Shown here: in pieces, positions 1 to 64,000 of the stretch
Numbering within the stretch: the first letter of the stretch is position 1
How the letters are laid out: every line of letters begins with the position of its first letter
Program-made: the position numbers and the translations under genes
The notes under the pieces: model-generated
Seen by the model: only the letters and a program-made list of their open reading frames with translations
What the model was told of the DNA's origin: nothing
Databases searched by the model: none
DNA from: an uncultured Eubacteriales bacterium
Lineage (GTDB): Bacteria > Bacillota > Clostridia > Oscillospirales > CAG-382
Reading direction: 5' to 3'
DNA length: 64,000 nucleotides
Assembly (NCBI GenBank): GCA_934444645.1
Contig: CAKSCV010000002.1
Span: forward strand, 70,464 to 134,463

Positions 1-446
1 AGCTGCATATCTGCGACCTTGCCATTTCCGATTCGCTGACGTATCACGACTTCTGCCCGATCGACGTGCTTGAAAAATACGCGCCGGGCCGTTCGGTTTT
101 CCCGGCGGATGAGAAACTAGTCGAGCTTGCCGTACGTGCCGCCAACGAATATCATAAGACCGAGCCGCATTTCCGGTATCTTGTCGGCAAGATCATTTCG
201 GGTGATCAGTTTATCGAGGATAAGCAGAAGGTTCTCGCTTTCCGGGATACATACAATGCCTTGTGTACCGAAATGGAAGGTGCCGCCGTGGCGCATACCG
301 CCTATGCCAACCGGGTTCCGTTTATCGTCATGCGCACGATATCGGACAATGCCGACGAAAATGCAGATATGTCGTTTACGGAAATGGCAACAATCGCCGC
401 CGAGCGCGTCAGCTTTATCGTCAAGGAAATGATTCGCCTGTATTAA
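1..446 (+). CDS. mtnN: 5'-methylthioadenosine/S-adenosylhomocysteine nucleosidase, C-terminal part (5' end lies outside the window)
   Basis: The reading frame is open from the window edge (same frame as track ORF 66..446). The translation carries the PNP/UDP-1 family C-terminal blocks 'SGDQFI', 'CTEMEGAAVAH' and 'VMRTISD' typical of MTA/SAH nucleosidase. Confidence 0.85.
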   Translation, partial: LHICDLAISDSLTYHDFCPIDVLEKYAPGRSVFPADEKLVELAVRAANEYHKTEPHFRYLVGKIISGDQFIEDKQKVLAFRDTYNALCTEMEGAAVAHTAYANRVPFIVMRTISDNADENADMSFTEMATIAAERVSFIVKEMIRLY

Positions 447-486
447 CGCGTTTTCTGTAATCTTACGGAGAAAGGAGCTTTGCCCC

Positions 487-2583
487 ATGCGGCATATTTT
501 CGGACAGTCGAATAAAATGGGTCTTGCCGGATGGCGGCTGTGGTTTTTGGTCGCGGCCTTTGGTGCTGTTTGTATGGGATTTGTGGCAAGACTCCTTTAT
601 TTGCAGGTGGTAGACACCGAAGAATACGAGAGCAAGGCGGTTGCCAACAACTACAAGAGCGCGGTTGTTCCGGCAAGCCGCGGTGAAATCTACGACCGAA
701 ATGGAAAGAAATTAGTAACCAATGTCATTTCCTACAACATCGACATCAATCGAACGACACTGGAAAACGGCGGTTCGGTGGAGATTCTTTCCAAACTCAT
801 CGACCTGTTGGCAAAACATGATGTTGAAATTCCCGACACCTGTCCGTTAACGCTTACGGCACCGTATGCTTTGGATGGCGATTACATATTTGATACCGAT
901 AAAAAACGGTTGTTCGAGCGTTTTCTGAAGAATAACGACAAGGACGCCTCCGAATTGACCGGAACGGATTTTTATGCCTATCTTGTCAAACGCTTCGGCA
1001 TCGACGAGAATTTGGCGCAAACGTCCAAAGGACGGAAAATCGCCGCGATTCGCTACGATATGGAAAATGCGGATTTTTCGACTCTCACGCCGTATACGCT
1101 TTTGCGAAACGTGGATGAAACGCTCAAAACCGTTATTTCCGAGCATTCGTATGAGCTGCACGGAATCGAAATTTCCCGTTCGTATTCCAGAAAATACGAT
1201 GAGAATGCGGTTCTTTGCCATATTCTCGGAAGCACCGGTCCGATCTATGCCGAGGAAGCCGAGGAATACATTCAAGAAAAAGGGTATCCCTATAATGCCA
1301 CCATCGGCAAGGACGGAATCGAAAAGGCGTTTGAGGACTATCTGCGCCCGATCGACGGAACGGCTTTGTGTGAGATCGACAGCGATAACAACTTAGTCGG
1401 CTATGAGATCACCAAAGAGCCGAAAGAGGGCTATTCGGTACGCTTGACCGTTGATGCGGACTTGCAGGCTCTCGTTGAGGAATCCTTGAAGAAGCAGATC
1501 GCACTTGCGGTGGAATATGCCGTAAAATCCGGAAAACCGTATTCGGGCGAGGATTGCCACGCCGGTGCAGCGGTGGTTTTGGACGTCAACTCCGCTGAGG
1601 TTTTGGCACTGGCCAGTGCGCCGGGCTATGACCTCAACACCTATTCGGCAAACTTCAACGACTTAAAGATTGACCCGACGTCGCCGCTTATGAACCGTGC
1701 CACACAAGGTATCTATCCGCCCGGCTCGACCTTCAAAATGCTGACTGCTGCGGCAGCACTTGACAGCGGCACGATTGACATCAATACCTATGTCCGTGAC
1801 GAGGGCGAATACAAGAAATATGCGCCGACGTATACGCCGCGGTGCTGGATCTACTTAAAGCACGGCAGAACGCACGGCTATGTCAACGTGGCGGATGCCA
1901 TCAAGGTCTCCTGCAACTATTTCTTCTATACGGTCGCCGATAAAATGGGCGTGGACGAAATTGTGCGTTATGCCAAGGATTTCGGTCTGGGCGTAAAAAC
2001 CGGCATTGAAGTGTCGGAAAAGGAGGGCATTTTGGCAAGTCCCGAATACAAGGAATCGCACGGCTATGTGTGGAATCCGGGCGATACCCTGCAAATGGCC
2101 ATCGGCCAGTCGGACAACGCCTTTACGCCGCTGCAGCTTGCTTCGTATATATCCACCATCGTAAACGGCGGCAATCGCTATAAGACGACACTGTTGAAAT
2201 CCGTGGATGAATTCGGCTCAGGCAAACCGATTCATGAAAATCAACCGGTTTTATTAAACAAAACGCATTTGTCCGATCAAACCGTCGGTATTATCAAATC
2301 CGCCATGCGTTCGGTCGTGGATGATGAGGGCGGTACGGCACGAAGCGTGTTCGGCTCTAAGCCATATGCGCGCGATATCGGCGGAAAAACCGGTACGTCA
2401 CAGGTTTCCAAAGGAAGCGATACGGTACTGTTTGTCGGCTTTGCTCCGTATGAAAATCCGCAGATTGCCGTGGCGGTTGTGATCGAAAACGGCAACAGCA
2501 GCACGCGTGCTTCGAGCGTCGCAGCGGATATTTTTGATTACTATTTTGCAGGACGGAATCAAACGTCAAACCAACCGACTTAA
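487..2583 (+). CDS. Penicillin-binding protein 2-type D,D-transpeptidase (class B PBP)
   Basis: N-terminal membrane anchor followed by the transpeptidase motifs SxxK ('PGSTFKM'), SxN ('KVSCNY') and KTG ('GGKTGTS'). SD 'AAAGGAG' lies about 10 nt upstream of ATG 487; an alternative ATG is at 517. Confidence 0.9.
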   Translation: MRHIFGQSNKMGLAGWRLWFLVAAFGAVCMGFVARLLYLQVVDTEEYESKAVANNYKSAVVPASRGEIYDRNGKKLVTNVISYNIDINRTTLENGGSVEILSKLIDLLAKHDVEIPDTCPLTLTAPYALDGDYIFDTDKKRLFERFLKNNDKDASELTGTDFYAYLVKRFGIDENLAQTSKGRKIAAIRYDMENADFSTLTPYTLLRNVDETLKTVISEHSYELHGIEISRSYSRKYDENAVLCHILGSTGPIYAEEAEEYIQEKGYPYNATIGKDGIEKAFEDYLRPIDGTALCEIDSDNNLVGYEITKEPKEGYSVRLTVDADLQALVEESLKKQIALAVEYAVKSGKPYSGEDCHAGAAVVLDVNSAEVLALASAPGYDLNTYSANFNDLKIDPTSPLMNRATQGIYPPGSTFKMLTAAAALDSGTIDINTYVRDEGEYKKYAPTYTPRCWIYLKHGRTHGYVNVADAIKVSCNYFFYTVADKMGVDEIVRYAKDFGLGVKTGIEVSEKEGILASPEYKESHGYVWNPGDTLQMAIGQSDNAFTPLQLASYISTIVNGGNRYKTTLLKSVDEFGSGKPIHENQPVLLNKTHLSDQTVGIIKSAMRSVVDDEGGTARSVFGSKPYARDIGGKTGTSQVSKGSDTVLFVGFAPYENPQIAVAVVIENGNSSTRASSVAADIFDYYFAGRNQTSNQPT

Positions 2584-2593
2584 GGAGCAGCAC

Positions 2594-3757
2594 ATGAAAT
2601 TCTCTTCGCAATCGGTTGTTTCAAAAACGAAAAAACAAAATGATACCGCAAATAAAACCGCCGCGCGCCCTTTCGGCACACCAAGCCGCCGAGGCCTTGC
2701 CGTAAGTGCTGCCTTCTTTGTATTTTCGCTTGCGGTTTTGATTGTCGGTGCACTGTGCACAGCCTTTGCCGAGTGGTACACGACCACAATTTCGGCTTTT
2801 TTTCGGGCGGCACTTGCACTTTTAACGGCACCTTTCCCGTTTTCGCTTGCCGAGACCCTCGTTCTTGCAGGACCGGCAGCTTTTGCGATTCTCTTGCTTT
2901 TTCGGGTTTTGCAGCGGGTCTTTACCAAGAAAAAAGGGTGCGTCCGGCTTTTTTTCGAACGTTTTCTTTGCCTTGCTTTGTGCGCCTTGTCGGTGCTCAT
3001 ACAAACCTTCGGCATTTGCTACAAGCGAAAAAGCGCCGAAGAGCGATTTGCGCTTAATACCGAGGCTCTGACGGAACACGATGTCTATGTCAGCGCACTT
3101 CTCGTCCGGCAAATGGCGGAAAACAGCCGTCAATCGCTTTTGTGCAATGCCGACGGCGCGACGCAAATGCCCTATGATTTTCAAGCATTGAAGCAGAAAG
3201 TCCGTGAAAGCTATGCAAAATTTCTGCCAGCCCTTCCGCCGGTTCTCAGCATAAAGCCGGTGGCTCTTTCCGAGCCGTGGACGTATTTGCATATTTCGGG
3301 AATGTATATGCCGTTTACGGGCGAAGCCAACCTCAACATGAATTTTCCCGATTATACGCTCGCCTTTACAGCTTGTCACGAAACGGCGCATCAGTTGGGT
3401 ATCGCCTATGAGAGCGAAGCAAATTTTTATGCCTTTCTTGCGTGCCTGTACGCTGACGATGACTATTTGCGCTACGCCGGCTGTCTCAATCTGCTCGAAT
3501 ATCTGCTGGCAGATCTGTCGGCAAAAGACCTGCAAACGCTCTTTCAAAGCATGGATGCCGGTATCATCGGCGAATGGCGTGCATACAGCGCATTTTTCGA
3601 AAAATACCGCGCGTCGGCGGCAGCCAAGCTGTCCGACAGTGTGAATGACGGCTATCTAAAGTCTCAGGGAGTAGCAAGCGGCACCGCAAACTATTCGGAG
3701 GTGTCGCGGCTGGCAGTCGCGTATCTGAAACAGAACTTCCCGGAATCCTACGCATAA
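2594..3757 (+). CDS. DUF3810-like membrane protein with HExxH zinc-metalloprotease-type motif
   Basis: Several N-terminal hydrophobic helices and a 'CHETAHQ' (HExxH) motif. ATG 2594 sits behind SD 'AAGGAG' (2583-2588). The longer track ORF (from 2507) would overlap the PBP gene. Confidence 0.7.
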   Translation: MKFSSQSVVSKTKKQNDTANKTAARPFGTPSRRGLAVSAAFFVFSLAVLIVGALCTAFAEWYTTTISAFFRAALALLTAPFPFSLAETLVLAGPAAFAILLLFRVLQRVFTKKKGCVRLFFERFLCLALCALSVLIQTFGICYKRKSAEERFALNTEALTEHDVYVSALLVRQMAENSRQSLLCNADGATQMPYDFQALKQKVRESYAKFLPALPPVLSIKPVALSEPWTYLHISGMYMPFTGEANLNMNFPDYTLAFTACHETAHQLGIAYESEANFYAFLACLYADDDYLRYAGCLNLLEYLLADLSAKDLQTLFQSMDAGIIGEWRAYSAFFEKYRASAAAKLSDSVNDGYLKSQGVASGTANYSEVSRLAVAYLKQNFPESYA

Positions 3758-3838
3758 TTTACGAAACAGAAATAAAATCGCTATAAGAAATCAGCAAAAA
3801 ATAAGTATACTATTTCCATATCAATAAGGATGTGCACA

Positions 3839-4891
3839 ATGAGTAAAAATACAGTATCTTCTTGTCCGGAACGTCTCGGCACGGTTGGCGGCCAGGCGGT
3901 TTTGGAAGGCGTTATGATGAAATCCAAGGATCGCGTGGCACTTTCGGTACGCAAAAACGACGGAACGATCGAAACCGAAACCACGCCGTATCGTTCGGCG
4001 CGCGAAAAAAACAAATTTTTCGGCTTGCCGCTCATACGCGGAGTTGTCAATTTTGTCGAAATGATGATTTTGAGCTTCCACACGCTCAACCGTTCGGCTG
4101 AAATGCTCGGCATCGAGGATGAAGAAGAATCCAAGTTTGAAAAATGGCTGATGGAAAAATTCGGAAAAAGCATTGCCGCCGTCGCTTCGGCGATCGGAGC
4201 GATTCTCGGCGTGTTGCTTTCGGTAGGATTGTTTTTTGTCCTTCCGGCCGTTGTTTCGGATTTTGTGGCGAAATTCTGTGACAACCGGCTGCTAAAAAGT
4301 GCGGTGGACGGTTTTTCGAAAATTCTTATCTTTGTGATTTACATTGCGCTTGTGTCCTTGATTCCCGACATGCGGCGCGTGTTTGAATATCATGGGGCAG
4401 AGCATAAATCCATCTTCTGCCATGAGGCAGGCCTCGACCTTACGCCGGAAAACGTGAAAATGCAAAGCCGCTTTCATCCGCGCTGCGGCACCAGCTTTTT
4501 GTTTGTCATGATGTTTATCGGCATTTTGGTTTCAGTCTTTTATATCGATTTGAATATTTACCTTCGTATCCCGCTAAAGCTCTGCGTTTTGCCGCTTGTG
4601 GTGGGAATCGGCTATGAATTTATCCGTTATGCCGGAAAGCACGATAATCTGTTTGTGCGTATTTGTTCCGCACCCGGACTTTGGATTCAGCGTCTGACAA
4701 CCAAAGAACCGGACACAAACGAAATCAAAGTGGCGATTGCTTCGTTAAAGGCGGCTTTACCGGATATTTATCCGCCGGAAGAACCGCAAAAAACGGATGC
4801 TCCGGAAGAGACGGAAAAAACGGACAAAACGGACAACGCACCGGCGCAAACCTCCGAAACGGATACGACCGAATCCGCTTCTCATACGTAA
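3839..4891 (+). CDS. DUF1385 domain-containing membrane protein
   Basis: Hallmark 'YHGAEHK' motif plus hydrophobic helices, located directly upstream of prmC as is usual for this family. ATG 3839 is preferred because SD 'AAGGA' (3826-3830) abuts the earlier ATG at 3830. Confidence 0.8.
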   Translation: MSKNTVSSCPERLGTVGGQAVLEGVMMKSKDRVALSVRKNDGTIETETTPYRSAREKNKFFGLPLIRGVVNFVEMMILSFHTLNRSAEMLGIEDEEESKFEKWLMEKFGKSIAAVASAIGAILGVLLSVGLFFVLPAVVSDFVAKFCDNRLLKSAVDGFSKILIFVIYIALVSLIPDMRRVFEYHGAEHKSIFCHEAGLDLTPENVKMQSRFHPRCGTSFLFVMMFIGILVSVFYIDLNIYLRIPLKLCVLPLVVGIGYEFIRYAGKHDNLFVRICSAPGLWIQRLTTKEPDTNEIKVAIASLKAALPDIYPPEEPQKTDAPEETEKTDKTDNAPAQTSETDTTESASHT

Positions 4892-4930
4892 AATAAACCG
4901 CTTTGCGGCAATTCGGAGAAGAAACCCAGC

Positions 4931-5770
4931 ATGACATTAAATGATTTCAGAATACAGGCGATTCGTGCGCTCGAAAGCATTGCGGACAATCCGCGCTTTG
5001 AGGCGGAGCAGTTGATTCAATGGGCCTTAAAGATGAATCGCAACGATATGCTCTTAAAACGGCGGGAAGCACTTACACCCGGCAAGATTTCCCAGCTGAC
5101 CGAGGCACTCAACCGACGGCTTGCCCGCGAACCGTTACAATACATATGCGGCGAATGGGATTTTTACGGCTTGCGGATGTTTTGCGGCAAAGGCTGCTTA
5201 ATTCCGCGCCCGGAAACGGAAATGCTTGTGGATTATGCCATTCGGGCACTTCCTCGCGGCGGTCATTTGCTTGACCTTTGCACCGGCAGCGGCTGTATTG
5301 CCGTGGCTGTGCTCAATAATCGTCCGGATGTGACGGCGGCGGCCATTGATGTGTCACAGACGGCTCTTGCCTATGCGCGCAAAAACGCGGAATACCACGG
5401 AATTACCGAAGACCGCCTCTCCATCGCCTGTTCCGATATTCTCGATTATACACCGCTTCGCATTCCCGATGTGGTGGTGTCCAACCCGCCGTATATCAAG
5501 ACCGACGATATCAAAGACCTTGCTCCTGAAGTGCAGTATGAGCCGTATATCGCCTTAAACGGCGGCTATGACGGCTTGGAGTTCTACAAGATCATTGCGT
5601 CGAAATACAGCCGCTATCTGAAGAACACCTCGGAGATTGCCTTAGAAGTCGGCTATGATATTGCCGAGGAGGTCTCGGCACTTTTCCGCGGAAAACGCTT
5701 CCATACGGAGCTGCTCACCGATGCGTTCGGCGTTGAGCGCGTTTGTGTGGCACGGATGCATGAAGCATAA
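4931..5770 (+). CDS. prmC: Peptide chain release factor N5-glutamine methyltransferase
   Basis: HemK/PrmC layout with SAM motif 'LLDLCTGSGCIA' and catalytic 'VVSNPPYI' (NPPY). Confidence 0.9.
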   Translation: MTLNDFRIQAIRALESIADNPRFEAEQLIQWALKMNRNDMLLKRREALTPGKISQLTEALNRRLAREPLQYICGEWDFYGLRMFCGKGCLIPRPETEMLVDYAIRALPRGGHLLDLCTGSGCIAVAVLNNRPDVTAAAIDVSQTALAYARKNAEYHGITEDRLSIACSDILDYTPLRIPDVVVSNPPYIKTDDIKDLAPEVQYEPYIALNGGYDGLEFYKIIASKYSRYLKNTSEIALEVGYDIAEEVSALFRGKRFHTELLTDAFGVERVCVARMHEA

Positions 5771-5810
5771 CGATAAAAACCTTCAGCAGTACAGAAAAGA
5801 GGAATTATTC

Positions 5811-6455
5811 ATGGATCTCAAAGGTACAAAAATCAACTTTCTCGGTGACAGCATCACCGAAGGAGCAGGAACCAGCTGCGTGGAAGCACGGTTTACGACA
5901 TTGATGAAGGAAATTGCCGGTGTTGCCGAAATCCGCAATTACGGCATCGGCGGCACACGCATTGCCCGGCAGCAGACCGTGAACAACGAGCAGTATGATA
6001 AAAACGATTATTGCGCCCGTTTCTCGGCGATGGATGACGACGCGGATGTTATCGTCGTTTTCGGCGGTACCAACGACTACGGTCACGGCGACGCGCCGTT
6101 CGGTACGTTTTCCGACCGCACGCCGGATACCTTCTGTGGCGCGGTACATTATCTGTTCCGCGGCCTTATCGAAAAATATCCGACAAAGCCGATTGTTGTG
6201 ATCACGCCGCTTCACCGTGAAAACGATACCGTCCCGAATGCGCTGCACGGCAAAACCTTAAAGGATTATGTGGATGTTATCCGCGAGGGTGCCGAAATGT
6301 ATTCGCTGCCGGTGCTCGATTTGTTTGCCTCTTTCGGCGTTTGCCCGGATATCTCGGCACAGAAGGCGGCGTATTGCCCGGACGGCCTGCATCCGAACGA
6401 TGCCGGCAACCGCAAAATTGCCGAAAAACTGAAAACCTTCTTGGAAGCACTGTAA
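5811..6455 (+). CDS. SGNH/GDSL-family hydrolase
   Basis: Block I 'FLGDSITEG', block II 'NYGIGGT', block III 'GGTND' and block V 'DGLHPN'. ATG 5811 sits behind SD 'AAGAGGAA'. The longer track ORF start (5655) lies inside prmC. Confidence 0.85.
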   Translation: MDLKGTKINFLGDSITEGAGTSCVEARFTTLMKEIAGVAEIRNYGIGGTRIARQQTVNNEQYDKNDYCARFSAMDDDADVIVVFGGTNDYGHGDAPFGTFSDRTPDTFCGAVHYLFRGLIEKYPTKPIVVITPLHRENDTVPNALHGKTLKDYVDVIREGAEMYSLPVLDLFASFGVCPDISAQKAAYCPDGLHPNDAGNRKIAEKLKTFLEAL

Positions 6456-6494
6456 AAAACGGATGCTATAAAGATATTGAAAGGAAACGAAACC

Positions 6495-6992
6495 ATGAAA
6501 ACCGGTTACGCAAATTTTGCAAAGGCTCTGTCACTTTGGATACGCCGCTTTTTTACGGTATTCGGCTGTTTGGTGATGACGCTTGCCATCATCGGCGCAC
6601 TGTTAAATACGGATAATATTCTGTTTTGCACGCAGCTTTTGTGGCTTGCGTTATTTTCGTCACTTGTGGCGTGCACGTTTACGGTAACGGATTTTCTGGC
6701 AAAAAAACAGGTCGGCACGGTCATACTCCGCACGGTTCATTTTGTGCTTTCCTATCTTTCGTTTTTGGCGACGTTTGTCTTTGGCGGAGGAGCGGAATCG
6801 TATCTGAAAAGCAACACAGCCTTAACCAACCGCATTTTTATGGTGGTGTGCATGTCGTTTCTGTTTATCGGTGTGTATGCCGCCGTCAGTGTGGTGCGGC
6901 TTGGCTATTTTGCTTTGACGAACCGCCGGAAACAACCGGCAAAGGAGTATCAAAAGCTGTATGACGATATGGAGAACAGCAAAAACGATTAG
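6495..6992 (+). CDS. Hypothetical integral membrane protein (about 4 TM helices)
   Basis: The translation is dominated by four hydrophobic segments and has no catalytic motif. SD 'AAGGA' lies 9 nt upstream of ATG 6495. Confidence 0.6.
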   Translation: MKTGYANFAKALSLWIRRFFTVFGCLVMTLAIIGALLNTDNILFCTQLLWLALFSSLVACTFTVTDFLAKKQVGTVILRTVHFVLSYLSFLATFVFGGGAESYLKSNTALTNRIFMVVCMSFLFIGVYAAVSVVRLGYFALTNRRKQPAKEYQKLYDDMENSKND

Positions 6993-6995
6993 GCA

Positions 6996-7028
6996 AATAT
7001 CGCCGACGCGAGCCGGCGATTTCTTTGT
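6996..7028 (+). terminator. Putative intrinsic terminator after the membrane-protein gene
   Basis: Hairpin ATCGCCG (6999-7005) / CGGCGAT (7014-7020), extendable by two flanking A-T pairs, followed by TTCTTTGT. Confidence 0.55.
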
Positions 7029-7058
7029 ACTGTTCGCAAAATAAGAATTGAGGAATAT

Positions 7059-8225
7059 ATGGATCAACAGAGGATAAAACAAAATTCCGGCTCGCTTACC
7101 TATGTGGCGACCTGCCTTTTCGGGCTCGAAAAATTCGTCGGCGAAGAAATCGATGCCTGCGGCGGCAAGCGGCTTGAAACCATCGACGGACGCGTTGTTT
7201 TTTCGGGCGATGCGGACGTGCTTGCGCGCGTAAACGTTGGTCTGCGCACGGCAGAACGTGTCTATATCCGCGTCGGCGCATTTCATGCGGAAACCTTTAC
7301 CGAGCTGTTCGACGGTGTCAAAAAGCTGGCGTGGGAGGACTATATCGGAAAAAGAGACGCCTTTCCGGTCAAAGGACACGCCATCAAGTCGGCACTGCAT
7401 TCGATTCCCGATTGCCAGAGCATCATCAAAAAAGCCGTGGTGGAACGTCTGAAAAACGCGTACAGAATCGATTGGTTCGAAGAAACGGCCACCAAATTTC
7501 AAATTGAATTTTTTATCTTGAACGACGAGGTCTCGGTCATGCTCGATACAAGCGGTCTGCCTCTGCATAAGCGCGGCTATCGCACCGAAGCCGGCGTTGC
7601 ACCCATCCGGGAAACGCTTGCGGCGGCACTTGTCAAAATCGCAAGACCGCGTGAGGACGTCCGTTTTTGGGATCCGTTCTGCGGCTCGGCGACCATTCCG
7701 CTTGAAGCGGCGCTTTTGATGACGAACACCGCACCGGGGCTGAACCGTCCGTTTGCTGCGGAAAAATATGCATTTCTGGACAATAACATCTGGAAGCGGG
7801 CAAGGGAAGAAGCGACCGAAAAAATCGTTCGCGACAGCTCGTTTTGTGCGTTTGCATCGGATATTGACCGGAATGTCTTAAAGACGGCGAGTGCCAATGT
7901 GCGCCGTGCCGGTATGGAAAACTGCGTCAAGGTGTTCCAAAAGGATGCGCTTTCATTAACTTCCGACGGCGTGCGCACCACCATTGTCTGCAATCCGCCG
8001 TATGGCGAACGGCTCGATTCGCTTCGCGAGGCGCGCGACCTGTACCGAAAAATGGGACAAGTGTTCCCGAAGCTTTCGCCGTGGCAGATGTATTTTATCA
8101 CGTCTGAAGAAGAATTTGAACGGCTGTACGGCAAAAAAGCCGATAAGGTACGCAAGCTGTATAACGGCATGATCAAATGCAATTACTACCAATACTTCAA
8201 AAGAGAGGACGCACGCAAAGCATGA
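7059..8225 (+). CDS. THUMP-domain class I SAM-dependent RNA methyltransferase (RlmL/YpsC-like)
   Basis: N-terminal THUMP-like region followed by methyltransferase motif I 'DPFCGSATI' and motif IV 'CNPPYGERL'. SD 'GAGGAA' precedes ATG 7059. Confidence 0.85.
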   Translation: MDQQRIKQNSGSLTYVATCLFGLEKFVGEEIDACGGKRLETIDGRVVFSGDADVLARVNVGLRTAERVYIRVGAFHAETFTELFDGVKKLAWEDYIGKRDAFPVKGHAIKSALHSIPDCQSIIKKAVVERLKNAYRIDWFEETATKFQIEFFILNDEVSVMLDTSGLPLHKRGYRTEAGVAPIRETLAAALVKIARPREDVRFWDPFCGSATIPLEAALLMTNTAPGLNRPFAAEKYAFLDNNIWKRAREEATEKIVRDSSFCAFASDIDRNVLKTASANVRRAGMENCVKVFQKDALSLTSDGVRTTIVCNPPYGERLDSLREARDLYRKMGQVFPKLSPWQMYFITSEEEFERLYGKKADKVRKLYNGMIKCNYYQYFKREDARKA

Positions 8226-8887
8226 AAATCGATCTGCACGTTCATACAAAAGAATCGAGTGAATGCGGAACGCTTCCGGCCCGTGAAATCGTGGATCTGT
8301 ATAAAAGCGCCGGTTATGAAGGCATTGTCATTACCGACCATGCGCTTCCGCGCTATGTAAAAAAGTATGCTTCGGCGGTAGAGATGTTAAAGGTTCAGCG
8401 CGAAGGCTATTTTGCTGCCAAGGACTATGCGGATACGATTGGTTTTACGGTGCTTTACGGCTGTGAATTCCGGTTTACCGAAGCGTATCAGACGGACTTT
8501 TTGGTGTATGGCGCCGACCCGGATTACTTCATGAACCGTCCGGAGCTTTTGGAAACGCCGATTGAAAAAGCCTTGCCAGCCATGCGTGCCGATGGGCTTC
8601 TTGTGTATCAGGCACACCCGTTTCGCAATAAAATGCAGATTACTTCACCGGAGCTTTTGGACGGAATCGAGGTCTATAACGGCCATAACGGCTACGAGTC
8701 CCGAAACGGCTTTGCCATGCTTTGGGCGGAGCAATATCACTTAAGGAAAATATCCGGTTCGGATTTTCATAAGACCTGCGACCTTGCTCGCGGCGGCATT
8801 CTCACGAAAGAGGCTGTCAAAGACGAAGCTGCGCTTATCAAATGCCTGAAGGAACAAACCTATCAGCTGATTATCAGCTTAAATTAG
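8222..8887 (+). CDS. PHP (polymerase/histidinol-phosphatase) domain protein
   Basis: Begins 'MKIDLHVHT' (the PHP metal-binding motif), with further conserved His/Asp ('YQAHPF', 'GSDFH'). ATG 8222 overlaps the upstream stop codon (ATGA). Confidence 0.75.
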   Translation: MKIDLHVHTKESSECGTLPAREIVDLYKSAGYEGIVITDHALPRYVKKYASAVEMLKVQREGYFAAKDYADTIGFTVLYGCEFRFTEAYQTDFLVYGADPDYFMNRPELLETPIEKALPAMRADGLLVYQAHPFRNKMQITSPELLDGIEVYNGHNGYESRNGFAMLWAEQYHLRKISGSDFHKTCDLARGGILTKEAVKDEAALIKCLKEQTYQLIISLN

Positions 8888-8911
8888 CAGATTTACAAAG
8901 GAGCGATTATT

Positions 8912-10045
8912 ATGACTTCTCCGGCTCTTCTTCCGGAATGCAAAACCTGTCCGGCGGTCTTTGCCGTCAAAAATGACTATCAGATCATGGTTCCCGTCAA
9001 AAGCGATTTGTTGTTTTGGGTGACAGTTGACGGAAAAAACTATTACGATCATTCCAATGGCATTATCCGCTCGTCTACACGTATGCATCGCGTCAATATT
9101 CCGACAAGCGTTTTGGATAAGGCCGGCGAATACACGGTGACCTACCGCAAGATTATCGACCGCAAGCCGTATTTTGCCGAAACCGAAGAACCTGTTTCGG
9201 CAACCTATTCGTTCCGTCCGGTCCCGGCATCGGGTGATATCAAAATCTATCATCTTTCCGATACGCACGGCAAATTTGATACGCCGAGCAAGACGGCAAC
9301 CTATTTTGGGGATGACCTCGATTTGTTCATCTTAAACGGCGACGTACCCGACCATAGCGGAAGCGTTGAAAACTTCGATTTGATTTTTAAGCTCTGTGAA
9401 GCCGTAACGCACGGCTCGCGCACTTGCCTCTTTTCACGCGGCAACCACGATACGCGCGGCTTCTACGCCGAAAACATCGCCGATTATACGCCCACCGAAA
9501 ACGGACGTTCCTATTATTCTTTCCGTGTCGGTTCGATTTGGGGCATGATCATGGATTGCGGCGAGGATAAGATCGACGAACACGCCGAATACGGTCACAC
9601 GGTCTGCTGCCATGAGTTCCGCTTGGAGGAAACCGCGTATCTAAAGAAAATCATCGCCGACGCAAAGAACGAATATCTTGCCGACGGTGTAAAGCACCGC
9701 CTTGTGGTGGTGCACAACCCGTTTTCCTGCACCATTCCCGCACCGTTTGATATTGAACAGCCGCTTTTTTCGGAATGGCTGAAGCTGCTCGGCGACAATG
9801 TAAAGCCGGAATTGTTCTTATCGGGACATCTGCATACGATCGAAGTTTCGCCGATCGGCGGAAAGCTGGATGATAAGGGACAGGTTTGCACGGTCGTCGT
9901 GGGAGCAAAAGAAATCGATGATCCCGAAACCAAGAAAAACGTCGATTTTATCGGCTGTGCCGTTACGCTTTCGGACAAAAAAGCCGATGTTCGCTTTACA
10001 AACGCCGCACACGAGGTGCTTGAAGACCATACGATCGAGCTTTGA
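8912..10045 (+). CDS. Metallophosphoesterase (calcineurin-like) with N-terminal beta-sandwich-like domain
   Basis: Motifs 'LSDTHG', 'NGDVPDH', 'RGNHD' and 'SGHLH'. SD 'AAAGGAG' lies upstream. Confidence 0.8.
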   Translation: MTSPALLPECKTCPAVFAVKNDYQIMVPVKSDLLFWVTVDGKNYYDHSNGIIRSSTRMHRVNIPTSVLDKAGEYTVTYRKIIDRKPYFAETEEPVSATYSFRPVPASGDIKIYHLSDTHGKFDTPSKTATYFGDDLDLFILNGDVPDHSGSVENFDLIFKLCEAVTHGSRTCLFSRGNHDTRGFYAENIADYTPTENGRSYYSFRVGSIWGMIMDCGEDKIDEHAEYGHTVCCHEFRLEETAYLKKIIADAKNEYLADGVKHRLVVVHNPFSCTIPAPFDIEQPLFSEWLKLLGDNVKPELFLSGHLHTIEVSPIGGKLDDKGQVCTVVVGAKEIDDPETKKNVDFIGCAVTLSDKKADVRFTNAAHEVLEDHTIEL

Positions 10046-10118
10046 ATCGAATTTTGGCGAACCGATTTGCAAAGTGCCAAAATAATTGTTAAATAAATGT
10101 TAATATTGAAAAAAATGC

Positions 10119-10147
10119 TTGATTTTTTCGATTGACAGGTATACAAT
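10119..10147 (+). promoter_or_regulatory. Sigma-A-type promoter of groESL
   Basis: TTGATT (10119-10124), a 17-nt spacer, then TACAAT (10142-10147). The CIRCE operator begins about 13 nt downstream of the -10. Confidence 0.6.
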
Positions 10148-10159
10148 ACACAATGTAGG

Positions 10160-10186
10160 TTAGCACTTGATGAATTTGAGTGCTAA
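10160..10186 (+). promoter_or_regulatory. CIRCE operator (HrcA binding site)
   Basis: TTAGCACTT-N9-GAGTGCTAA compared with the consensus TTAGCACTC-N9-GAGTGCTAA gives one mismatch. It lies directly upstream of groES. Confidence 0.95.
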
Positions 10187-10226
10187 ACCGATGCAAATTG
10201 TAATCTACATTTAGGAGGAATAAAAA

Positions 10227-12162
<1,936 letters not shown>

Positions 12163-12182
12163 TCAAAACGCGAAAGCGTGCA

Positions 12183-12213
12183 AAGAAGGAACGGCTGCCG
12201 TTCCTTCTTTTAT
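12183..12213 (+). terminator. Intrinsic terminator of groESL
   Basis: Hairpin GAAGGAACGG (12185-12194) / CCGTTCCTTC (12198-12207) followed by TTTTAT. Confidence 0.85.
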
Positions 12214-12236
12214 AGAATGTACTGTTTGCAGAAAAT

Positions 12237-12275
12237 GCACCCGACGAATCGACCGGATTTGTCGGGTGCGTTTTT
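12237..12275. terminator. Second hairpin in the convergent gap (probable terminator of the minus-strand AraC gene; also has a T-run on +)
   Basis: GCACCCGAC (12237-12245) / GTCGGGTGC (12261-12269). It is followed by GTTTTTA on + and by ATTTTCTGC on the minus strand. Confidence 0.6.
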
Positions 12276-13077
12276 AATTGGATTTATACCGTGCCGCATA
12301 GCCGCTCGGCGTCAGGCCCGTGCTTTTTTTGAAGATGCGGCAAAAGTTGCTGAAATCCGAAAAACCGCACTGTTCGACGATTCTTCCGACAGGCTCATCG
12401 GTTTTCACAAGCATTTTTTTGGCTTCGGCAAGGCGGCAGGAAAGCAAAAATTCCATGACCGACACGCCGGTGACTTTTTTGAAATTGTGCGATAAAAACG
12501 ATTGACTCACGCAAAACCGCGCCGACAGCTCCCTTAACGAATAGCTTTCCCGAAATTCTGTCGCTAACAGCTCCTGCACGCCGGAAACAATCTCAAAAAC
12601 CGCTGTGTCAACGGTTGTATCGGTAAATGCTGCATGGCGGTAAATGAATACCAAAAGCTCGTTTAATAAAAGCTCCTGCATTTCGGTTTTCATCGCATTT
12701 TCCGATGTATATTCGCGTAACAGCCGAACAAACAGATGGCGAATATCCGCAAAATCCGCACCGGTTTGCAGAATGTTATTAAAATGCTCGGGACGGTTGA
12801 AAAGAATGGCATACAGCTTTGGGTGATCCGCGTATTTGGCGTGTGGCCGGATGCGAAGGATATAGCGCTTATAATCGCTGCTTGCATCAAAAATGGAATG
12901 TTCCTCAAACCTGCTGATGATGAGAATATTCCCGGCGCATATTGTCTGTTCACGCCCGTTTAGGTGGAGGTGAGATGAGCCGCTTGTCACAAACAAAATC
13001 TGATGGCAGTCGTGATAGTGCGCCAAGGCCGGTCGGCCGGTATCGGCAAAATATAACGAATGTATAAGATTTTCCAT
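12274..13077 (-). CDS. AraC/XylS-family transcriptional regulator (cupin-like N-terminal sensor + double HTH)
   Basis: The C-terminal part 'LSARFCVSQSFLSHNFKKVTG...GFSDFSNFCRIFKKSTGLTPSGY' matches the AraC HTH signature. The gene is divergent from the oxidoreductase operon. Confidence 0.9.
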   Translation of the reverse strand: MENLIHSLYFADTGRPALAHYHDCHQILFVTSGSSHLHLNGREQTICAGNILIISRFEEHSIFDASSDYKRYILRIRPHAKYADHPKLYAILFNRPEHFNNILQTGADFADIRHLFVRLLREYTSENAMKTEMQELLLNELLVFIYRHAAFTDTTVDTAVFEIVSGVQELLATEFRESYSLRELSARFCVSQSFLSHNFKKVTGVSVMEFLLSCRLAEAKKMLVKTDEPVGRIVEQCGFSDFSNFCRIFKKSTGLTPSGYAARYKSN

Positions 13078-13153
13078 AAAATATCACCTGTATAAAGTAT
13101 AGCATAGCTTTTTCAAAAATGCAAGATTTACATAATAAAAAGCGCATCCTTTA

Positions 13154-13182
13154 TAACACTTTTTTTTCGAATGTGGTACAAT
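13154..13182 (+). promoter_or_regulatory. Candidate activator-dependent promoter of the 13.2-20.6 kb operon
   Basis: Extended -10 TGgTACAAT (13174-13182) with a poor -35 (TAACAC, 13154-13159) at 17-nt spacing. The weak -35 fits a promoter that needs the divergent AraC protein. Confidence 0.45.
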
Positions 13183-13205
13183 GACGGCAGAATGGAGGGA
13201 TATCT

Positions 13206-14525
13206 TTGAAACACAGCGTTTATTTGAGCAAAGAGGAGTTTCTTTCACAAAACAGCAAGCTTTCAGCAAACCTGCCGTATTCGGATAGCATGGATGCCCT
13301 TGCAGAGCCGTTTTTGCTTGGAAAACACCGGTTTTCCAACCGCCTTGCCTGTCAGGCTATGGAGGGCTGTGACGGAACGGCTTCCGGCGAGCCGGATGTG
13401 CTTACCAAACGCCGTTACCGCCGCTTTGCGGAGGGAGGTGCCAGTGTTATCTGGTTTGAAGCAACCGCCGTCATGGCGGAAGCACGTGCCAATCCGCGCC
13501 AGTTATACATAAATGAGAATAATCTTGACGCTTTCAAGCGCATTGTCGAGGACATTCGTCAGACCGCCATGAAAACAAACGGCTATGTGCCTGTCATTTT
13601 TATGCAGGCGACCCACTCCGGCCGCTATTCCAAGCCGCACGGCGTTCCCGAACCGCTTATCGCGTACAACAACCCGATTTTCGAGAAAGACGCACCGATT
13701 TCGCCCGACCGCATTGTTACCGATGACTATCTCGACCGCGTCGGGGAAGCTCTCGTTCACGGCGCACACCTTGCGGAAAAAGCCGGCTTTGACGGCGTGG
13801 ATATCAAGTGCTGCCATCGATACTTAAACTGTGAGCTGTTGTCCGCCTATGAGCGCAAAGGCCGCTATGGCGGCTGCTTTGAGAACCGCACGCGCCTTCT
13901 TCGGGAAGCGGTGCAGGGAGCACTTGCTTCGGTCGGGCACGACTTTATCGTGTCGTCGCGGCTCAACGCCTACGACGGCTTCCCGTATCCGTACGGCTTC
14001 GGCGTAGCGACCGACGGCAGCATCGATGTTGACCTTGCCGAGCCGAAAAAACTAATACAGCTTTTATACGATTACGGTGTGCGTATTCTCAACATTACCA
14101 TGGGAAACCCGTATTTCAATCCGCACGTCAACCGTCCGTTCTCACACGGCGCGTATGAACCGCCCGAGCATCCGCTTGTCGGCGTAAAGCGTGTGCTTGA
14201 AGGGACGGCAGAGCTGAAAAAGGCCGTGCCGGGTATGGCGCTTATCTCGTCGGCCGTGTCCTTTTTGGGTGTTTGCGCACCGCACGTGACGGCGGCTTAT
14301 ATCGAAAGCGGTGCATTTGATTTTGCCGGTTTCGGACGAACTGTTTTTGCCTATCCCGATTTTGCACGCGATATTCTGGAGCACGGCGGCATGGATAAAA
14401 ACAAAATTTGTATCTGCTGCTCCAAATGCACCGAAATTATGCGTAAACCGGGCGGAACACCGGGCTGCGTGATTCGGGATAAAGACGTATATTTGCCGAT
14501 CTACAATAAATTATGTAAGGAGTAA
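13206..14525 (+). CDS. Old-yellow-enzyme-type NADH:flavin oxidoreductase / ene-reductase with C-terminal Cys cluster
   Basis: OYE/FadH-like blocks 'QATHSGRYS' and 'DIKCCHRYLNCELLS...RKGRYGG..ENRTR'. Cys cluster 'CICCSKC-x12-C' at 14409-14468. TTG start at 13206 sits behind SD 'GGAGGGA'. Confidence 0.85.
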   Translation: MKHSVYLSKEEFLSQNSKLSANLPYSDSMDALAEPFLLGKHRFSNRLACQAMEGCDGTASGEPDVLTKRRYRRFAEGGASVIWFEATAVMAEARANPRQLYINENNLDAFKRIVEDIRQTAMKTNGYVPVIFMQATHSGRYSKPHGVPEPLIAYNNPIFEKDAPISPDRIVTDDYLDRVGEALVHGAHLAEKAGFDGVDIKCCHRYLNCELLSAYERKGRYGGCFENRTRLLREAVQGALASVGHDFIVSSRLNAYDGFPYPYGFGVATDGSIDVDLAEPKKLIQLLYDYGVRILNITMGNPYFNPHVNRPFSHGAYEPPEHPLVGVKRVLEGTAELKKAVPGMALISSAVSFLGVCAPHVTAAYIESGAFDFAGFGRTVFAYPDFARDILEHGGMDKNKICICCSKCTEIMRKPGGTPGCVIRDKDVYLPIYNKLCKE

Positions 14526-14530
14526 GAACC

Positions 14531-15268
14531 ATGGAAAACAAGAAAATTGCACTGGTCACGGGTGTGGCAGGAGGCATCGGAAGTGCGGTGGCACACCTTT
14601 TTTTGGAAAACGGAATTGCCGTTATCGGTATGGATGTTGCACCACTTTCCCCGTTCGAAAAGGAAGCTTTTACCTATTTTCAGGGCGATCTTTCCGATAA
14701 GGCAAGCCGCGAAAACTATATCAAAACCGCCGTTGATACGTATGGGAAAATCGATATCCTTGTCAACGTTGCCGGTGTTGCGCCGAAGGTTCGGAATGAT
14801 CTTCTCGACATGACCGAGGAAAGCTACGATTTTGTTATGAACATCAATACCAAAGGCACGCTGTTTTTAACGCAAGCCGTGGCAAAGGTCATGATCGAAA
14901 ACCCGTCCGAGCAGAAAAGCATTGTCAACATTTCGTCCATGTCTGCCTATACCAGCTCCACCAGCCGCGGCGAATATTGCATTTCCAAGGCAGGTGTTTC
15001 CATGATTACCGCGCTCTTTGCCGACCGTCTTGCCGAATACGGCATCCCGGTAAACGAAATCCGTCCGGGTATTATTGCAACCGGTATGACGGCAACCGTC
15101 AAGGGCAAGTATGATGCGCTCATCGACGGCGGTCTTTTGCCGATCAAGCGTTGGGGCAAGCCGGAGGATATAGCAAAAGCCGTTCTTGCACTTGTTGACG
15201 GCAGTCTGCCGTATGTGACGGGACAATCGATCGATGTGGACGGCGGCTTCCACATCCGGAGGCTGTAA
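14531..15268 (+). CDS. Short-chain dehydrogenase/reductase (SDR)
   Basis: 'TGVAGGIGSA' (TGxxxGxG), 'NVAG', and the catalytic Ser...'YCISK' (YxxxK). Confidence 0.9.
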   Translation: MENKKIALVTGVAGGIGSAVAHLFLENGIAVIGMDVAPLSPFEKEAFTYFQGDLSDKASRENYIKTAVDTYGKIDILVNVAGVAPKVRNDLLDMTEESYDFVMNINTKGTLFLTQAVAKVMIENPSEQKSIVNISSMSAYTSSTSRGEYCISKAGVSMITALFADRLAEYGIPVNEIRPGIIATGMTATVKGKYDALIDGGLLPIKRWGKPEDIAKAVLALVDGSLPYVTGQSIDVDGGFHIRRL

Positions 15269-15269
15269 G

Positions 15270-17171
15270 ATGGACTATTTGACATACGATGTTGTGGTCA
15301 TCGGCAGTGGTGCCGCCGGGTTCAACGCTGCCAACCGTATCAGGCAAAACAGCGGCCTTTCCGTGGCACTTTTAACCGAAGACCGGAATTCCGGCACATC
15401 GCGCAACACCGGCAGCGACAAGCAAACCTATTATAAGCTCGGTATCAGCGGCGACTCGCCCGACAGCGTGAGCCTTATGGCTGAGGAGCTGTTTTCCTGC
15501 GGCAGTGTAGACGGCGACAACGCCCTTTGCGAGGCGGCACTTTCTTTACGCTGCTTTATGAATTTAGCCGAACTCGGCGTGCCGTTTCCGACCGACCGCT
15601 ATGGTCAGACCGTCGGCTATAAAACCGACCACGACTTGCATGAACGGGCAACCTCCGCAGGGCCATTGACCTCTCGGTTTATGACGGAGGCTTTGGAAAA
15701 AAAGGCGAAAGAGCTGAAGATCGATGTTTTAGACGGCTATCTTGCCACGCGGCTTTTAACCGATGAAAACGGCGTTCTCGGCGTGTGCGGTATTCTTGCC
15801 AAAACCGGCGAGCCGTTCGGCGTAAAGGCCGGAAACATCGTTCTTGCTACCGGCGGCCCTGCCGGAATTTATGCCGACAGCGTATATCCGAAAAGCCAAA
15901 CCGGCTGTCTTTCGCTTGCGCTCCTTGCCGGCGTGCAGCTGCAGAATCTCACCGAGTGGCAATACGGTCTTGCTTCGACCGAGCCGCGCTGGAACGTTTC
16001 GGGAACGTATATGCAGGTGCTGCCGCGGTTTGTTTCGGTGGAGGATGACGGCACAGAGCATGAATTTCTGTCTGACTATTTTCACGACCCGTATGAAGCA
16101 CTTTCCACCGTGTTTTTAAAAGGGTATCAATGGCCGTTTGACAGCAAAAAGGTGCTTGACGGTTCTTCGGTCATCGACCTTTTGGTATACACGGAAACAG
16201 CCGTTAAGAAACGCAAGGTTTATTTGGATTATACGAAAAATCCGTTCGGACTTGCAGCCATCGATTTTGAAAAGCTTTCGCCCGAAGCGTATACCTATCT
16301 GCAAAAAGCGGACGCTCTTTTCGGTACACCGATCGAGCGGCTTCTCAAAATGAACGCTCCGGCGGTCGAGCTGTATCGCAGCAAAGGCACGGATATTGCC
16401 AAAGACTATCTGCCGATTGCGCTTTGTGCCCAACATCACAACGGCGGCATCGCGGTGGATCTCTGGTGGCAGACCAATGTCAAAGGCTTGTTTGCGGTCG
16501 GCGAGTGTGCCGGAACACACGGGATCGTCCGTCCCGGAGGCTCGGCACTCAATGCCGGTCAGGTCGGTTCTCTGCGTGCGGCGGAATATATCTGCCGTTA
16601 TCCGAAAACCGCCGATAAAGATCACTTCGAAAAAGCATATGCAGACGAGAAAGCCGCCTTGCAAAAGACGCTGCAGGATGTGATAAAGAACGAAAATACC
16701 GCCGATAAGCATATCGCCGAAGCACGGCGCCGTATGAGCGATTCGGCAGCAGCCATCCGTGATCCGAAGGAATTGAAGGCAGTGCTTGCACAAACCGAAC
16801 ACGCACTTTCCGTTTGTTCGCAAGAATTCGGCATTACGGATAAAAGCGACTATGTCAAGTACCAAAAATATATCGATATTTTGCTTACCCAACGCGCTAT
16901 GATAAACGCCTTCCTAGACTATGCCGAAACGGTCGGCGATACACGCGGCTCGGCTTTGTATTACGCGCCGGACGGCGCACTCAGAGAAGGACTTTCCGAA
17001 ATGTTCCGTCTTAAAGCGGAGCATCAAGCGGCAAAGGACAAGATTCAAACCGTGATCTGGACGGACGGAAGAATCACCTGCACCTGGCGTCCTGTTCGTC
17101 CGATTCCGGACCTTGACGGCTTTTTTGAAAATGTTTGGCGTTCCTTCCGCGAAAACGGAAATGTCTATTAA
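15270..17171 (+). CDS. FAD-binding flavoprotein of the succinate dehydrogenase/fumarate reductase/L-aspartate oxidase superfamily
   Basis: 'YDVVVIGSGAAG' dinucleotide fold, 'AQHHNGGIAVD', and 'LFAVGECAGTHG..RPGGSALNAGQV'. ATG 15270 is 1 nt after the SDR stop codon. Confidence 0.8.
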   Translation: MDYLTYDVVVIGSGAAGFNAANRIRQNSGLSVALLTEDRNSGTSRNTGSDKQTYYKLGISGDSPDSVSLMAEELFSCGSVDGDNALCEAALSLRCFMNLAELGVPFPTDRYGQTVGYKTDHDLHERATSAGPLTSRFMTEALEKKAKELKIDVLDGYLATRLLTDENGVLGVCGILAKTGEPFGVKAGNIVLATGGPAGIYADSVYPKSQTGCLSLALLAGVQLQNLTEWQYGLASTEPRWNVSGTYMQVLPRFVSVEDDGTEHEFLSDYFHDPYEALSTVFLKGYQWPFDSKKVLDGSSVIDLLVYTETAVKKRKVYLDYTKNPFGLAAIDFEKLSPEAYTYLQKADALFGTPIERLLKMNAPAVELYRSKGTDIAKDYLPIALCAQHHNGGIAVDLWWQTNVKGLFAVGECAGTHGIVRPGGSALNAGQVGSLRAAEYICRYPKTADKDHFEKAYADEKAALQKTLQDVIKNENTADKHIAEARRRMSDSAAAIRDPKELKAVLAQTEHALSVCSQEFGITDKSDYVKYQKYIDILLTQRAMINAFLDYAETVGDTRGSALYYAPDGALREGLSEMFRLKAEHQAAKDKIQTVIWTDGRITCTWRPVRPIPDLDGFFENVWRSFRENGNVY

Positions 17172-17184
17172 AGGAGCGAAAGCC

Positions 17185-18843
17185 ATGAAAGAGATCTATA
17201 TTGATATCATGGAGCGGGCTTTTCACGCCTATGATAAAGAACGCATTATCACCTATATCGACGAAGTCGGGCAAGACGGACTCTATGAGCACGGCTTTCC
17301 GAGGCTTACGGCGGATTTGGCAATTTTGAACGCGTTTGGCCGTTGTACCGAATATCGTGAGCTTATGCTCGGAATGATGGGGATGTGCTGCGAAAAGATG
17401 CCGCATAACAAGGCGGCCAATGAATTTTCTGTGCGGGAGATTGTCTGCGCTATAAAGCTTTTGGAAAAAACAAAAACGGTTGAACCGTGGCGGATTCAGG
17501 GCTGGATCAACGCTTTGTCGACATTTGACCCGTATTCCGATTATAACGTGGTCACAAAGCCGTTTGAATCGCGCGGGAACTGGGCGGCATTCGGCGCAGT
17601 CAGTGAGATCGTGCGAAGCAAGCTGTGCGGCGTGGACAGCTCGGTTTTCATTGATAATCAGATATCGTCGCTGCTCGGCGATTTCGATGTAAACGGTATG
17701 TATAAAGACCCGCATAACCCGATGGTCTATGATTTCGTGACGCGTGTATTGTTAGAGTATATGCTCTTTGCCGGGTATAACGGCAAGTATCGGCGTATTC
17801 TCGAACAGCACGTGCAAGAGGCTTCTTATTATGCGGCGCACCTGCAATCGGTCACCGGCGAAATGCCGTTCGGCGGCAGAAGCAATCAGTTCTTGCATAA
17901 TCAGATGTGGCTTGCGGCGGATTATGAGTTTTTGGCAACATTTTTTGCCGCACGCGGCGATTTGCAAAAAGCCGGTGAATTCAAGGCCGCAGCACGCAAG
18001 GCGGCGGAAAACTTAACGCCGTGGCTGTCGATGTCCTCCTTGCGTTCCTTAAAGAACCGCTATCCGATCCGTACCATGATCGGCTGTGAGGGATACGGCT
18101 ATTTCAACAAATATATGATTACGCTTGCATCGATTGCTTTTATTGCATATCAGTTTGCTGATGACAGCATTCTGCCGACCGCAGCACCCTGTGAAAAGGG
18201 CGGCTATGTCTGCCGTACAAGCGATGCGTTCCATAAGGTTGTTTTGAACGGCTTCGGCTATTCGATGGAAATCGATACAAACGCCGATTTTGGTTATGAC
18301 GCCTGCGGACTCGGTAAATTGCAAAAGGCCGGTTATCCCGATACCCTTTGCCTTTCCGTGCCGTTTCCGCCGAAGGACGCAAACTATAACACGGAACAGG
18401 AAAACATCCGTGCCATGTCGCTTTGTCCGTATTTTGAGAAGGATGGAAAAACGCTGTACGGCTCGGAATATCCGCTTGCCTATGTCGGGGAGAGCGTAAC
18501 GGACGATGAAATAACCGTCCGATTTACCCAAGAACCGGACGGAAACCGGATTGAGCTTGCCTATTCGCTTTCGCCTTCCGGAGCAGCATTAAAGGCAACC
18601 GGCGACGTAACGGGATTCATGCTTCCGGTGTTTGAATGCGACGGCGGATGTGACATCGAAAGCTGCACGAAAATAACCGAAAAAGACGGGGAGCTTGCCG
18701 TCTCGTATCAAAACCATATCTGCCGTTTTCTTTTCGAGGCACCTCTTGACAAAGCGTTTGAAAGATACTATAATCGAAACGGACGGTATCGCGTTTATAA
18801 GGTTCCGGCTAAAGGGATCCGTATTACGTTTGAGGAGGAATAG
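17185..18843 (+). CDS. Hypothetical protein (552 aa), no recognisable motif; possibly an alpha/alpha-toroid plus beta-sandwich fold
   Basis: Long ORF within the operon. SD 'AAAGGAG' lies 8 nt upstream of ATG 17185. The N-terminal two-thirds look helix-rich and the C-terminal third strand-rich. Confidence 0.65.
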   Translation: MKEIYIDIMERAFHAYDKERIITYIDEVGQDGLYEHGFPRLTADLAILNAFGRCTEYRELMLGMMGMCCEKMPHNKAANEFSVREIVCAIKLLEKTKTVEPWRIQGWINALSTFDPYSDYNVVTKPFESRGNWAAFGAVSEIVRSKLCGVDSSVFIDNQISSLLGDFDVNGMYKDPHNPMVYDFVTRVLLEYMLFAGYNGKYRRILEQHVQEASYYAAHLQSVTGEMPFGGRSNQFLHNQMWLAADYEFLATFFAARGDLQKAGEFKAAARKAAENLTPWLSMSSLRSLKNRYPIRTMIGCEGYGYFNKYMITLASIAFIAYQFADDSILPTAAPCEKGGYVCRTSDAFHKVVLNGFGYSMEIDTNADFGYDACGLGKLQKAGYPDTLCLSVPFPPKDANYNTEQENIRAMSLCPYFEKDGKTLYGSEYPLAYVGESVTDDEITVRFTQEPDGNRIELAYSLSPSGAALKATGDVTGFMLPVFECDGGCDIESCTKITEKDGELAVSYQNHICRFLFEAPLDKAFERYYNRNGRYRVYKVPAKGIRITFEEE

Positions 18844-18846
18844 CCT

Positions 18847-19599
18847 ATGAATTCTTATCGTTTGGGACTTGTGTCGGTTTCTTTTCGTTCGCATACGCCG
18901 CAGGATATCTTAACGGCCATGAACCGTGCAGGATTAGACTGTATCGAATGGGGCGGCGACGTTCATGCGCCGGCCGAGGACATGGAAAAAGTCGGCCTTC
19001 TGGCTGTACTCCAAAAGGAATACGGTGTCATTTGCTCATCCTACGGCACCTATTTTCGCATCGGCGTGTCTCCGCTTGAGGAATTGCCTTCGGTTGTTGC
19101 TGCGGCCAAAACACTCGGAACGAATATCATTCGCCTGTGGGCAGGCAATGAGGGAAGCGCGGCTTATACCGGGCAAAAGAAAGAGGATTTTTTCTCCGAA
19201 TGCCGTAAGATCGTAAACATTGGTGTTGAAAACTATGTGATTTTCTGCTTGGAGTGCCACAATTGGACCTACACGGACACAAAGGAAACAGCCTTAGAAC
19301 TCATGGAAGCTGTTGATTCACCGAATTTCAGAATGTATTGGCAGCCGAATCAGTTTAAGAGCATTGAAGAAAACATTGCCTACGCCAAGCTGCTTGCGCC
19401 GTATACCGAGCACATTCACGTGTTCAACTGGAAAGGCGAACAAAAAATGCCGCTAGGCGAAGCTGTCGATGTGTGGAAACGCTATTTGACTGCATTTGAT
19501 ACGAACAAAACGCTGCTTTTGGAGTTTATGCCGGACGGCGACATTCACTCACTTGAGAGGGAAGCAGCGGTTTTGAGAAGAATTGTGGAGGGCGTGTAG
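18847..19599 (+). CDS. Sugar phosphate isomerase/epimerase (xylose-isomerase-like TIM barrel)
   Basis: About 250 aa starting 'LGLVSVSFR', with further blocks '..IEWGGD', '..IRLWAG', '..CLECH' and '..EHIHVFN'. These are the conserved metal-ligand and barrel pattern of the AP-endonuclease-2/xylose-isomerase-like family. Confidence 0.8.
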   Translation: MNSYRLGLVSVSFRSHTPQDILTAMNRAGLDCIEWGGDVHAPAEDMEKVGLLAVLQKEYGVICSSYGTYFRIGVSPLEELPSVVAAAKTLGTNIIRLWAGNEGSAAYTGQKKEDFFSECRKIVNIGVENYVIFCLECHNWTYTDTKETALELMEAVDSPNFRMYWQPNQFKSIEENIAYAKLLAPYTEHIHVFNWKGEQKMPLGEAVDVWKRYLTAFDTNKTLLLEFMPDGDIHSLEREAAVLRRIVEGV

Positions 19600-20616
19600 A
19601 TGTGCATGAAGAAAACCGCAAAAAGCATTTTGTTAAGCAATAGCTTTGAAAAATTAGCAAGCGTTTACAGTACGGAGGTGCTCGAAAAACTGAAGACCGT
19701 TGCCGGTCTTGACGCAGCTTTCCGCAACAAGACGATGATCCTTGCCGATAAAGCTGCTTTTGCCGATACCGAGTATATTTTTTCCACATGGGGAATGCCG
19801 GTGTTTGACGAAGCCGAAATTGCCGCGTGCTTTCCCAAACTGAAAGCGGTCTTTTATGCTGCCGGAAGTGTGCAGGAGTTTGCAAGACCCTTTCTGAATG
19901 CGCATATCAAAGTCTTTTCCGCCTGGGCGGCCAATGCCGTTCCGGTCGCCGAGTATACAGCCGCGCAGATCGTTTTGGGTATGAAAGGTTTTTTTGCGGC
20001 ATCTCGTTTGTTTAAGAAATCTTACCGCGACGCAAGAACACGTTTTGCCGAATATCCCGGCGTGTATGATGAAACCGTCGGTATCATCGGTGCCGGCATG
20101 ATCGGCAAAATGGTGATTGAAAAGCTGAAGGACCTGCATCTGAACGTCCTTGTTTTTGATCCGTTTTTGCCCGATGAAAAAGCGAAGGAGCTCGGCGTTG
20201 TCAAATGCGAACTTCCGGAGCTTTTCGAAAAATCCTTTGTGATATCCAACCATTTGGCCAATAACGCGCAAACCAAAGGAATGCTCGATTACAATCTGTT
20301 TGCAAGTATGCGCCGCAACGCCGTTTTTCTCAATACCGGACGCGGCGCTCAGGTTGTGGAAGACGATTTGGTGCGTGTACTCACCGAGCGGTCTGACCTT
20401 ACGGCTGTGTTGGATGTGACCTTTCCCGAGCCGCCGGTAAGCGGCCACCCTTTCTATACATTGGAAAACTGTGTATTAACGCCGCATATTGCCGGCAGCA
20501 GCGGCAACGAAGTTCATCGTATGGCGGAATACATGCTTGCAGAGTTTGAAAAAAACGAGCGTGAGCAGAGCAGTCCCTACGAAGTGACCTTGAAAATGTT
20601 AGAAACCATGTCTTAA
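19600..20616 (+). CDS. D-isomer-specific 2-hydroxyacid dehydrogenase family, NAD-binding
   Basis: 'VGIIGAGMIGK' Rossmann motif, catalytic Arg in 'LNTGRG', and His in 'TPHIAGSS'. The ATG directly follows the upstream stop codon. Confidence 0.85.
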   Translation: MCMKKTAKSILLSNSFEKLASVYSTEVLEKLKTVAGLDAAFRNKTMILADKAAFADTEYIFSTWGMPVFDEAEIAACFPKLKAVFYAAGSVQEFARPFLNAHIKVFSAWAANAVPVAEYTAAQIVLGMKGFFAASRLFKKSYRDARTRFAEYPGVYDETVGIIGAGMIGKMVIEKLKDLHLNVLVFDPFLPDEKAKELGVVKCELPELFEKSFVISNHLANNAQTKGMLDYNLFASMRRNAVFLNTGRGAQVVEDDLVRVLTERSDLTAVLDVTFPEPPVSGHPFYTLENCVLTPHIAGSSGNEVHRMAEYMLAEFEKNEREQSSPYEVTLKMLETMS

Positions 20617-20765
20617 ATACGAGCCGTGCGGCACAAGGAGAAATCCGAAGCCGTGCGGCTTTCTCTGTTGTCCTTTAGCAGGGGATTTGATCGCTCAGCA
20701 CGGCGTTTTTTCTCGAAAAACTTCCCAATTATCAAAAAAATGTCGCATATCGTGCAAAAATGGTA

Positions 20766-20794
20766 TTTACAAACCGCTTGTTTTGTGATATAAT
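20766..20794 (+). promoter_or_regulatory. Sigma-A-type promoter of rlmB
   Basis: TTTACA (20766-20771), a 17-nt spacer, then TATAAT (20789-20794), with an extended -10 TG at 20786-20787. Confidence 0.7.
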
Positions 20795-20831
20795 ACCATA
20801 GGTTATTTAGAATAATAGAGGAAGTCTTGCC

Positions 20832-21707
20832 ATGAGCTATGATAAATTCGGAAAACGCTCCGATACATATTTCAAGAAAGCAAACAAAAATCAGAATACT
20901 TCTCGCCGCGAACGGCCGGCCGGACAAAAAAAGCCATATAATTCCGGCGATGAACGTCCCGAACGCGAGCCGCTTAATAACGGCTCGATTCCCGGTCGAA
21001 ATGCGGTGCGGGAGCTTCTTAAATCCGGCAGAGCCGTGGAAAAAATCTTTGTTCAGGCCGGTGAACGGGAGGGTTCTATCACGGTGCTTGCGGCAGAGGC
21101 TCTTTCACGCGGCATTCCGCTGATTGAAGTGGAACGAGCAAAACTGGATGCCCTTTGCGGCTATGAACAGCACCAAGGCATTGTCGCCATAGCTTCCGAA
21201 AAAGAATATGTCACGATCGAAGATGTGTTAAAAATCGCCGAAGAACGCGGCGAAAAGCCGTTAATTGTTATCGCGGACGGAATCTCCGATCCGCATAATT
21301 TAGGTGCGATCATCCGCTGTGCCGAAGGTGCCGGCGCACATGGGATCATCATTCCCAAACGCCGTGCTGCCTGCATTACGCCGGCCGTAGTCAAAGCGTC
21401 TGCCGGCGCGGTCGAGCATTTGGCAGCCGTGAAATGCACCAATATTACGGAAACCATCAAAAAGCTGAAGGATCTCGGTCTTTGGATCTTTGCCGCCGAG
21501 GCAGATGGAACGCCTTATGATAAAGCGGACTATACCGTCGGCTGTGCGCTGGTTTTGGGCAGCGAGGAAAACGGCGTTTCCGATTTGGTGCGCAAAAATT
21601 GCGATTTTACCGTATCCATTCCCATGTGTGGAAAAGTCAATTCGTTAAATGTGTCTACAGCAGCTGCGGTGCTATTGTATGAGGCTATTCGCCAAAGAAG
21701 CTTATAA
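20832..21707 (+). CDS. rlmB: 23S rRNA (guanosine-2'-O)-methyltransferase RlmB (SpoU/TrmH family)
   Basis: SpoU motifs 'NLGAIIRCAEGAG', 'LVLGSEENGVS' and 'IPMCGKVNSLNVSTAAAVLLYE', preceded by a basic N-terminal extension. Confidence 0.9.
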   Translation: MSYDKFGKRSDTYFKKANKNQNTSRRERPAGQKKPYNSGDERPEREPLNNGSIPGRNAVRELLKSGRAVEKIFVQAGEREGSITVLAAEALSRGIPLIEVERAKLDALCGYEQHQGIVAIASEKEYVTIEDVLKIAEERGEKPLIVIADGISDPHNLGAIIRCAEGAGAHGIIIPKRRAACITPAVVKASAGAVEHLAAVKCTNITETIKKLKDLGLWIFAAEADGTPYDKADYTVGCALVLGSEENGVSDLVRKNCDFTVSIPMCGKVNSLNVSTAAAVLLYEAIRQRSL

Positions 21708-21745
21708 AGCACCTGTATTCTGCGGAATCAGACAAAAAAGAAAGG

Positions 21746-24121
21746 ATGAAAACAGTGTCGGAAAAAAACACCAAAAATGCCGGACGCTTTAAGCGTTTGT
21801 TCGGCCTTGACCGGGATGAGCGTGAAGATGACCGTGTTGAAGTGACGGAAGATGTTTTCTCGGACGATTCGGAAGATATCCCGGAAGCCGTGAAAGCTGA
21901 ATCAAAAAAAGCGGCTGCTTCCGAAGATTCCGCCGCCGATATTGAAAAAGAAGCCCGTAACTTTTATAATAATCATCATGCCAAATCGGTGGAGGACAGA
22001 GTACGCAGCATTCATGAAAATGCTTTGCACAGCTATGCCAATGAATCGGAAGTTGAACCGCTTCCGACAGAAGGGGAGTCCGAAACCAAAACGGAAGAAA
22101 CCGATACTGCCGATACGGAATACGTGCAAGCAGATGAAACTGCGGAAATATCGGATGAAGAAAGTACCGATTCCGAGGATGTCTATGCAGAGAATGACGC
22201 GGACAGTGCCGCCGAAGACTTTGGCGAAACCAAAAACTATGATATGTCCCGGTTGATTTCGGTGTTGAAGGGTACCAAAAACAGCGGCTCGAAACGGAAA
22301 AAATACGACGACGAGGACGAGGCTGTCTACGATGATGAGGATGACCCGAATCAAACGGAGGATGCGCTGGATATTCATGATTCCGAATTGTACGATGACG
22401 TCAATGAGTACCGCCACGATTTTGAATATACCGAACGCGTACAGGGAGCTGCACTTTTTGCCGATTTTCGCAAAAGTGCCGTTATTGCCACAATTTCCGT
22501 TGTTTTGTCGCTTTTGGCAACCGTAGTTTGCGTGTGGTTTGAGCTCGGTCATGCCGCAGGACTTCCGTTTTCCGGCATGATGATGCCCGGTCGCTACGGC
22601 CGCGTCTATGCCATGATCTGCCTGCAGGTGCTTGCTGTTGCCGTCTTCTTTAACTTAGACGGACTTTCGCGCGGCTTTCACAAGCTTTCGCTCAAACGCC
22701 CGGCACCCGAAGCCGTTGCGGCGGTAAGCGTAACTGTGTGTGCGCTGCATACGATTTATACGGCTGTTGCCGCCTATGAAGCGTCTTCCTATAAAACGTA
22801 TTGCTTTGCAGGCTGCTTCATCCTGTTTGTCCTCTCGGTCAATACCTTTGTAAAGGCGTATACACGCTTCAAATCCTTTGCCATGGTGCTTTCGAAAAAG
22901 CCGAAACTGGCGACAAAGAATCTGGATCATCTGGCGGAAGAATTTTCTGCGTTTGATAAATATCTGAGCGAAGACAGCGAGGTTTTGGCTGTGACAAAAA
23001 CCGCATCGGTTTCCGATTTTGTCAAGCGCACCTACACAGTGCCTTCCGCGCTCCGCTCGTGCAATGCGTTTACATATACCATGCTCGTTGTCAGCGTTGT
23101 TTTGGCGCTTGTCGGTATGTTCTTCTTAAAAAAATCACCGTATGATGCCATCAGCGGCGGCTTGCTTGTTTATCTGTTTTCTGCTCCGGTCGGAATGCTT
23201 CTTGCGACGGCTCTCCCGTTTTTTGTTTCTTCCATGAAAGCGTCGGCTTTACACGCCGCAATCCTTGGTGAGGCTGCCGGCGACTTTTTGGATAATGCCG
23301 CTGTGCTTTCGTTTGATGATACGGAGGTGTTTCCGCCGAAAACCGTAAAAATCACCAATATCAAAACCTATAACGAACACCGTATCGATAAAATTGTCGT
23401 TTATATGACGGCTATTTTCAATAAGATTGGCGGACCGCTTTCCTATGTGTTTGCAAGCTCCTTACAGGAGATTCCGGCCGATGTCGGCGAGATCATGGTG
23501 CATGAAACAAGCTCCGACGGGCTTCATTTAAAGGTCGGCGAGGACGATGTTTTGGTCGGAACAAGCGCGTATTTGCGGATGTTTGACATTGAAACGCCGG
23601 TGGATGCGGTTGATGAAACCGAAATGCGTTCTCTTACAAGCATTTTATTCCTTGTGTGCAACAATGAAATCGCCGCAAAGTTTTATATCCGCTATTCCTT
23701 CAACCGCCGGTTTGAACCGGTTTTGCGCGGCATTTACGATGCCGGCATCTGCTGTGGTATCCGTACCTTTGATCCGGGCGTGGATGATCAGTTGGTTGCC
23801 GGAAACCTCAAAGAAACCAATTATCCGATCCATGTGATCCGCAAGGATATCAAGGAAATCGACCATGTCGAGGAATCGCTTTCGAGCAGCGTCATTTCAC
23901 TTTCGTCGATACATAATTATCTGAAAGCATTTTTGCTTGTCGATCGGCTGAACGGTCTTTATCGCACGGCCAAGATCCTTTCGTTTATCGGCGCACTTGT
24001 CGGATTGGCTCTTTCGGCTTTCTTCTTTGTCACCGGCGGCACGCTTGCTGCATCATCGTTGTTGCTGTTCCAGATCTTCTGGCTGCTTCCGCCGGCACTT
24101 TTCTCGTTCCTCGGAAAATAA
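21746..24121 (+). CDS. Membrane protein resembling a P1B-type ATPase scaffold with degenerate catalytic motifs, fused to a poly-acidic N-terminal region
   Basis: After about 230 D/E/S/T-rich residues come TM helices and blocks that align by eye with heavy-metal P-type ATPases ('FVKAYTRFKSFAMVLSKKPKLAT'). The motifs are degenerate: 'SAPVGMLLATALP' stands where CPC would be, 'SFDDTEVF' where DKTGT would be, and 'RTFDPG' where TGDN would be. An alternative GTG start is at 21758. Confidence 0.6.
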   Translation: MKTVSEKNTKNAGRFKRLFGLDRDEREDDRVEVTEDVFSDDSEDIPEAVKAESKKAAASEDSAADIEKEARNFYNNHHAKSVEDRVRSIHENALHSYANESEVEPLPTEGESETKTEETDTADTEYVQADETAEISDEESTDSEDVYAENDADSAAEDFGETKNYDMSRLISVLKGTKNSGSKRKKYDDEDEAVYDDEDDPNQTEDALDIHDSELYDDVNEYRHDFEYTERVQGAALFADFRKSAVIATISVVLSLLATVVCVWFELGHAAGLPFSGMMMPGRYGRVYAMICLQVLAVAVFFNLDGLSRGFHKLSLKRPAPEAVAAVSVTVCALHTIYTAVAAYEASSYKTYCFAGCFILFVLSVNTFVKAYTRFKSFAMVLSKKPKLATKNLDHLAEEFSAFDKYLSEDSEVLAVTKTASVSDFVKRTYTVPSALRSCNAFTYTMLVVSVVLALVGMFFLKKSPYDAISGGLLVYLFSAPVGMLLATALPFFVSSMKASALHAAILGEAAGDFLDNAAVLSFDDTEVFPPKTVKITNIKTYNEHRIDKIVVYMTAIFNKIGGPLSYVFASSLQEIPADVGEIMVHETSSDGLHLKVGEDDVLVGTSAYLRMFDIETPVDAVDETEMRSLTSILFLVCNNEIAAKFYIRYSFNRRFEPVLRGIYDAGICCGIRTFDPGVDDQLVAGNLKETNYPIHVIRKDIKEIDHVEESLSSSVISLSSIHNYLKAFLLVDRLNGLYRTAKILSFIGALVGLALSAFFFVTGGTLAASSLLLFQIFWLLPPALFSFLGK

Positions 24122-24146
24122 TTATATAAAAAGGAGATACATTACT

Positions 24147-25751
24147 ATGAAGCTCTTCAAAAAAATCCTATTCGCGGCATTGTTGGTCGGAACTTTCTCC
24201 ATGGCGGCATTTTCTGCCGACGCCGAGATTCCCGATGAACACTTAAAGGATATTAAATCCTCCGATGAACAAAGCATCAGCATCCTTTGCGTCGGCAACT
24301 CCATCCTTAACCACGGCGCAAGCGAATCGATCGGTTGGTTCGGAAACTGGGGTATGGCTGCTTCCGCACAGGAAAAGGACTACTTCCATCTGCTCCAACA
24401 GAAGGTAGCCGATGCCGGTTACGGCAATGTCGTTTGGAGCTCAGTCGGCGTAGCACCGCTTGAACGTGAAATCGATACGCGTACCGATTACGATTACAAA
24501 AAAGAGATCGATTCCATGCTCGCTCCGTCGGTCACCAAAGCCGTGCCCGACGTGGTCATTTTCCAAATCGGTGAAAATGTCAACAAAGGCCCGACACGTG
24601 AGTCGTATGAAATTGCACTCACTAAATTTGCCGAATATTGCCAAACGGTCAATCCCGATGTCGAAATTATTTTCTGCAAACCGTTCTGGGACGGCAAAGC
24701 ATTATGCATGGGCGCACAGAATGCCGCTATTAACCTCGGCTTTACCTATGCGGATCTCGCACAGTTCAACACGAATGAAAACAAAGCGGTTGGCTTGTTT
24801 GAGCACGGCGGCGTTGCCAATCATCCGGGCGACAAGGGCATGGCCAACATTGCCGATGAAATTTTCAAACAGCTCGACATTATCCTCTATAAAAAATGCA
24901 AGGATCCTGCACAGGTAGAGGTCAAGCTCGACGGCAAGTACATCACATTTGACGTGCTGCCGCGTTTGGTGAACGACCGTACCATGATTCCGGTTCGTGC
25001 GGTTGCCGAAGCGTTCGGCGCCGATGTGGATTGGGATGAAGAAACGGAAACCGTGATTATTGAAAACGGTTCTGTCAAGATTTTCATGAAGCTCGGCGAA
25101 AACTTCTTTACCAAAAACGGCGAAAAAATCGAGCTCGATGCTCCTGCATTCGAAACCGACGGCCGCACGCTTGTACCGGCAAGAGCCATTGCCGAGTCGC
25201 TTGACTGCAAGGTCGATTGGGACGATAAAACCCAAACCGCTTTGGTATTCTCTCCGGCGGAAGAAACTGCAAAGCTTCCGACTGCCGTTGAGGCCGACCC
25301 GTGCGAAAATCTCAAGAAGTACGGCTTCTACGCCGGCGGAAACTCCAAGGTCTCAGTCGTTGATGATAACGACGAGCATGGCAAGGTATATAAGGTCGAA
25401 GCCACTACTGCCGGAAAATCGTGGACGTATATCTGGGTGAAAATGGATTTGGAACCCGGTAAGACCTATATTGTCGAAGCGGATTTGAAAGCAGCCGATA
25501 CCAACGGTGCCGGTGAAACGGTGGATAAAGGCAATATCGGCTTTTGCCTGCATTTCGACGGCAAAGATCACGGTATCGGCATGACCCAGGCCACGACCGA
25601 TGAATGGACGCATGCTGCAGTGGAATATTCGGTTCCGGAGGGCTTTACAAAGAATCTGGACAACGATTCCTTCGGCATCTTTACTGACCCGTTAAACAAT
25701 ATTGCTGGAAGCTTCTATGTCGACAATATCACCGTAAAAGTAAAAGAATAA
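24147..25751 (+). CDS. Secreted multidomain protein: SGNH-like esterase domain + two copper-amine-oxidase-N-terminal-like (stalk) repeats + C-terminal CBM-like beta-sandwich
   Basis: Signal peptide 'MKLFKKILFAALLVGTFSMAAFSA'. A 'CVGNSILNHG' block and a later 'ANHPGD' block are SGNH-like. There are two stalk repeats ('DGKYITFDV..RTMIPVRAVAEAFGADVDWD' and 'RTLVPARAIAESLDCKVDWD'). SD 'AAGGAG' lies upstream of ATG 24147. Confidence 0.75.
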   Translation: MKLFKKILFAALLVGTFSMAAFSADAEIPDEHLKDIKSSDEQSISILCVGNSILNHGASESIGWFGNWGMAASAQEKDYFHLLQQKVADAGYGNVVWSSVGVAPLEREIDTRTDYDYKKEIDSMLAPSVTKAVPDVVIFQIGENVNKGPTRESYEIALTKFAEYCQTVNPDVEIIFCKPFWDGKALCMGAQNAAINLGFTYADLAQFNTNENKAVGLFEHGGVANHPGDKGMANIADEIFKQLDIILYKKCKDPAQVEVKLDGKYITFDVLPRLVNDRTMIPVRAVAEAFGADVDWDEETETVIIENGSVKIFMKLGENFFTKNGEKIELDAPAFETDGRTLVPARAIAESLDCKVDWDDKTQTALVFSPAEETAKLPTAVEADPCENLKKYGFYAGGNSKVSVVDDNDEHGKVYKVEATTAGKSWTYIWVKMDLEPGKTYIVEADLKAADTNGAGETVDKGNIGFCLHFDGKDHGIGMTQATTDEWTHAAVEYSVPEGFTKNLDNDSFGIFTDPLNNIAGSFYVDNITVKVKE

Positions 25752-25757
25752 CAGAAC

Positions 25758-25803
25758 GCACACGCGATTTGGAAAAATGCACAAATCGCGTGTGCTCTTT
25801 TTG
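25758..25803 (+). terminator. Intrinsic terminator
   Basis: GCACACGCGATTTG (25758-25771) / CAAATCGCGTGTGC (25782-25795) followed by TCTTTTTGTT. Confidence 0.85.
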
Positions 25804-25851
25804 TTGAAAAGGGAAAAAAACGAGTACTTTTTATAAAATGCCGGTTTTTAG

Positions 25852-25880
25852 TTGACTTATTACAAAAAAATTGGTATAAT
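25852..25880 (+). promoter_or_regulatory. Sigma-A-type promoter
   Basis: TTGACT (25852-25857), a 17-nt spacer, then TATAAT (25875-25880), with an extended -10 TG (TGgTATAAT). Confidence 0.7.
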
Positions 25881-25927
25881 ATTCAATAAGAAAGGGATGT
25901 TTCCCGAATAAATAAAGGAGAATGATT

Positions 25928-27037
25928 ATGAAAAAAATCACTCGTATCGTCCTTGCGGCACTTCTTGTTGCCTGCACGGTATTCACCTTTGCAGCTTTTG
26001 CCGAAGATGAAGGTCGCGTCATTACGGTAACGCTCGACGGCAATCCCATTGCTTTTGACGTTCCGCCGCAGCTTATCGAAGGCAGAACCATGGTTCCGCT
26101 TCGCATGATTTTCGAAGCCCTCGGTGCAGAAGTTTCTTGGGATGATGCAACCCAGACCGCCAGCGGCGTAAAGGGCGACACCACTGTCAAGATCACCATC
26201 AACGAAAAGGTTCTCTATAAGAACGGCCAGGCAATCACGCTCGATGTTCCGGCGCAGCTGGTCAATGACCGCACGCTCGTTCCGGCTCGTGCCATTTCCG
26301 AAAGCTTTGAAGTTAAGGTTGACTGGGATGACGCTACCTCTACGGTTATCCTCGAAAGCCCGAAGGCTGTTGAAAAGAAGCACGTTGAACTGAAAAAAGA
26401 CGCTTTTGTTGCCGGTAACGGTTACCACATTATCAGCAATGACGGCGATAAGATTTCGGAAAATTCTCCGGTTACCGTGGCAGATGTTGAAGGCGGCGTA
26501 CAGGTTTCGCACGGCGGCTACTATCAGGACGGCAAGAACTGGGGCGGCGTTGCACTCAAAGACGCTTATAAGCTTGATGGTCTTTCGGTTACCGTTAAAT
26601 ACGATCAGGTTCCGGAGGTTACCTCTGCGACGGACTGCTGGATCTGCATTGATTTCTTAAATAAGCCGCAGCTGTTCCAGGTCGGTGATGTTGCCGGCAA
26701 CCCGGGCTTTATGAATCTTTTCCGCTTTGGCAAACCGGCTCTTGAACTCTATAACGGTATAACGACATTCCAAGGCATCTCCGGTCTTGAATATGACAGC
26801 TCTATTTTTGCCATCAAGAGCGGCGACGTCGTAACTGTTTCCGCAAAGCTTGACGGCGATTACTACGCTTTCACAATTACAAAAGGCGACAAGTCGTATA
26901 CCTATACGTATGAAAGCTCCGATTTTACCAAGGTGTTTACCGACGGTAAGGCACATGTAGCACTTTCCGCTTCCTGCAAGGGTTCGCAGAAAGACGCATT
27001 CAAATATACCATTACCGATATTTCGTATGTCGACTAA
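25928..27037 (+). CDS. Secreted protein: two copper-amine-oxidase-N-terminal-like (stalk) repeats + C-terminal domain of unknown function
   Basis: Signal peptide 'MKKITRIVLAALLVACTVFTFAAFA'. Repeats 'DGNPIAFDVPPQLIEGRTMVPLRMIFEALGAEVSWD' and 'RTLVPARAISESFEVKVDWD'. SD 'AAGGAG' lies 7 nt upstream of ATG 25928. Confidence 0.75.
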   Translation: MKKITRIVLAALLVACTVFTFAAFAEDEGRVITVTLDGNPIAFDVPPQLIEGRTMVPLRMIFEALGAEVSWDDATQTASGVKGDTTVKITINEKVLYKNGQAITLDVPAQLVNDRTLVPARAISESFEVKVDWDDATSTVILESPKAVEKKHVELKKDAFVAGNGYHIISNDGDKISENSPVTVADVEGGVQVSHGGYYQDGKNWGGVALKDAYKLDGLSVTVKYDQVPEVTSATDCWICIDFLNKPQLFQVGDVAGNPGFMNLFRFGKPALELYNGITTFQGISGLEYDSSIFAIKSGDVVTVSAKLDGDYYAFTITKGDKSYTYTYESSDFTKVFTDGKAHVALSASCKGSQKDAFKYTITDISYVD

Positions 27038-27049
27038 TTAAGTATAAGA

Positions 27050-27092
27050 AAAAATCCGTGTTTCGGTTTTCCGAAGCACGGATTTTTTGTTG
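27050..27092. terminator. Bidirectional intrinsic terminator in the convergent gap
   Basis: ATCCGTGTTTCGG (27054-27066) / CCGAAGCACGGAT (27071-27083), with one G-U pair. It is flanked by an A-run on the left and a T-run on the right, so it can terminate on both strands. Confidence 0.85.
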
Positions 27093-27093
27093 T

Positions 27094-27948
27094 TCAAAGA
27101 AGCGGATTCTTGAATAAACGCTTCCGCTTATCCATATACGCTTTGTCCGGTACAGTAAAATTGTGTCCGTCAGCGGATAGTCCAAGTCCGGCATACTTGC
27201 TCTCGCCTAAACGATGATAGGCAAGAAGCTCGACGGGAACCTCCGGATATCCGGCAAGGAACTCTGCGATTTTCCGCATTTCCTCCATGTCTCCGTTTCG
27301 CTCCGGAATGACCGGTACGCGTACCAAAACTTTGACTCCTAACGCATAAAGCCGCTTGAAATTGGAAAGGAGCTGTGCATTGTCCGCACCCGTCCAAGCC
27401 AAATGCTTTTCCGGTGAAACAGCTTTAATATCATACAAAAACAGATCGGTAAACGGCAATACCCTCTCAAACAGCACAAACGGTACGTTCCCGGCGGTAT
27501 CAACGCAGGTGTGAAGTCCCCTCTCTTTACAGGCTTTGAGCAGTGTTTCCAAAAAATCGATTTGCAGCATACATTCACCGCCGGAAAAGGTAACACCGCC
27601 ATCCAAACCGTAAAAATCGCGATCGCGAAGTACTTCTGATAGTATGTCACGAACCGATCGCCGTTTGCCGCAGACAGACACTGCGCCGGTTGGGCAGACA
27701 TCGCCGCACCTGCCGCACAGCAGGCATTTTTCCGGTGATGGACACACGCTTTTGCACGTGCCGCAGCCGATGCATTTATCTGCATAAAACAGCTTGCATG
27801 GCGCGTGGTTTTGACTTTCGGGATTGTGACACCAATCACACCGCAGGTTGCAGCCTTTGAAAAAGACGGTTGTGCGAAGTCCCGGTCCATCTACAAAAGA
27901 GGAATGTGCGATGTCAAACACCATGCCGGTTGTATCAAATGCGCCCAT
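27094..27948 (-). CDS. Glycyl-radical enzyme activating protein (radical SAM, with two extra ferredoxin-type 4Fe-4S motifs)
   Basis: 'CNLRCDWCHNPE' (CX3CX2C), 'CIGCGTCKSVCP' and 'CLLCGRCGDVCP'. ATG 27948 sits behind 'GAGAGG', 4 nt after the GRE stop codon. The longer track ORF (to 28002) overlaps the GRE gene. Confidence 0.92.
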   Translation of the reverse strand: MGAFDTTGMVFDIAHSSFVDGPGLRTTVFFKGCNLRCDWCHNPESQNHAPCKLFYADKCIGCGTCKSVCPSPEKCLLCGRCGDVCPTGAVSVCGKRRSVRDILSEVLRDRDFYGLDGGVTFSGGECMLQIDFLETLLKACKERGLHTCVDTAGNVPFVLFERVLPFTDLFLYDIKAVSPEKHLAWTGADNAQLLSNFKRLYALGVKVLVRVPVIPERNGDMEEMRKIAEFLAGYPEVPVELLAYHRLGESKYAGLGLSADGHNFTVPDKAYMDKRKRLFKNPLL

Positions 27949-27952
27949 CTTT

Positions 27953-30079
27953 CTACCTCTCAAGCGTGCGGTGCAGGATTTCATCCTGAATTCCGGCTTC
28001 AAGCTTTACAAATGTACCGGAATAGCCACTGACGCGCACACGAAGCGATTGATAGTTTTCGGGATGCTCCAAAGCATCTTTCAACTCGCCGGCACTCAAA
28101 TAGTTTAATTGAACGTGCATACCGCCTTGTTTGAAGTAGGTTTCAATCGTTTTGCACAGCTTAGCAAAATAAGCATCGTTTTTTACCAAGGCTTCATCGA
28201 CCATAAGATTGCACACGAACGGACCGCACAAAATTCCTTTCGGGTCCATTTTTGCAACCGAGGCGAGAAGCGCGGCAATGCCTTCGCGGTCTTTGCCGCG
28301 TCCCTGACCGGAGCCGACAACAAAGGTTTCGCCGTCATACCGGCCGTCCGGCGTGGCGCGCGTGGTTTTTCCGAAAAAGGCAAAATGCGGATGATAGCCG
28401 GCAAGCGTGCCAAATAGGATATGCGCACCGTTATCGAGTCGTTTGTGCGTGGTGAGCTCCCATAAGGTCGTGGTAAACCGTGCAGCCATTTCATCGGATA
28501 AAGGATAGCTGTTGCCGAAAAACTTGCCGGTTTTCATGATTTTGGTGTGTAAGACCGGGTTGTTCTGCCAGTTCTGCTTCAAGGTGTCGATCAAGCATTC
28601 CATGGAAATTTGTTTTTCATCGTAAACAAATTGCTTGATTATGGATAACGAGTCAATAACGGTTGTTAGTCCCATTAAATTTGCGCCGCCGATTTTGATC
28701 TTTGTGCCGCATTGTGTTGGACTCACACCGCTTTCAATGCAACCATTGAACAAAAAAGCGCTTAATACGTTGATATCCTTGGCACGCATCTCGTTAAAAG
28801 CATTGTCATAACGTATAATTTCATCCAATTCGCTTTTCAAAACCGCACGGTAGAGCGAAAAGAATTCTTCAAAGGATTCACAGCCGACAGCTTCCGCTTC
28901 GTGTTCGTACAGCGTTTTTTCAATTGATCGGGCAATGTTTGCGGTCGTTCCGCCGTACCACACACTGCCTTGGAAGGCCGGTTCGTTGCAGCCGACCATG
29001 GTGTAGCGCACGGCTTGGCTGCGGTTAATACCAAGGTTTTCTTCAAAGGACGGTATGTGCGGCTCATCGCTCACAAAGGCAATGCGCTTATATTTATCAT
29101 CACGTTCGCATTTCAATAAATGCTCAAGCACCTCAAACGGTGTCTTTTTTGTCCAGCGCAGGGAAATCTGCGGACGAAGCGTATCGAGATCCATGAGTGC
29201 TTCCACAATGAGGTCAGACAGCTCGTTATAACCGTCCTCGCCGTCCTCTGTATAGCCGCCGATAGCAAAGTGACATTCCGCACCGCGGTCGTTGTTTACA
29301 CAGTTATACGGCGTGAAAGCACAAATGTAAGTAAAAACTTCCTGTATCAGATCTTTTGCCTGTTCGCGTGTCAATGTTCCATTTTCGATATCCTGCTTGT
29401 AAAGCGGATAAAGAAAGCGGTCGATCGTGCCGATGCTGTCAGGCAGATAAGAGAAACAGAAGATAATATCAATCAAACCTTCATAGAAGTTTCGCGCCGG
29501 TTTTGCCGGAACATTTTCCAAAGCGTCGGCAAGGGCATTTAGTTCGTCTTTACGGGTTTTATCAGCCGTTTCTTTTGCAGCGGCACGATAGGCTTCGGCG
29601 TGCCTTGCGGCGCGTTCGGTCACGCCCTTACAGATAATTTCAACACCGCTCAGAAAGTCGAGCTTATCTTTTTCGTATTTGTGCGTTTCCTTGGAAAAGG
29701 CAATATCCCAAAGCAGCTTTTCGACACCGAAACGGATAATTTTTTCATAATCGGGTGTGGAGTGCTGCCACTCGAAAACAACCAAGTTATCACGGTGTTT
29801 GCAATAAAACTCTTGAAGAGCAGCACCGCAGGCGGAATGCCCGACACGGCTAAACAGATCACCCGGAACGCCGGCATTGTAGTAATGCAAAACGCCCGGA
29901 AAGCGGTTGGAATCGGTGAGATACGGTTTCTGTGCAAGAATATATTCGGTGATGCGCTTGGCGTTGAACACGGCTGTCGGGAGAGCAAGATCCATCGGAT
30001 CGTATTCTGCGGCGGTTTGTTCGCCGAAAATGTCGGTGTGCTTAATAAGAGCTGTCAGTTTTTGGATTCGTTCTGTCAT
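27953..30079 (-). CDS. Glycyl-radical enzyme (pyruvate formate-lyase superfamily, single-Cys/PFL2-like), substrate unknown
   Basis: C-terminal glycyl-radical fingerprint 'LRVRVSGYSG' (Gly codon 28025-28027). Active-site loop 'MVGCNEPAF' (Cys codon 28988-28990, with Glu two residues later). 708 aa. Confidence 0.92.
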   Translation of the reverse strand: MTERIQKLTALIKHTDIFGEQTAAEYDPMDLALPTAVFNAKRITEYILAQKPYLTDSNRFPGVLHYYNAGVPGDLFSRVGHSACGAALQEFYCKHRDNLVVFEWQHSTPDYEKIIRFGVEKLLWDIAFSKETHKYEKDKLDFLSGVEIICKGVTERAARHAEAYRAAAKETADKTRKDELNALADALENVPAKPARNFYEGLIDIIFCFSYLPDSIGTIDRFLYPLYKQDIENGTLTREQAKDLIQEVFTYICAFTPYNCVNNDRGAECHFAIGGYTEDGEDGYNELSDLIVEALMDLDTLRPQISLRWTKKTPFEVLEHLLKCERDDKYKRIAFVSDEPHIPSFEENLGINRSQAVRYTMVGCNEPAFQGSVWYGGTTANIARSIEKTLYEHEAEAVGCESFEEFFSLYRAVLKSELDEIIRYDNAFNEMRAKDINVLSAFLFNGCIESGVSPTQCGTKIKIGGANLMGLTTVIDSLSIIKQFVYDEKQISMECLIDTLKQNWQNNPVLHTKIMKTGKFFGNSYPLSDEMAARFTTTLWELTTHKRLDNGAHILFGTLAGYHPHFAFFGKTTRATPDGRYDGETFVVGSGQGRGKDREGIAALLASVAKMDPKGILCGPFVCNLMVDEALVKNDAYFAKLCKTIETYFKQGGMHVQLNYLSAGELKDALEHPENYQSLRVRVSGYSGTFVKLEAGIQDEILHRTLER

Positions 30080-30201
30080 AAGATCAATCTCCTTTCGCCG
30101 ACTTTTCCTATCGGCAAGAAAAGAATACCAAATACGAAGCGAAAAGTAAATGCCGAAATGCGTATATTTATACTTTTTGACACAAATAAGCGGAAAGATA
30201 C

Positions 30202-30230
30202 TTGACTTTTCGGATTCTTGTCTGTATACT
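30202..30230 (+). promoter_or_regulatory. Sigma-A-type promoter of the AraC-family gene
   Basis: TTGACT (30202-30207), a 17-nt spacer, then TATACT (30225-30230). Confidence 0.6.
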
Positions 30231-30247
30231 GATAACGGTGATAGAAT

Positions 30248-31036
30248 ATGGAATGGAGCAAAATTTGCGTGACCGATATTACACGCGTTATCTATGTTTC
30301 AGCCGAAGAGTATAAAGAAAAAAGCACACGGTTTCAAGCACCGCTGCGATCAAATGAATTGATTTACGTTTTATCCGGAGAAAACCTTGTCAATTTCAAC
30401 GGAACGCATATGCATTGCAGAGGAGGAGATGTTCGCTTCTTGCCGAAAGGAAAGACGGATATCTATACGGTTGAGCGAATTGTTCACGGTGATTGTATCG
30501 ATGTTTTTTTTGACACAGCCGAACCGGTAGCGGAAAAAGCATTTTTGCTTCATACAACCAATCTGAGTCTTGAAACGGTCTTTCGACGCATTTTCTTAAC
30601 ATGGCAAAAAAAGGATACCGGCTTCTTGCCGCGCTGTATGAGCGATCTGTATACGATTTTTGCTGAACTGGAAAAAGTAAATTACTTGCCGGAGGAAAAC
30701 TACGAAAAGATACGCCCGGCGATCGATTTCATTAACCGGAGCTTTACAAAACCAAAGAATGAGCTGAATATGGTGATGTTAGCCGACCTGTGCGGCATCA
30801 GCTCATCGTATCTCAAGCAGCTGTTTATCCGCAAGTTTTCATTGTCGCCCAAGCAGTATATTCTGAAACGAAAGACGGATTATGCGTGTGAGCTTCTTCT
30901 GTCGGGCTATTACAGCGTCGCTTCCGTGGCCGCCGCGCTTGGATACGAGAACGTATACTATTTCAGCCGCGCGTTCAAAAAAATGACCGGTGCTTCGCCG
31001 ACAGAATATCAAAAGAAATATATTTCAAGCAAATAG
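30248..31036 (+). CDS. AraC/XylS-family transcriptional regulator, divergent from the GRE operon
   Basis: N-terminal cupin-like domain and C-terminal HTH signature 'LADLCGISSSYLKQLFIRKF...GYENVYYFSRAFKKMTGASPTEY'. Confidence 0.9.
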   Translation: MEWSKICVTDITRVIYVSAEEYKEKSTRFQAPLRSNELIYVLSGENLVNFNGTHMHCRGGDVRFLPKGKTDIYTVERIVHGDCIDVFFDTAEPVAEKAFLLHTTNLSLETVFRRIFLTWQKKDTGFLPRCMSDLYTIFAELEKVNYLPEENYEKIRPAIDFINRSFTKPKNELNMVMLADLCGISSSYLKQLFIRKFSLSPKQYILKRKTDYACELLLSGYYSVASVAAALGYENVYYFSRAFKKMTGASPTEYQKKYISSK

Positions 31037-31090
31037 GGGAGAATCCTACGGGATTTTTTGAAAAATTGCCGCTAATTTCAAAAAGTTTCC

Positions 31091-31119
31091 TTGTAATGTT
31101 CACTTTCGCCTTGTATACT
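31091..31119 (+). promoter_or_regulatory. Sigma-A-type promoter upstream of the preQ1 riboswitch/queT
   Basis: TTGTAA (31091-31096), a 17-nt spacer, then TATACT (31114-31119). Confidence 0.6.
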
Positions 31120-31125
31120 TATCAC

Positions 31126-31168
31126 AGTGAGTTCGTAACCATCCTCACTTAAAACAAAACTAAGGAGA
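31126..31168 (+). promoter_or_regulatory. preQ1-I riboswitch (translational, SD-sequestering type)
   Basis: AGUGAG-UUCGUAACCAUC-CUCAC-UUAAAACAAAACUAAGGAG. This is a 5-bp P1 (GUGAG/CUCAC) followed by an A-rich tail ending in the SD. It closely resembles the known B. subtilis (AGAGGUUCUAGCUACACCCUCUAUAAAAAACUAAGG) and T. tengcongensis (CUGGGUCGCAGUAACCCCAGUUAACAAAACAAGG) aptamers, and it sits directly upstream of a queT gene. Confidence 0.75.
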
Positions 31169-31177
31169 CAATCGAAT

Positions 31178-31669
31178 ATGGTACAGAAAAAAACAAAAAC
31201 TTTGGTAACCGGTGCAATCATTGCGGCACTGTATGTCGTGCTTACGTTTCTTGCAAACGCTTTCGGCCTTGCAAGCGGCGTGATTCAGGTGCGTATTTCG
31301 GAGGCACTCAATGTACTTGTATGCTTTACCGGTGCGGCGGTTCCGGGCGTAACGGTCGGCTGCCTGCTTGCCAACCTCTTGACCGGCGGCATCGTTATGG
31401 ATGTCATTTTTGGAACGCTTGCCTCGTTCATCGGCGCGTTCGGCGGCTATCTGCTTCGCAAAAATCGCTTGTTGGCACTGTTGTGTCCGATACTTTCCAA
31501 CACGCTCATCGTGCCGTTTGTGTTGAAATTCGCGTATGGAGCACCTGATGCCATTTGGTTCTTATTCGGATCAGTTGCTGTCGGTGAAGTGATTTCCTGC
31601 GGCATACTCGGTTTTTTGCTCGGCCATGTACTCGATCGATACGGTAAAAATCGCTTATTTCATAAATAG
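31178..31669 (+). CDS. queT: Queuosine-precursor transporter QueT
   Basis: A 163-aa, 5-TM protein with the typical QueT N-terminus 'TKTLVTGAIIAALYVVLTF...IQVRISEAL'. It is preceded by a preQ1 riboswitch. Confidence 0.85.
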   Translation: MVQKKTKTLVTGAIIAALYVVLTFLANAFGLASGVIQVRISEALNVLVCFTGAAVPGVTVGCLLANLLTGGIVMDVIFGTLASFIGAFGGYLLRKNRLLALLCPILSNTLIVPFVLKFAYGAPDAIWFLFGSVAVGEVISCGILGFLLGHVLDRYGKNRLFHK

Positions 31670-31686
31670 AATAAGGAAGTGATACT

Positions 31687-33525
31687 TTGAAAGAAGTCAA
31701 AACACCGAAAAAGCCGATCATCTCGTATTACCTCATCATTTTGGCGGTTATGTTGCTCTTCAATTTTCTGATCATGCCGTCTTTTGCTTCGCGCCAGATA
31801 AAGAGCGCGGATTACGGCAATTTTATGAAAATGACCGAAGAGGGAAAAATCGACAAGGTTCAGGTTGAGGACGAACAGATTTTGTTCACCCTTAAGGACA
31901 GCAAAACCGTCTATAAAACGGGTCGGATGGATGACCCGAACCTGACCGAACGCCTCTACAACGCCGGTATTACCAGCTTTAACAAAGAGATCGTCGAACA
32001 GATGTCTCCGCTTCTTTCGCTCATTCTTTCATGGGTGCTCCCGATAGCTATTTTTGCGCTGTTGGGACACTATATGTCCAAAAAGCTCATGGACAAGGCC
32101 GGCGGCGGAAATGCCATGATGTTCGGCATGGGAAAAAGCAATGCCAAAATCTATGTCCAATCGACTGAAGGCATCAAATTTTCCGATGTTGCCGGTGAGG
32201 ACGAAGCAAAAGAGAATTTAACCGAAATTGTCAATTATCTCCACAATCCCGATAAGTATAAGGAAATCGGCGCTTCCATGCCGAAAGGCATCCTGCTTGT
32301 CGGCCCGCCCGGTACCGGTAAAACCATGCTTGCCAAAGCGGTTGCCGGCGAATCCAATGTGCCGTTCTTTTCGATGAGCGGTTCGGAATTCGTGGAAATG
32401 TTTGTCGGCATGGGCGCATCCAAGGTGCGTGACCTGTTCAAACAGGCTAAAGAAAAAGCACCGTGTATCGTGTTTATCGATGAAATTGATGCTATCGGCA
32501 AAAAGCGCGACGGTCAGTTTTCCGGCAACGACGAACGCGAGCAGACATTAAACCAGCTGCTTACCGAAATGGATGGCTTTGAGGGCAACAACGGCGTTAT
32601 CATTCTCGCCGCAACCAACCGACCCGAATCGCTTGACCCGGCGTTGACGCGTCCCGGCCGTTTTGACAGACGCGTTCCGGTTGAACTGCCCGACCTTAAG
32701 GGCCGCGAGGCGATTTTGAAGGTTCATGCCGCCAAAATCAAAACCATGCCCGGTATCGATTATCTGAAAATCGCGCGTATGGCGTCCGGTGCCTCCGGCG
32801 CAGAGCTTGCCAACATCGTTAACGAAGCCGCGCTTCGTGCGGTGCGTGCCGGCAGAAAAGCTGCCGATCAGGCGGATATGGAAGAAAGCATTGAAGTGGT
32901 CATTGCCGGTTATCAGAAGAAAAACGCTATTTTGACCGATAAAGAAAAAATGATCGTTGCGTATCATGAAATCGGTCATGCGCTCGTTGCGGCAAAACAG
33001 AGCCATTCCGCGCCGGTACAGAAGATTACCATTGTTCCGCGTACCTCCGGCGCACTCGGCTACACCATGCAGGTGGACGAGGGCAACCACTATTTGATGA
33101 GCAAAGAAGAGATCGAAAACAAGATTGCCACCTTTACAGGCGGCAGAGCGGCTGAAGAGCTGATTTTCGGCTCGGTCACGACCGGTGCGTCCAACGATAT
33201 CGAACAGGCGACTAAGCTTGCTCGCGCCATGATCACGCGCTACGGCATGAGCGAGGATTTCGATATGGTGGCACTAGAAACGGTTTCCAACCAATATCTC
33301 GGCGGCGACGCGTCGCTTGCCTGCTCGGCAGAAACGCAGACGCTCATTGACCGGAAAGTGGTGGAGCTTGTTAAAAAGCAGCACGAAAAAGCCTTCAAAA
33401 TCTTGGAAGAAAACCGTGCCAAACTTAATGAACTTGCCAAGTTCTTATATGAATCGGAAACCATCACGGGCGAACAGTTTATGGAGATTTTGGAGCGTCA
33501 GGACGACACTGCTGCAAATGGTTGA
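31687..33525 (+). CDS. ftsH: ATP-dependent zinc metalloprotease FtsH
   Basis: Two N-terminal TM helices, Walker A 'GPPGTGKT', Walker B 'IVFIDEID', SRH '[19 protein letters not shown]', and zinc site 'HEIGHA'. TTG start. Confidence 0.97.
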
Positions 33526-33611
33526 GTTCTGACAACACTTGTGCTTTTGCATAAATATGTGCGAAAGCACAAAAAATATTTGTGAAAAACGGCGTTTTTT
33601 GCAAAAAGCTC

Positions 33612-33640
33612 TTGCATTTTCATTGAAAATGCGCTATAAT
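33612..33640 (+). promoter_or_regulatory. Sigma-A-type promoter upstream of gltBD
   Basis: TTGCAT (33612-33617), a 17-nt spacer, then TATAAT (33635-33640). Confidence 0.7.
33614..33632. promoter_or_regulatory. Perfect 8-3-8 inverted repeat in the gltBD promoter spacer (candidate operator)
   Basis: GCATTTTC (33614-33621), ATT, then GAAAATGC (33625-33632). It spans from the -35 hexamer almost to the -10 hexamer. Confidence 0.4.
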
Positions 33641-33654
33641 ACAAACATAACAAA

Positions 33655-33692
33655 GGTGTTATTTCCTTCGGGAAATAATGCCTTTTTTGTTT
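33655..33692 (+). terminator. Terminator-like hairpin in the gltBD leader (candidate attenuator)
   Basis: A 12-bp stem GGTGTTATTTCC (33655-33666) / GGAAATAATGCC (33671-33682) with a UUCG tetraloop, followed by TTTTTTGTTTT. It lies between the promoter (-10 ends at 33640) and the gltB ATG (33729). Confidence 0.7.
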
Positions 33693-33728
33693 TCCATGAT
33701 TACAGAAGGACATCGGAGGACGAGAAAC

Positions 33729-38438
<4,710 letters not shown>

Positions 38439-38455
38439 GGAAGGAGTGAGCGATT

Positions 38456-39928
38456 ATGGGAAAATCTACCGGATTTCTTGAATACGAAAGACAGCTTCCA
38501 AAGGATCGCCCGGTATCCGAGCGCATCTGTGACTGGGACGAATTCCACACGCATTTCGACGAGAAGTCGCTTCGTCTGCAAGGCGCGCGCTGCATGGATT
38601 GCGGCGTGCCGTTCTGCCATACCGGAAAAATGGTTTGCGGTATGGCAATGGGCTGCCCGTTACACAATCTGATCCCCGAATGGAACGACCTTGTCTACCG
38701 CGGTGAATATGAGCTTGCCTACAAACGCTTGTCGCTTACCAACAATTTTCCGGAGTTTACTGGTCGCGTGTGTCCGGCACCGTGCGAGGGTTCCTGCACG
38801 GTCGGAATGCATGGAAATCCCGTAACGGTGCGCAACAATGAGTGTCACATTATCGATAAAATGTTTGAGCTCGATAAAATTGTTCCGCGAATTCCCAAAG
38901 TTTTTACCGGTAAACGCGTAGCGGTGGTCGGTTCGGGTCCGTCGGGTCTTGCGTGCGCCGATACGCTCAACCAAATGGGGCATATCGTTACGGTTTTTGA
39001 GCGTGCCGACCGTGCGGGCGGTCTGTTAATGTATGGCATTCCGAATATGAAGCTTGACAAAAAGGTCGTAAAGCGGCGTGTCGAGTTAATGCAAAAAGAA
39101 GGCGTTAAGTTTAAGCTGAATACCGAAATCGGAAAAAACTATCCGGTTGTTAAGCTGCTAAACGATTTTGATGCCGTGGTGCTTTGCTGCGGTGCAACCA
39201 AACCGCGTGCCTTAACGTGTGAGGGCGCGGACGCCAAAGGCGTCTATTATGCCGTGGATTTCTTAAAGGCCAATACCAAGAGCCTTTTGGATTCCGGGTT
39301 GACCGATGGAACTGAGATCAGTGCTGCCGATAAAAACGTTGTGATCATCGGCGGCGGCGATACCGGCACCGACTGTGTGGCAACCTCGATTCGGCACGGC
39401 TGCAAAAGCGTTGTGCAATTGGAGATCATGCCGGAGCTTCCCGAAACTCGTGGGGAAAACAATCCGTGGCCGCAGTATCCGCGTGTCAAAAAGACCGATT
39501 ACGGTCAAGAAGAGGCAATTGAGGTATTCGGTGCCGATCCGCGCGAATATCTGACAACGGTTACAAAAATCGTCAAAGACGATGCCGGTGCCGTCAAAGA
39601 GGTGCACACCGTCAATGTCACATGGAAAAAGGACAAAAACGGCCGTATGAACGCACAGCCCGTTCCGGGCAGCGAAAAAGTGCGTCCGTGCGAGCTGCTG
39701 CTCGTGGCGATGGGCTTTGTCGGCCCGGAACAGAGCCTTGTGACGGAATTGTCGCTCGATACCGATGCGCGAAGCAATATCAAAGCCGATGAAACAACCC
39801 ATCGCACCAATTTGGCAGGCATTTTTGCCGCAGGCGACTGCCGCCGCGGACAAAGCTTGGTCGTATGGGCGATACGCGAGGGCAGAGAAGCCGCACAGGC
39901 GGTCAACGACTATCTGCAAAATAAATAA
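38456..39928 (+). CDS. gltD: Glutamate synthase small subunit (NADPH-dependent)
   Basis: N-terminal Fe-S cysteines ('CMDCGVPFC', 'CPAPCEGSC') and two dinucleotide folds ('VAVVGSGPSGLA', 'VVIIGGGDTGTDC'). Confidence 0.93.
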   Translation: MGKSTGFLEYERQLPKDRPVSERICDWDEFHTHFDEKSLRLQGARCMDCGVPFCHTGKMVCGMAMGCPLHNLIPEWNDLVYRGEYELAYKRLSLTNNFPEFTGRVCPAPCEGSCTVGMHGNPVTVRNNECHIIDKMFELDKIVPRIPKVFTGKRVAVVGSGPSGLACADTLNQMGHIVTVFERADRAGGLLMYGIPNMKLDKKVVKRRVELMQKEGVKFKLNTEIGKNYPVVKLLNDFDAVVLCCGATKPRALTCEGADAKGVYYAVDFLKANTKSLLDSGLTDGTEISAADKNVVIIGGGDTGTDCVATSIRHGCKSVVQLEIMPELPETRGENNPWPQYPRVKKTDYGQEEAIEVFGADPREYLTTVTKIVKDDAGAVKEVHTVNVTWKKDKNGRMNAQPVPGSEKVRPCELLLVAMGFVGPEQSLVTELSLDTDARSNIKADETTHRTNLAGIFAAGDCRRGQSLVVWAIREGREAAQAVNDYLQNK

Positions 39929-39952
39929 GCTTTCCACCTTTGCAAGTGAGAA

Positions 39953-40010
39953 TAAAAAAGCAAACAGCGCGTACTTTGAAAAAATCAAGGTATGCGCTGT
40001 TTGTTTGAGA
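39953..40010. terminator. Bidirectional intrinsic terminator (gltD on +, lipoprotein gene on -)
   Basis: CAAACAGCGCGTAC (39961-39974) / GTATGCGCTGTTTG (39990-40003). The minus strand has a strong T-run (reverse complement of AATAAAAAAG, 39951-39960). The + strand has a weaker TTTGAGAACGTTTT. Confidence 0.75.
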
Positions 40011-40025
40011 ACGTTTTCGGACGGC

Positions 40026-40253
40026 TTATTCAGTGACAGTCTCTTCAACGCCGAAGAAAGCGTCGGCATCAACTTTTGTCTTGTTATCAAAGCATTTTTT
40101 GTAGCAGGAGGAACAAAGGTTGATCTCGCCATCCATATAGGAATATTTGTCCGAGCAGCTCTTTTCACACATATTGCACGTTTTGGAACCGCACGAGGTG
40201 AGAACTGCCGCAACGCTGAGAGCGGCAAGCAGGCAGAATAAGGCTTTTTTCAT
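40026..40253 (-). CDS. Small Cys-rich lipoprotein (75 aa)
   Basis: Signal peptide with lipobox 'VLTSC'. The mature part contains two copies of CX2CX3C ('CNMCEKSC', 'CSSCYKKC'). SD 'AAGGAG' lies 9 nt upstream, and the gene has its own strong promoter. Confidence 0.6.
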   Translation of the reverse strand: MKKALFCLLAALSVAAVLTSCGSKTCNMCEKSCSDKYSYMDGEINLCSSCYKKCFDNKTKVDADAFFGVEETVTE

Positions 40254-40291
40254 AATGCTGTACTCCTTCGGATATCCGTATAATTTATTTT

Positions 40292-40320
40292 ACTATACCA
40301 CAATTCCGGCGAAATGTCAA
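40292..40320 (-). promoter_or_regulatory. Sigma-A-type promoter of the small lipoprotein gene
   Basis: On the minus strand: TTGACA (40320-40315), a 17-nt spacer, then TATAGT (40297-40292), with an extended -10 TG. It starts 4 nt after the rodA-family stop codon. Confidence 0.7.
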
Positions 40321-40323
40321 GCA

Positions 40324-41748
40324 CTACCTGCCAAAGAACGTTTGCTCTTTGTGAGTGCTGACCGAAAGCACTAACCCAATGGCGATATACGTGCTTAAAG
40401 CGGATGAGCCGCCATAGCTTAAGAAAGGAAGCGTAATGCCGATGACCGGCAAAATACCGAGACACATTCCGATGTTTTCGATGATTTGGATCACAAACAT
40501 GGCTGCAACACCGGTGCAGACTAAGCAGCCGAACGTGTTTTCCGAACGTATGGCAACCAAAATAATACGCACGACCAAAAAGATGTACAGACCGATGATG
40601 ACAAGTGCGCCGATGAAGCCGAATTCTTCACAGATGGTGGCAAAGATCATATCGGTGTGTTTGGCAGAAAAATTGCCTTGTGTGATTTTTCCGTGCATAT
40701 AACCGCTTCCGTCAATGCCGCCGAGGCTGATGGCAGTCATGCTTCGCACGGCTTGATGGCGGACCCCGATGGCGTTCGGGTCGATGGAAATGTCGTAAGG
40801 CGCTAAAATTCGCTGTTTTTGAAAGTAATTTAGCTTTGTCCAGATGAACGGCGAAGCGGCAACAATTCCGGCAATGCCGGCAATGAAATACCAAATGTTT
40901 AAGTTCCCGGCAAAGCACATGACCGCAAAGATAAACAAAAAGATGGTGAGCGTTCCGAGGTCCTTCTGCAAAAACGTTAATCCGATGATAATGGCAGCGT
41001 GCAAAAATAAGGTCATTGCGGTGAAAAACTTGTTGATACGGTCGCGCACAAAATATAAGTGTGCGGCAAACGAGTAGATGAACAAAATTTTGGCAAATTC
41101 CGACGGCTGGATCTTGATAAAGCCCAAATTGATCCAGTTCGCGTTGGTTTTGTCAGTAACACCTTCGCCGAAAACGTATGTAAATAAAAGCAAGGCAACG
41201 TTCAAAAGTATAACTAATCGGTATTTTTTAGCAAACTGGCGGTAGTCGATGAAGGAAAGGGCGGTCATCAACACGATACCCAAAACGGCGGCGACCGACT
41301 GAATGATCACATAACGGTTTCGGCCATAGGAGAGTGTCGCGCTGTATACGGCAAGAATACCGAAACCGGCAAGCAGTGCAACAACGGCCAAAAGCTTGCG
41401 GTCGATGGATTCAATGTGTTGTTTGAGTTGAACGCGGAGAAAATTCCGCTTGATTTCAATGGGATTTTTCGGTGCTGTCGGCAACGCCGGCGCGGGCTTT
41501 AAGGTCAGTGTGCGCACCGGACGGCGCATTTTGCGTATTGAAGAGGAGCCTTCATGCTTGCCGGCTAAAAGACGATTGCGGCGCCGTTCAGCTTCAAGCG
41601 GCGAAAGAAGTCTGCCGCTTCCGACCGCGTTGACACGCGCATAGGTAATCAGATTGACTTCGTATTTTTTTTGAGACGGATCGGTGCTTTCGCCGGTTTT
41701 GACGATTTTTTTGGCGGTTCGGAATTTGGCGGCAGTGCCTTGCGGCAT
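40324..41748 (-). CDS. FtsW/RodA/SpoVE-family peptidoglycan glycosyltransferase (SEDS) with a long basic N-terminal extension
   Basis: C-terminal ~370 aa are a typical 10-TM SEDS protein ('NWINLGFIKIQPSEFAK', 'HTDMIFATICEEFGFIG', 'LPFLSYGGSS'). ATG 41748 sits behind SD 'AAGGAGG'. The track ORF start at 41847 runs through the promoter. Confidence 0.88.
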   Translation of the reverse strand: MPQGTAAKFRTAKKIVKTGESTDPSQKKYEVNLITYARVNAVGSGRLLSPLEAERRRNRLLAGKHEGSSSIRKMRRPVRTLTLKPAPALPTAPKNPIEIKRNFLRVQLKQHIESIDRKLLAVVALLAGFGILAVYSATLSYGRNRYVIIQSVAAVLGIVLMTALSFIDYRQFAKKYRLVILLNVALLLFTYVFGEGVTDKTNANWINLGFIKIQPSEFAKILFIYSFAAHLYFVRDRINKFFTAMTLFLHAAIIIGLTFLQKDLGTLTIFLFIFAVMCFAGNLNIWYFIAGIAGIVAASPFIWTKLNYFQKQRILAPYDISIDPNAIGVRHQAVRSMTAISLGGIDGSGYMHGKITQGNFSAKHTDMIFATICEEFGFIGALVIIGLYIFLVVRIILVAIRSENTFGCLVCTGVAAMFVIQIIENIGMCLGILPVIGITLPFLSYGGSSALSTYIAIGLVLSVSTHKEQTFFGR

Positions 41749-41782
41749 GGCGAAGACCTCCTTTCGTTGATGCGTTTTTATT

Positions 41783-41811
41783 ATTATACACGAATTCTGT
41801 GTCAATGTAAA
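41783..41811 (-). promoter_or_regulatory. Sigma-A-type promoter of the SEDS gene
   Basis: On the minus strand: TTTACA (41811-41806), a 17-nt spacer, then TATAAT (41788-41783). Confidence 0.6.
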
Positions 41812-41833
41812 TACAAAATTTGCAAAAAACTTG

Positions 41834-41862
41834 TTGCAAATATCCATGGCTTATGTTATAAT
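41834..41862 (+). promoter_or_regulatory. Sigma-A-type promoter of the GH32 gene
   Basis: TTGCAA (41834-41839), a 17-nt spacer, then TATAAT (41857-41862), with an extended -10 TG (TGtTATAAT). Confidence 0.65.
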
Positions 41863-41909
41863 ACAAAAAAATTGAATACGCGTTTTAATCGGAGAAGGAG
41901 TTGCTGCGT

Positions 41910-43013
41910 ATGAACAAATCCATCGATTATAATGAAAAGCTGCACTTCCATTTCCACCCTAAGCAAGGGTGGATTAACGATCCGAACGGCCTTGTCTTTT
42001 TCAAGAACTATTATCATGTTTTTTATCAGCATGAGCCGGATTCCGAACGACCGTGGTTTGAGCCGCGGCACTGGGGACACGCCCGCACAAAGGATTTCCT
42101 TGAATGGGAGGAATTGCCGGTAGCACTGTATCCCGATACAGCCTATGACAATGAGGGCTGTTGGTCGGGAACGGCAATTGTGAAGGACGATGTGCTATAC
42201 CTCTTCTATGCGTCGTTGTACGGCGAGGAAAAAAAGCAAACCATCAGCATTGCGTATTCCTCGGACGGCATTCATTTTGAAAAGTACGCCGGGAATCCGG
42301 TCATCAATGATTTTCCGCCGCAGGGAAGCAAGGATTTCCGTGATCCCGCTGTGTGGCAGCAGAACGGAAAGTTTTATTGCGTCATTGCCTCCGCACACGC
42401 GCAGAGCGAAACGGGCCGATTGCTGTTATATGTTTCGGAGAATCTGTTTGATTGGAAATACCACTCGATATTTTATGAATGGGAAAGCTGCGTGTGTACC
42501 GAATGCCCGTCAGTGATCCCAATAGGGAATCAGCTGATGGTTTCCGTATCTGTGTGTCCAAAAGAAGGAAAACCGTATTTTCGCCTGTTATATGGAAGCT
42601 TTGAAAATGAATGCTTTTTGGCCGAACACACCGCTTGCCTTGACAATGGTCCGGATCAGTATGCCGGTCAGATGTTCCGGGATCCGAAAGGCAGAGTCAT
42701 TCTGATCTCATGGTTTCCCGGCTGGGAATATTGGAATTATGCACCGAAGGATATCGGCTGTATGTCAGCTGCACGGGAAGTGAAGTTCGAAAACGGTGTC
42801 TTTACGCTCTATCCGGTAAAAGAATATCAGCATTTGTTAAAAGAGGAAGATCCGTGTGTCAAGCGTACCGAAAGCGGCTTTGTTATCGAACGCACCGGCC
42901 GCGAAGCACTTGTGTATGAGGGCGTTATCGACGACTTGAAAATTCTGAGAGATGCTTATATGGCGGAAATATTCGTGAACGGCGGCAGAGACGTGTATAC
43001 GGTTTTGCTGTAA
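41910..43013 (+). CDS. Glycoside hydrolase family 32 (beta-fructofuranosidase/sucrose-6-phosphate hydrolase-like), compact form
   Basis: GH32 signatures: 'GWINDPNG' (nucleophile Asp), 'FRDP' ('KDFRDPAV') and 'ECP' ('CTECPSV'). SD 'GAAGGAG' lies 9 nt upstream of ATG 41910. Confidence 0.85.
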   Translation: MNKSIDYNEKLHFHFHPKQGWINDPNGLVFFKNYYHVFYQHEPDSERPWFEPRHWGHARTKDFLEWEELPVALYPDTAYDNEGCWSGTAIVKDDVLYLFYASLYGEEKKQTISIAYSSDGIHFEKYAGNPVINDFPPQGSKDFRDPAVWQQNGKFYCVIASAHAQSETGRLLLYVSENLFDWKYHSIFYEWESCVCTECPSVIPIGNQLMVSVSVCPKEGKPYFRLLYGSFENECFLAEHTACLDNGPDQYAGQMFRDPKGRVILISWFPGWEYWNYAPKDIGCMSAAREVKFENGVFTLYPVKEYQHLLKEEDPCVKRTESGFVIERTGREALVYEGVIDDLKILRDAYMAEIFVNGGRDVYTVLL

Positions 43014-43041
43014 AAGTCTATGAAAAAGTGAGAGGATCTGC

Positions 43042-43689
43042 ATGGAGAATTACCCGGATATTGAAGAACCCAAAAAGAAAGGCTTTACGGTCGGTAAACT
43101 TTTCAAAGTGCTTGCCCTTGCGGTGATTGCGTTGATTTACGGTATTTTGATTGCCCGGTGCTCCATGTACCGTGACGATAAAGTCGTTTCGGAGATTTTG
43201 GTGAATGATACGACGCGCAGGGCGTATCAAGAAAACCAAAATGCTTTTACGGTCGAGCAATACGGTATGGAGAAAGCATGGGTCGCCGTGAAGGAAGGCA
43301 GGCTTGTCGAATTCAATTATCTGTATTATCTCAAAGCCGCAAAACAATTGCAGGTTTCCGTAAAGTTCAACAGAGATATCCTGCGTGATGCCAATTTGCC
43401 GACAAAGTCTTTGAAATTTTATTTAACCGACGAAAACGAAACGGTTTACAATGAGTACTTTTTCAAGGATAAACGGAAATTCAACTATCGGTATGTCCGC
43501 CTTTGCTTTGAAAATATTGACTTGCTTGCAGACAGTGCCGAAACCGAAAACGAAACGGAATTTCCGCGCAAAAGCTACACGCTGCATTTTGAGCAGCCGA
43601 TGCCGGACGGAACCTATTCCGAAATTTGCGCGTATACGCTGTATAGCGGTTCGGATATTTCCAAAACTATCCCGTTTTCCCTGAAATAG
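43042..43689 (+). CDS. Hypothetical single-pass membrane-anchored protein
   Basis: One N-terminal TM helix ('LFKVLALAVIALIYGILIA') followed by a ~160-aa extracytoplasmic domain with no motif I recognise. Confidence 0.6.
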   Translation: MENYPDIEEPKKKGFTVGKLFKVLALAVIALIYGILIARCSMYRDDKVVSEILVNDTTRRAYQENQNAFTVEQYGMEKAWVAVKEGRLVEFNYLYYLKAAKQLQVSVKFNRDILRDANLPTKSLKFYLTDENETVYNEYFFKDKRKFNYRYVRLCFENIDLLADSAETENETEFPRKSYTLHFEQPMPDGTYSEICAYTLYSGSDISKTIPFSLK

Positions 43690-43744
43690 CCGCTTTTTCT
43701 ATATGCGTTTTCTGACATTGTGTTTGCAAAAATCGAATAACCTC

Positions 43745-43787
43745 CGACAGCTTGCAGAAATCTTAATGCGAGCTGTCGTTCTTTTTT
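43745..43787 (+). terminator. Intrinsic terminator
   Basis: CGACAGCT (43745-43752) / AGCTGTCG (43771-43778), extendable by 4 inner pairs, followed by TTCTTTTTT. Confidence 0.8.
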
Positions 43788-43916
43788 GCCTGAATGAAAG
43801 GAGGCGCTAATGCGGTATATCTTTCTGTCGTTGCTTTACACAAAAATAACACGCGCTTCTTGTGAATGTTGCACACGGATGGTCACGATTTGCAAGAATT
43901 ATATCACGATTCGCTA

Positions 43917-43945
43917 TTGACGAACCGTAAAATCTGTTTTATAAT
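43917..43945 (+). promoter_or_regulatory. Strong sigma-A-type promoter of the large SLH-protein gene
   Basis: TTGACG (43917-43922), a 17-nt spacer, then TATAAT (43940-43945). The 5' UTR of about 70 nt ends in SD 'AAAGGAG'. Confidence 0.75.
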
Positions 43946-44020
43946 ATTTATGAAAAGGATAGGTGTATGCGCCTGTCCGCACAACACACCCATCATAAGA
44001 AAGAGAAAAGGAGCTAAAGC

Positions 44021-47000
44021 ATGAAAAAAAGGATTTTTGTCGGCTTGCTTGCCGCACTTGCTTTCACCTTCCACGGCTTTGCGATCGGTTTCAACAAAAC
44101 GACCGCTTATACCGACGGAACCTTCTCGGATGTTCCGGATTCCGAATGGTATGCTTCAGAAGTAAAATCTGCGTATGAACTCGGTTTCATGAACGGCATC
44201 GGCGACAGCTTGTTCTCGCCGAACGGCAATGTGACGGTTGCTGAGGCTGTTACCATGGCAACCCGCGTCCACGCAAGCTACAACGGCGCGGAGATTTCCA
44301 AGGACGTTCCGGGCGAATGGTATGCCCCGTATGTTAAGTATGCCGTTGACAATCAAATGATTTCGGAAACACGGTTTGACGAATACGACCGCCCGATTAC
44401 GCGCGCCGAAATGGCGGAGGTGTTCTACACCTCCGTTCCGCAGGATTATCTGAAACCCGTCAATGCGGTCGATTATCTGCCGGATATCAACGAAAAGGCG
44501 GATTACCGCGAAAAGGTTTTAACCTTGTACAAAGCCGGTGTTGTGATGGGCAACGATGCTTATGGTTCATTCTATCCGAATAACCCGATCATCCGCTGCG
44601 AAGCGGCTGCTATCATCAACCGAATCGCTTTGCCGGAAAACCGTTTGCAGAAGACGCTTCAAAAACGGGCGGATCCAACGCCTGCCGTGTATTTTATCGA
44701 TGATTCCGGCACGCTTTCCGCAACGACTTACGGCGCATATGGCTGGGAATTCGATTCGCGCGGCGTGCCTGCCGGTCAGGCTGCCTCTCGGATCCAGGTG
44801 ATTGATACCAGCAAAACCGAACGTACAGCCATGCTCCGTCAGTTTGCTTTGCAGACAAGCGGCAAAATCGTTATGGAAACCAATTTGCTTCTGCAGTCGG
44901 CGAAAAACGGCTTCCACATCAACCTCGGAAAGGGCGAAGAAACTCTTGCCATGAGCTTTGTAACCCAAGACGGCAAATTCTTTGCCAAGGAAGCCGGAAA
45001 GCTCACCGATACCGGGCTTGCCGTTTCTGAACGTATGACTGTGAAAACCGTTACTGACTTAACGGCAAAAACCAATACGCTCATTGCCGACGGAAAGCTC
45101 ATCGGAACCTATGCGTTTGCCGATATGGCTGCTTCGTCGGTAGATACGCTTGCTTTTTCAAGCGATAAGGAAAACCAAGTGGTTGCCGATGTTTCCAAAA
45201 CCAAGCTTTACAGCGGTTATGCATTCAACGATATTTTCATGTCCTCCGGTGAACGCGATGGCCTGCCGTATAACTATACGCTTACTGACAGCACGGCAAA
45301 GATTATTTCGCTTGCGTCTAACGCGTATGACGCTTACAGTGCCGAAATCACCACAGCAGCAGGAAAGACCGGTGTTCTTACGACAAGCTTTGATCCGATT
45401 TCGCGCAAAGTCGTTTTCGAGGTCAAATTCTATATGACCGACTATAACGACGGCACGTCGTTTGCCATCACTTCGGGCGGCACAGAGCTTGCAAAAATCG
45501 TTACCAAGGGCAAGGAATTCTATACTGGCGACGGTACGCTGCTACGCACCTATAACAGCGGCGTTTGGCAGACGCTTCGTATTGAAGCCAACACCGACAC
45601 CGGCGTTCTTTCCTACAGCGTCAACCGTAAAAAGCTTGCTGCCGGTACGTTTTCTGCCGCTTCGATCGACGGCGTGAAGATAACACTGCCCGCCGAAAAG
45701 GATACACGCATCGTCCTTGACGATTTGTTTGTCTACAACTCATTTGACGAGCAGCCCGACTATGTTCCGGAGCCAAAAGCGGTCGCTTCCAAGGATACCA
45801 TCGTCGGTATCGAAGTGTGTGATATCTGGCGCAACGGCTTCCAGTTCGGCTGGGACTACACGTCGGCTTACGATGAGTTATATCCGTATCTCGGCATGTT
45901 CGACGAAGGCTCGACGGAGGTTGCCGACTGGGAAACCAAGTGGCTTATTGAACACGGCATTGACTTCAAGCTCGTTTGCTGGTATAGCGGCACGCCTTCA
46001 CAACCGGTCAAAACCCCGCGCAACAGCTTTGCGCTTTCCGCACAGCTTGATTCCAAATACACCGATCAAATGAAATATGCGATCATGTGGGAGAACAGCG
46101 GTAACCTGCCTTCCAATTCCGAACAGTTCCGCAAGAATATCGTAGACTATTGGAAGGAATACTATCTGTACGATAAAGACCGCTATTTCACCATCGATAA
46201 TAAGCCGCTTATTACCATTTACCGCACAGAAACCCTTATGAATATCTTCAAATCCGAAGAAGCTGTTAAGGCGGAAATCGATTATTTGAGACAAACCTGT
46301 GTAGACCTCGGCTATGACGGTGCTATTATCCTTGTTTGCAACGGCACAAACGACCAAATCAAGCGCATGGGCTTTGACGGTCGCTATGCCTACAACTGGG
46401 GTCAGAATGCGTTTGATCCGGAATTCCAAAAGACCAAGCTCACCACACAGGATGAAGAAACCAAGGCAGCCGGAATCACGTCTGTTCCGACGGTCGGCGT
46501 CGGCTTCTGCAACATGTTCTTAGGCCAAGGCAACAGCCGTTCACCGCTGATTACAAAAGAAGATTATACCAATCTCTTAAAATGGGTGAAGGATGATTTC
46601 CTTGCCAAACGTACCGGTGAACCATGGCAGACCGAAATGCTAATTTTGAGCAACTGGAACGAATTCGGTGAAGGTCATTACATTCTCCCGACCAACCGAA
46701 TCGGTTTTGATTATCTCGACGCCATCAGCGATGCTTATACAAAGAAGGGCGAGCATACCGATTTAAGACCGGACGATGACACCCGCACACGCTATAACGC
46801 CTTGTACAACCAGTCCTTCAAGCGTATTCGCCGCTATGAGTTAGCCGACGAAAAAGGAGTGGATTTGGATGATCTTACTGTCACGCTTTCGTATGATTTT
46901 ACAAAATCCGGTACAGAGCAGATTTTCCGCAACAGCCACGGCAATGAATTCGTAGAATATACGTCTTCCGGCTTGCACGGCAAAAGCAACGGCGCAGACT

Positions 47001-48688
47001 TTGCCATTATTACAACGAAGGACATCAATATCAACGCCGCTGACGCGGAATACCTCCGTATTATCTATAAGGCAACTGCTGAAACTGAAAAAGTAAAAGG
47101 TCAGATTTTCTTCATAACCGAATCTGATCAGGCATGGAACGAAAAGAAGAATATCAACTTTGACATCACCGCCGACGGTGAATATCACGAATATCTTGTC
47201 AATCTGTCGTCTTGCCCGAAGTGGAGCGGCCTTATCAAGCGCCTTCGTATTGACCCGATCGAACGCGGCAGCTGCGAATATGAGATTCAGCTTGTCGAGC
47301 TTCTCTATGCGCCGACTGACTATGAAATTTACTTAAATGCGGAAGTTGCACCGACGCCGATTACCTTCCAGCCTGTTTACGAAAACGGCGCTCTGTTTGC
47401 AGCCATCGACCCGTATGCGGCAAGCTTCTATGCAAAACTCGGCATTTTCTACCGCTGGAATTTTGATAAGAAAGAACTCTCGCTTTACGGTGCCGATGAT
47501 ACCTATATCATCTTCACCATGGGCAGCAACAAGGCCTTGACGAATAAGGGCGAAGTAACTCTTAAGGGCACGCCTGCGCTTATGGACGGCATTCCTATGA
47601 TCGAGATTGATTCCATGGCAAACGCTCTCGGTCTAAAGTTGACGGTGGAGGGCAACAAATACACGCTGCTCAATCATTATGCAAGCAGTAAAGAGAATAA
47701 TGGCGAGTCAGATATGGTCTGGGATTTCGGTATTGACGGATATTTGGACGGCTTCACACTTGCCTGCGCAGAGGTTACCGAGCATCAGGGCGGCATCGTC
47801 AGCTTCAAGTCTTTTTCCAACGGCAGACGCCACGACCCGGTTCTCAATTCCCCGAATATTGCTCTGCCTGCCGTTAAGTACGAAAAGGTCGTTGTCCGTA
47901 TGGCTTACGATGTAACGGGCGGCGTTGCCGAAGGCGTGGATGAAATAACTTCTTCGCTGTTCTTCGCTCCGCCGAACGGTGCGTTCAACGGAAACGATGT
48001 CGTACAGATCAAGACCAAAGGTCTTTCCAGTAACGGAAAGTTTATCGACCTTGAATTCGATATGACCGAGAATGTCAACTGGACCTCCACCATCGGAAAA
48101 GTTCGCTTCGACCCGTTTGAAGCCGAAGGCACATTCTCGGTGGATTCCATCCGCATTCTGCTCACCAATCCGGAAGGCATTGTTCGCGTCATTGAAAAGC
48201 CGACGGAAATCGTTTGGAATGCCGGTGAAGAGCTTGTGAAGGGTGCGCGCTATAACGTCAATAACGGCCAATTGACCGTTATTAACGATCCCGACAACAA
48301 GGATGTTAAGGTGTTTGAAATCAAAACGACTGCAAGCAATAAAAAATGGACGTATTTCAATATCTTCATGAACTTTGAACCCGGAAAAACCTATAAGATT
48401 TCCTACCGCCTTTATCCGTTAAAGGATTTCTATGACAATGGCTACGATAAAAACACCATCGCCGGCAACTTCATTTACGGATCGGACGGAGAGACCGTTT
48501 CGAACCACGTTGTCGGATCGATCAACACGGCGGATAATGCCGGATGGCAGGAGGTTACAGCCGAGTACACGATCGACGGTGCCTACAAACCGTCCAACAT
48601 GGATTGCTTCCAGTTCTGGTCGAACCCGGTCAATAACTGCGGTGTCAGCTACCTTGTTTCCGATATTCGTGTCGAACTCAAGGATTGA
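44021..48688 (+). CDS. Very large (1555 aa) cell-wall-anchored SLH-domain protein with a WbsX-like glycoside-hydrolase-type domain, a stalk-like repeat and C-terminal CBM-like modules
   Basis: A signal peptide, then three SLH-like repeats ('FSDVPDSEWYASEV..GFMNG', 'GEWYAPYV..ITRAEMA', 'YREKVLTLYKAGVVMG..IRCEAAA'). A central domain ends in 'LSNWNEFGEGHYILP' (WbsX/GH-like 'NEWGEG' block). There is also a stalk-like 'TLKGTPALMDGIPMIEIDSMANALGLKL' and a C-terminal ~150 aa that parallels the C-terminus of 24147..25751. Confidence 0.85.
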   Translation: MKKRIFVGLLAALAFTFHGFAIGFNKTTAYTDGTFSDVPDSEWYASEVKSAYELGFMNGIGDSLFSPNGNVTVAEAVTMATRVHASYNGAEISKDVPGEWYAPYVKYAVDNQMISETRFDEYDRPITRAEMAEVFYTSVPQDYLKPVNAVDYLPDINEKADYREKVLTLYKAGVVMGNDAYGSFYPNNPIIRCEAAAIINRIALPENRLQKTLQKRADPTPAVYFIDDSGTLSATTYGAYGWEFDSRGVPAGQAASRIQVIDTSKTERTAMLRQFALQTSGKIVMETNLLLQSAKNGFHINLGKGEETLAMSFVTQDGKFFAKEAGKLTDTGLAVSERMTVKTVTDLTAKTNTLIADGKLIGTYAFADMAASSVDTLAFSSDKENQVVADVSKTKLYSGYAFNDIFMSSGERDGLPYNYTLTDSTAKIISLASNAYDAYSAEITTAAGKTGVLTTSFDPISRKVVFEVKFYMTDYNDGTSFAITSGGTELAKIVTKGKEFYTGDGTLLRTYNSGVWQTLRIEANTDTGVLSYSVNRKKLAAGTFSAASIDGVKITLPAEKDTRIVLDDLFVYNSFDEQPDYVPEPKAVASKDTIVGIEVCDIWRNGFQFGWDYTSAYDELYPYLGMFDEGSTEVADWETKWLIEHGIDFKLVCWYSGTPSQPVKTPRNSFALSAQLDSKYTDQMKYAIMWENSGNLPSNSEQFRKNIVDYWKEYYLYDKDRYFTIDNKPLITIYRTETLMNIFKSEEAVKAEIDYLRQTCVDLGYDGAIILVCNGTNDQIKRMGFDGRYAYNWGQNAFDPEFQKTKLTTQDEETKAAGITSVPTVGVGFCNMFLGQGNSRSPLITKEDYTNLLKWVKDDFLAKRTGEPWQTEMLILSNWNEFGEGHYILPTNRIGFDYLDAISDAYTKKGEHTDLRPDDDTRTRYNALYNQSFKRIRRYELADEKGVDLDDLTVTLSYDFTKSGTEQIFRNSHGNEFVEYTSSGLHGKSNGADFAIITTKDININAADAEYLRIIYKATAETEKVKGQIFFITESDQAWNEKKNINFDITADGEYHEYLVNLSSCPKWSGLIKRLRIDPIERGSCEYEIQLVELLYAPTDYEIYLNAEVAPTPITFQPVYENGALFAAIDPYAASFYAKLGIFYRWNFDKKELSLYGADDTYIIFTMGSNKALTNKGEVTLKGTPALMDGIPMIEIDSMANALGLKLTVEGNKYTLLNHYASSKENNGESDMVWDFGIDGYLDGFTLACAEVTEHQGGIVSFKSFSNGRRHDPVLNSPNIALPAVKYEKVVVRMAYDVTGGVAEGVDEITSSLFFAPPNGAFNGNDVVQIKTKGLSSNGKFIDLEFDMTENVNWTSTIGKVRFDPFEAEGTFSVDSIRILLTNPEGIVRVIEKPTEIVWNAGEELVKGARYNVNNGQLTVINDPDNKDVKVFEIKTTASNKKWTYFNIFMNFEPGKTYKISYRLYPLKDFYDNGYDKNTIAGNFIYGSDGETVSNHVVGSINTADNAGWQEVTAEYTIDGAYKPSNMDCFQFWSNPVNNCGVSYLVSDIRVELKD

Positions 48689-48725
48689 TGCAATAACAGC
48701 TTCTCAAAACCGTTTAACTAAATAA

Positions 48726-48796
48726 AAACAGCCGCTTTTCGGTATACCGCTTTCTCTCCTTTTTGCGGAAGTACCGAAACAGCGGCTGTTTTTTGT
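48726..48796 (+). terminator. Intrinsic terminator (long hairpin)
   Basis: AAACAGCCGCTTTTCGGTA (48726-48744) / TACCGAAACAGCGGCTGTTT (48772-48791), with a one-nt bulge and an inner CCGC/GCGG stem, followed by TTTTTGT. Confidence 0.85.
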
Positions 48797-48875
48797 CATT
48801 TGACGCACTGTTTGTATGTTGCAGACTGATTTCCCGAATAAATGTAAATAAACATATCTTTTTTGCAAAAAACTG

Positions 48876-48904
48876 TTTTCAAATGCCGGACTTTGTGCTA
48901 TAAT
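48876..48904 (+). promoter_or_regulatory. Sigma-A-type promoter of cdaA operon
   Basis: TTTTCA/TTTCAA (48876-48882), a 16-17-nt spacer, then TATAAT (48899-48904), with an extended -10 TG (TGcTATAAT). Confidence 0.6.
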
Positions 48905-48976
48905 GATGAAAGGAGGCTTGTATGCTTTTGCAAAGCAGTCAAGACCTGTGTATATCTAAGGTAAGGTGGCGTTGTT

Positions 48977-49831
48977 ATGGATTTTATTCTGTCGTTGGTT
49001 GAGTTTATCATTAGCCGAATCACAGCGATTACCTTTTTCGATATTCTGGATATTGCCATCGTATCGGTTGTATTTTATTACATATTCAAATTTGTCAAAG
49101 ACAGACGTGCCGGAAAATTGGCGGTCGGCGTCTTTTTTATCATCATTCTGCTGCTCTTAAGCGATGTTTTCAATATGTACGCGCTGAATTTCCTTCTCAG
49201 CAATGTGGTGCAGGTCGGAATTATCGGCCTTATGATCGTTTTCCAATCGGAATTGCGCTACTTTCTTGAAAAAGTCGGCGGAAACTCCTTTATTAACAGC
49301 ATCAACCGCAAGAACGACAAACGCACCCTTTCCGATCTTGTCAAATGCATCGATGCTATCACCGATGCCTGTGCCTCGTTTTCCAGCGAAATGGTCGGCG
49401 CACTGATCGTGTTTGAGCGCACCACTAAGCTTGGCGATGTCATCAAAACCGGTACGATTATCGATGCCGAACCGGCGGAGTATTTGATCAAGAATATTTT
49501 CTTCAACAAAGCACCTTTGCATGACGGAGCTTTGGTTATCCGCGGCTGTCGCTTGTATTCTGCCGGCTGCTTTTTACCGCTGAGTTCAAACGAAGGCATC
49601 AACAAGGATCTCGGCACACGCCATCGGGCGGCACTCGGCATGAGCGAAAACTCCGATGCTGTCGTCGTGGTCGTTTCCGAAGAAACCGGTACCATTTCCA
49701 CAGCCATCGAAGGAAAGCTAACGCGTGATTATACGCCGGATTCGCTTCGACAGACACTGATTTCACTGCTTGTCGGCCAAGAGCAGGAGCAAAAGAAGGA
49801 AAATCCGCTTATACGGAAATTCCGTCATTAA
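48977..49831 (+). CDS. cdaA: Diadenylate cyclase CdaA
   Basis: Three N-terminal TM helices plus a DAC domain with 'APLHDGALVI', 'LGTRHRAALG' and 'VVVSEETGTIS'. Confidence 0.93.
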   Translation: MDFILSLVEFIISRITAITFFDILDIAIVSVVFYYIFKFVKDRRAGKLAVGVFFIIILLLLSDVFNMYALNFLLSNVVQVGIIGLMIVFQSELRYFLEKVGGNSFINSINRKNDKRTLSDLVKCIDAITDACASFSSEMVGALIVFERTTKLGDVIKTGTIIDAEPAEYLIKNIFFNKAPLHDGALVIRGCRLYSAGCFLPLSSNEGINKDLGTRHRAALGMSENSDAVVVVVSEETGTISTAIEGKLTRDYTPDSLRQTLISLLVGQEQEQKKENPLIRKFRH

Positions 49832-49860
49832 GACGCAAATTTACGGAAAGGAAGTTTGTC

Positions 49861-50907
49861 ATGGCACCGATTTCACCCAATCCAAATAAAGACGTTTTTA
49901 AGAATATTGAAACCGATTTTGACGCAAACGGCAAGCCAAAGCAAGAAAAAAAGACGAATAATATTTTGCCGAAAATTCTATCGGTTTTGGCAGCGTTTGC
50001 CCTGTGGCTGTATGTGTTTCAGGCAGTGGAGGAAACGCGTGTCTTTAAGGAGATCCCGATTTCAATCGAGAATTTTAATACCAATCTTGGACTTGATGTG
50101 GTCAGCGGCTATGAAAATGCGGTCGATGTCACGGTTACGGGTACCAAGAGCATCTTAAACGAAATCAATTCGGAAAACATTCATGCTTCCGTCGATTTGA
50201 GCAATGTTACCGAGCGCGGTACGTATGTGGTGGATTTGAATGTTTCCGTACCGTCATCGGTCAAGGTTACGGATAAAAGTGTTACGCAAATCAAAATATC
50301 GGTCGATAAAACCATTGAAAAGCAGGTTGAGCTTGAACCGGTGCTCAGCTATAATATCCAATATCCGTATGAACTCGGCGTACCGGTGCTCTCAGCCAAC
50401 ACGGTCTCCCTAAAAGGCCCGGAAACCGATATTAACGCTGTCTCCAAAGCCACCGTCCAATTAAATGTCGGCAGCATAAAAAATGCCGTCACCTCCAACG
50501 CCAAAATTACGCTGTATGATGCTAACAACTACGAAATTCAGTCGAAATACATCGTTATGACACCTTCGGAGGTGGAAATCGATGTGCCGGTGTATAAAAC
50601 CGCACTGTTCGATGTACAGCCGGATCTGGTTATCGATAAAAACCGCTTTGATTATACGGTCTCACCCTCGGCAGTTTACCTGAAAGGCACCGTGAATGAT
50701 GTGGAAGCGGTCAAGGCCTTAAAAACAAACCGTTCTTGGATCGATGCGCCGGGAGAATATGACCTGACGCTTGCTGTGCCGGAAAATGTGAATGCGTTTA
50801 CTTCCTATGCCGGCGGAGAATCCGCTGCTATTTCGTCAATAAAAATCGTGGTTACCGAAAAGCCCGTTTCCCAAGAACCTTCCGAAAACGGAGAAAACGC
50901 CGCATGA
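49861..50907 (+). CDS. cdaR: CdaA regulatory protein CdaR (YbbR-repeat protein)
   Basis: N-terminal TM anchor followed by repeated YbbR-like beta-rich units ('V.V.G....L..I....I.A.VDLS......G.Y'). It sits immediately downstream of cdaA. Confidence 0.8.
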   Translation: MAPISPNPNKDVFKNIETDFDANGKPKQEKKTNNILPKILSVLAAFALWLYVFQAVEETRVFKEIPISIENFNTNLGLDVVSGYENAVDVTVTGTKSILNEINSENIHASVDLSNVTERGTYVVDLNVSVPSSVKVTDKSVTQIKISVDKTIEKQVELEPVLSYNIQYPYELGVPVLSANTVSLKGPETDINAVSKATVQLNVGSIKNAVTSNAKITLYDANNYEIQSKYIVMTPSEVEIDVPVYKTALFDVQPDLVIDKNRFDYTVSPSAVYLKGTVNDVEAVKALKTNRSWIDAPGEYDLTLAVPENVNAFTSYAGGESAAISSIKIVVTEKPVSQEPSENGENAA

Positions 50908-52538
50908 ATCAACCGCTCATCCTTTTGCGTGATATCCATGTCGCCCTGACACGAAAATCAAGTGCGGAGCACGATGCCGAAGCGCTTGAAATCGCTGAGA
51001 ACCGCTATCGCCGAACGCTTTCAAAGGCTTTCGGCGAAGCTGACTTTTTTGTGTATAAAAAATCGGTGGACGCACGGAATAAAAATAAAATTTCCTATAT
51101 TTATACCGTTTCGATGATTCCGCGTGAAGTGATTTCAGAAACGAACTATCAAAAGCTTGCGCCGCCGTTTTCCGTTGCCCGACCCTATACGCCGGACTTT
51201 TCGGTATTTTGCAAGGCTGAAAACAAATATGAAAGTCCGGTCGTTGTCGGCTTCGGTCCGGCCGGTATGTTTTGTGCTTATGCCTTGGCCCAAGCAGGCT
51301 TGCGGCCGATCATCGTCGAACGCGGCAGTAAAATCGAACGGCGCACCGAAAAAGTCGAAACGTATTGGAAAACCGGCGTTCTTGATGAAAACACGAATGT
51401 CCAATTCGGCGAAGGCGGTGCCGGTACGTTTTCTGACGGCAAGCTTTTGACGCGCATCAGCGACCCGTTATGCGGCTTTGTTCTTCGCACGTTTCGCACT
51501 TTCGGCGCACCGGAGGAGATTATGTATCTTGCAAAGCCTCATATCGGTACGGATAAGCTGCGCGTCGTGGTGAAAAACCTCCGTGAGGAAATTGTGCGTT
51601 TAGGCGGCAGATTCCTGTTTGATACAACGCTTACGGGACTTATCAAGAACTCGGACGGCATGATTTCTGCTGTGCAGACAAGCCAAGGAAATATCGCGTC
51701 TTCGGCGTTATTTTTATGCGTCGGTCACAGCGCACGGGATACGTTTTCCGTTTTAACGCAAAATGAGATTATGTTGTCTCCAAAGCCGTTTTCAGTCGGT
51801 GTTCGCGTCGAGCATCTGCAAACGGATATCGATACGGCGTTATACGGTAAATACGCCGGCTATCCATCCTTGGATCCGGCTTCCTATACGCTTTCCGCAA
51901 AGGTTGGTTCACGGGCTGTCTATTCGTTTTGTATGTGTCCGGGCGGTGTGGTTGTGGCTTCAGCATCTTCGGCAGAGGAAATCGTCACCAACGGAATGAG
52001 CTACTATGCCCGAAATGGCAAAAACGCAAATGCTGCCATTGCCGTATCGGTTGCTCCCTGTGACTACGGCGCCACCGTAGAAGGAGCCATTGCCTTTCAA
52101 AAGCAAATCGAACGCGCAGCATTTTCGCTTGCAGGCAGTGATGCAGCAGCACCGATTCAAACGCTCGGCGACTTTTTGAGCGATACATGTACGCATACGG
52201 CCGGGCGCATTCAGCCGACCTATACCGGAAAAACGGCTTACCGCCGCCTTTCGGAGGTGTTTCCGGCGTTTGTTACCGACTCGTTAAAGGTCGGATTTGG
52301 CATATTTGAAAAACATATTGCCGGTTTTTCTGTGCCGGACGCAGTCTTGACAGCTCCCGAAACACGTACATCAAGTCCGGTTCGTATGGACAGAACGCCT
52401 GGCGGCACATCGGTGTCTGCGCCAAACCTTTATCCGTGCGGTGAAGGTGCCGGATTTGCCGGTGGAATTACAAGCGCGGCAGTCGATGGCTTGAAAAGCG
52501 CGCTGCTGTATTTAGAAAAACTGAAAAACGATTGCTAA
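50904..52538 (+). CDS. FAD-dependent protein of unknown function (COG2509-like NAD(P)/FAD oxidoreductase)
   Basis: 'VVVGFGPAGMFCAYALAQAGLRPIIVERG' dinucleotide fold, 'GEGGAGTFSDGKL' and a C-terminal 'YPCGEGAGFAGGI'. The ATG overlaps the cdaR stop codon (ATGA at 50904-50907). Confidence 0.8.
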   Translation: MNQPLILLRDIHVALTRKSSAEHDAEALEIAENRYRRTLSKAFGEADFFVYKKSVDARNKNKISYIYTVSMIPREVISETNYQKLAPPFSVARPYTPDFSVFCKAENKYESPVVVGFGPAGMFCAYALAQAGLRPIIVERGSKIERRTEKVETYWKTGVLDENTNVQFGEGGAGTFSDGKLLTRISDPLCGFVLRTFRTFGAPEEIMYLAKPHIGTDKLRVVVKNLREEIVRLGGRFLFDTTLTGLIKNSDGMISAVQTSQGNIASSALFLCVGHSARDTFSVLTQNEIMLSPKPFSVGVRVEHLQTDIDTALYGKYAGYPSLDPASYTLSAKVGSRAVYSFCMCPGGVVVASASSAEEIVTNGMSYYARNGKNANAAIAVSVAPCDYGATVEGAIAFQKQIERAAFSLAGSDAAAPIQTLGDFLSDTCTHTAGRIQPTYTGKTAYRRLSEVFPAFVTDSLKVGFGIFEKHIAGFSVPDAVLTAPETRTSSPVRMDRTPGGTSVSAPNLYPCGEGAGFAGGITSAAVDGLKSALLYLEKLKNDC

Positions 52539-52568
52539 GCCGATACGTGCTTGAAACGGAGGAATCCC

Positions 52569-53015
52569 ATGAAAACAACCGGAACCGTGCTTGCGGCCGC
52601 TGACGGAAAAGCAACGGTGCGTGTTTTTCGCGAAAGCCCCTGCGCCGCCTGTAAAGGGTGTGTCGGCGGTGCTTGCCATGCGGAGTTTGCGTTTGACAGC
52701 GACCCGGTCGGCATTACGGTTGCCGCACGTGATCCGATAGGCGTGCATAAGGGCGATGTGGTTGAACTGTACAGTGAGAATCGTTTTACACTTGGTTTGG
52801 CATTTCTCTTGTTCGGATTGCCGTTTGTCATAGCCGTGCTTTTAGGCGGTGTGACAGGAGCACTGGTTTCAGCCGGGTGGGGCATTGGCAGTGGTGTTGC
52901 AGCCTTTGTGCTGTCTTTTGTGATGCTTGCCTTTTGGGGTGACCGCGTCAGTGCTGCAAAAAGCCAAACTGTAATTACAAAAATTATGAAGGAGAGCGGC
53001 AGATATTTGCCGTAA
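52569..53015 (+). CDS. RseC/MucC (SoxR-reducing system) family protein
   Basis: N-terminal 'GTVLAAADGKATVRV..ESPCAACKGCVGGACH' followed by two TM helices. SD 'GGAGGA' lies upstream of ATG 52569. Confidence 0.7.
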   Translation: MKTTGTVLAAADGKATVRVFRESPCAACKGCVGGACHAEFAFDSDPVGITVAARDPIGVHKGDVVELYSENRFTLGLAFLLFGLPFVIAVLLGGVTGALVSAGWGIGSGVAAFVLSFVMLAFWGDRVSAAKSQTVITKIMKESGRYLP

Positions 53016-53021
53016 CAGTGT

Positions 53022-55151
53022 ATGCATATGAAATCTGCCGGAAACACCTTTTGGACGATCGGAAAGGTCGATGAGACCCTTGCGCAAAAGCTTGCCGATA
53101 CCTTAGGCATTTCCGATTTTATGGCAAAGCTTGTGATTTCACGCGGTATTACCGATCCCGATTCGGCAAAAGATTATCTTTTCGGCCGTGCAGAGCTTTT
53201 GCATGACCCGTTTTTACTGCCGGATATGGAAAAAGCGGTTGAACGCATTCAAAAAGCTATTGCCGATAATGAAAAAATTCTCATTTACGGCGATTATGAC
53301 GTGGACGGTGTTACCTCGGTATCGTTGCTGCTTTTATACTTGCGAGAGCACGGCGGCAATGTCGATTACTATATTCCCGAACGCATCAGCGAAGGGTATG
53401 GGCTGAACAAGGCTGCTATTGAACGCTTTGCTGCCAATGCCGTGAATCTGATCATTACCGTTGACAGCGGCATTACGGCAAGCGATGAGGTCGCTTTTGC
53501 AGCCGAACACGGCATCGATGTAGTCGTGACCGATCACCATGAATGCCGCGAAGAGCTTCCGAAAGCGGTGGCAGTCATCAATCCGCACCGTCCGGATAGC
53601 CTCTATCCGTTTGCCGAGCTTGCCGGCGTCGGCGTTGTTTTTAAGCTCGTTTGTGCGTTGGAGGGCAACAAAAACATCGCCCGAATCTGTTCCAAATATG
53701 CGGATATCGCATCCCTTGGAACGGTGGCGGACGTTATGCCGATTGTCGGTGAAAACCGCGTAATCGTCAAGCTTGGCTTAGAGCGTTTGGAAAAAACGTC
53801 CAACGAGGGGCTATATGCACTGATTCATGCGGCGTTTTCCGAAAAGCATTCCGCAAAAAACCGCAAGCTGAACACGGCCTCCATCGGGTTCGGTCTTGCG
53901 CCGCGCATCAATGCTGCCGGACGTATCGGCGATGTCAACCGCGCCGTCAAACTGCTTATCACAGAAAACAAGCAAGAAGCGACCAATATTGCGGATTATC
54001 TTTGTTCAGTCAATCGCGAAAGGCAGCTGATCGAAAATCAGATTTTCGAACAAGCCGTTGAAAAGCTTGAGAACACGAAGGAATATGAAAACGACAAGGT
54101 TATCGTGCTTACATCGGATCATTGGCACTTGGGTGTTATCGGGATTGTTGCATCAAAGCTGACCGACCGCTATGGACTTCCGTCAATTCTCATCTCTTGT
54201 GATGGGGATGTCGGCAAAGGTTCGGGAAGAAGCGTAAAAGGCTTCAATATCAATGAGGCCATTTCACGGTGCAAGGAATATTTGATCAAATACGGCGGAC
54301 ATGAGCTTGCTGCCGGTCTTACAATCGCGCGTGATAAGGTGGATGCGTTCCGCGAAAAAATCAATGCCTACGCCGCCGAAACATTCGATTTCGATAATGT
54401 TTCCACAGAGCTTCATGCCGATATGGAGCTGCAAGCCGAGGAATTTTCACTTGAAAACGCTTTGGATTTATTGAAGCTTGAACCGTTTGGCTTACATAAC
54501 GAAGAACCGTTATTTTATATGGCGGATGTGAGCATCCGTGAGATTATTTCGATCGGCGAAGGAAAACATATAAAGTTGATTTTGGAAAAAGACGGCGTTA
54601 TCATAACAGCGGTATATTTTGGAATGCCGAAAGAGGAGTTCCCGTTTTTTGAAGGAATGCACGCGGATTTTCTTTTTAACATGGGATATAACGACTTTCG
54701 CGGCTGCCGAACGGTGCAGATGTTCGTGCGTGATGTTCGTCCGGAAAGCAAGGCCTATGCCGCAAAGCACCGTTCGGAAACACTGTTTGCGGCGGTAAAA
54801 ACGGGACTTGTTGCATGCCCGAAGGAACAGATTCCGGAGCTTATCCAGTTCCGCACGGTTTTTCTGTATCTCAAAGCAACCTTGCGCGAATACGGAAAGC
54901 CGCTTGAACTGTTAGTCTTCCGTTCGGCTGCGCGTGTTTCGACTGACTATAAAACCGTTGTAACGCCGTGCATGTTCAACATTGCCTTGGAAGTCTTCGC
55001 TGAAATGAAGCTTATCGAGCTTGAGCGCAAAAGTGATCCGGATACGGTGAAAATCACGCTCGTGCCTACAACGGGAAAAGTCGATTTGAATAATTCCGCC
55101 TTTTTGAAACGTATCAAAGCAAAATCTGAGGAGCAAAGTCTATGTCAGTAA
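53022..55151 (+). CDS. recJ: Single-stranded-DNA-specific exonuclease RecJ
   Basis: DHH motifs 'IYGDYDVDGVTS', 'ITVDSGI' and 'VVTDHHE', and DHHA1 'GGHELAAG'. An alternative ATG is at 53028. Confidence 0.92.
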   Translation: MHMKSAGNTFWTIGKVDETLAQKLADTLGISDFMAKLVISRGITDPDSAKDYLFGRAELLHDPFLLPDMEKAVERIQKAIADNEKILIYGDYDVDGVTSVSLLLLYLREHGGNVDYYIPERISEGYGLNKAAIERFAANAVNLIITVDSGITASDEVAFAAEHGIDVVVTDHHECREELPKAVAVINPHRPDSLYPFAELAGVGVVFKLVCALEGNKNIARICSKYADIASLGTVADVMPIVGENRVIVKLGLERLEKTSNEGLYALIHAAFSEKHSAKNRKLNTASIGFGLAPRINAAGRIGDVNRAVKLLITENKQEATNIADYLCSVNRERQLIENQIFEQAVEKLENTKEYENDKVIVLTSDHWHLGVIGIVASKLTDRYGLPSILISCDGDVGKGSGRSVKGFNINEAISRCKEYLIKYGGHELAAGLTIARDKVDAFREKINAYAAETFDFDNVSTELHADMELQAEEFSLENALDLLKLEPFGLHNEEPLFYMADVSIREIISIGEGKHIKLILEKDGVIITAVYFGMPKEEFPFFEGMHADFLFNMGYNDFRGCRTVQMFVRDVRPESKAYAAKHRSETLFAAVKTGLVACPKEQIPELIQFRTVFLYLKATLREYGKPLELLVFRSAARVSTDYKTVVTPCMFNIALEVFAEMKLIELERKSDPDTVKITLVPTTGKVDLNNSAFLKRIKAKSEEQSLCQ

Positions 55152-57385
55152 CCTATGAGGAGCTTGAAAAGCAGCTTGTCGCTGCCAAGCGTCCGTATAA
55201 TATGGAAAAGATCCGCGCGGCATACGAATATGCCGCTGCGATGCACGACGGACAGTTCCGCAAGTCCGGCGAACCGTATATTACGCATCCGATTTCGGTG
55301 GCAATCATCGTGGCAGAGCTTGCCTTGGATACCGATTCCATCTGTGCGGCACTGTTACATGATACCATTGAAGACTGTAAAGATAAAACCAATTTGGAGC
55401 TGCTAAAGAAAAAATTCGGCGATGAGGTCGCCGAGCTGGTGGACGGCTTAACAAAGCTTACCGATATCCACTTTGAGAACAAAGAGGATGAAAGCATTGA
55501 AAATTTGCGCAAAATGTTTCTTGCCATGTCCAAGGACATTCGCGTGATTTTCATCAAGCTTGCCGATCGCCTGCACAATATGCGCACGCTTTCCGCAAAA
55601 AGCGAAGGACGGCAGCGTTCCATTGCACTGGAAACCATGCACGTCTATGCGCCGCTTGCACACCGTCTCGGTATCCAGCGTATCAAAAACGAGCTTGAAA
55701 ATTTAGCACTCAAATACCTCGACCCGATCGGGTATAATGAGGTCCGCAAGGATATCGAATACCGTTACGGCCAAAGCAAGGATTTCCTTGAAACTGCTAA
55801 AAACCAGGTGACGGACAAGCTAAAGGAAATGGGCATTAAGTTCACGTTAGAGGGACGTGTGAAGTCGATCTACAGCATCTACAAGAAGATGTACAATCAA
55901 AACAAAAGCTTTGATGAGATATACGATTTCTACGCCATCCGCGTGATCGTCGATACCGAGCTTGAATGCTACACGGTCTTAGGCGTTATCCACGAAATGT
56001 TCAATCTCATGCCCGGCCGGTTTAAGGACTATATCTCCACGCCGAAGCCGAATATGTACCGTTCGCTGCACACAACCGTCATCGGCAAGCAAGGCATCCC
56101 GATTGAGGTTCAGATCCGAACCTGGGAAATGCACGAAATTGCCGAATACGGTATCGCGGCGCACTGGAAATATAAATCGGGTGATGTGGATAAAGAGAAC
56201 ATTTCCGAAAAGCTGAAATGGATCAAAACACTCATTGAAAACGAAAACACGGCAGGCGACGCGGACGAATTTCTGCGCCCGTTAAAAATCGATTTGTTTG
56301 AGGATGAAACCTTCATTTTTACGCCGAAAGGCGATGTTATCAGTCTGCCGTATGGGTCGAACACCATTGACTTTGCCTATTCGATCCACTCCCAGGTCGG
56401 CAACAAAATGGTGGGTGCCAAGGTCAACGGCGTTATCGTTCCGATCGATACGGTGCTTCAAACCGGACAGATTTGTGAAATTGTGACCTCTGCTTCCTCC
56501 AAAGGCCCGAGCCGTGATTGGTTAAAAATCGTCAAAACCAGTGAAGCAAAAAACAAAATCCGCCAGTGGTTCAAAAAGGAAAAACGCGACGAAAACATCG
56601 TCGAAGGCAAAAACGAGATCGACCGCGAATTTAAGCGTTACGGCAAAAGCTATACCGAAGCACAGAAGAACGAGATTGTCGAGAATGTCGCCAAACGCTC
56701 CGGCTTTGTCGATGTGGACGATTTTTACAATAATCTCGGCTACGGCGGAATGTCTGTGACAAAATTTGCGGCACGCTTGCGCGATGAATTTGACAGGGTC
56801 GTCTGTGTTGAGGAAGAAAAGCCTGCCAATCCCATGGATGCCATTGTCACGACCGATAAAGATCCGAATCAAGAGAGCAAGCGTCAGAAGGAAAAAGCGA
56901 CCGGCGCGATACAAAGCGTCATTGTCGACAGCATCGATAACTGCCAAGTGCGCTTTGCGAAATGCTGCAATCCGCTGCCGGGCGACAGTATTATCGGGTT
57001 TGTTACGCGCGGCTTTGGCGTTTCGGTGCATAAATACGATTGCCCGAATGCTGTGGCAGGCCTCAAAAAAGAAGATGAAAAGGATCGTTGGGTCACCGTG
57101 CGTTGGTCGCGCGTGTCGCTTGAACAAGGCGAAAATACGACAGGCGCCTTCGAAACGCTCTTGCAGATATATGCCAACAGCTCGCTTAGCATTTTTGCCG
57201 AGATTTCAGCAATTTTCGCCGAAATGCGCGTGCCGGTGCATTCCATGAATTCCAAGGAGACCTCAGCCGGCGGCATGATCATCAATTTAACCATTACCTG
57301 CCGCAATACGGCACACGTCAATAACATCGTTTCGCGCCTGAAAAAGATCAAGGACGTTGTCGATGTCACACGAGGGTTTTCCTAA
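55142..57385 (+). CDS. relA: Bifunctional (p)ppGpp synthetase/hydrolase (RSH family)
   Basis: HD hydrolase 'LHDTIEDC', synthetase 'GRVKSIYSIYKKM..YDFYAIRVIV', and TGS and ACT-like C-terminal domains. SD 'GAGGAG' lies upstream. Confidence 0.95.
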   Translation: MSVTYEELEKQLVAAKRPYNMEKIRAAYEYAAAMHDGQFRKSGEPYITHPISVAIIVAELALDTDSICAALLHDTIEDCKDKTNLELLKKKFGDEVAELVDGLTKLTDIHFENKEDESIENLRKMFLAMSKDIRVIFIKLADRLHNMRTLSAKSEGRQRSIALETMHVYAPLAHRLGIQRIKNELENLALKYLDPIGYNEVRKDIEYRYGQSKDFLETAKNQVTDKLKEMGIKFTLEGRVKSIYSIYKKMYNQNKSFDEIYDFYAIRVIVDTELECYTVLGVIHEMFNLMPGRFKDYISTPKPNMYRSLHTTVIGKQGIPIEVQIRTWEMHEIAEYGIAAHWKYKSGDVDKENISEKLKWIKTLIENENTAGDADEFLRPLKIDLFEDETFIFTPKGDVISLPYGSNTIDFAYSIHSQVGNKMVGAKVNGVIVPIDTVLQTGQICEIVTSASSKGPSRDWLKIVKTSEAKNKIRQWFKKEKRDENIVEGKNEIDREFKRYGKSYTEAQKNEIVENVAKRSGFVDVDDFYNNLGYGGMSVTKFAARLRDEFDRVVCVEEEKPANPMDAIVTTDKDPNQESKRQKEKATGAIQSVIVDSIDNCQVRFAKCCNPLPGDSIIGFVTRGFGVSVHKYDCPNAVAGLKKEDEKDRWVTVRWSRVSLEQGENTTGAFETLLQIYANSSLSIFAEISAIFAEMRVPVHSMNSKETSAGGMIINLTITCRNTAHVNNIVSRLKKIKDVVDVTRGFS

Positions 57386-57409
57386 TATTTTTCGAAAGGA
57401 TTTTCTTGC

Positions 57410-57874
57410 ATGATTGCTTTGATACAACGTGTTGCCAATGCCGCCGTTACGGTGGAGGACAACCAAATCTCTCAAATTGGCCGCGGCTTTTTAGTTCTCT
57501 TGGGCGTTTTTGAAGGCGATACGGAAAACGAAATGCGCCTGCTTGCAAAAAAAACAGCCAATTTACGCATTTTCACCGATGAAAACGATAAAATGAATCT
57601 TTCGCCGTCTATGCTTCTTGAGCGCGGTGAAAGCTGCGAAATGTTGGTTGTGTCCCAGTTTACGCTGTGTGCTGCGTGCAAGGGACAAAACCGCCCGTCG
57701 TTTATGGCGGCTGCCGCGCCGGATAAAGCGAACAAGCTGTACGAAGAGTTTGTTGAAGAGCTGCGAAATGTTTACGGGTTTACGGTCGGAACGGGCGAAT
57801 TCGCCGCGCATATGCAGGTTTCGCTTGTCAATAACGGTCCGGTAACCATTATTTTAGACACGGAAAAGCTGTGA
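57410..57874 (+). CDS. dtd: D-aminoacyl-tRNA deacylase
   Basis: 'MIALIQRV', 'VVSQFTL' and 'NNGPVTIILD', the canonical Dtd blocks. Confidence 0.93.
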   Translation: MIALIQRVANAAVTVEDNQISQIGRGFLVLLGVFEGDTENEMRLLAKKTANLRIFTDENDKMNLSPSMLLERGESCEMLVVSQFTLCAACKGQNRPSFMAAAAPDKANKLYEEFVEELRNVYGFTVGTGEFAAHMQVSLVNNGPVTIILDTEKL

Positions 57875-57878
57875 TTTT

Positions 57879-59372
57879 ATGCGTTTAATCTTAAAGGATA
57901 CAACCGATACCATCAAGGAAAACTATCTTCAGTCGCTTGCTCTTCTGTATTTGCCGTGTGAAACGTTTTCGCCGACCGAAGAAGAGGACAAGCTTTTATC
58001 GGTTTCAGTAAGTGTCTCGGACGGAGGTTTGACGGCGGAGCTTTCTTTCAAGTATTATGACAAAACGGCTTGCGCACATCGGTTCGAAACGCTAGCCGAC
58101 ACGCCCGAAGAACCGTTTCGCCTACAGGTGAAACTGCTTGTCGGCGGCTTGTTTTTGGAAGCTGCAAAAGAACTGTTCGGTTATCTTCCGCCATGGGGCA
58201 TCGTGACCGGTATCCGGCCGGCCAAGCTCGCGGCTGATTATTTGAACAAGTACGGTGACCAAGAGACAAAACGGATTCTATGCGAGAAGTATTTCGTACA
58301 CCCGAATCGCGCCGACCTTTGCATCCGTACCGCTGCAAACGAAAAACGTTTGGTCGCACCGCTTTTTGAAAAGCCCTTCGAAAAAACGTGCAGTTTGTAT
58401 ATTTCCATCCCGTTTTGCCCGTCCAAATGCCGGTATTGCTCATTTGTTTCGGCAACCACACCGCGCTTGTTGGCACTGATTCCGGCGTATTTTGAAAAGC
58501 TGCTTGATGAAATCGCATCGATCTCCGAAACGATCCGAGCACTCGGCTTAAAGCTTTGCAGTGTCTATGTCGGCGGCGGAACACCGGCGGTGTTAAGTGC
58601 AGATCAAATCGCCGTATTAACCGAAAAAATCCATCAGTTGTTCGATATGACCGGCGTTGAATTCACCTTTGAAGCCGGTCGGCCGGACTGCATTACCATC
58701 GAAAAGTTACAGGCACTCAAGGACGGCAGTGTCACACGTATCAGCATAAACACCCAAACTGCAAACAACGATGTTTTGGCTGCCGTCGGTCGCAAGCATA
58801 CCTTTGAAGATTATGAAAAATGCATGAATGACGCGCGAAAGGTTGGCATAAGCTGTATCAATACCGATTTGATTGCCGGATTGCCCGGCGAAACAGCGAA
58901 AAGCTTTTGTGAGAGCGTCCGTAAGGTGTGTCAGCTGTCGCCTGAAAATGTGACGGTTCACGCGTTTACGCTCAAACGCTCTTCGGAGTATAAGACGGCG
59001 CACACGGCGCATATTGACAGTGCCTCTCGAACGGCTTTCGAGATGATTTCGTCTGCCGGCACGTTTCTGACGAATAGGCACTATGAGCCGTATTATATGT
59101 ACCGGCAGAAGAACACCGTCGGAAATCTCGATAACACGGGATTTTCCTTACCCGGTTACGAATGCCTGTACAATATCTATATGATGGGCGAATATCATAC
59201 GGTGTTTGCCGCCGGCGCCGGTGCCGTCACAAAATACGTTTCGCGCGACCGTGAACGGATCGAAAGGACATTTTGCGTGAAATATCCGTATGAATACTTG
59301 GATCCCCAAAAATATCCAGGCTTTGATCGCGCGTTTGCCGAGCATTTCTATCAATCGGTATATGAAAAATAA
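57879..59372 (+). CDS. hemZ: HemN/HemZ-family radical SAM protein (coproporphyrinogen-dehydrogenase-like)
   Basis: 'IPFCPSKCRYCSF' (CX3CX2C), 'VYVGGGTP', and a HemN-like C-terminal region. The ~500-aa length and the position after dtd are typical of HemZ annotations in Firmicutes. Confidence 0.75.
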   Translation: MRLILKDTTDTIKENYLQSLALLYLPCETFSPTEEEDKLLSVSVSVSDGGLTAELSFKYYDKTACAHRFETLADTPEEPFRLQVKLLVGGLFLEAAKELFGYLPPWGIVTGIRPAKLAADYLNKYGDQETKRILCEKYFVHPNRADLCIRTAANEKRLVAPLFEKPFEKTCSLYISIPFCPSKCRYCSFVSATTPRLLALIPAYFEKLLDEIASISETIRALGLKLCSVYVGGGTPAVLSADQIAVLTEKIHQLFDMTGVEFTFEAGRPDCITIEKLQALKDGSVTRISINTQTANNDVLAAVGRKHTFEDYEKCMNDARKVGISCINTDLIAGLPGETAKSFCESVRKVCQLSPENVTVHAFTLKRSSEYKTAHTAHIDSASRTAFEMISSAGTFLTNRHYEPYYMYRQKNTVGNLDNTGFSLPGYECLYNIYMMGEYHTVFAAGAGAVTKYVSRDRERIERTFCVKYPYEYLDPQKYPGFDRAFAEHFYQSVYEK

Positions 59373-59385
59373 CGGCAAATAAAGG

Positions 59386-61053
59386 GTGATTGATTTGGCA
59401 AAACAGGGCAGTCAGACATTTGTTTTCGGCGCGGTCATTCTCATGGTTTCCAACATTCTGGTCAAGATAATCGGTGCTGTTTTCAAGATTCCGCTGACCA
59501 ACATCATCGGCGTGGACGGCATGGCGTATTTCAATGCCGCTTACAGCATTTATGTGACGCTGTACAATGTTTCTACCTCCGGGCTTCCGGTTGCCATTTC
59601 GCGTATGGTTGCCGCTGAAAATGCCGGAAACAACCTCAAAGCCGCAAATCGGATTTTTTCGGTTGCATTTCGGCTGTTCTTTTTCATCGGCCTTGCCGGA
59701 ACGCTCATCATGACTCTTTTTGCTGACCGCTTTGCAGCTTTTTGCGGAATTGCACAGGCAAAGCTCGCCACGATGGTCGTTGCGCCGACACTCTTTTTTA
59801 TCTGCCTTTCTTCTGCCTGCCGCGGGTATTTTCAGGGCTTGCAGAATATGGTGCCGACGGCGGTTTCCAATATCATTGAAGCGTTCGGAAAGCTTGGAAT
59901 CGGCTTAGCTGCGGCGTGGTATTTTTGTTTAGTCAGGCAATATCCGCTGCCGCAGGTTGCCGCTTTTGTCATTTCCGGCGTAACCGTCGGTGTTTTTGCC
60001 GCGACGGTGTATATTTATATCGAAAAAGCGCGTTTTTGTCGCTCGGAAGATTTTGTAAAACGCTTAATTGACAGCGAAGCACTTGTGCAATCGCCGCGAA
60101 AAAGCATCTTGCGAGAGCTTGTGGTAACAGCCGTTCCGATCGTGCTTGCGTCCTCCGTGATGGGGCTTACCAATACGGCGGATACCTTTCTTATTGCGCG
60201 GCGGCTTGCGGCGGCAGGGCTGCCGGTGTCTGCTGCTACCTCTTTCTACGGCACCTATTCGGCGATGACGGTACCGTTATTCAACATGATTCCGCCGCTC
60301 ATTTATCCGTTTGCCATCGGCATCATTCCGGCACTGTCCGCATCAATTTCCAAAGGGGATTCCAAAGCTTGCGGCTCACAAACGACCTCAGCCTTTCGAT
60401 TGGCGGCGATTGTTGCTGTTCCGTGTGCGGTCGGTATGTGCGTGCTTTCGGGCAATATTATTTCGTTTTTGTTTTCGGGAAGCCGCCGGGAAATCGCTTT
60501 CGGCGAAACGACTGTTACAACGACTGCACTTGCTGCTGCGGCATTGCGGATCTTAGCACCTGCAGTTTTCTTTCTCGGTATGATCGCCATTACCAATGCG
60601 GTATTGCAGGCCTATCGCCAAGAACGCAAGACCATTATTTCCACAACGGCCGGAATTGCTGTGAAAATCCTGCTTACCTATTGGCTGTCAGCTCTGCCGG
60701 ATTTAGGCATCAACGGCGCAGCCTTGGGAACGGCGGCGTGCTATTTTACCGTTTTTGCATTGAATTTATATTTTGTGATAAGATATACGCACTTTATACC
60801 GCGTATCCGGGATGTTTTTCTGAAACCGGCAGTAGCCGGACTTCTTTGCGGCGCGGCTGCTGTCATAGCAGTAAAGCTGCTTGACGGTCATATACCCGAA
60901 AAGCTTGTGACACTTGCGGCGATTCTGCTTGCAGCTTTTGTATATGGCACGATGTTGTTTATGCTTCGCGGTGTTGCAAGAGAAGACCTCTTGATGCTGC
61001 CGAAAGGCGAAAAGCTGTGCCGCGTGTTAGATAAATGGGGACTGCTTTTGTAA
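59386..61053 (+). CDS. MOP-superfamily flippase (MurJ/SpoVB/YabM-like polysaccharide/lipid II exporter)
   Basis: About 14 hydrophobic helices and a typical N-terminus 'GAVILMVSNILVKIIGAVFKIPLTNIIG..GMAYFNAAYSIY'. Its position before mazG-S4-yabP-yabQ-divIC matches B. subtilis yabM. GTG start. Confidence 0.8.
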   Translation: MIDLAKQGSQTFVFGAVILMVSNILVKIIGAVFKIPLTNIIGVDGMAYFNAAYSIYVTLYNVSTSGLPVAISRMVAAENAGNNLKAANRIFSVAFRLFFFIGLAGTLIMTLFADRFAAFCGIAQAKLATMVVAPTLFFICLSSACRGYFQGLQNMVPTAVSNIIEAFGKLGIGLAAAWYFCLVRQYPLPQVAAFVISGVTVGVFAATVYIYIEKARFCRSEDFVKRLIDSEALVQSPRKSILRELVVTAVPIVLASSVMGLTNTADTFLIARRLAAAGLPVSAATSFYGTYSAMTVPLFNMIPPLIYPFAIGIIPALSASISKGDSKACGSQTTSAFRLAAIVAVPCAVGMCVLSGNIISFLFSGSRREIAFGETTVTTTALAAAALRILAPAVFFLGMIAITNAVLQAYRQERKTIISTTAGIAVKILLTYWLSALPDLGINGAALGTAACYFTVFALNLYFVIRYTHFIPRIRDVFLKPAVAGLLCGAAAVIAVKLLDGHIPEKLVTLAAILLAAFVYGTMLFMLRGVAREDLLMLPKGEKLCRVLDKWGLLL

Positions 61054-61080
61054 ATGCAGCTTATAAAAAGGATGGATACT

Positions 61081-61806
61081 ATGAAAGAGCAAATCAAAGC
61101 ATTCAAAGAAAAGAAAACCTACAATACGGAGGATATCCGCGAGCTTGTCGAAATCCTTCGCAGTCCGGACGGATGTGCTTGGGACAGGGAACAGACGCAT
61201 AAAAGCGTGCGCAACGCCATGATCGAAGAAACCTATGAATTTATCGAAGGGTTGGATAAAGACGACAGGACCTTGATGAAGGAAGAACTCGGCGACGTTT
61301 TGTTTCAGGTATTTTTTCATGCACGCATTGCGGAGGAAAGCGGTAATTTTTCGATGGATGATATCGCAGATGAAGTCTGCAAGAAGATGGTCTTGCGCCA
61401 TCCGCACGTTTTCGGTGATGTGTCCGTGAAGAATTCCGGCGAAGTGCTGCAAAACTGGGAAACCATCAAAAAGGCTGAAAAGAGCCGTGACACCTTGGAA
61501 AAGCAGTTAGAAAGCGTTTCTTCGGCATTGCCGTCTCTCATTCGCGCCGAGAAATTGCTGTCGCGCTGCAAAAAAGAGGACATCCCCGTAGAGCGTGACG
61601 CATCGGTGTTGATTTCGCGCATTGCGGAAAAAGCACAGAAATTGACGCCGGAGGCTGACAGCACGCAGATCGGCGACCTTTTGTTTGCCATCATCAATTT
61701 AACGTATGCCTTGAAAATCAACGCGGAACAAGCGTTATACGAAACGAACAACCGTTTTATCGAAGAAACGGTGAAAAATCACGTAAACACAGAGGAAAAG
61801 CAATGA
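61081..61806 (+). CDS. mazG: MazG-family nucleoside triphosphate pyrophosphohydrolase
   Basis: 'CAWDREQTHKS', 'EETYEFIEG' and 'EELGDVLFQV' (EExxE/metal-binding motifs), with a second degenerate MazG repeat. ATG 61081 sits behind 'AAGGA'. Confidence 0.88.
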   Translation: MKEQIKAFKEKKTYNTEDIRELVEILRSPDGCAWDREQTHKSVRNAMIEETYEFIEGLDKDDRTLMKEELGDVLFQVFFHARIAEESGNFSMDDIADEVCKKMVLRHPHVFGDVSVKNSGEVLQNWETIKKAEKSRDTLEKQLESVSSALPSLIRAEKLLSRCKKEDIPVERDASVLISRIAEKAQKLTPEADSTQIGDLLFAIINLTYALKINAEQALYETNNRFIEETVKNHVNTEEKQ

Positions 61807-62045
61807 GACTTGATAAATATTTGAAGGTTACACGCATCATCAAACGCCGCACGGTTGCCAACAACGCCTGTGACGCGGCACATGTGATGGTCAACGGCCG
61901 TCCGGCAAAGGCGTCGTATGACGTCAAAGTCGGCGATATTATCGCCATCACCTTCGGCGAAAAATTGTTACGGGTTGAAGTAACCGATGTAAAAGAAACG
62001 GTTGGTAAGGATCTGGCCGCCACCTTATATCGGGTATTGGAATAA
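61803..62045 (+). CDS. S4-domain RNA-binding protein (YabO/Hsp15-like)
   Basis: An 80-aa product starting 'MRLDKYLKVTRIIKRRTVA', the S4 motif. Its start overlaps the end of mazG (ATGA). Confidence 0.85.
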   Translation: MRLDKYLKVTRIIKRRTVANNACDAAHVMVNGRPAKASYDVKVGDIIAITFGEKLLRVEVTDVKETVGKDLAATLYRVLE

Positions 62046-62068
62046 CAAGACCCGTTCGTGCATAATCT
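62040..62068 (+). promoter_or_regulatory. Possible sigma-E-type (mother-cell) promoter of yabP-yabQ
   Basis: GAATAAC (62040-62046), N14, then CATAATCT (62061-68), compared from memory with the B. subtilis sigma-E consensus kmATATT-N14-CATACAmT. yabP/yabQ are sigma-E controlled in B. subtilis. Confidence 0.35.
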
Positions 62069-62126
62069 GTACAGATAAAGCCCGACACGAGAAGCCTGTC
62101 GGATATCGGAAAGGGAGTATCTGGAT

Positions 62127-62405
62127 ATGTCGTTTGAATCCTGCGGAAGTGTTACCATCACCGATCGCGCGTCCATTGAGCTTACCGGTGTTTTGTCGGT
62201 GGACAGCTTTGACGAAGCTGCCATCACGCTAAACGTGTCCTGCGGCAAACTGCTCATCGAAGGCGAAAACCTCAAGATTAACGGATTGGATCTCGAAAAA
62301 GGCCGTGTGATTGCCGACGGACTCATTAACGCCGTTTACTATACCGGTCTTACAGGCGAAAAAAACACCGGCTTTTTGGCACGCTTGTTCGGCAATCGGT
62401 CGTAG
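62127..62405 (+). CDS. yabP: Sporulation protein YabP
   Basis: A 92-aa product with 'ITDRASIELTGVLSVDSFDEAAITLNVSCGKLLIEGENLKINGLDLEKG', matching the YabP family pattern. Confidence 0.85.
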   Translation: MSFESCGSVTITDRASIELTGVLSVDSFDEAAITLNVSCGKLLIEGENLKINGLDLEKGRVIADGLINAVYYTGLTGEKNTGFLARLFGNRS

Positions 62406-62406
62406 C

Positions 62407-62874
62407 ATGGATATTCTGTTCGGGCGAAATCAATTTGCGGTATTTCTGTCGTTTTTGGTGTGCGGCGTTTTGGCCGGAATCGGTTTTGATGCGCTGAAAG
62501 TCAAACGACATCTGTTCGGCGCACCAAGCGCTGTACTGTTTATCGATGATTTGATTTTTATGCTATTTTGCGGGATACTGCTTATATTTGATGCATTTGC
62601 GTTCAATGACGGGAATTTCAAGTGGTATGAAGTGCCGTTTATGCTTGCCGGATTTACCGTGTATCGCTTGACGCTGTCGCGTTTTGTGCTCTTTGTCTTT
62701 TTTGGCGTGATCGATCTTGTAAAAAAGCTTTTGAAACGCTTGCTTAAACCGTTTTTGCGGCTGTTATGCAAAGGCGTTGCCGTTATTTTGGCTTTGCTTC
62801 GGCGGCTTCGGTGTAATGCCGCGGTACACCGGCTGAAAAGACGGTTGAAAAACAATCGTCCCTTATTGGAATGA
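62407..62874 (+). CDS. yabQ: Spore cortex biosynthesis protein YabQ
   Basis: Membrane protein (4-5 TM) directly after yabP. ATG 62407 is 1 nt after the yabP stop codon. It has a basic C-terminal tail. Confidence 0.7.
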   Translation: MDILFGRNQFAVFLSFLVCGVLAGIGFDALKVKRHLFGAPSAVLFIDDLIFMLFCGILLIFDAFAFNDGNFKWYEVPFMLAGFTVYRLTLSRFVLFVFFGVIDLVKKLLKRLLKPFLRLLCKGVAVILALLRRLRCNAAVHRLKRRLKNNRPLLE

Positions 62875-62899
62875 GAAAAAACGGAAAGGATGTGAAACC

Positions 62900-63160
62900 A
62901 TGAGCCTTGCAAAAAATATCGCTATGATCCTTATCATCATTTTGCTTTTGGCACTCGGCATTCATCAACAATTGAAAATAAATGAGCTGGATAAAACCAT
63001 CGCTTCATTGGAACAGCAGAATGAAGCCTTAAAATATGAGAACGATAAAAAGCAAAACGAACTTGATACGCCGCTTGAAGATCGTATGGAAAAGGAAGCC
63101 GGCAGTCTCGGCTATAAGGATCCGAATGCGCAATATTACTACAACGATTTCAGCGGCTGA
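62900..63160 (+). CDS. divIC: Septum formation initiator family protein (DivIC/FtsB)
   Basis: One TM helix followed by a coiled-coil 'QLKINELDKTIASLEQQNEALKYENDKKQNEL' and '..GYKDPN'. Its position after yabQ matches B. subtilis. Confidence 0.75.
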   Translation: MSLAKNIAMILIIILLLALGIHQQLKINELDKTIASLEQQNEALKYENDKKQNELDTPLEDRMEKEAGSLGYKDPNAQYYYNDFSG

Positions 63161-63192
63161 ACCGTGCTTTTTATTTGAAAGGATATGAAAAA

Positions 63193-64000
63193 ATGAGAAT
63201 TCTGCATACAAGCCGCATTCGTGAAGAAGTGCGCCGGTTACTGATTGAAGCAAACTATGTGCTGCCGAAAAGCTTGTCCGACCGTATTAAAGAAAGCGAA
63301 AAAAATGAGAGCAATCCGCTTGCCGCGTCGCTTCTTTCAAAACTCGGTGACAATCTGAAAGCAGCCGAAAAAATCAATGTTCCGATCTGTCAGGATACCG
63401 GCATGGCGGTGATCTTTTTGGAAATCGGGCAAGAGGTTTTTTTGGAGGGTGAACCGCTTGAGGCGGCTGTGAACCGAGGTACGGCGCAGGCATATGACGA
63501 AGGATACCTACGGAAATCGGTCGTAAACGATCCGTTGTTTGACCGTGTGAACACCGGCGATAATACACCGGCTGTGATTCATACACGAATCGTTCCCGGC
63601 GATCGGGTACATATTGTGGCGGCACCCAAGGGCTTTGGCAGTGAAAACATGAGCCGCATAAAAATGTTTACGCCGTCTGCCGGTAAAGATGATATCATCG
63701 GATTTGTGTTGGATACCGTCCGGCTTGCAGGCGGAAATCCGTGTCCGCCCATTGTTGTGGGCGTCGGCATCGGCGGGACCTTCGAAAAGGCAGCACTTCT
63801 TGCCAAAACGGCATTGGCGCGGGATGTTTCCGTTCGCAATGCCGATGCGCGTTATGCTGCTCTTGAAACAGAGATGCTCGAAAAAATCAATGCACTTGAC
63901 ATCGGACCGCAGGGCTTCGGCGGCGATACGACAGCGCTTGGCGTGAATATCGAATACTTTCCGACGCACATTGCCGGCTTGCCGTGCGCGGTCAATATCG
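63193..64000 (+). CDS. Class I (Fe-S) fumarate hydratase/tartrate dehydratase alpha subunit, N-terminal part (3' end lies outside the window)
   Basis: Not in the ORF track because there is no stop codon before the window edge. Translation from ATG 63193 reads 'MRILHTSRIREEV...VPICQDTGMAVIFLEIGQ...GDNTPAVIH...APKGFGSENMS...PPIVVGVGIGGT', the typical Fe-S hydro-lyase alpha-domain blocks. Confidence 0.85.
   Translation, partial: MRILHTSRIREEVRRLLIEANYVLPKSLSDRIKESEKNESNPLAASLLSKLGDNLKAAEKINVPICQDTGMAVIFLEIGQEVFLEGEPLEAAVNRGTAQAYDEGYLRKSVVNDPLFDRVNTGDNTPAVIHTRIVPGDRVHIVAAPKGFGSENMSRIKMFTPSAGKDDIIGFVLDTVRLAGGNPCPPIVVGVGIGGTFEKAALLAKTALARDVSVRNADARYAALETEMLEKINALDIGPQGFGGDTTALGVNIEYFPTHIAGLPCAVNI

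Follow-up and report, generated by a model that had tools for sequence, protein, structure and literature searches.

All characterised eliminases and isomerases among the glycyl radical enzymes (GREs) possess a Cys-X-Glu (CXE) loop whose Glu is bonded to a hydroxyl group of the substrate, and the same loop is found in the C-N and C-S lyases CutC, IslA, IseG and HpsG (PMC13450708). In glycerol dehydratase (GD) the leaving group is protonated by His164, and the C-S lyases anchor the sulfonate by an Arg/Gln/Arg set (PMC13450708). The shortest characterised enzyme of the PFL2 class, PflD, comprises 765 aa. According to a 2026 review, whole GRE clades are without validation.

Here we analysed a 64-kb stretch of DNA (hereafter the window) from an uncultured Eubacteriales bacterium, a member of the gut Clostridia, in which the gene of an oxygen-sensitive GRE and the gene of its activase form an operon divergent from an araC-type gene; the three genes make up one cassette (Table 1). 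With a probability of roughly 0.6, this operon encodes an AraC-induced 1,2-eliminase or isomerase that probably cleaves a C-O bond.

Table 1. Coordinates of the GRE module within the window
Feature	Position	Strand	Basis
GRE of the short 'GCNE' clade, 708 aa	27953..30079	-	ORF, Pfam, AF2/Foldseek, 54-sequence family alignment
G685 codon, predicted glycyl-radical site ('LRVRVSGYSG')	28025..28027	-	coordinates recomputed
Cys loop C364-N365-E366 ('MVGCNEPAF'), predicted thiyl-radical Cys and general-base Glu	28982..28990	-	
H106 codon, equivalent of GD His164 and of His166 of 1,2-propanediol dehydratase (PD)	29762..29764	-	
20-nt box TTTGTGTCAAAAAGTATAAA, conserved, with its centre near -61; candidate for a high-affinity AraC site	30167..30186	-	
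Predicted GRE promoter, conserved 'GCATTTAC' element	30122..30153	-	comparison of 13 upstream regions
AraC-family regulator, divergent, 262 aa, cupin-like sensor domain and two HTH motifs	30248..31036	+	Pfam
Promoter-like site of the AraC gene itself	30202-30230		
GRE-activating radical SAM enzyme, 284 aa	27094..27948	-	TIGR02494, Cys motifs
Bidirectional intrinsic terminator, common to the convergent gene 25922..27037	27044..27094	.	folding, U-runs

Catalytic loops and fold of the GRE

The GRE ORF is intact, with an ATG start codon and a GGAG ribosome-binding site 9 nt upstream. Pfam detected the PFL-like (1e-76) and Gly_radical (4.8e-21) domains, and the AF2 model (pLDDT 93.8) was aligned by Foldseek with a TM of about 0.8 to 50 GRE structures and to all PFL2-class GREs. 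The initial annotation had assigned a glycyl-radical fingerprint and a single-Cys CXE loop to this protein, and recomputation of the three codons (C364, 28988-28990; E366, 28982-28984; G685, Table 1) gave the same positions. In the alignment, the two loops fall exactly on the catalytic residues of GD, G763 and C433/E435, the Gly loop also on those of HpsG and CutC, and V681-R-V-S-G685 as well as G363 C364 N365 E366 are invariant in 54 family members; thus, the loops do occupy the catalytic positions. A Cys-Cys pair as in PFL is not present in the sequence, which has the single-Cys loop instead. From this loop an eliminase/dehydratase type had been deduced. The loop itself stands, but CXE is also carried by GRE isomerases and therefore cannot fix the reaction type.

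H106 is likewise invariant across the family. At this position the C-S lyases carry Gln, whereas a His is found in the C-O cleaving enzymes GD, PD, YbiW and PflD, and H106 is therefore a candidate for the general acid that protonates the leaving group.

A compact family outside the characterised GREs

The GRE lies outside every characterised GRE family. It missed all NCBIfam cut-offs, that of the PFL2 subfamily model included; the best equivalog scores were 250 bits for HpsG (cut-off 1000) and 230 for HypD (cut-off 1100), the CutC model gave 190 vs 1050, and the subfamily model TIGR01774, which covers GD-type enzymes, 253 vs 678. Identity to solved GREs was about 19-23% with none favoured, so that the protein is no high-identity member of a characterised family. 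HpsG was the best single-sequence match in the PDB (6lon, 1e-57) and CutC the best profile match (9f3w, 1.8e-109), but since the solved GREs all score about equally, the top match carries no weight. Of the solved relatives, the decarboxylases and X-succinate synthases, which are much longer, were the furthest away (1e-28 to 1e-38 vs 1e-55).

As the initial annotation had noted, 708 aa is short compared with characterised members: solved GREs have 759-897 aa or more, and the missing residues map mostly to the N-terminal part. For the N-terminal 100 residues no sequence match was found outside the family. Short length is a trait of the whole family and not of a single protein, as the homologues, which form at least 120 clusters at 45-58% identity, nearly all have 706-718 aa. 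Bit scores fell in steps, from >515 (family) to about 370 and then to about 220 (bulk of GREs), and further uncharacterised GRE clades of 700-735 aa exist. The homologues come from MAGs of Clostridia/Oscillospiraceae and Lentisphaeria and are annotated only as 'hypothetical' or 'PFL family'. The description of the enzyme as an orphan thus applies to its function but not to the family, which is conserved with hundreds of metagenomic sequences. Altogether, this 'GCNE' family is widespread, compact and distinct from the characterised GRE families. All members stem from MAGs or metagenomes, and no experimentally characterised member or substrate is known; for a family so widespread and yet uncharacterised, the reaction has probably not been described.

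The substrate pocket

Pocket residues were placed by sequence alignment only. H106 aligns with GD H164 and HpsG Gln187, and S215 is the equivalent of GD Ser282. Several substrate-contact positions are changed: GD D447 is replaced by Gly, GD H281 by Asp and HpsG R672 by Gly557, and the sulfonate-binding Arg/Gln are absent. The replacement of D447, together with an uncertain alignment near GD Y339 and Y640, suggests a pocket substantially unlike that of the diol dehydratases. The predicted pocket strands contain the family-specific invariants W104-Q105, D214, H270-F271, N365 and G561-Y562-x-x-H565, the last with a 2-residue insertion. These changes, and the lack of a fitting characterised family, support the earlier suggestion of a new GRE specificity.

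Activase and gene neighbourhood

The ATG of the activase gene is located 4 nt past the GRE stop codon. The protein contains CNLRCDWC (CX3CX2C, residue 33) and CX2CX2CX3C motifs at residues 59 and 75, in accordance with the annotated radical SAM and two ferredoxin-type motifs, and it scored 294.5 bits on TIGR02494 (cut-off 174) and below every equivalog cut-off. The flanks of the module were also as described earlier. On one side, the terminator folds stably (-29.7 kcal/mol on the plus and -21.4 kcal/mol on the minus strand; z = -9.3 and -6.9) and has U-runs on both strands; on the other, the unrelated QueT gene follows a preQ1 riboswitch match that, with 33.7 bits (E = 5e-4), stays under the gathering score of 39. 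Shell, transporter and aldehyde or alcohol dehydrogenase genes were not found among the flanking genes, and the module is in this respect self-contained.

When the neighbourhood was compared in 13 genomes with the GRE, the AraC gene proved to be conserved and accessory genes were restricted to a minority. Operons of some relatives additionally encode an SDR, a lactonase-like protein of the PTE family, a dipeptidase of the M20 type and a PGA_cap protein, none of which is encoded in the window. SDR orthologues (62-82% identity) occur in 4 relatives and overlap the GRE stop codon in one of them (L020); their best matches are glucose 1-dehydrogenases, and SsoPox-type enzymes are the nearest matches of the PTE-family protein. 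The accessory genes diverge in direction, sugar/lactone versus peptide. The view that the substrate cannot be read from context needs refinement: the accessory genes of relatives do provide context clues, the only ones available.

The AraC regulator and the conserved box

The annotated divergent AraC is real: an orthologue lies divergently beside the GRE in 12 of the 13 genomes, with matches over the full length (29-50% identity), whereas unrelated AraCs match over the HTH region only. Pfam recognised HTH_18, HTH_AraC and, weakly, Cupin_3, and the sensor domain gave no match to the AraC_binding model. A dedicated, co-evolving AraC suggests a ligand of its own.

The GRE gene is preceded by a predicted promoter with a -35-like TTTACT (30145-30150), a 17-nt spacer and a -10-like TATTCT (30122-30127). 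When 13 upstream regions were compared without gaps, two motifs proved to be conserved, namely tgTgCATTta (+31..+41) and TAt.AT (+60..+65), counted from the start of the box. The box, TTTGTGTCAAAAAGTAYAAA across the family, lies about 61 nt upstream at fixed spacing from the -35 and -10 elements, and some 21 bp downstream of the box a second conserved element, which is weaker, abuts the -35 hexamer. This arrangement resembles the I1/I2 layout of AraC, in which a strong site lies upstream and a weaker one next to the -35 element. An AraC monomer reaches into two consecutive major grooves and covers about 17-20 bp, a footprint that fits the box as well.

The box is partly palindromic (TTTGT-N10-ACAAA), and a global dimeric regulator of the Rex or CRP/FNR type could also bind it, with AraC acting elsewhere or on the -35-proximal site. 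The inverted repeat TTTGT(G)-N-(C)ACAAA, which is perfect in the relative locus L004 (TTTGTGTCAAAAAACACAAA), resembles the Rex consensus TTGTGAA-N4-TTCACAA, and a centre near -61.5 is the classical class I CRP position. A global regulator should however have further sites, whereas the box is the sole match with <=3 mismatches in the window (expected 0.02), and within about 300 kb of locus sequence PWM scores >22 bits were confined to the regions upstream of the GRE or of a co-regulated operon, such as the M20/PGA_cap operon preceded by a second copy in L004. In addition, the box always points the same way with respect to the GRE and is missing exactly where AraC is absent (L007/L008; the AraC-less Lentisphaeria locus). 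We therefore regard a global regulator as improbable and AraC as the candidate for the protein that binds the box.

Proposed function and alternative chemistries

The two-gene operon would be switched on when a small-molecule ligand of the divergent AraC is present, AraC binding to the box and to the weaker site overlapping the -35 element. By homology, the glycyl radical would arise when the activase, a radical SAM protein carrying two auxiliary Fe-S clusters, removes a hydrogen from G685. According to the mechanism of the CXE family, the radical would pass to C364 in each turnover; the thiyl radical would abstract H from the carbinol carbon of the substrate, and E366 would deprotonate the hydroxyl of that carbinol. 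The ketyl radical would then expel a vicinal leaving group, for which an oxygen function that receives its proton from H106 is the most likely candidate, and the product radical would regain H from C364. Overall, a carbonyl compound would be formed, either by dehydration (1,2-elimination) or by isomerisation with ring opening. The co-operonic glucose-1-dehydrogenase-like SDR and PTE-type lactonase of some relatives may act on the product or on a precursor. The substrate is probably small, neutral or sugar-like and hydroxylated, and the reaction probably an anaerobic one, not yet described, on a small hydroxylated nutrient.

A C-N or C-S lyase, acting like CutC on an amino alcohol or like IslA/IseG/HpsG on a hydroxysulfonate, would share the CXE loop and would agree with the best PDB matches, and small amines could enter the cell with no dedicated transporter. 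Nevertheless, those matches are weightless for the reason given above, the CutC and HpsG scores are far below the cut-offs, two sulfonate-anchoring positions (HpsG Q187 and R672) are His106 and Gly557 in the GRE, and sulfite reductase, microcompartment or aldehyde dehydrogenase genes were found around the GRE in 0 of 13 genomes; such a lyase is quite unlikely. Still lower is our estimate for a trimmed orthologue of a known glycerol or 1,2-propanediol dehydratase with no new specificity. The best matches do include GD and PD, their His164 and Ser282 equivalents are kept, and a lone dehydratase with an unlinked reductase would resemble the route from glycerol to 1,3-propanediol. Against this stand the low identity, the score on TIGR01774, the replacements of D447 and H281 with indels beside the pocket strands, a dedicated AraC with presumably its own ligand, and the fact that neither a microcompartment nor a 1,3-propanediol dehydrogenase was found in any GRE locus.

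Finally, the eliminase-like loop might be misleading and the chemistry a different one, such as decarboxylation, cleavage of a C-C bond or a reaction without precedent. The score under even the PFL2 subfamily cut-off, the family-specific pocket invariants with their insertion, the unmatched N-terminus and the unvalidated clades of the 2026 review are consistent with this. It seems unlikely though: no solved relatives are more distant than the decarboxylases and X-succinate synthases, the module has no small-subunit gene, the PFL-type Cys pair is missing, and both residues of the eliminase machinery, Glu and His, are kept throughout the family.

Comparison with known systems

GD of C. butyricum (1R8W/1R9D) and PD of R. 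inulinivorans (5I2A/5I2G) share with the GRE the 10-stranded barrel (TM 0.81-0.82), both loops, the His164/His166 and Ser282 equivalents and a dedicated activase with auxiliary clusters. Unlike them, the GRE is about 80-135 aa shorter (22-23% identity), has Gly for D447, Asp for H281 and an invariant Asn instead of Val as X of CXE, carries the insertion (G561-Y562) in the strand holding GD Y640, and stands under an AraC-type regulator outside any microcompartment or diol-pathway context. The isomerases YbiW and PflD (1,5-anhydroglucitol/mannitol-6-phosphate; 8ID7/8ID0/8YJO) resemble it in CXE, in the His before beta-strand 1 and in simple operons without microcompartments, but identity is 22-25%, NF007437 gives 170 vs 1109, the locus has no PTS or aldolase, and compared with PflD about 44 residues of the N-terminal region and loops of 7 and 5 are missing. 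With the C-S lyases HpsG, IslA and IseG (6LON, 7KQ3, 5YMR; HpsG being the top PDB match) the GRE shares fold and CXE loop, but not the sulfonate-anchoring Gln/Arg (His106/Gly557) nor a sulfite-reduction context. The regulatory region parallels AraC/araBAD I1-I2 in its divergent regulator gene and in the strong upstream site with a weaker element abutting -35, whereas the sensor domain is not of the AraC_binding type and the AraC site is a candidate. PFL2 of Archaeoglobus fulgidus (2F3O), an archaeal protein of 776 aa and debated function, differs in identity (21%) and in having no AraC cassette; it gave the best Foldseek E-value (4e-38, TM 0.81) and is a PFL2-class enzyme with a known structure that, like the GRE studied here, has no assigned function.

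Organization of the cassette and its flanks

On recomputation, the coordinates given for the module in the initial annotation proved to be exact (see table), and the activase gene indeed starts four nt past the stop codon of the glycyl radical enzyme (GRE) gene; a longer TTG ORF starting at 28002 is probably spurious as an alternative activase start. The hairpin on one flank also serves the convergent gene 25922..27037 and is thus the bidirectional terminator that had been proposed. On the other flank, a preQ1 riboswitch, QueT, FtsH and glutamate synthase follow past the AraC gene, a housekeeping unit as unrelated as first described. The aptamer slightly missed the Rfam gathering score of 39 (33.7 bits, E = 5e-4), and is probably genuine because of its position before the QueT gene. 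The lack of companion genes was likewise borne out, with shell protein, transporter and aldehyde or alcohol dehydrogenase all absent from the flanks of the module.

Features of the GRE cassette and its flanks in the window
Feature	Position	Strand	Remarks
Terminator hairpin	27044-27094	both	-29.7 kcal/mol (+), -21.4 kcal/mol (-); U-runs on both strands
GRE activase, radical SAM	ATG at 27948	-	284 aa; CNLRCDWC (CX3CX2C) and two CX2CX2CX3C motifs
GRE ORF	27953..30079	-	708 aa; ATG start, GGAG 9 nt upstream
Gly codon (G685)	28025-28027	-	within RVRVSGYS
Glu codon (E366)	28982-28984	-	within MVGCNEPAF
Cys codon (C364)	28988-28990	-	within MVGCNEPAF
-10-like element	30122-30127	GRE strand	
-35-like element	30145-30150	GRE strand	
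Conserved 20-nt box	30167-30186	GRE strand	
AraC-family regulator	30248..31036	+	262 aa; upstream of GRE, divergent
preQ1 riboswitch aptamer	31121-31169	+	before QueT transporter gene 31178-31669

The window comes from a Clostridiales bacterium of the human gut that is uncultured, UMGS882 (99% identity). A search of genome contigs with the single window protein gave the same species only (UMGS882, HGM12628) among the matches listed, and viral contigs searched for relatives yielded none. Gene decay or an artefact is excluded by the intact ORF, a 99% identical copy in an independent MAG and the invariant catalytic residues.

Elsewhere in the window, a second AraC gene (12274-13077, -) diverges from a run of genes encoding an OYE-like FMN oxidoreductase, an SDR, an FAD_binding_2 protein, a 576-aa ORF without Pfam hit, a xylose-isomerase-like TIM barrel and a D-2-hydroxyacid dehydrogenase; this region (12274-20616) has the look of an inducible catabolic cluster in its own right. 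Cu_amine_oxidN1 ('copper amine oxidase N-terminal', stalk-like) domains occur in three proteins (24147-25751, 25922-27037 and 44021-48688), one with a CBM_4_9 domain and another SLH-anchored and 1555 aa long, all of them probably cell-surface proteins. A 791-aa ORF (21746-24121, +), whose N-terminal half is long, acidic and of low complexity and whose C-terminal half is hydrophobic, gave no Pfam hit at E <= 1e-5.

A GRE outside the characterised families

The glycyl radical domain carries the RVxG loop as RVRVSG685, invariant in 54 homologues (Pfam Gly_radical, residues 594-691, 4.8e-21), and the PFL-like domain covers residues 106-551 (profile positions 159-631 of 647). The AlphaFold2 model, based on the 54 homologues, was confident (pLDDT 93.8, pTM 0.92), and Foldseek matched it to about 50 solved GRE chains with probability 1.00 and a TM score of about 0.8, in agreement with the 10-stranded barrel fold and a central Cys loop. 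Identity to these chains was 19-23% with no family ahead of the others, and in the sequence search all PFL2-class structures fell into a narrow band from 1e-57 to 1e-38. The adjacent gene supplies a cognate radical SAM activase, which passed the GRE-activase model TIGR02494 (294.5 bits, cut-off 174) and no equivalog model in NCBIfam.

Assignment to a known family was equally unsuccessful for the enzyme itself, which stayed short of every NCBIfam equivalog cut-off by a factor of 4-7. It missed the models for HpsG (250 against 1000), PflD (170 against 1109), the choline TMA-lyase CutC (TIGR04394, 190.7 bits against 1050) and the hydroxyproline dehydratase HypD (NF043068, 230 bits against 1100, with the activase also missing its model at 287 against 425), as well as the PFL2/glycerol-dehydratase subfamily model TIGR01774 (252.7 bits against 678.2). 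For pyruvate formate-lyase (TIGR01255) the score was 67 bits against 994, and the lone Cys in GCNE replaces the adjacent Cys-Cys pair. The arylacetate decarboxylases HPAD and IAD were missed with 163 bits against 1150 and 191 against 1100; they are about 870-900 aa long, compared with 708 aa here, and no ORF for a small subunit, which HPAD requires, is present. According to the GRE superfamily review of June 2026, the characterised PFL-like enzymes comprise PFL/KFL, four decarboxylases, X-succinate synthases, GD (B12-independent glycerol dehydratase), PD (1,2-propanediol dehydratase), HpfG, HypD, HpyG, HpzG, CutC, IslA, IseG, HpsG, HplG, YbiW and PflD; none of these has the size or loop type of the window enzyme, and the review stresses that entire GRE clades are still without assignment (PMC13450708). 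A full-text literature search gave no paper on the short 'GCNE' GRE family.

When 5.8 billion proteins were searched, 661 hits came up; full-length identity in the best 120 clusters was 45-58%, and nearly all of these had 706-718 aa. They come from MAGs of Clostridia/Oscillospiraceae and from Lentisphaeria, several 90%-identity clusters hold 190-350 sequences, and the database labels do not go beyond 'hypothetical protein', 'pyruvate formate lyase family protein' and 'formate C-acetyltransferase'. In a protein library clustered at 50% identity the bit scores fell in steps, from full-length family members above 515 bits (38-54% identity, N-terminus included) through a shell of other 700-730-aa GREs at about 290-370 bits to most other GREs at about 220 bits. 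Among the top 149, 31 of the 120 full-length representatives had 735 aa or less, and the GCNE loop was found in all 10 of the nearest short representatives as compared with 1 of the 89 longer ones. Because of this shell of short uncharacterised GREs, the unusual shortness claimed in the initial annotation stands against characterised enzymes and falls away within the family and among other 700-730-aa GREs, where it is common; shortness marks a larger unexplored part of the GRE superfamily.

The shell representatives P0132-P0151 (700-730 aa) resemble the window enzyme in having the GCNE Cys loop, the 'PDSxG' Asp and the pre-strand His. They differ from it at the N-terminus and in the motifs of the pocket strands, with AGNH for EWQH and GxENM for GYHPH. 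Short GREs may accordingly form a wider superclade with several specificities.

Location of the missing residues

Alignment with E. coli YbiW (810 aa) and PflD (765 aa), both GRE isomerases, located the residues whose absence had been noted. About 21 aa are missing past the first helices and about 15 aa more in the N-terminal region; smaller deletions lie directly ahead of the conserved His of beta-strand 1 (8 aa), ahead of D214-S215 (7 aa) and ahead of H270 (5 aa), and several of 3 aa each are scattered. In the same alignment a 2-residue insertion, G561-Y562, is placed in a strand that lines the pocket of other GREs. HMMER and Pfam alignments start only at about residue 100, and the first 100 residues had no match outside the family in the library clustered at 50% identity. 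Since the N-terminal helices of GREs form a conserved dimer interface (PMC13450708), a changed oligomeric state of the short GREs is possible.

Catalytic and pocket residues

The pocket was read from sequence alignment. Across 54 sequences G685 (RVRVSG), G363-C364-N365-E366, Q105-H106, D214, H270-F271, G557, G561-Y562 and H565 were invariant. C364 aligns with C433 of GD, and the invariant C364-N365-E366 conforms to the eliminase/isomerase motif as defined in the superfamily review (PMC13450708), in agreement with the eliminase-type Cys-x-Glu loop first proposed. H106, also invariant, aligns with His164 of GD, His166 of PD and the His of YbiW and PflD; His164 of GD is proposed to protonate the leaving hydroxyl (PMC13450708). 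At this position the C-S lyases have a sulfonate-binding Gln instead, and HpyG a Glu. The predicted machinery is complete, with Cys for H-abstraction as thiyl radical, Glu for deprotonation of a hydroxyl and His for protonation of the leaving group.

The rest of the pocket, as aligned, is unlike that of any known enzyme. The Asp447-type residue that follows the Cys loop in GD is missing (G376 is aligned, and there are two residues fewer), and GD His281/Ser282 correspond to Asp214/Ser215. The Arg-Gln-Arg sulfonate anchor is not found either: of the HpsG residues, Q187 corresponds to H106 and R672 to G557, and the counterpart of R183 falls beyond the part that could be aligned. Together, the complete Cys/Glu/His set and the absent sulfonate anchor favour, without proving, C-O cleavage by dehydration or ring-opening isomerisation.

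Regulator, conserved box and promoter

Contigs with family members provided 12 further distinct genomes, 13 with the window. A divergent AraC gene adjoins the GRE gene in 12 of the 13, the exception being a Lentisphaeria locus, and the activase lies within the operon in 10 of 13. The window regulator has the C-terminal double HTH (Pfam HTH_18 / HTH_AraC, 3.7e-21 and 3.6e-18). The GRE-adjacent AraC proteins are orthologous over their whole length including the sensor domain (29-50% identity), and the similarity to the remaining AraC proteins of these loci is confined to the HTH region.

All AraC-bearing loci share a 20-nt box, TtTGTGTCAaAAAgTacAAA, upstream of the GRE gene and on its strand. 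At a constant distance from the box stands tgTGCATTta with a -35-like TTTAC/TTGAC inside it, and 17-18 nt after that comes a TAtaAT -10 element. In about 300 kb of flanking DNA the box weight matrix exceeded 22 bits only upstream of the GRE or of a co-regulated operon; it also recovered an instance outside its training set (L015-17) and found nothing at the AraC-less loci L007/L008. The window has this one copy of the box, where chance alone would give 0.02 matches. One relative's locus (L004) has two copies, one before a divergent M20 dipeptidase-PGA_cap operon and the other before GRE-activase-SDR (L004:5231-5250 and L004:7910-7929). The copy before the M20-PGA_cap operon places its genes in the same putative regulon, implying a small regulon in this organism.

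AraC itself uses an upstream site (I1) plus a second site (I2) abutting the -35. Here the box is centred near -61 and a second element abuts the -35, a layout that would most naturally be read as activation by the ligand-bound regulator. Since part of the box is palindromic, a Rex/CRP-like protein in place of AraC is a minor alternative; the co-occurrence of box and regulator indirectly supports ligand-dependent binding of the AraC protein at the adjacent promoter. Regulator and candidate operator belong to the cassette as one unit.

Context genes in relatives

In most genomes examined the cassette was as bare as in the window. An orthologous SDR (62-82% identity) occurs in five loci of four relatives (L004, L005/L006, L020, L021), at L020 overlapping the GRE stop codon; its best matches were glucose 1-dehydrogenases, though under the cut-offs. 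Three relatives encode a PTE-family protein closest to SsoPox-type enzymes, whose natural activity is lactone hydrolysis. Two relatives have a Sapep/PepV-like M20 dipeptidase together with a PGA_cap protein that weakly hit the peptide epimerase MslH, and one has a beta-lactamase-fold hydrolase. A tblastn search of the 64-kb window with these M20, PGA_cap, SDR, PTE and beta-lactamase-fold proteins gave a single match, an unrelated SDR with 28% identity at 14552-15247, so that none of them is encoded there. A bile-salt hydrolase preprint, consulted for a link of M20/PGA_cap to metallo-bile-salt hydrolases, cites GRE papers in passing only.

The SDR-lactonase pair points to a route via an oxidised sugar or a lactone, and the peptidase-type genes point to an amide-linked precursor. 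These clues could not be reconciled, and the context genes serve as leads only. Genes for a transporter, microcompartment or aldehyde dehydrogenase were absent at all loci examined (13 genomes), which would be compatible with a substrate that permeates or is made inside the cell, and with a product that is non-toxic (ketone-type) or can be metabolised directly.

At locus L014 a second cassette with its own AraC, an unrelated GRE and an activase (L014:9338-13554) directly follows the AraC-GRE-activase cassette of the short family. Its GRE, 746 aa as called, is 24% identical to the window enzyme and has the Cys loop RGCYETG and the Gly loop IRVCGWN. Because this CYE/RVCGWN signature recurs in representatives P0213 and P0261, it marks another uncharacterised GRE clade.

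Discussion

The finding of a self-contained GRE module is real, and its reading as a GRE of possibly new specificity is supported. We regard the module as a GRE-activase operon, probably under AraC control, from a compact and widespread clade that is uncharacterised. We put the probability of a functional GRE system of a distinct family at about 0.95. For the reaction we lean, by a modest degree, towards a beta-elimination or isomerisation of the CXE type, with oxygen as the leaving group and a small hydroxylated compound as the substrate. More speculatively, the short 'GCNE' GREs might form a new functional class of compact radical dehydratases/isomerases for a substrate type new to GRE chemistry, for example a sugar acid, lactone or anhydro-sugar in an oxidative SDR-lactonase route, or a diol dehydrated to a ketone without a microcompartment. 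In this tentative scheme each enzyme would have a dedicated AraC sensor whose ligand reveals the substrate, and the trimmed N-terminus may alter the canonical dimer interface.

Members of the clade are frequent in metagenomes of the gut and of rumen type. Sensor, operator and promoter, all conserved, offer a direct experimental handle on the substrate, and an AraC/PGRE reporter could bypass reconstitution of the oxygen-sensitive enzyme.

GREs carry out consequential anaerobic reactions in the gut, where they make TMA, H2S precursors, p-cresol and skatole and degrade hydroxyproline, and every GRE clade assigned so far has exposed a new nutrient or toxin pathway. At roughly 50 aa below the shortest characterised PFL-like enzyme, the cassette GRE represents about the smallest GRE architecture so far, a minimal scaffold that helps to show which N-terminal elements are dispensable.
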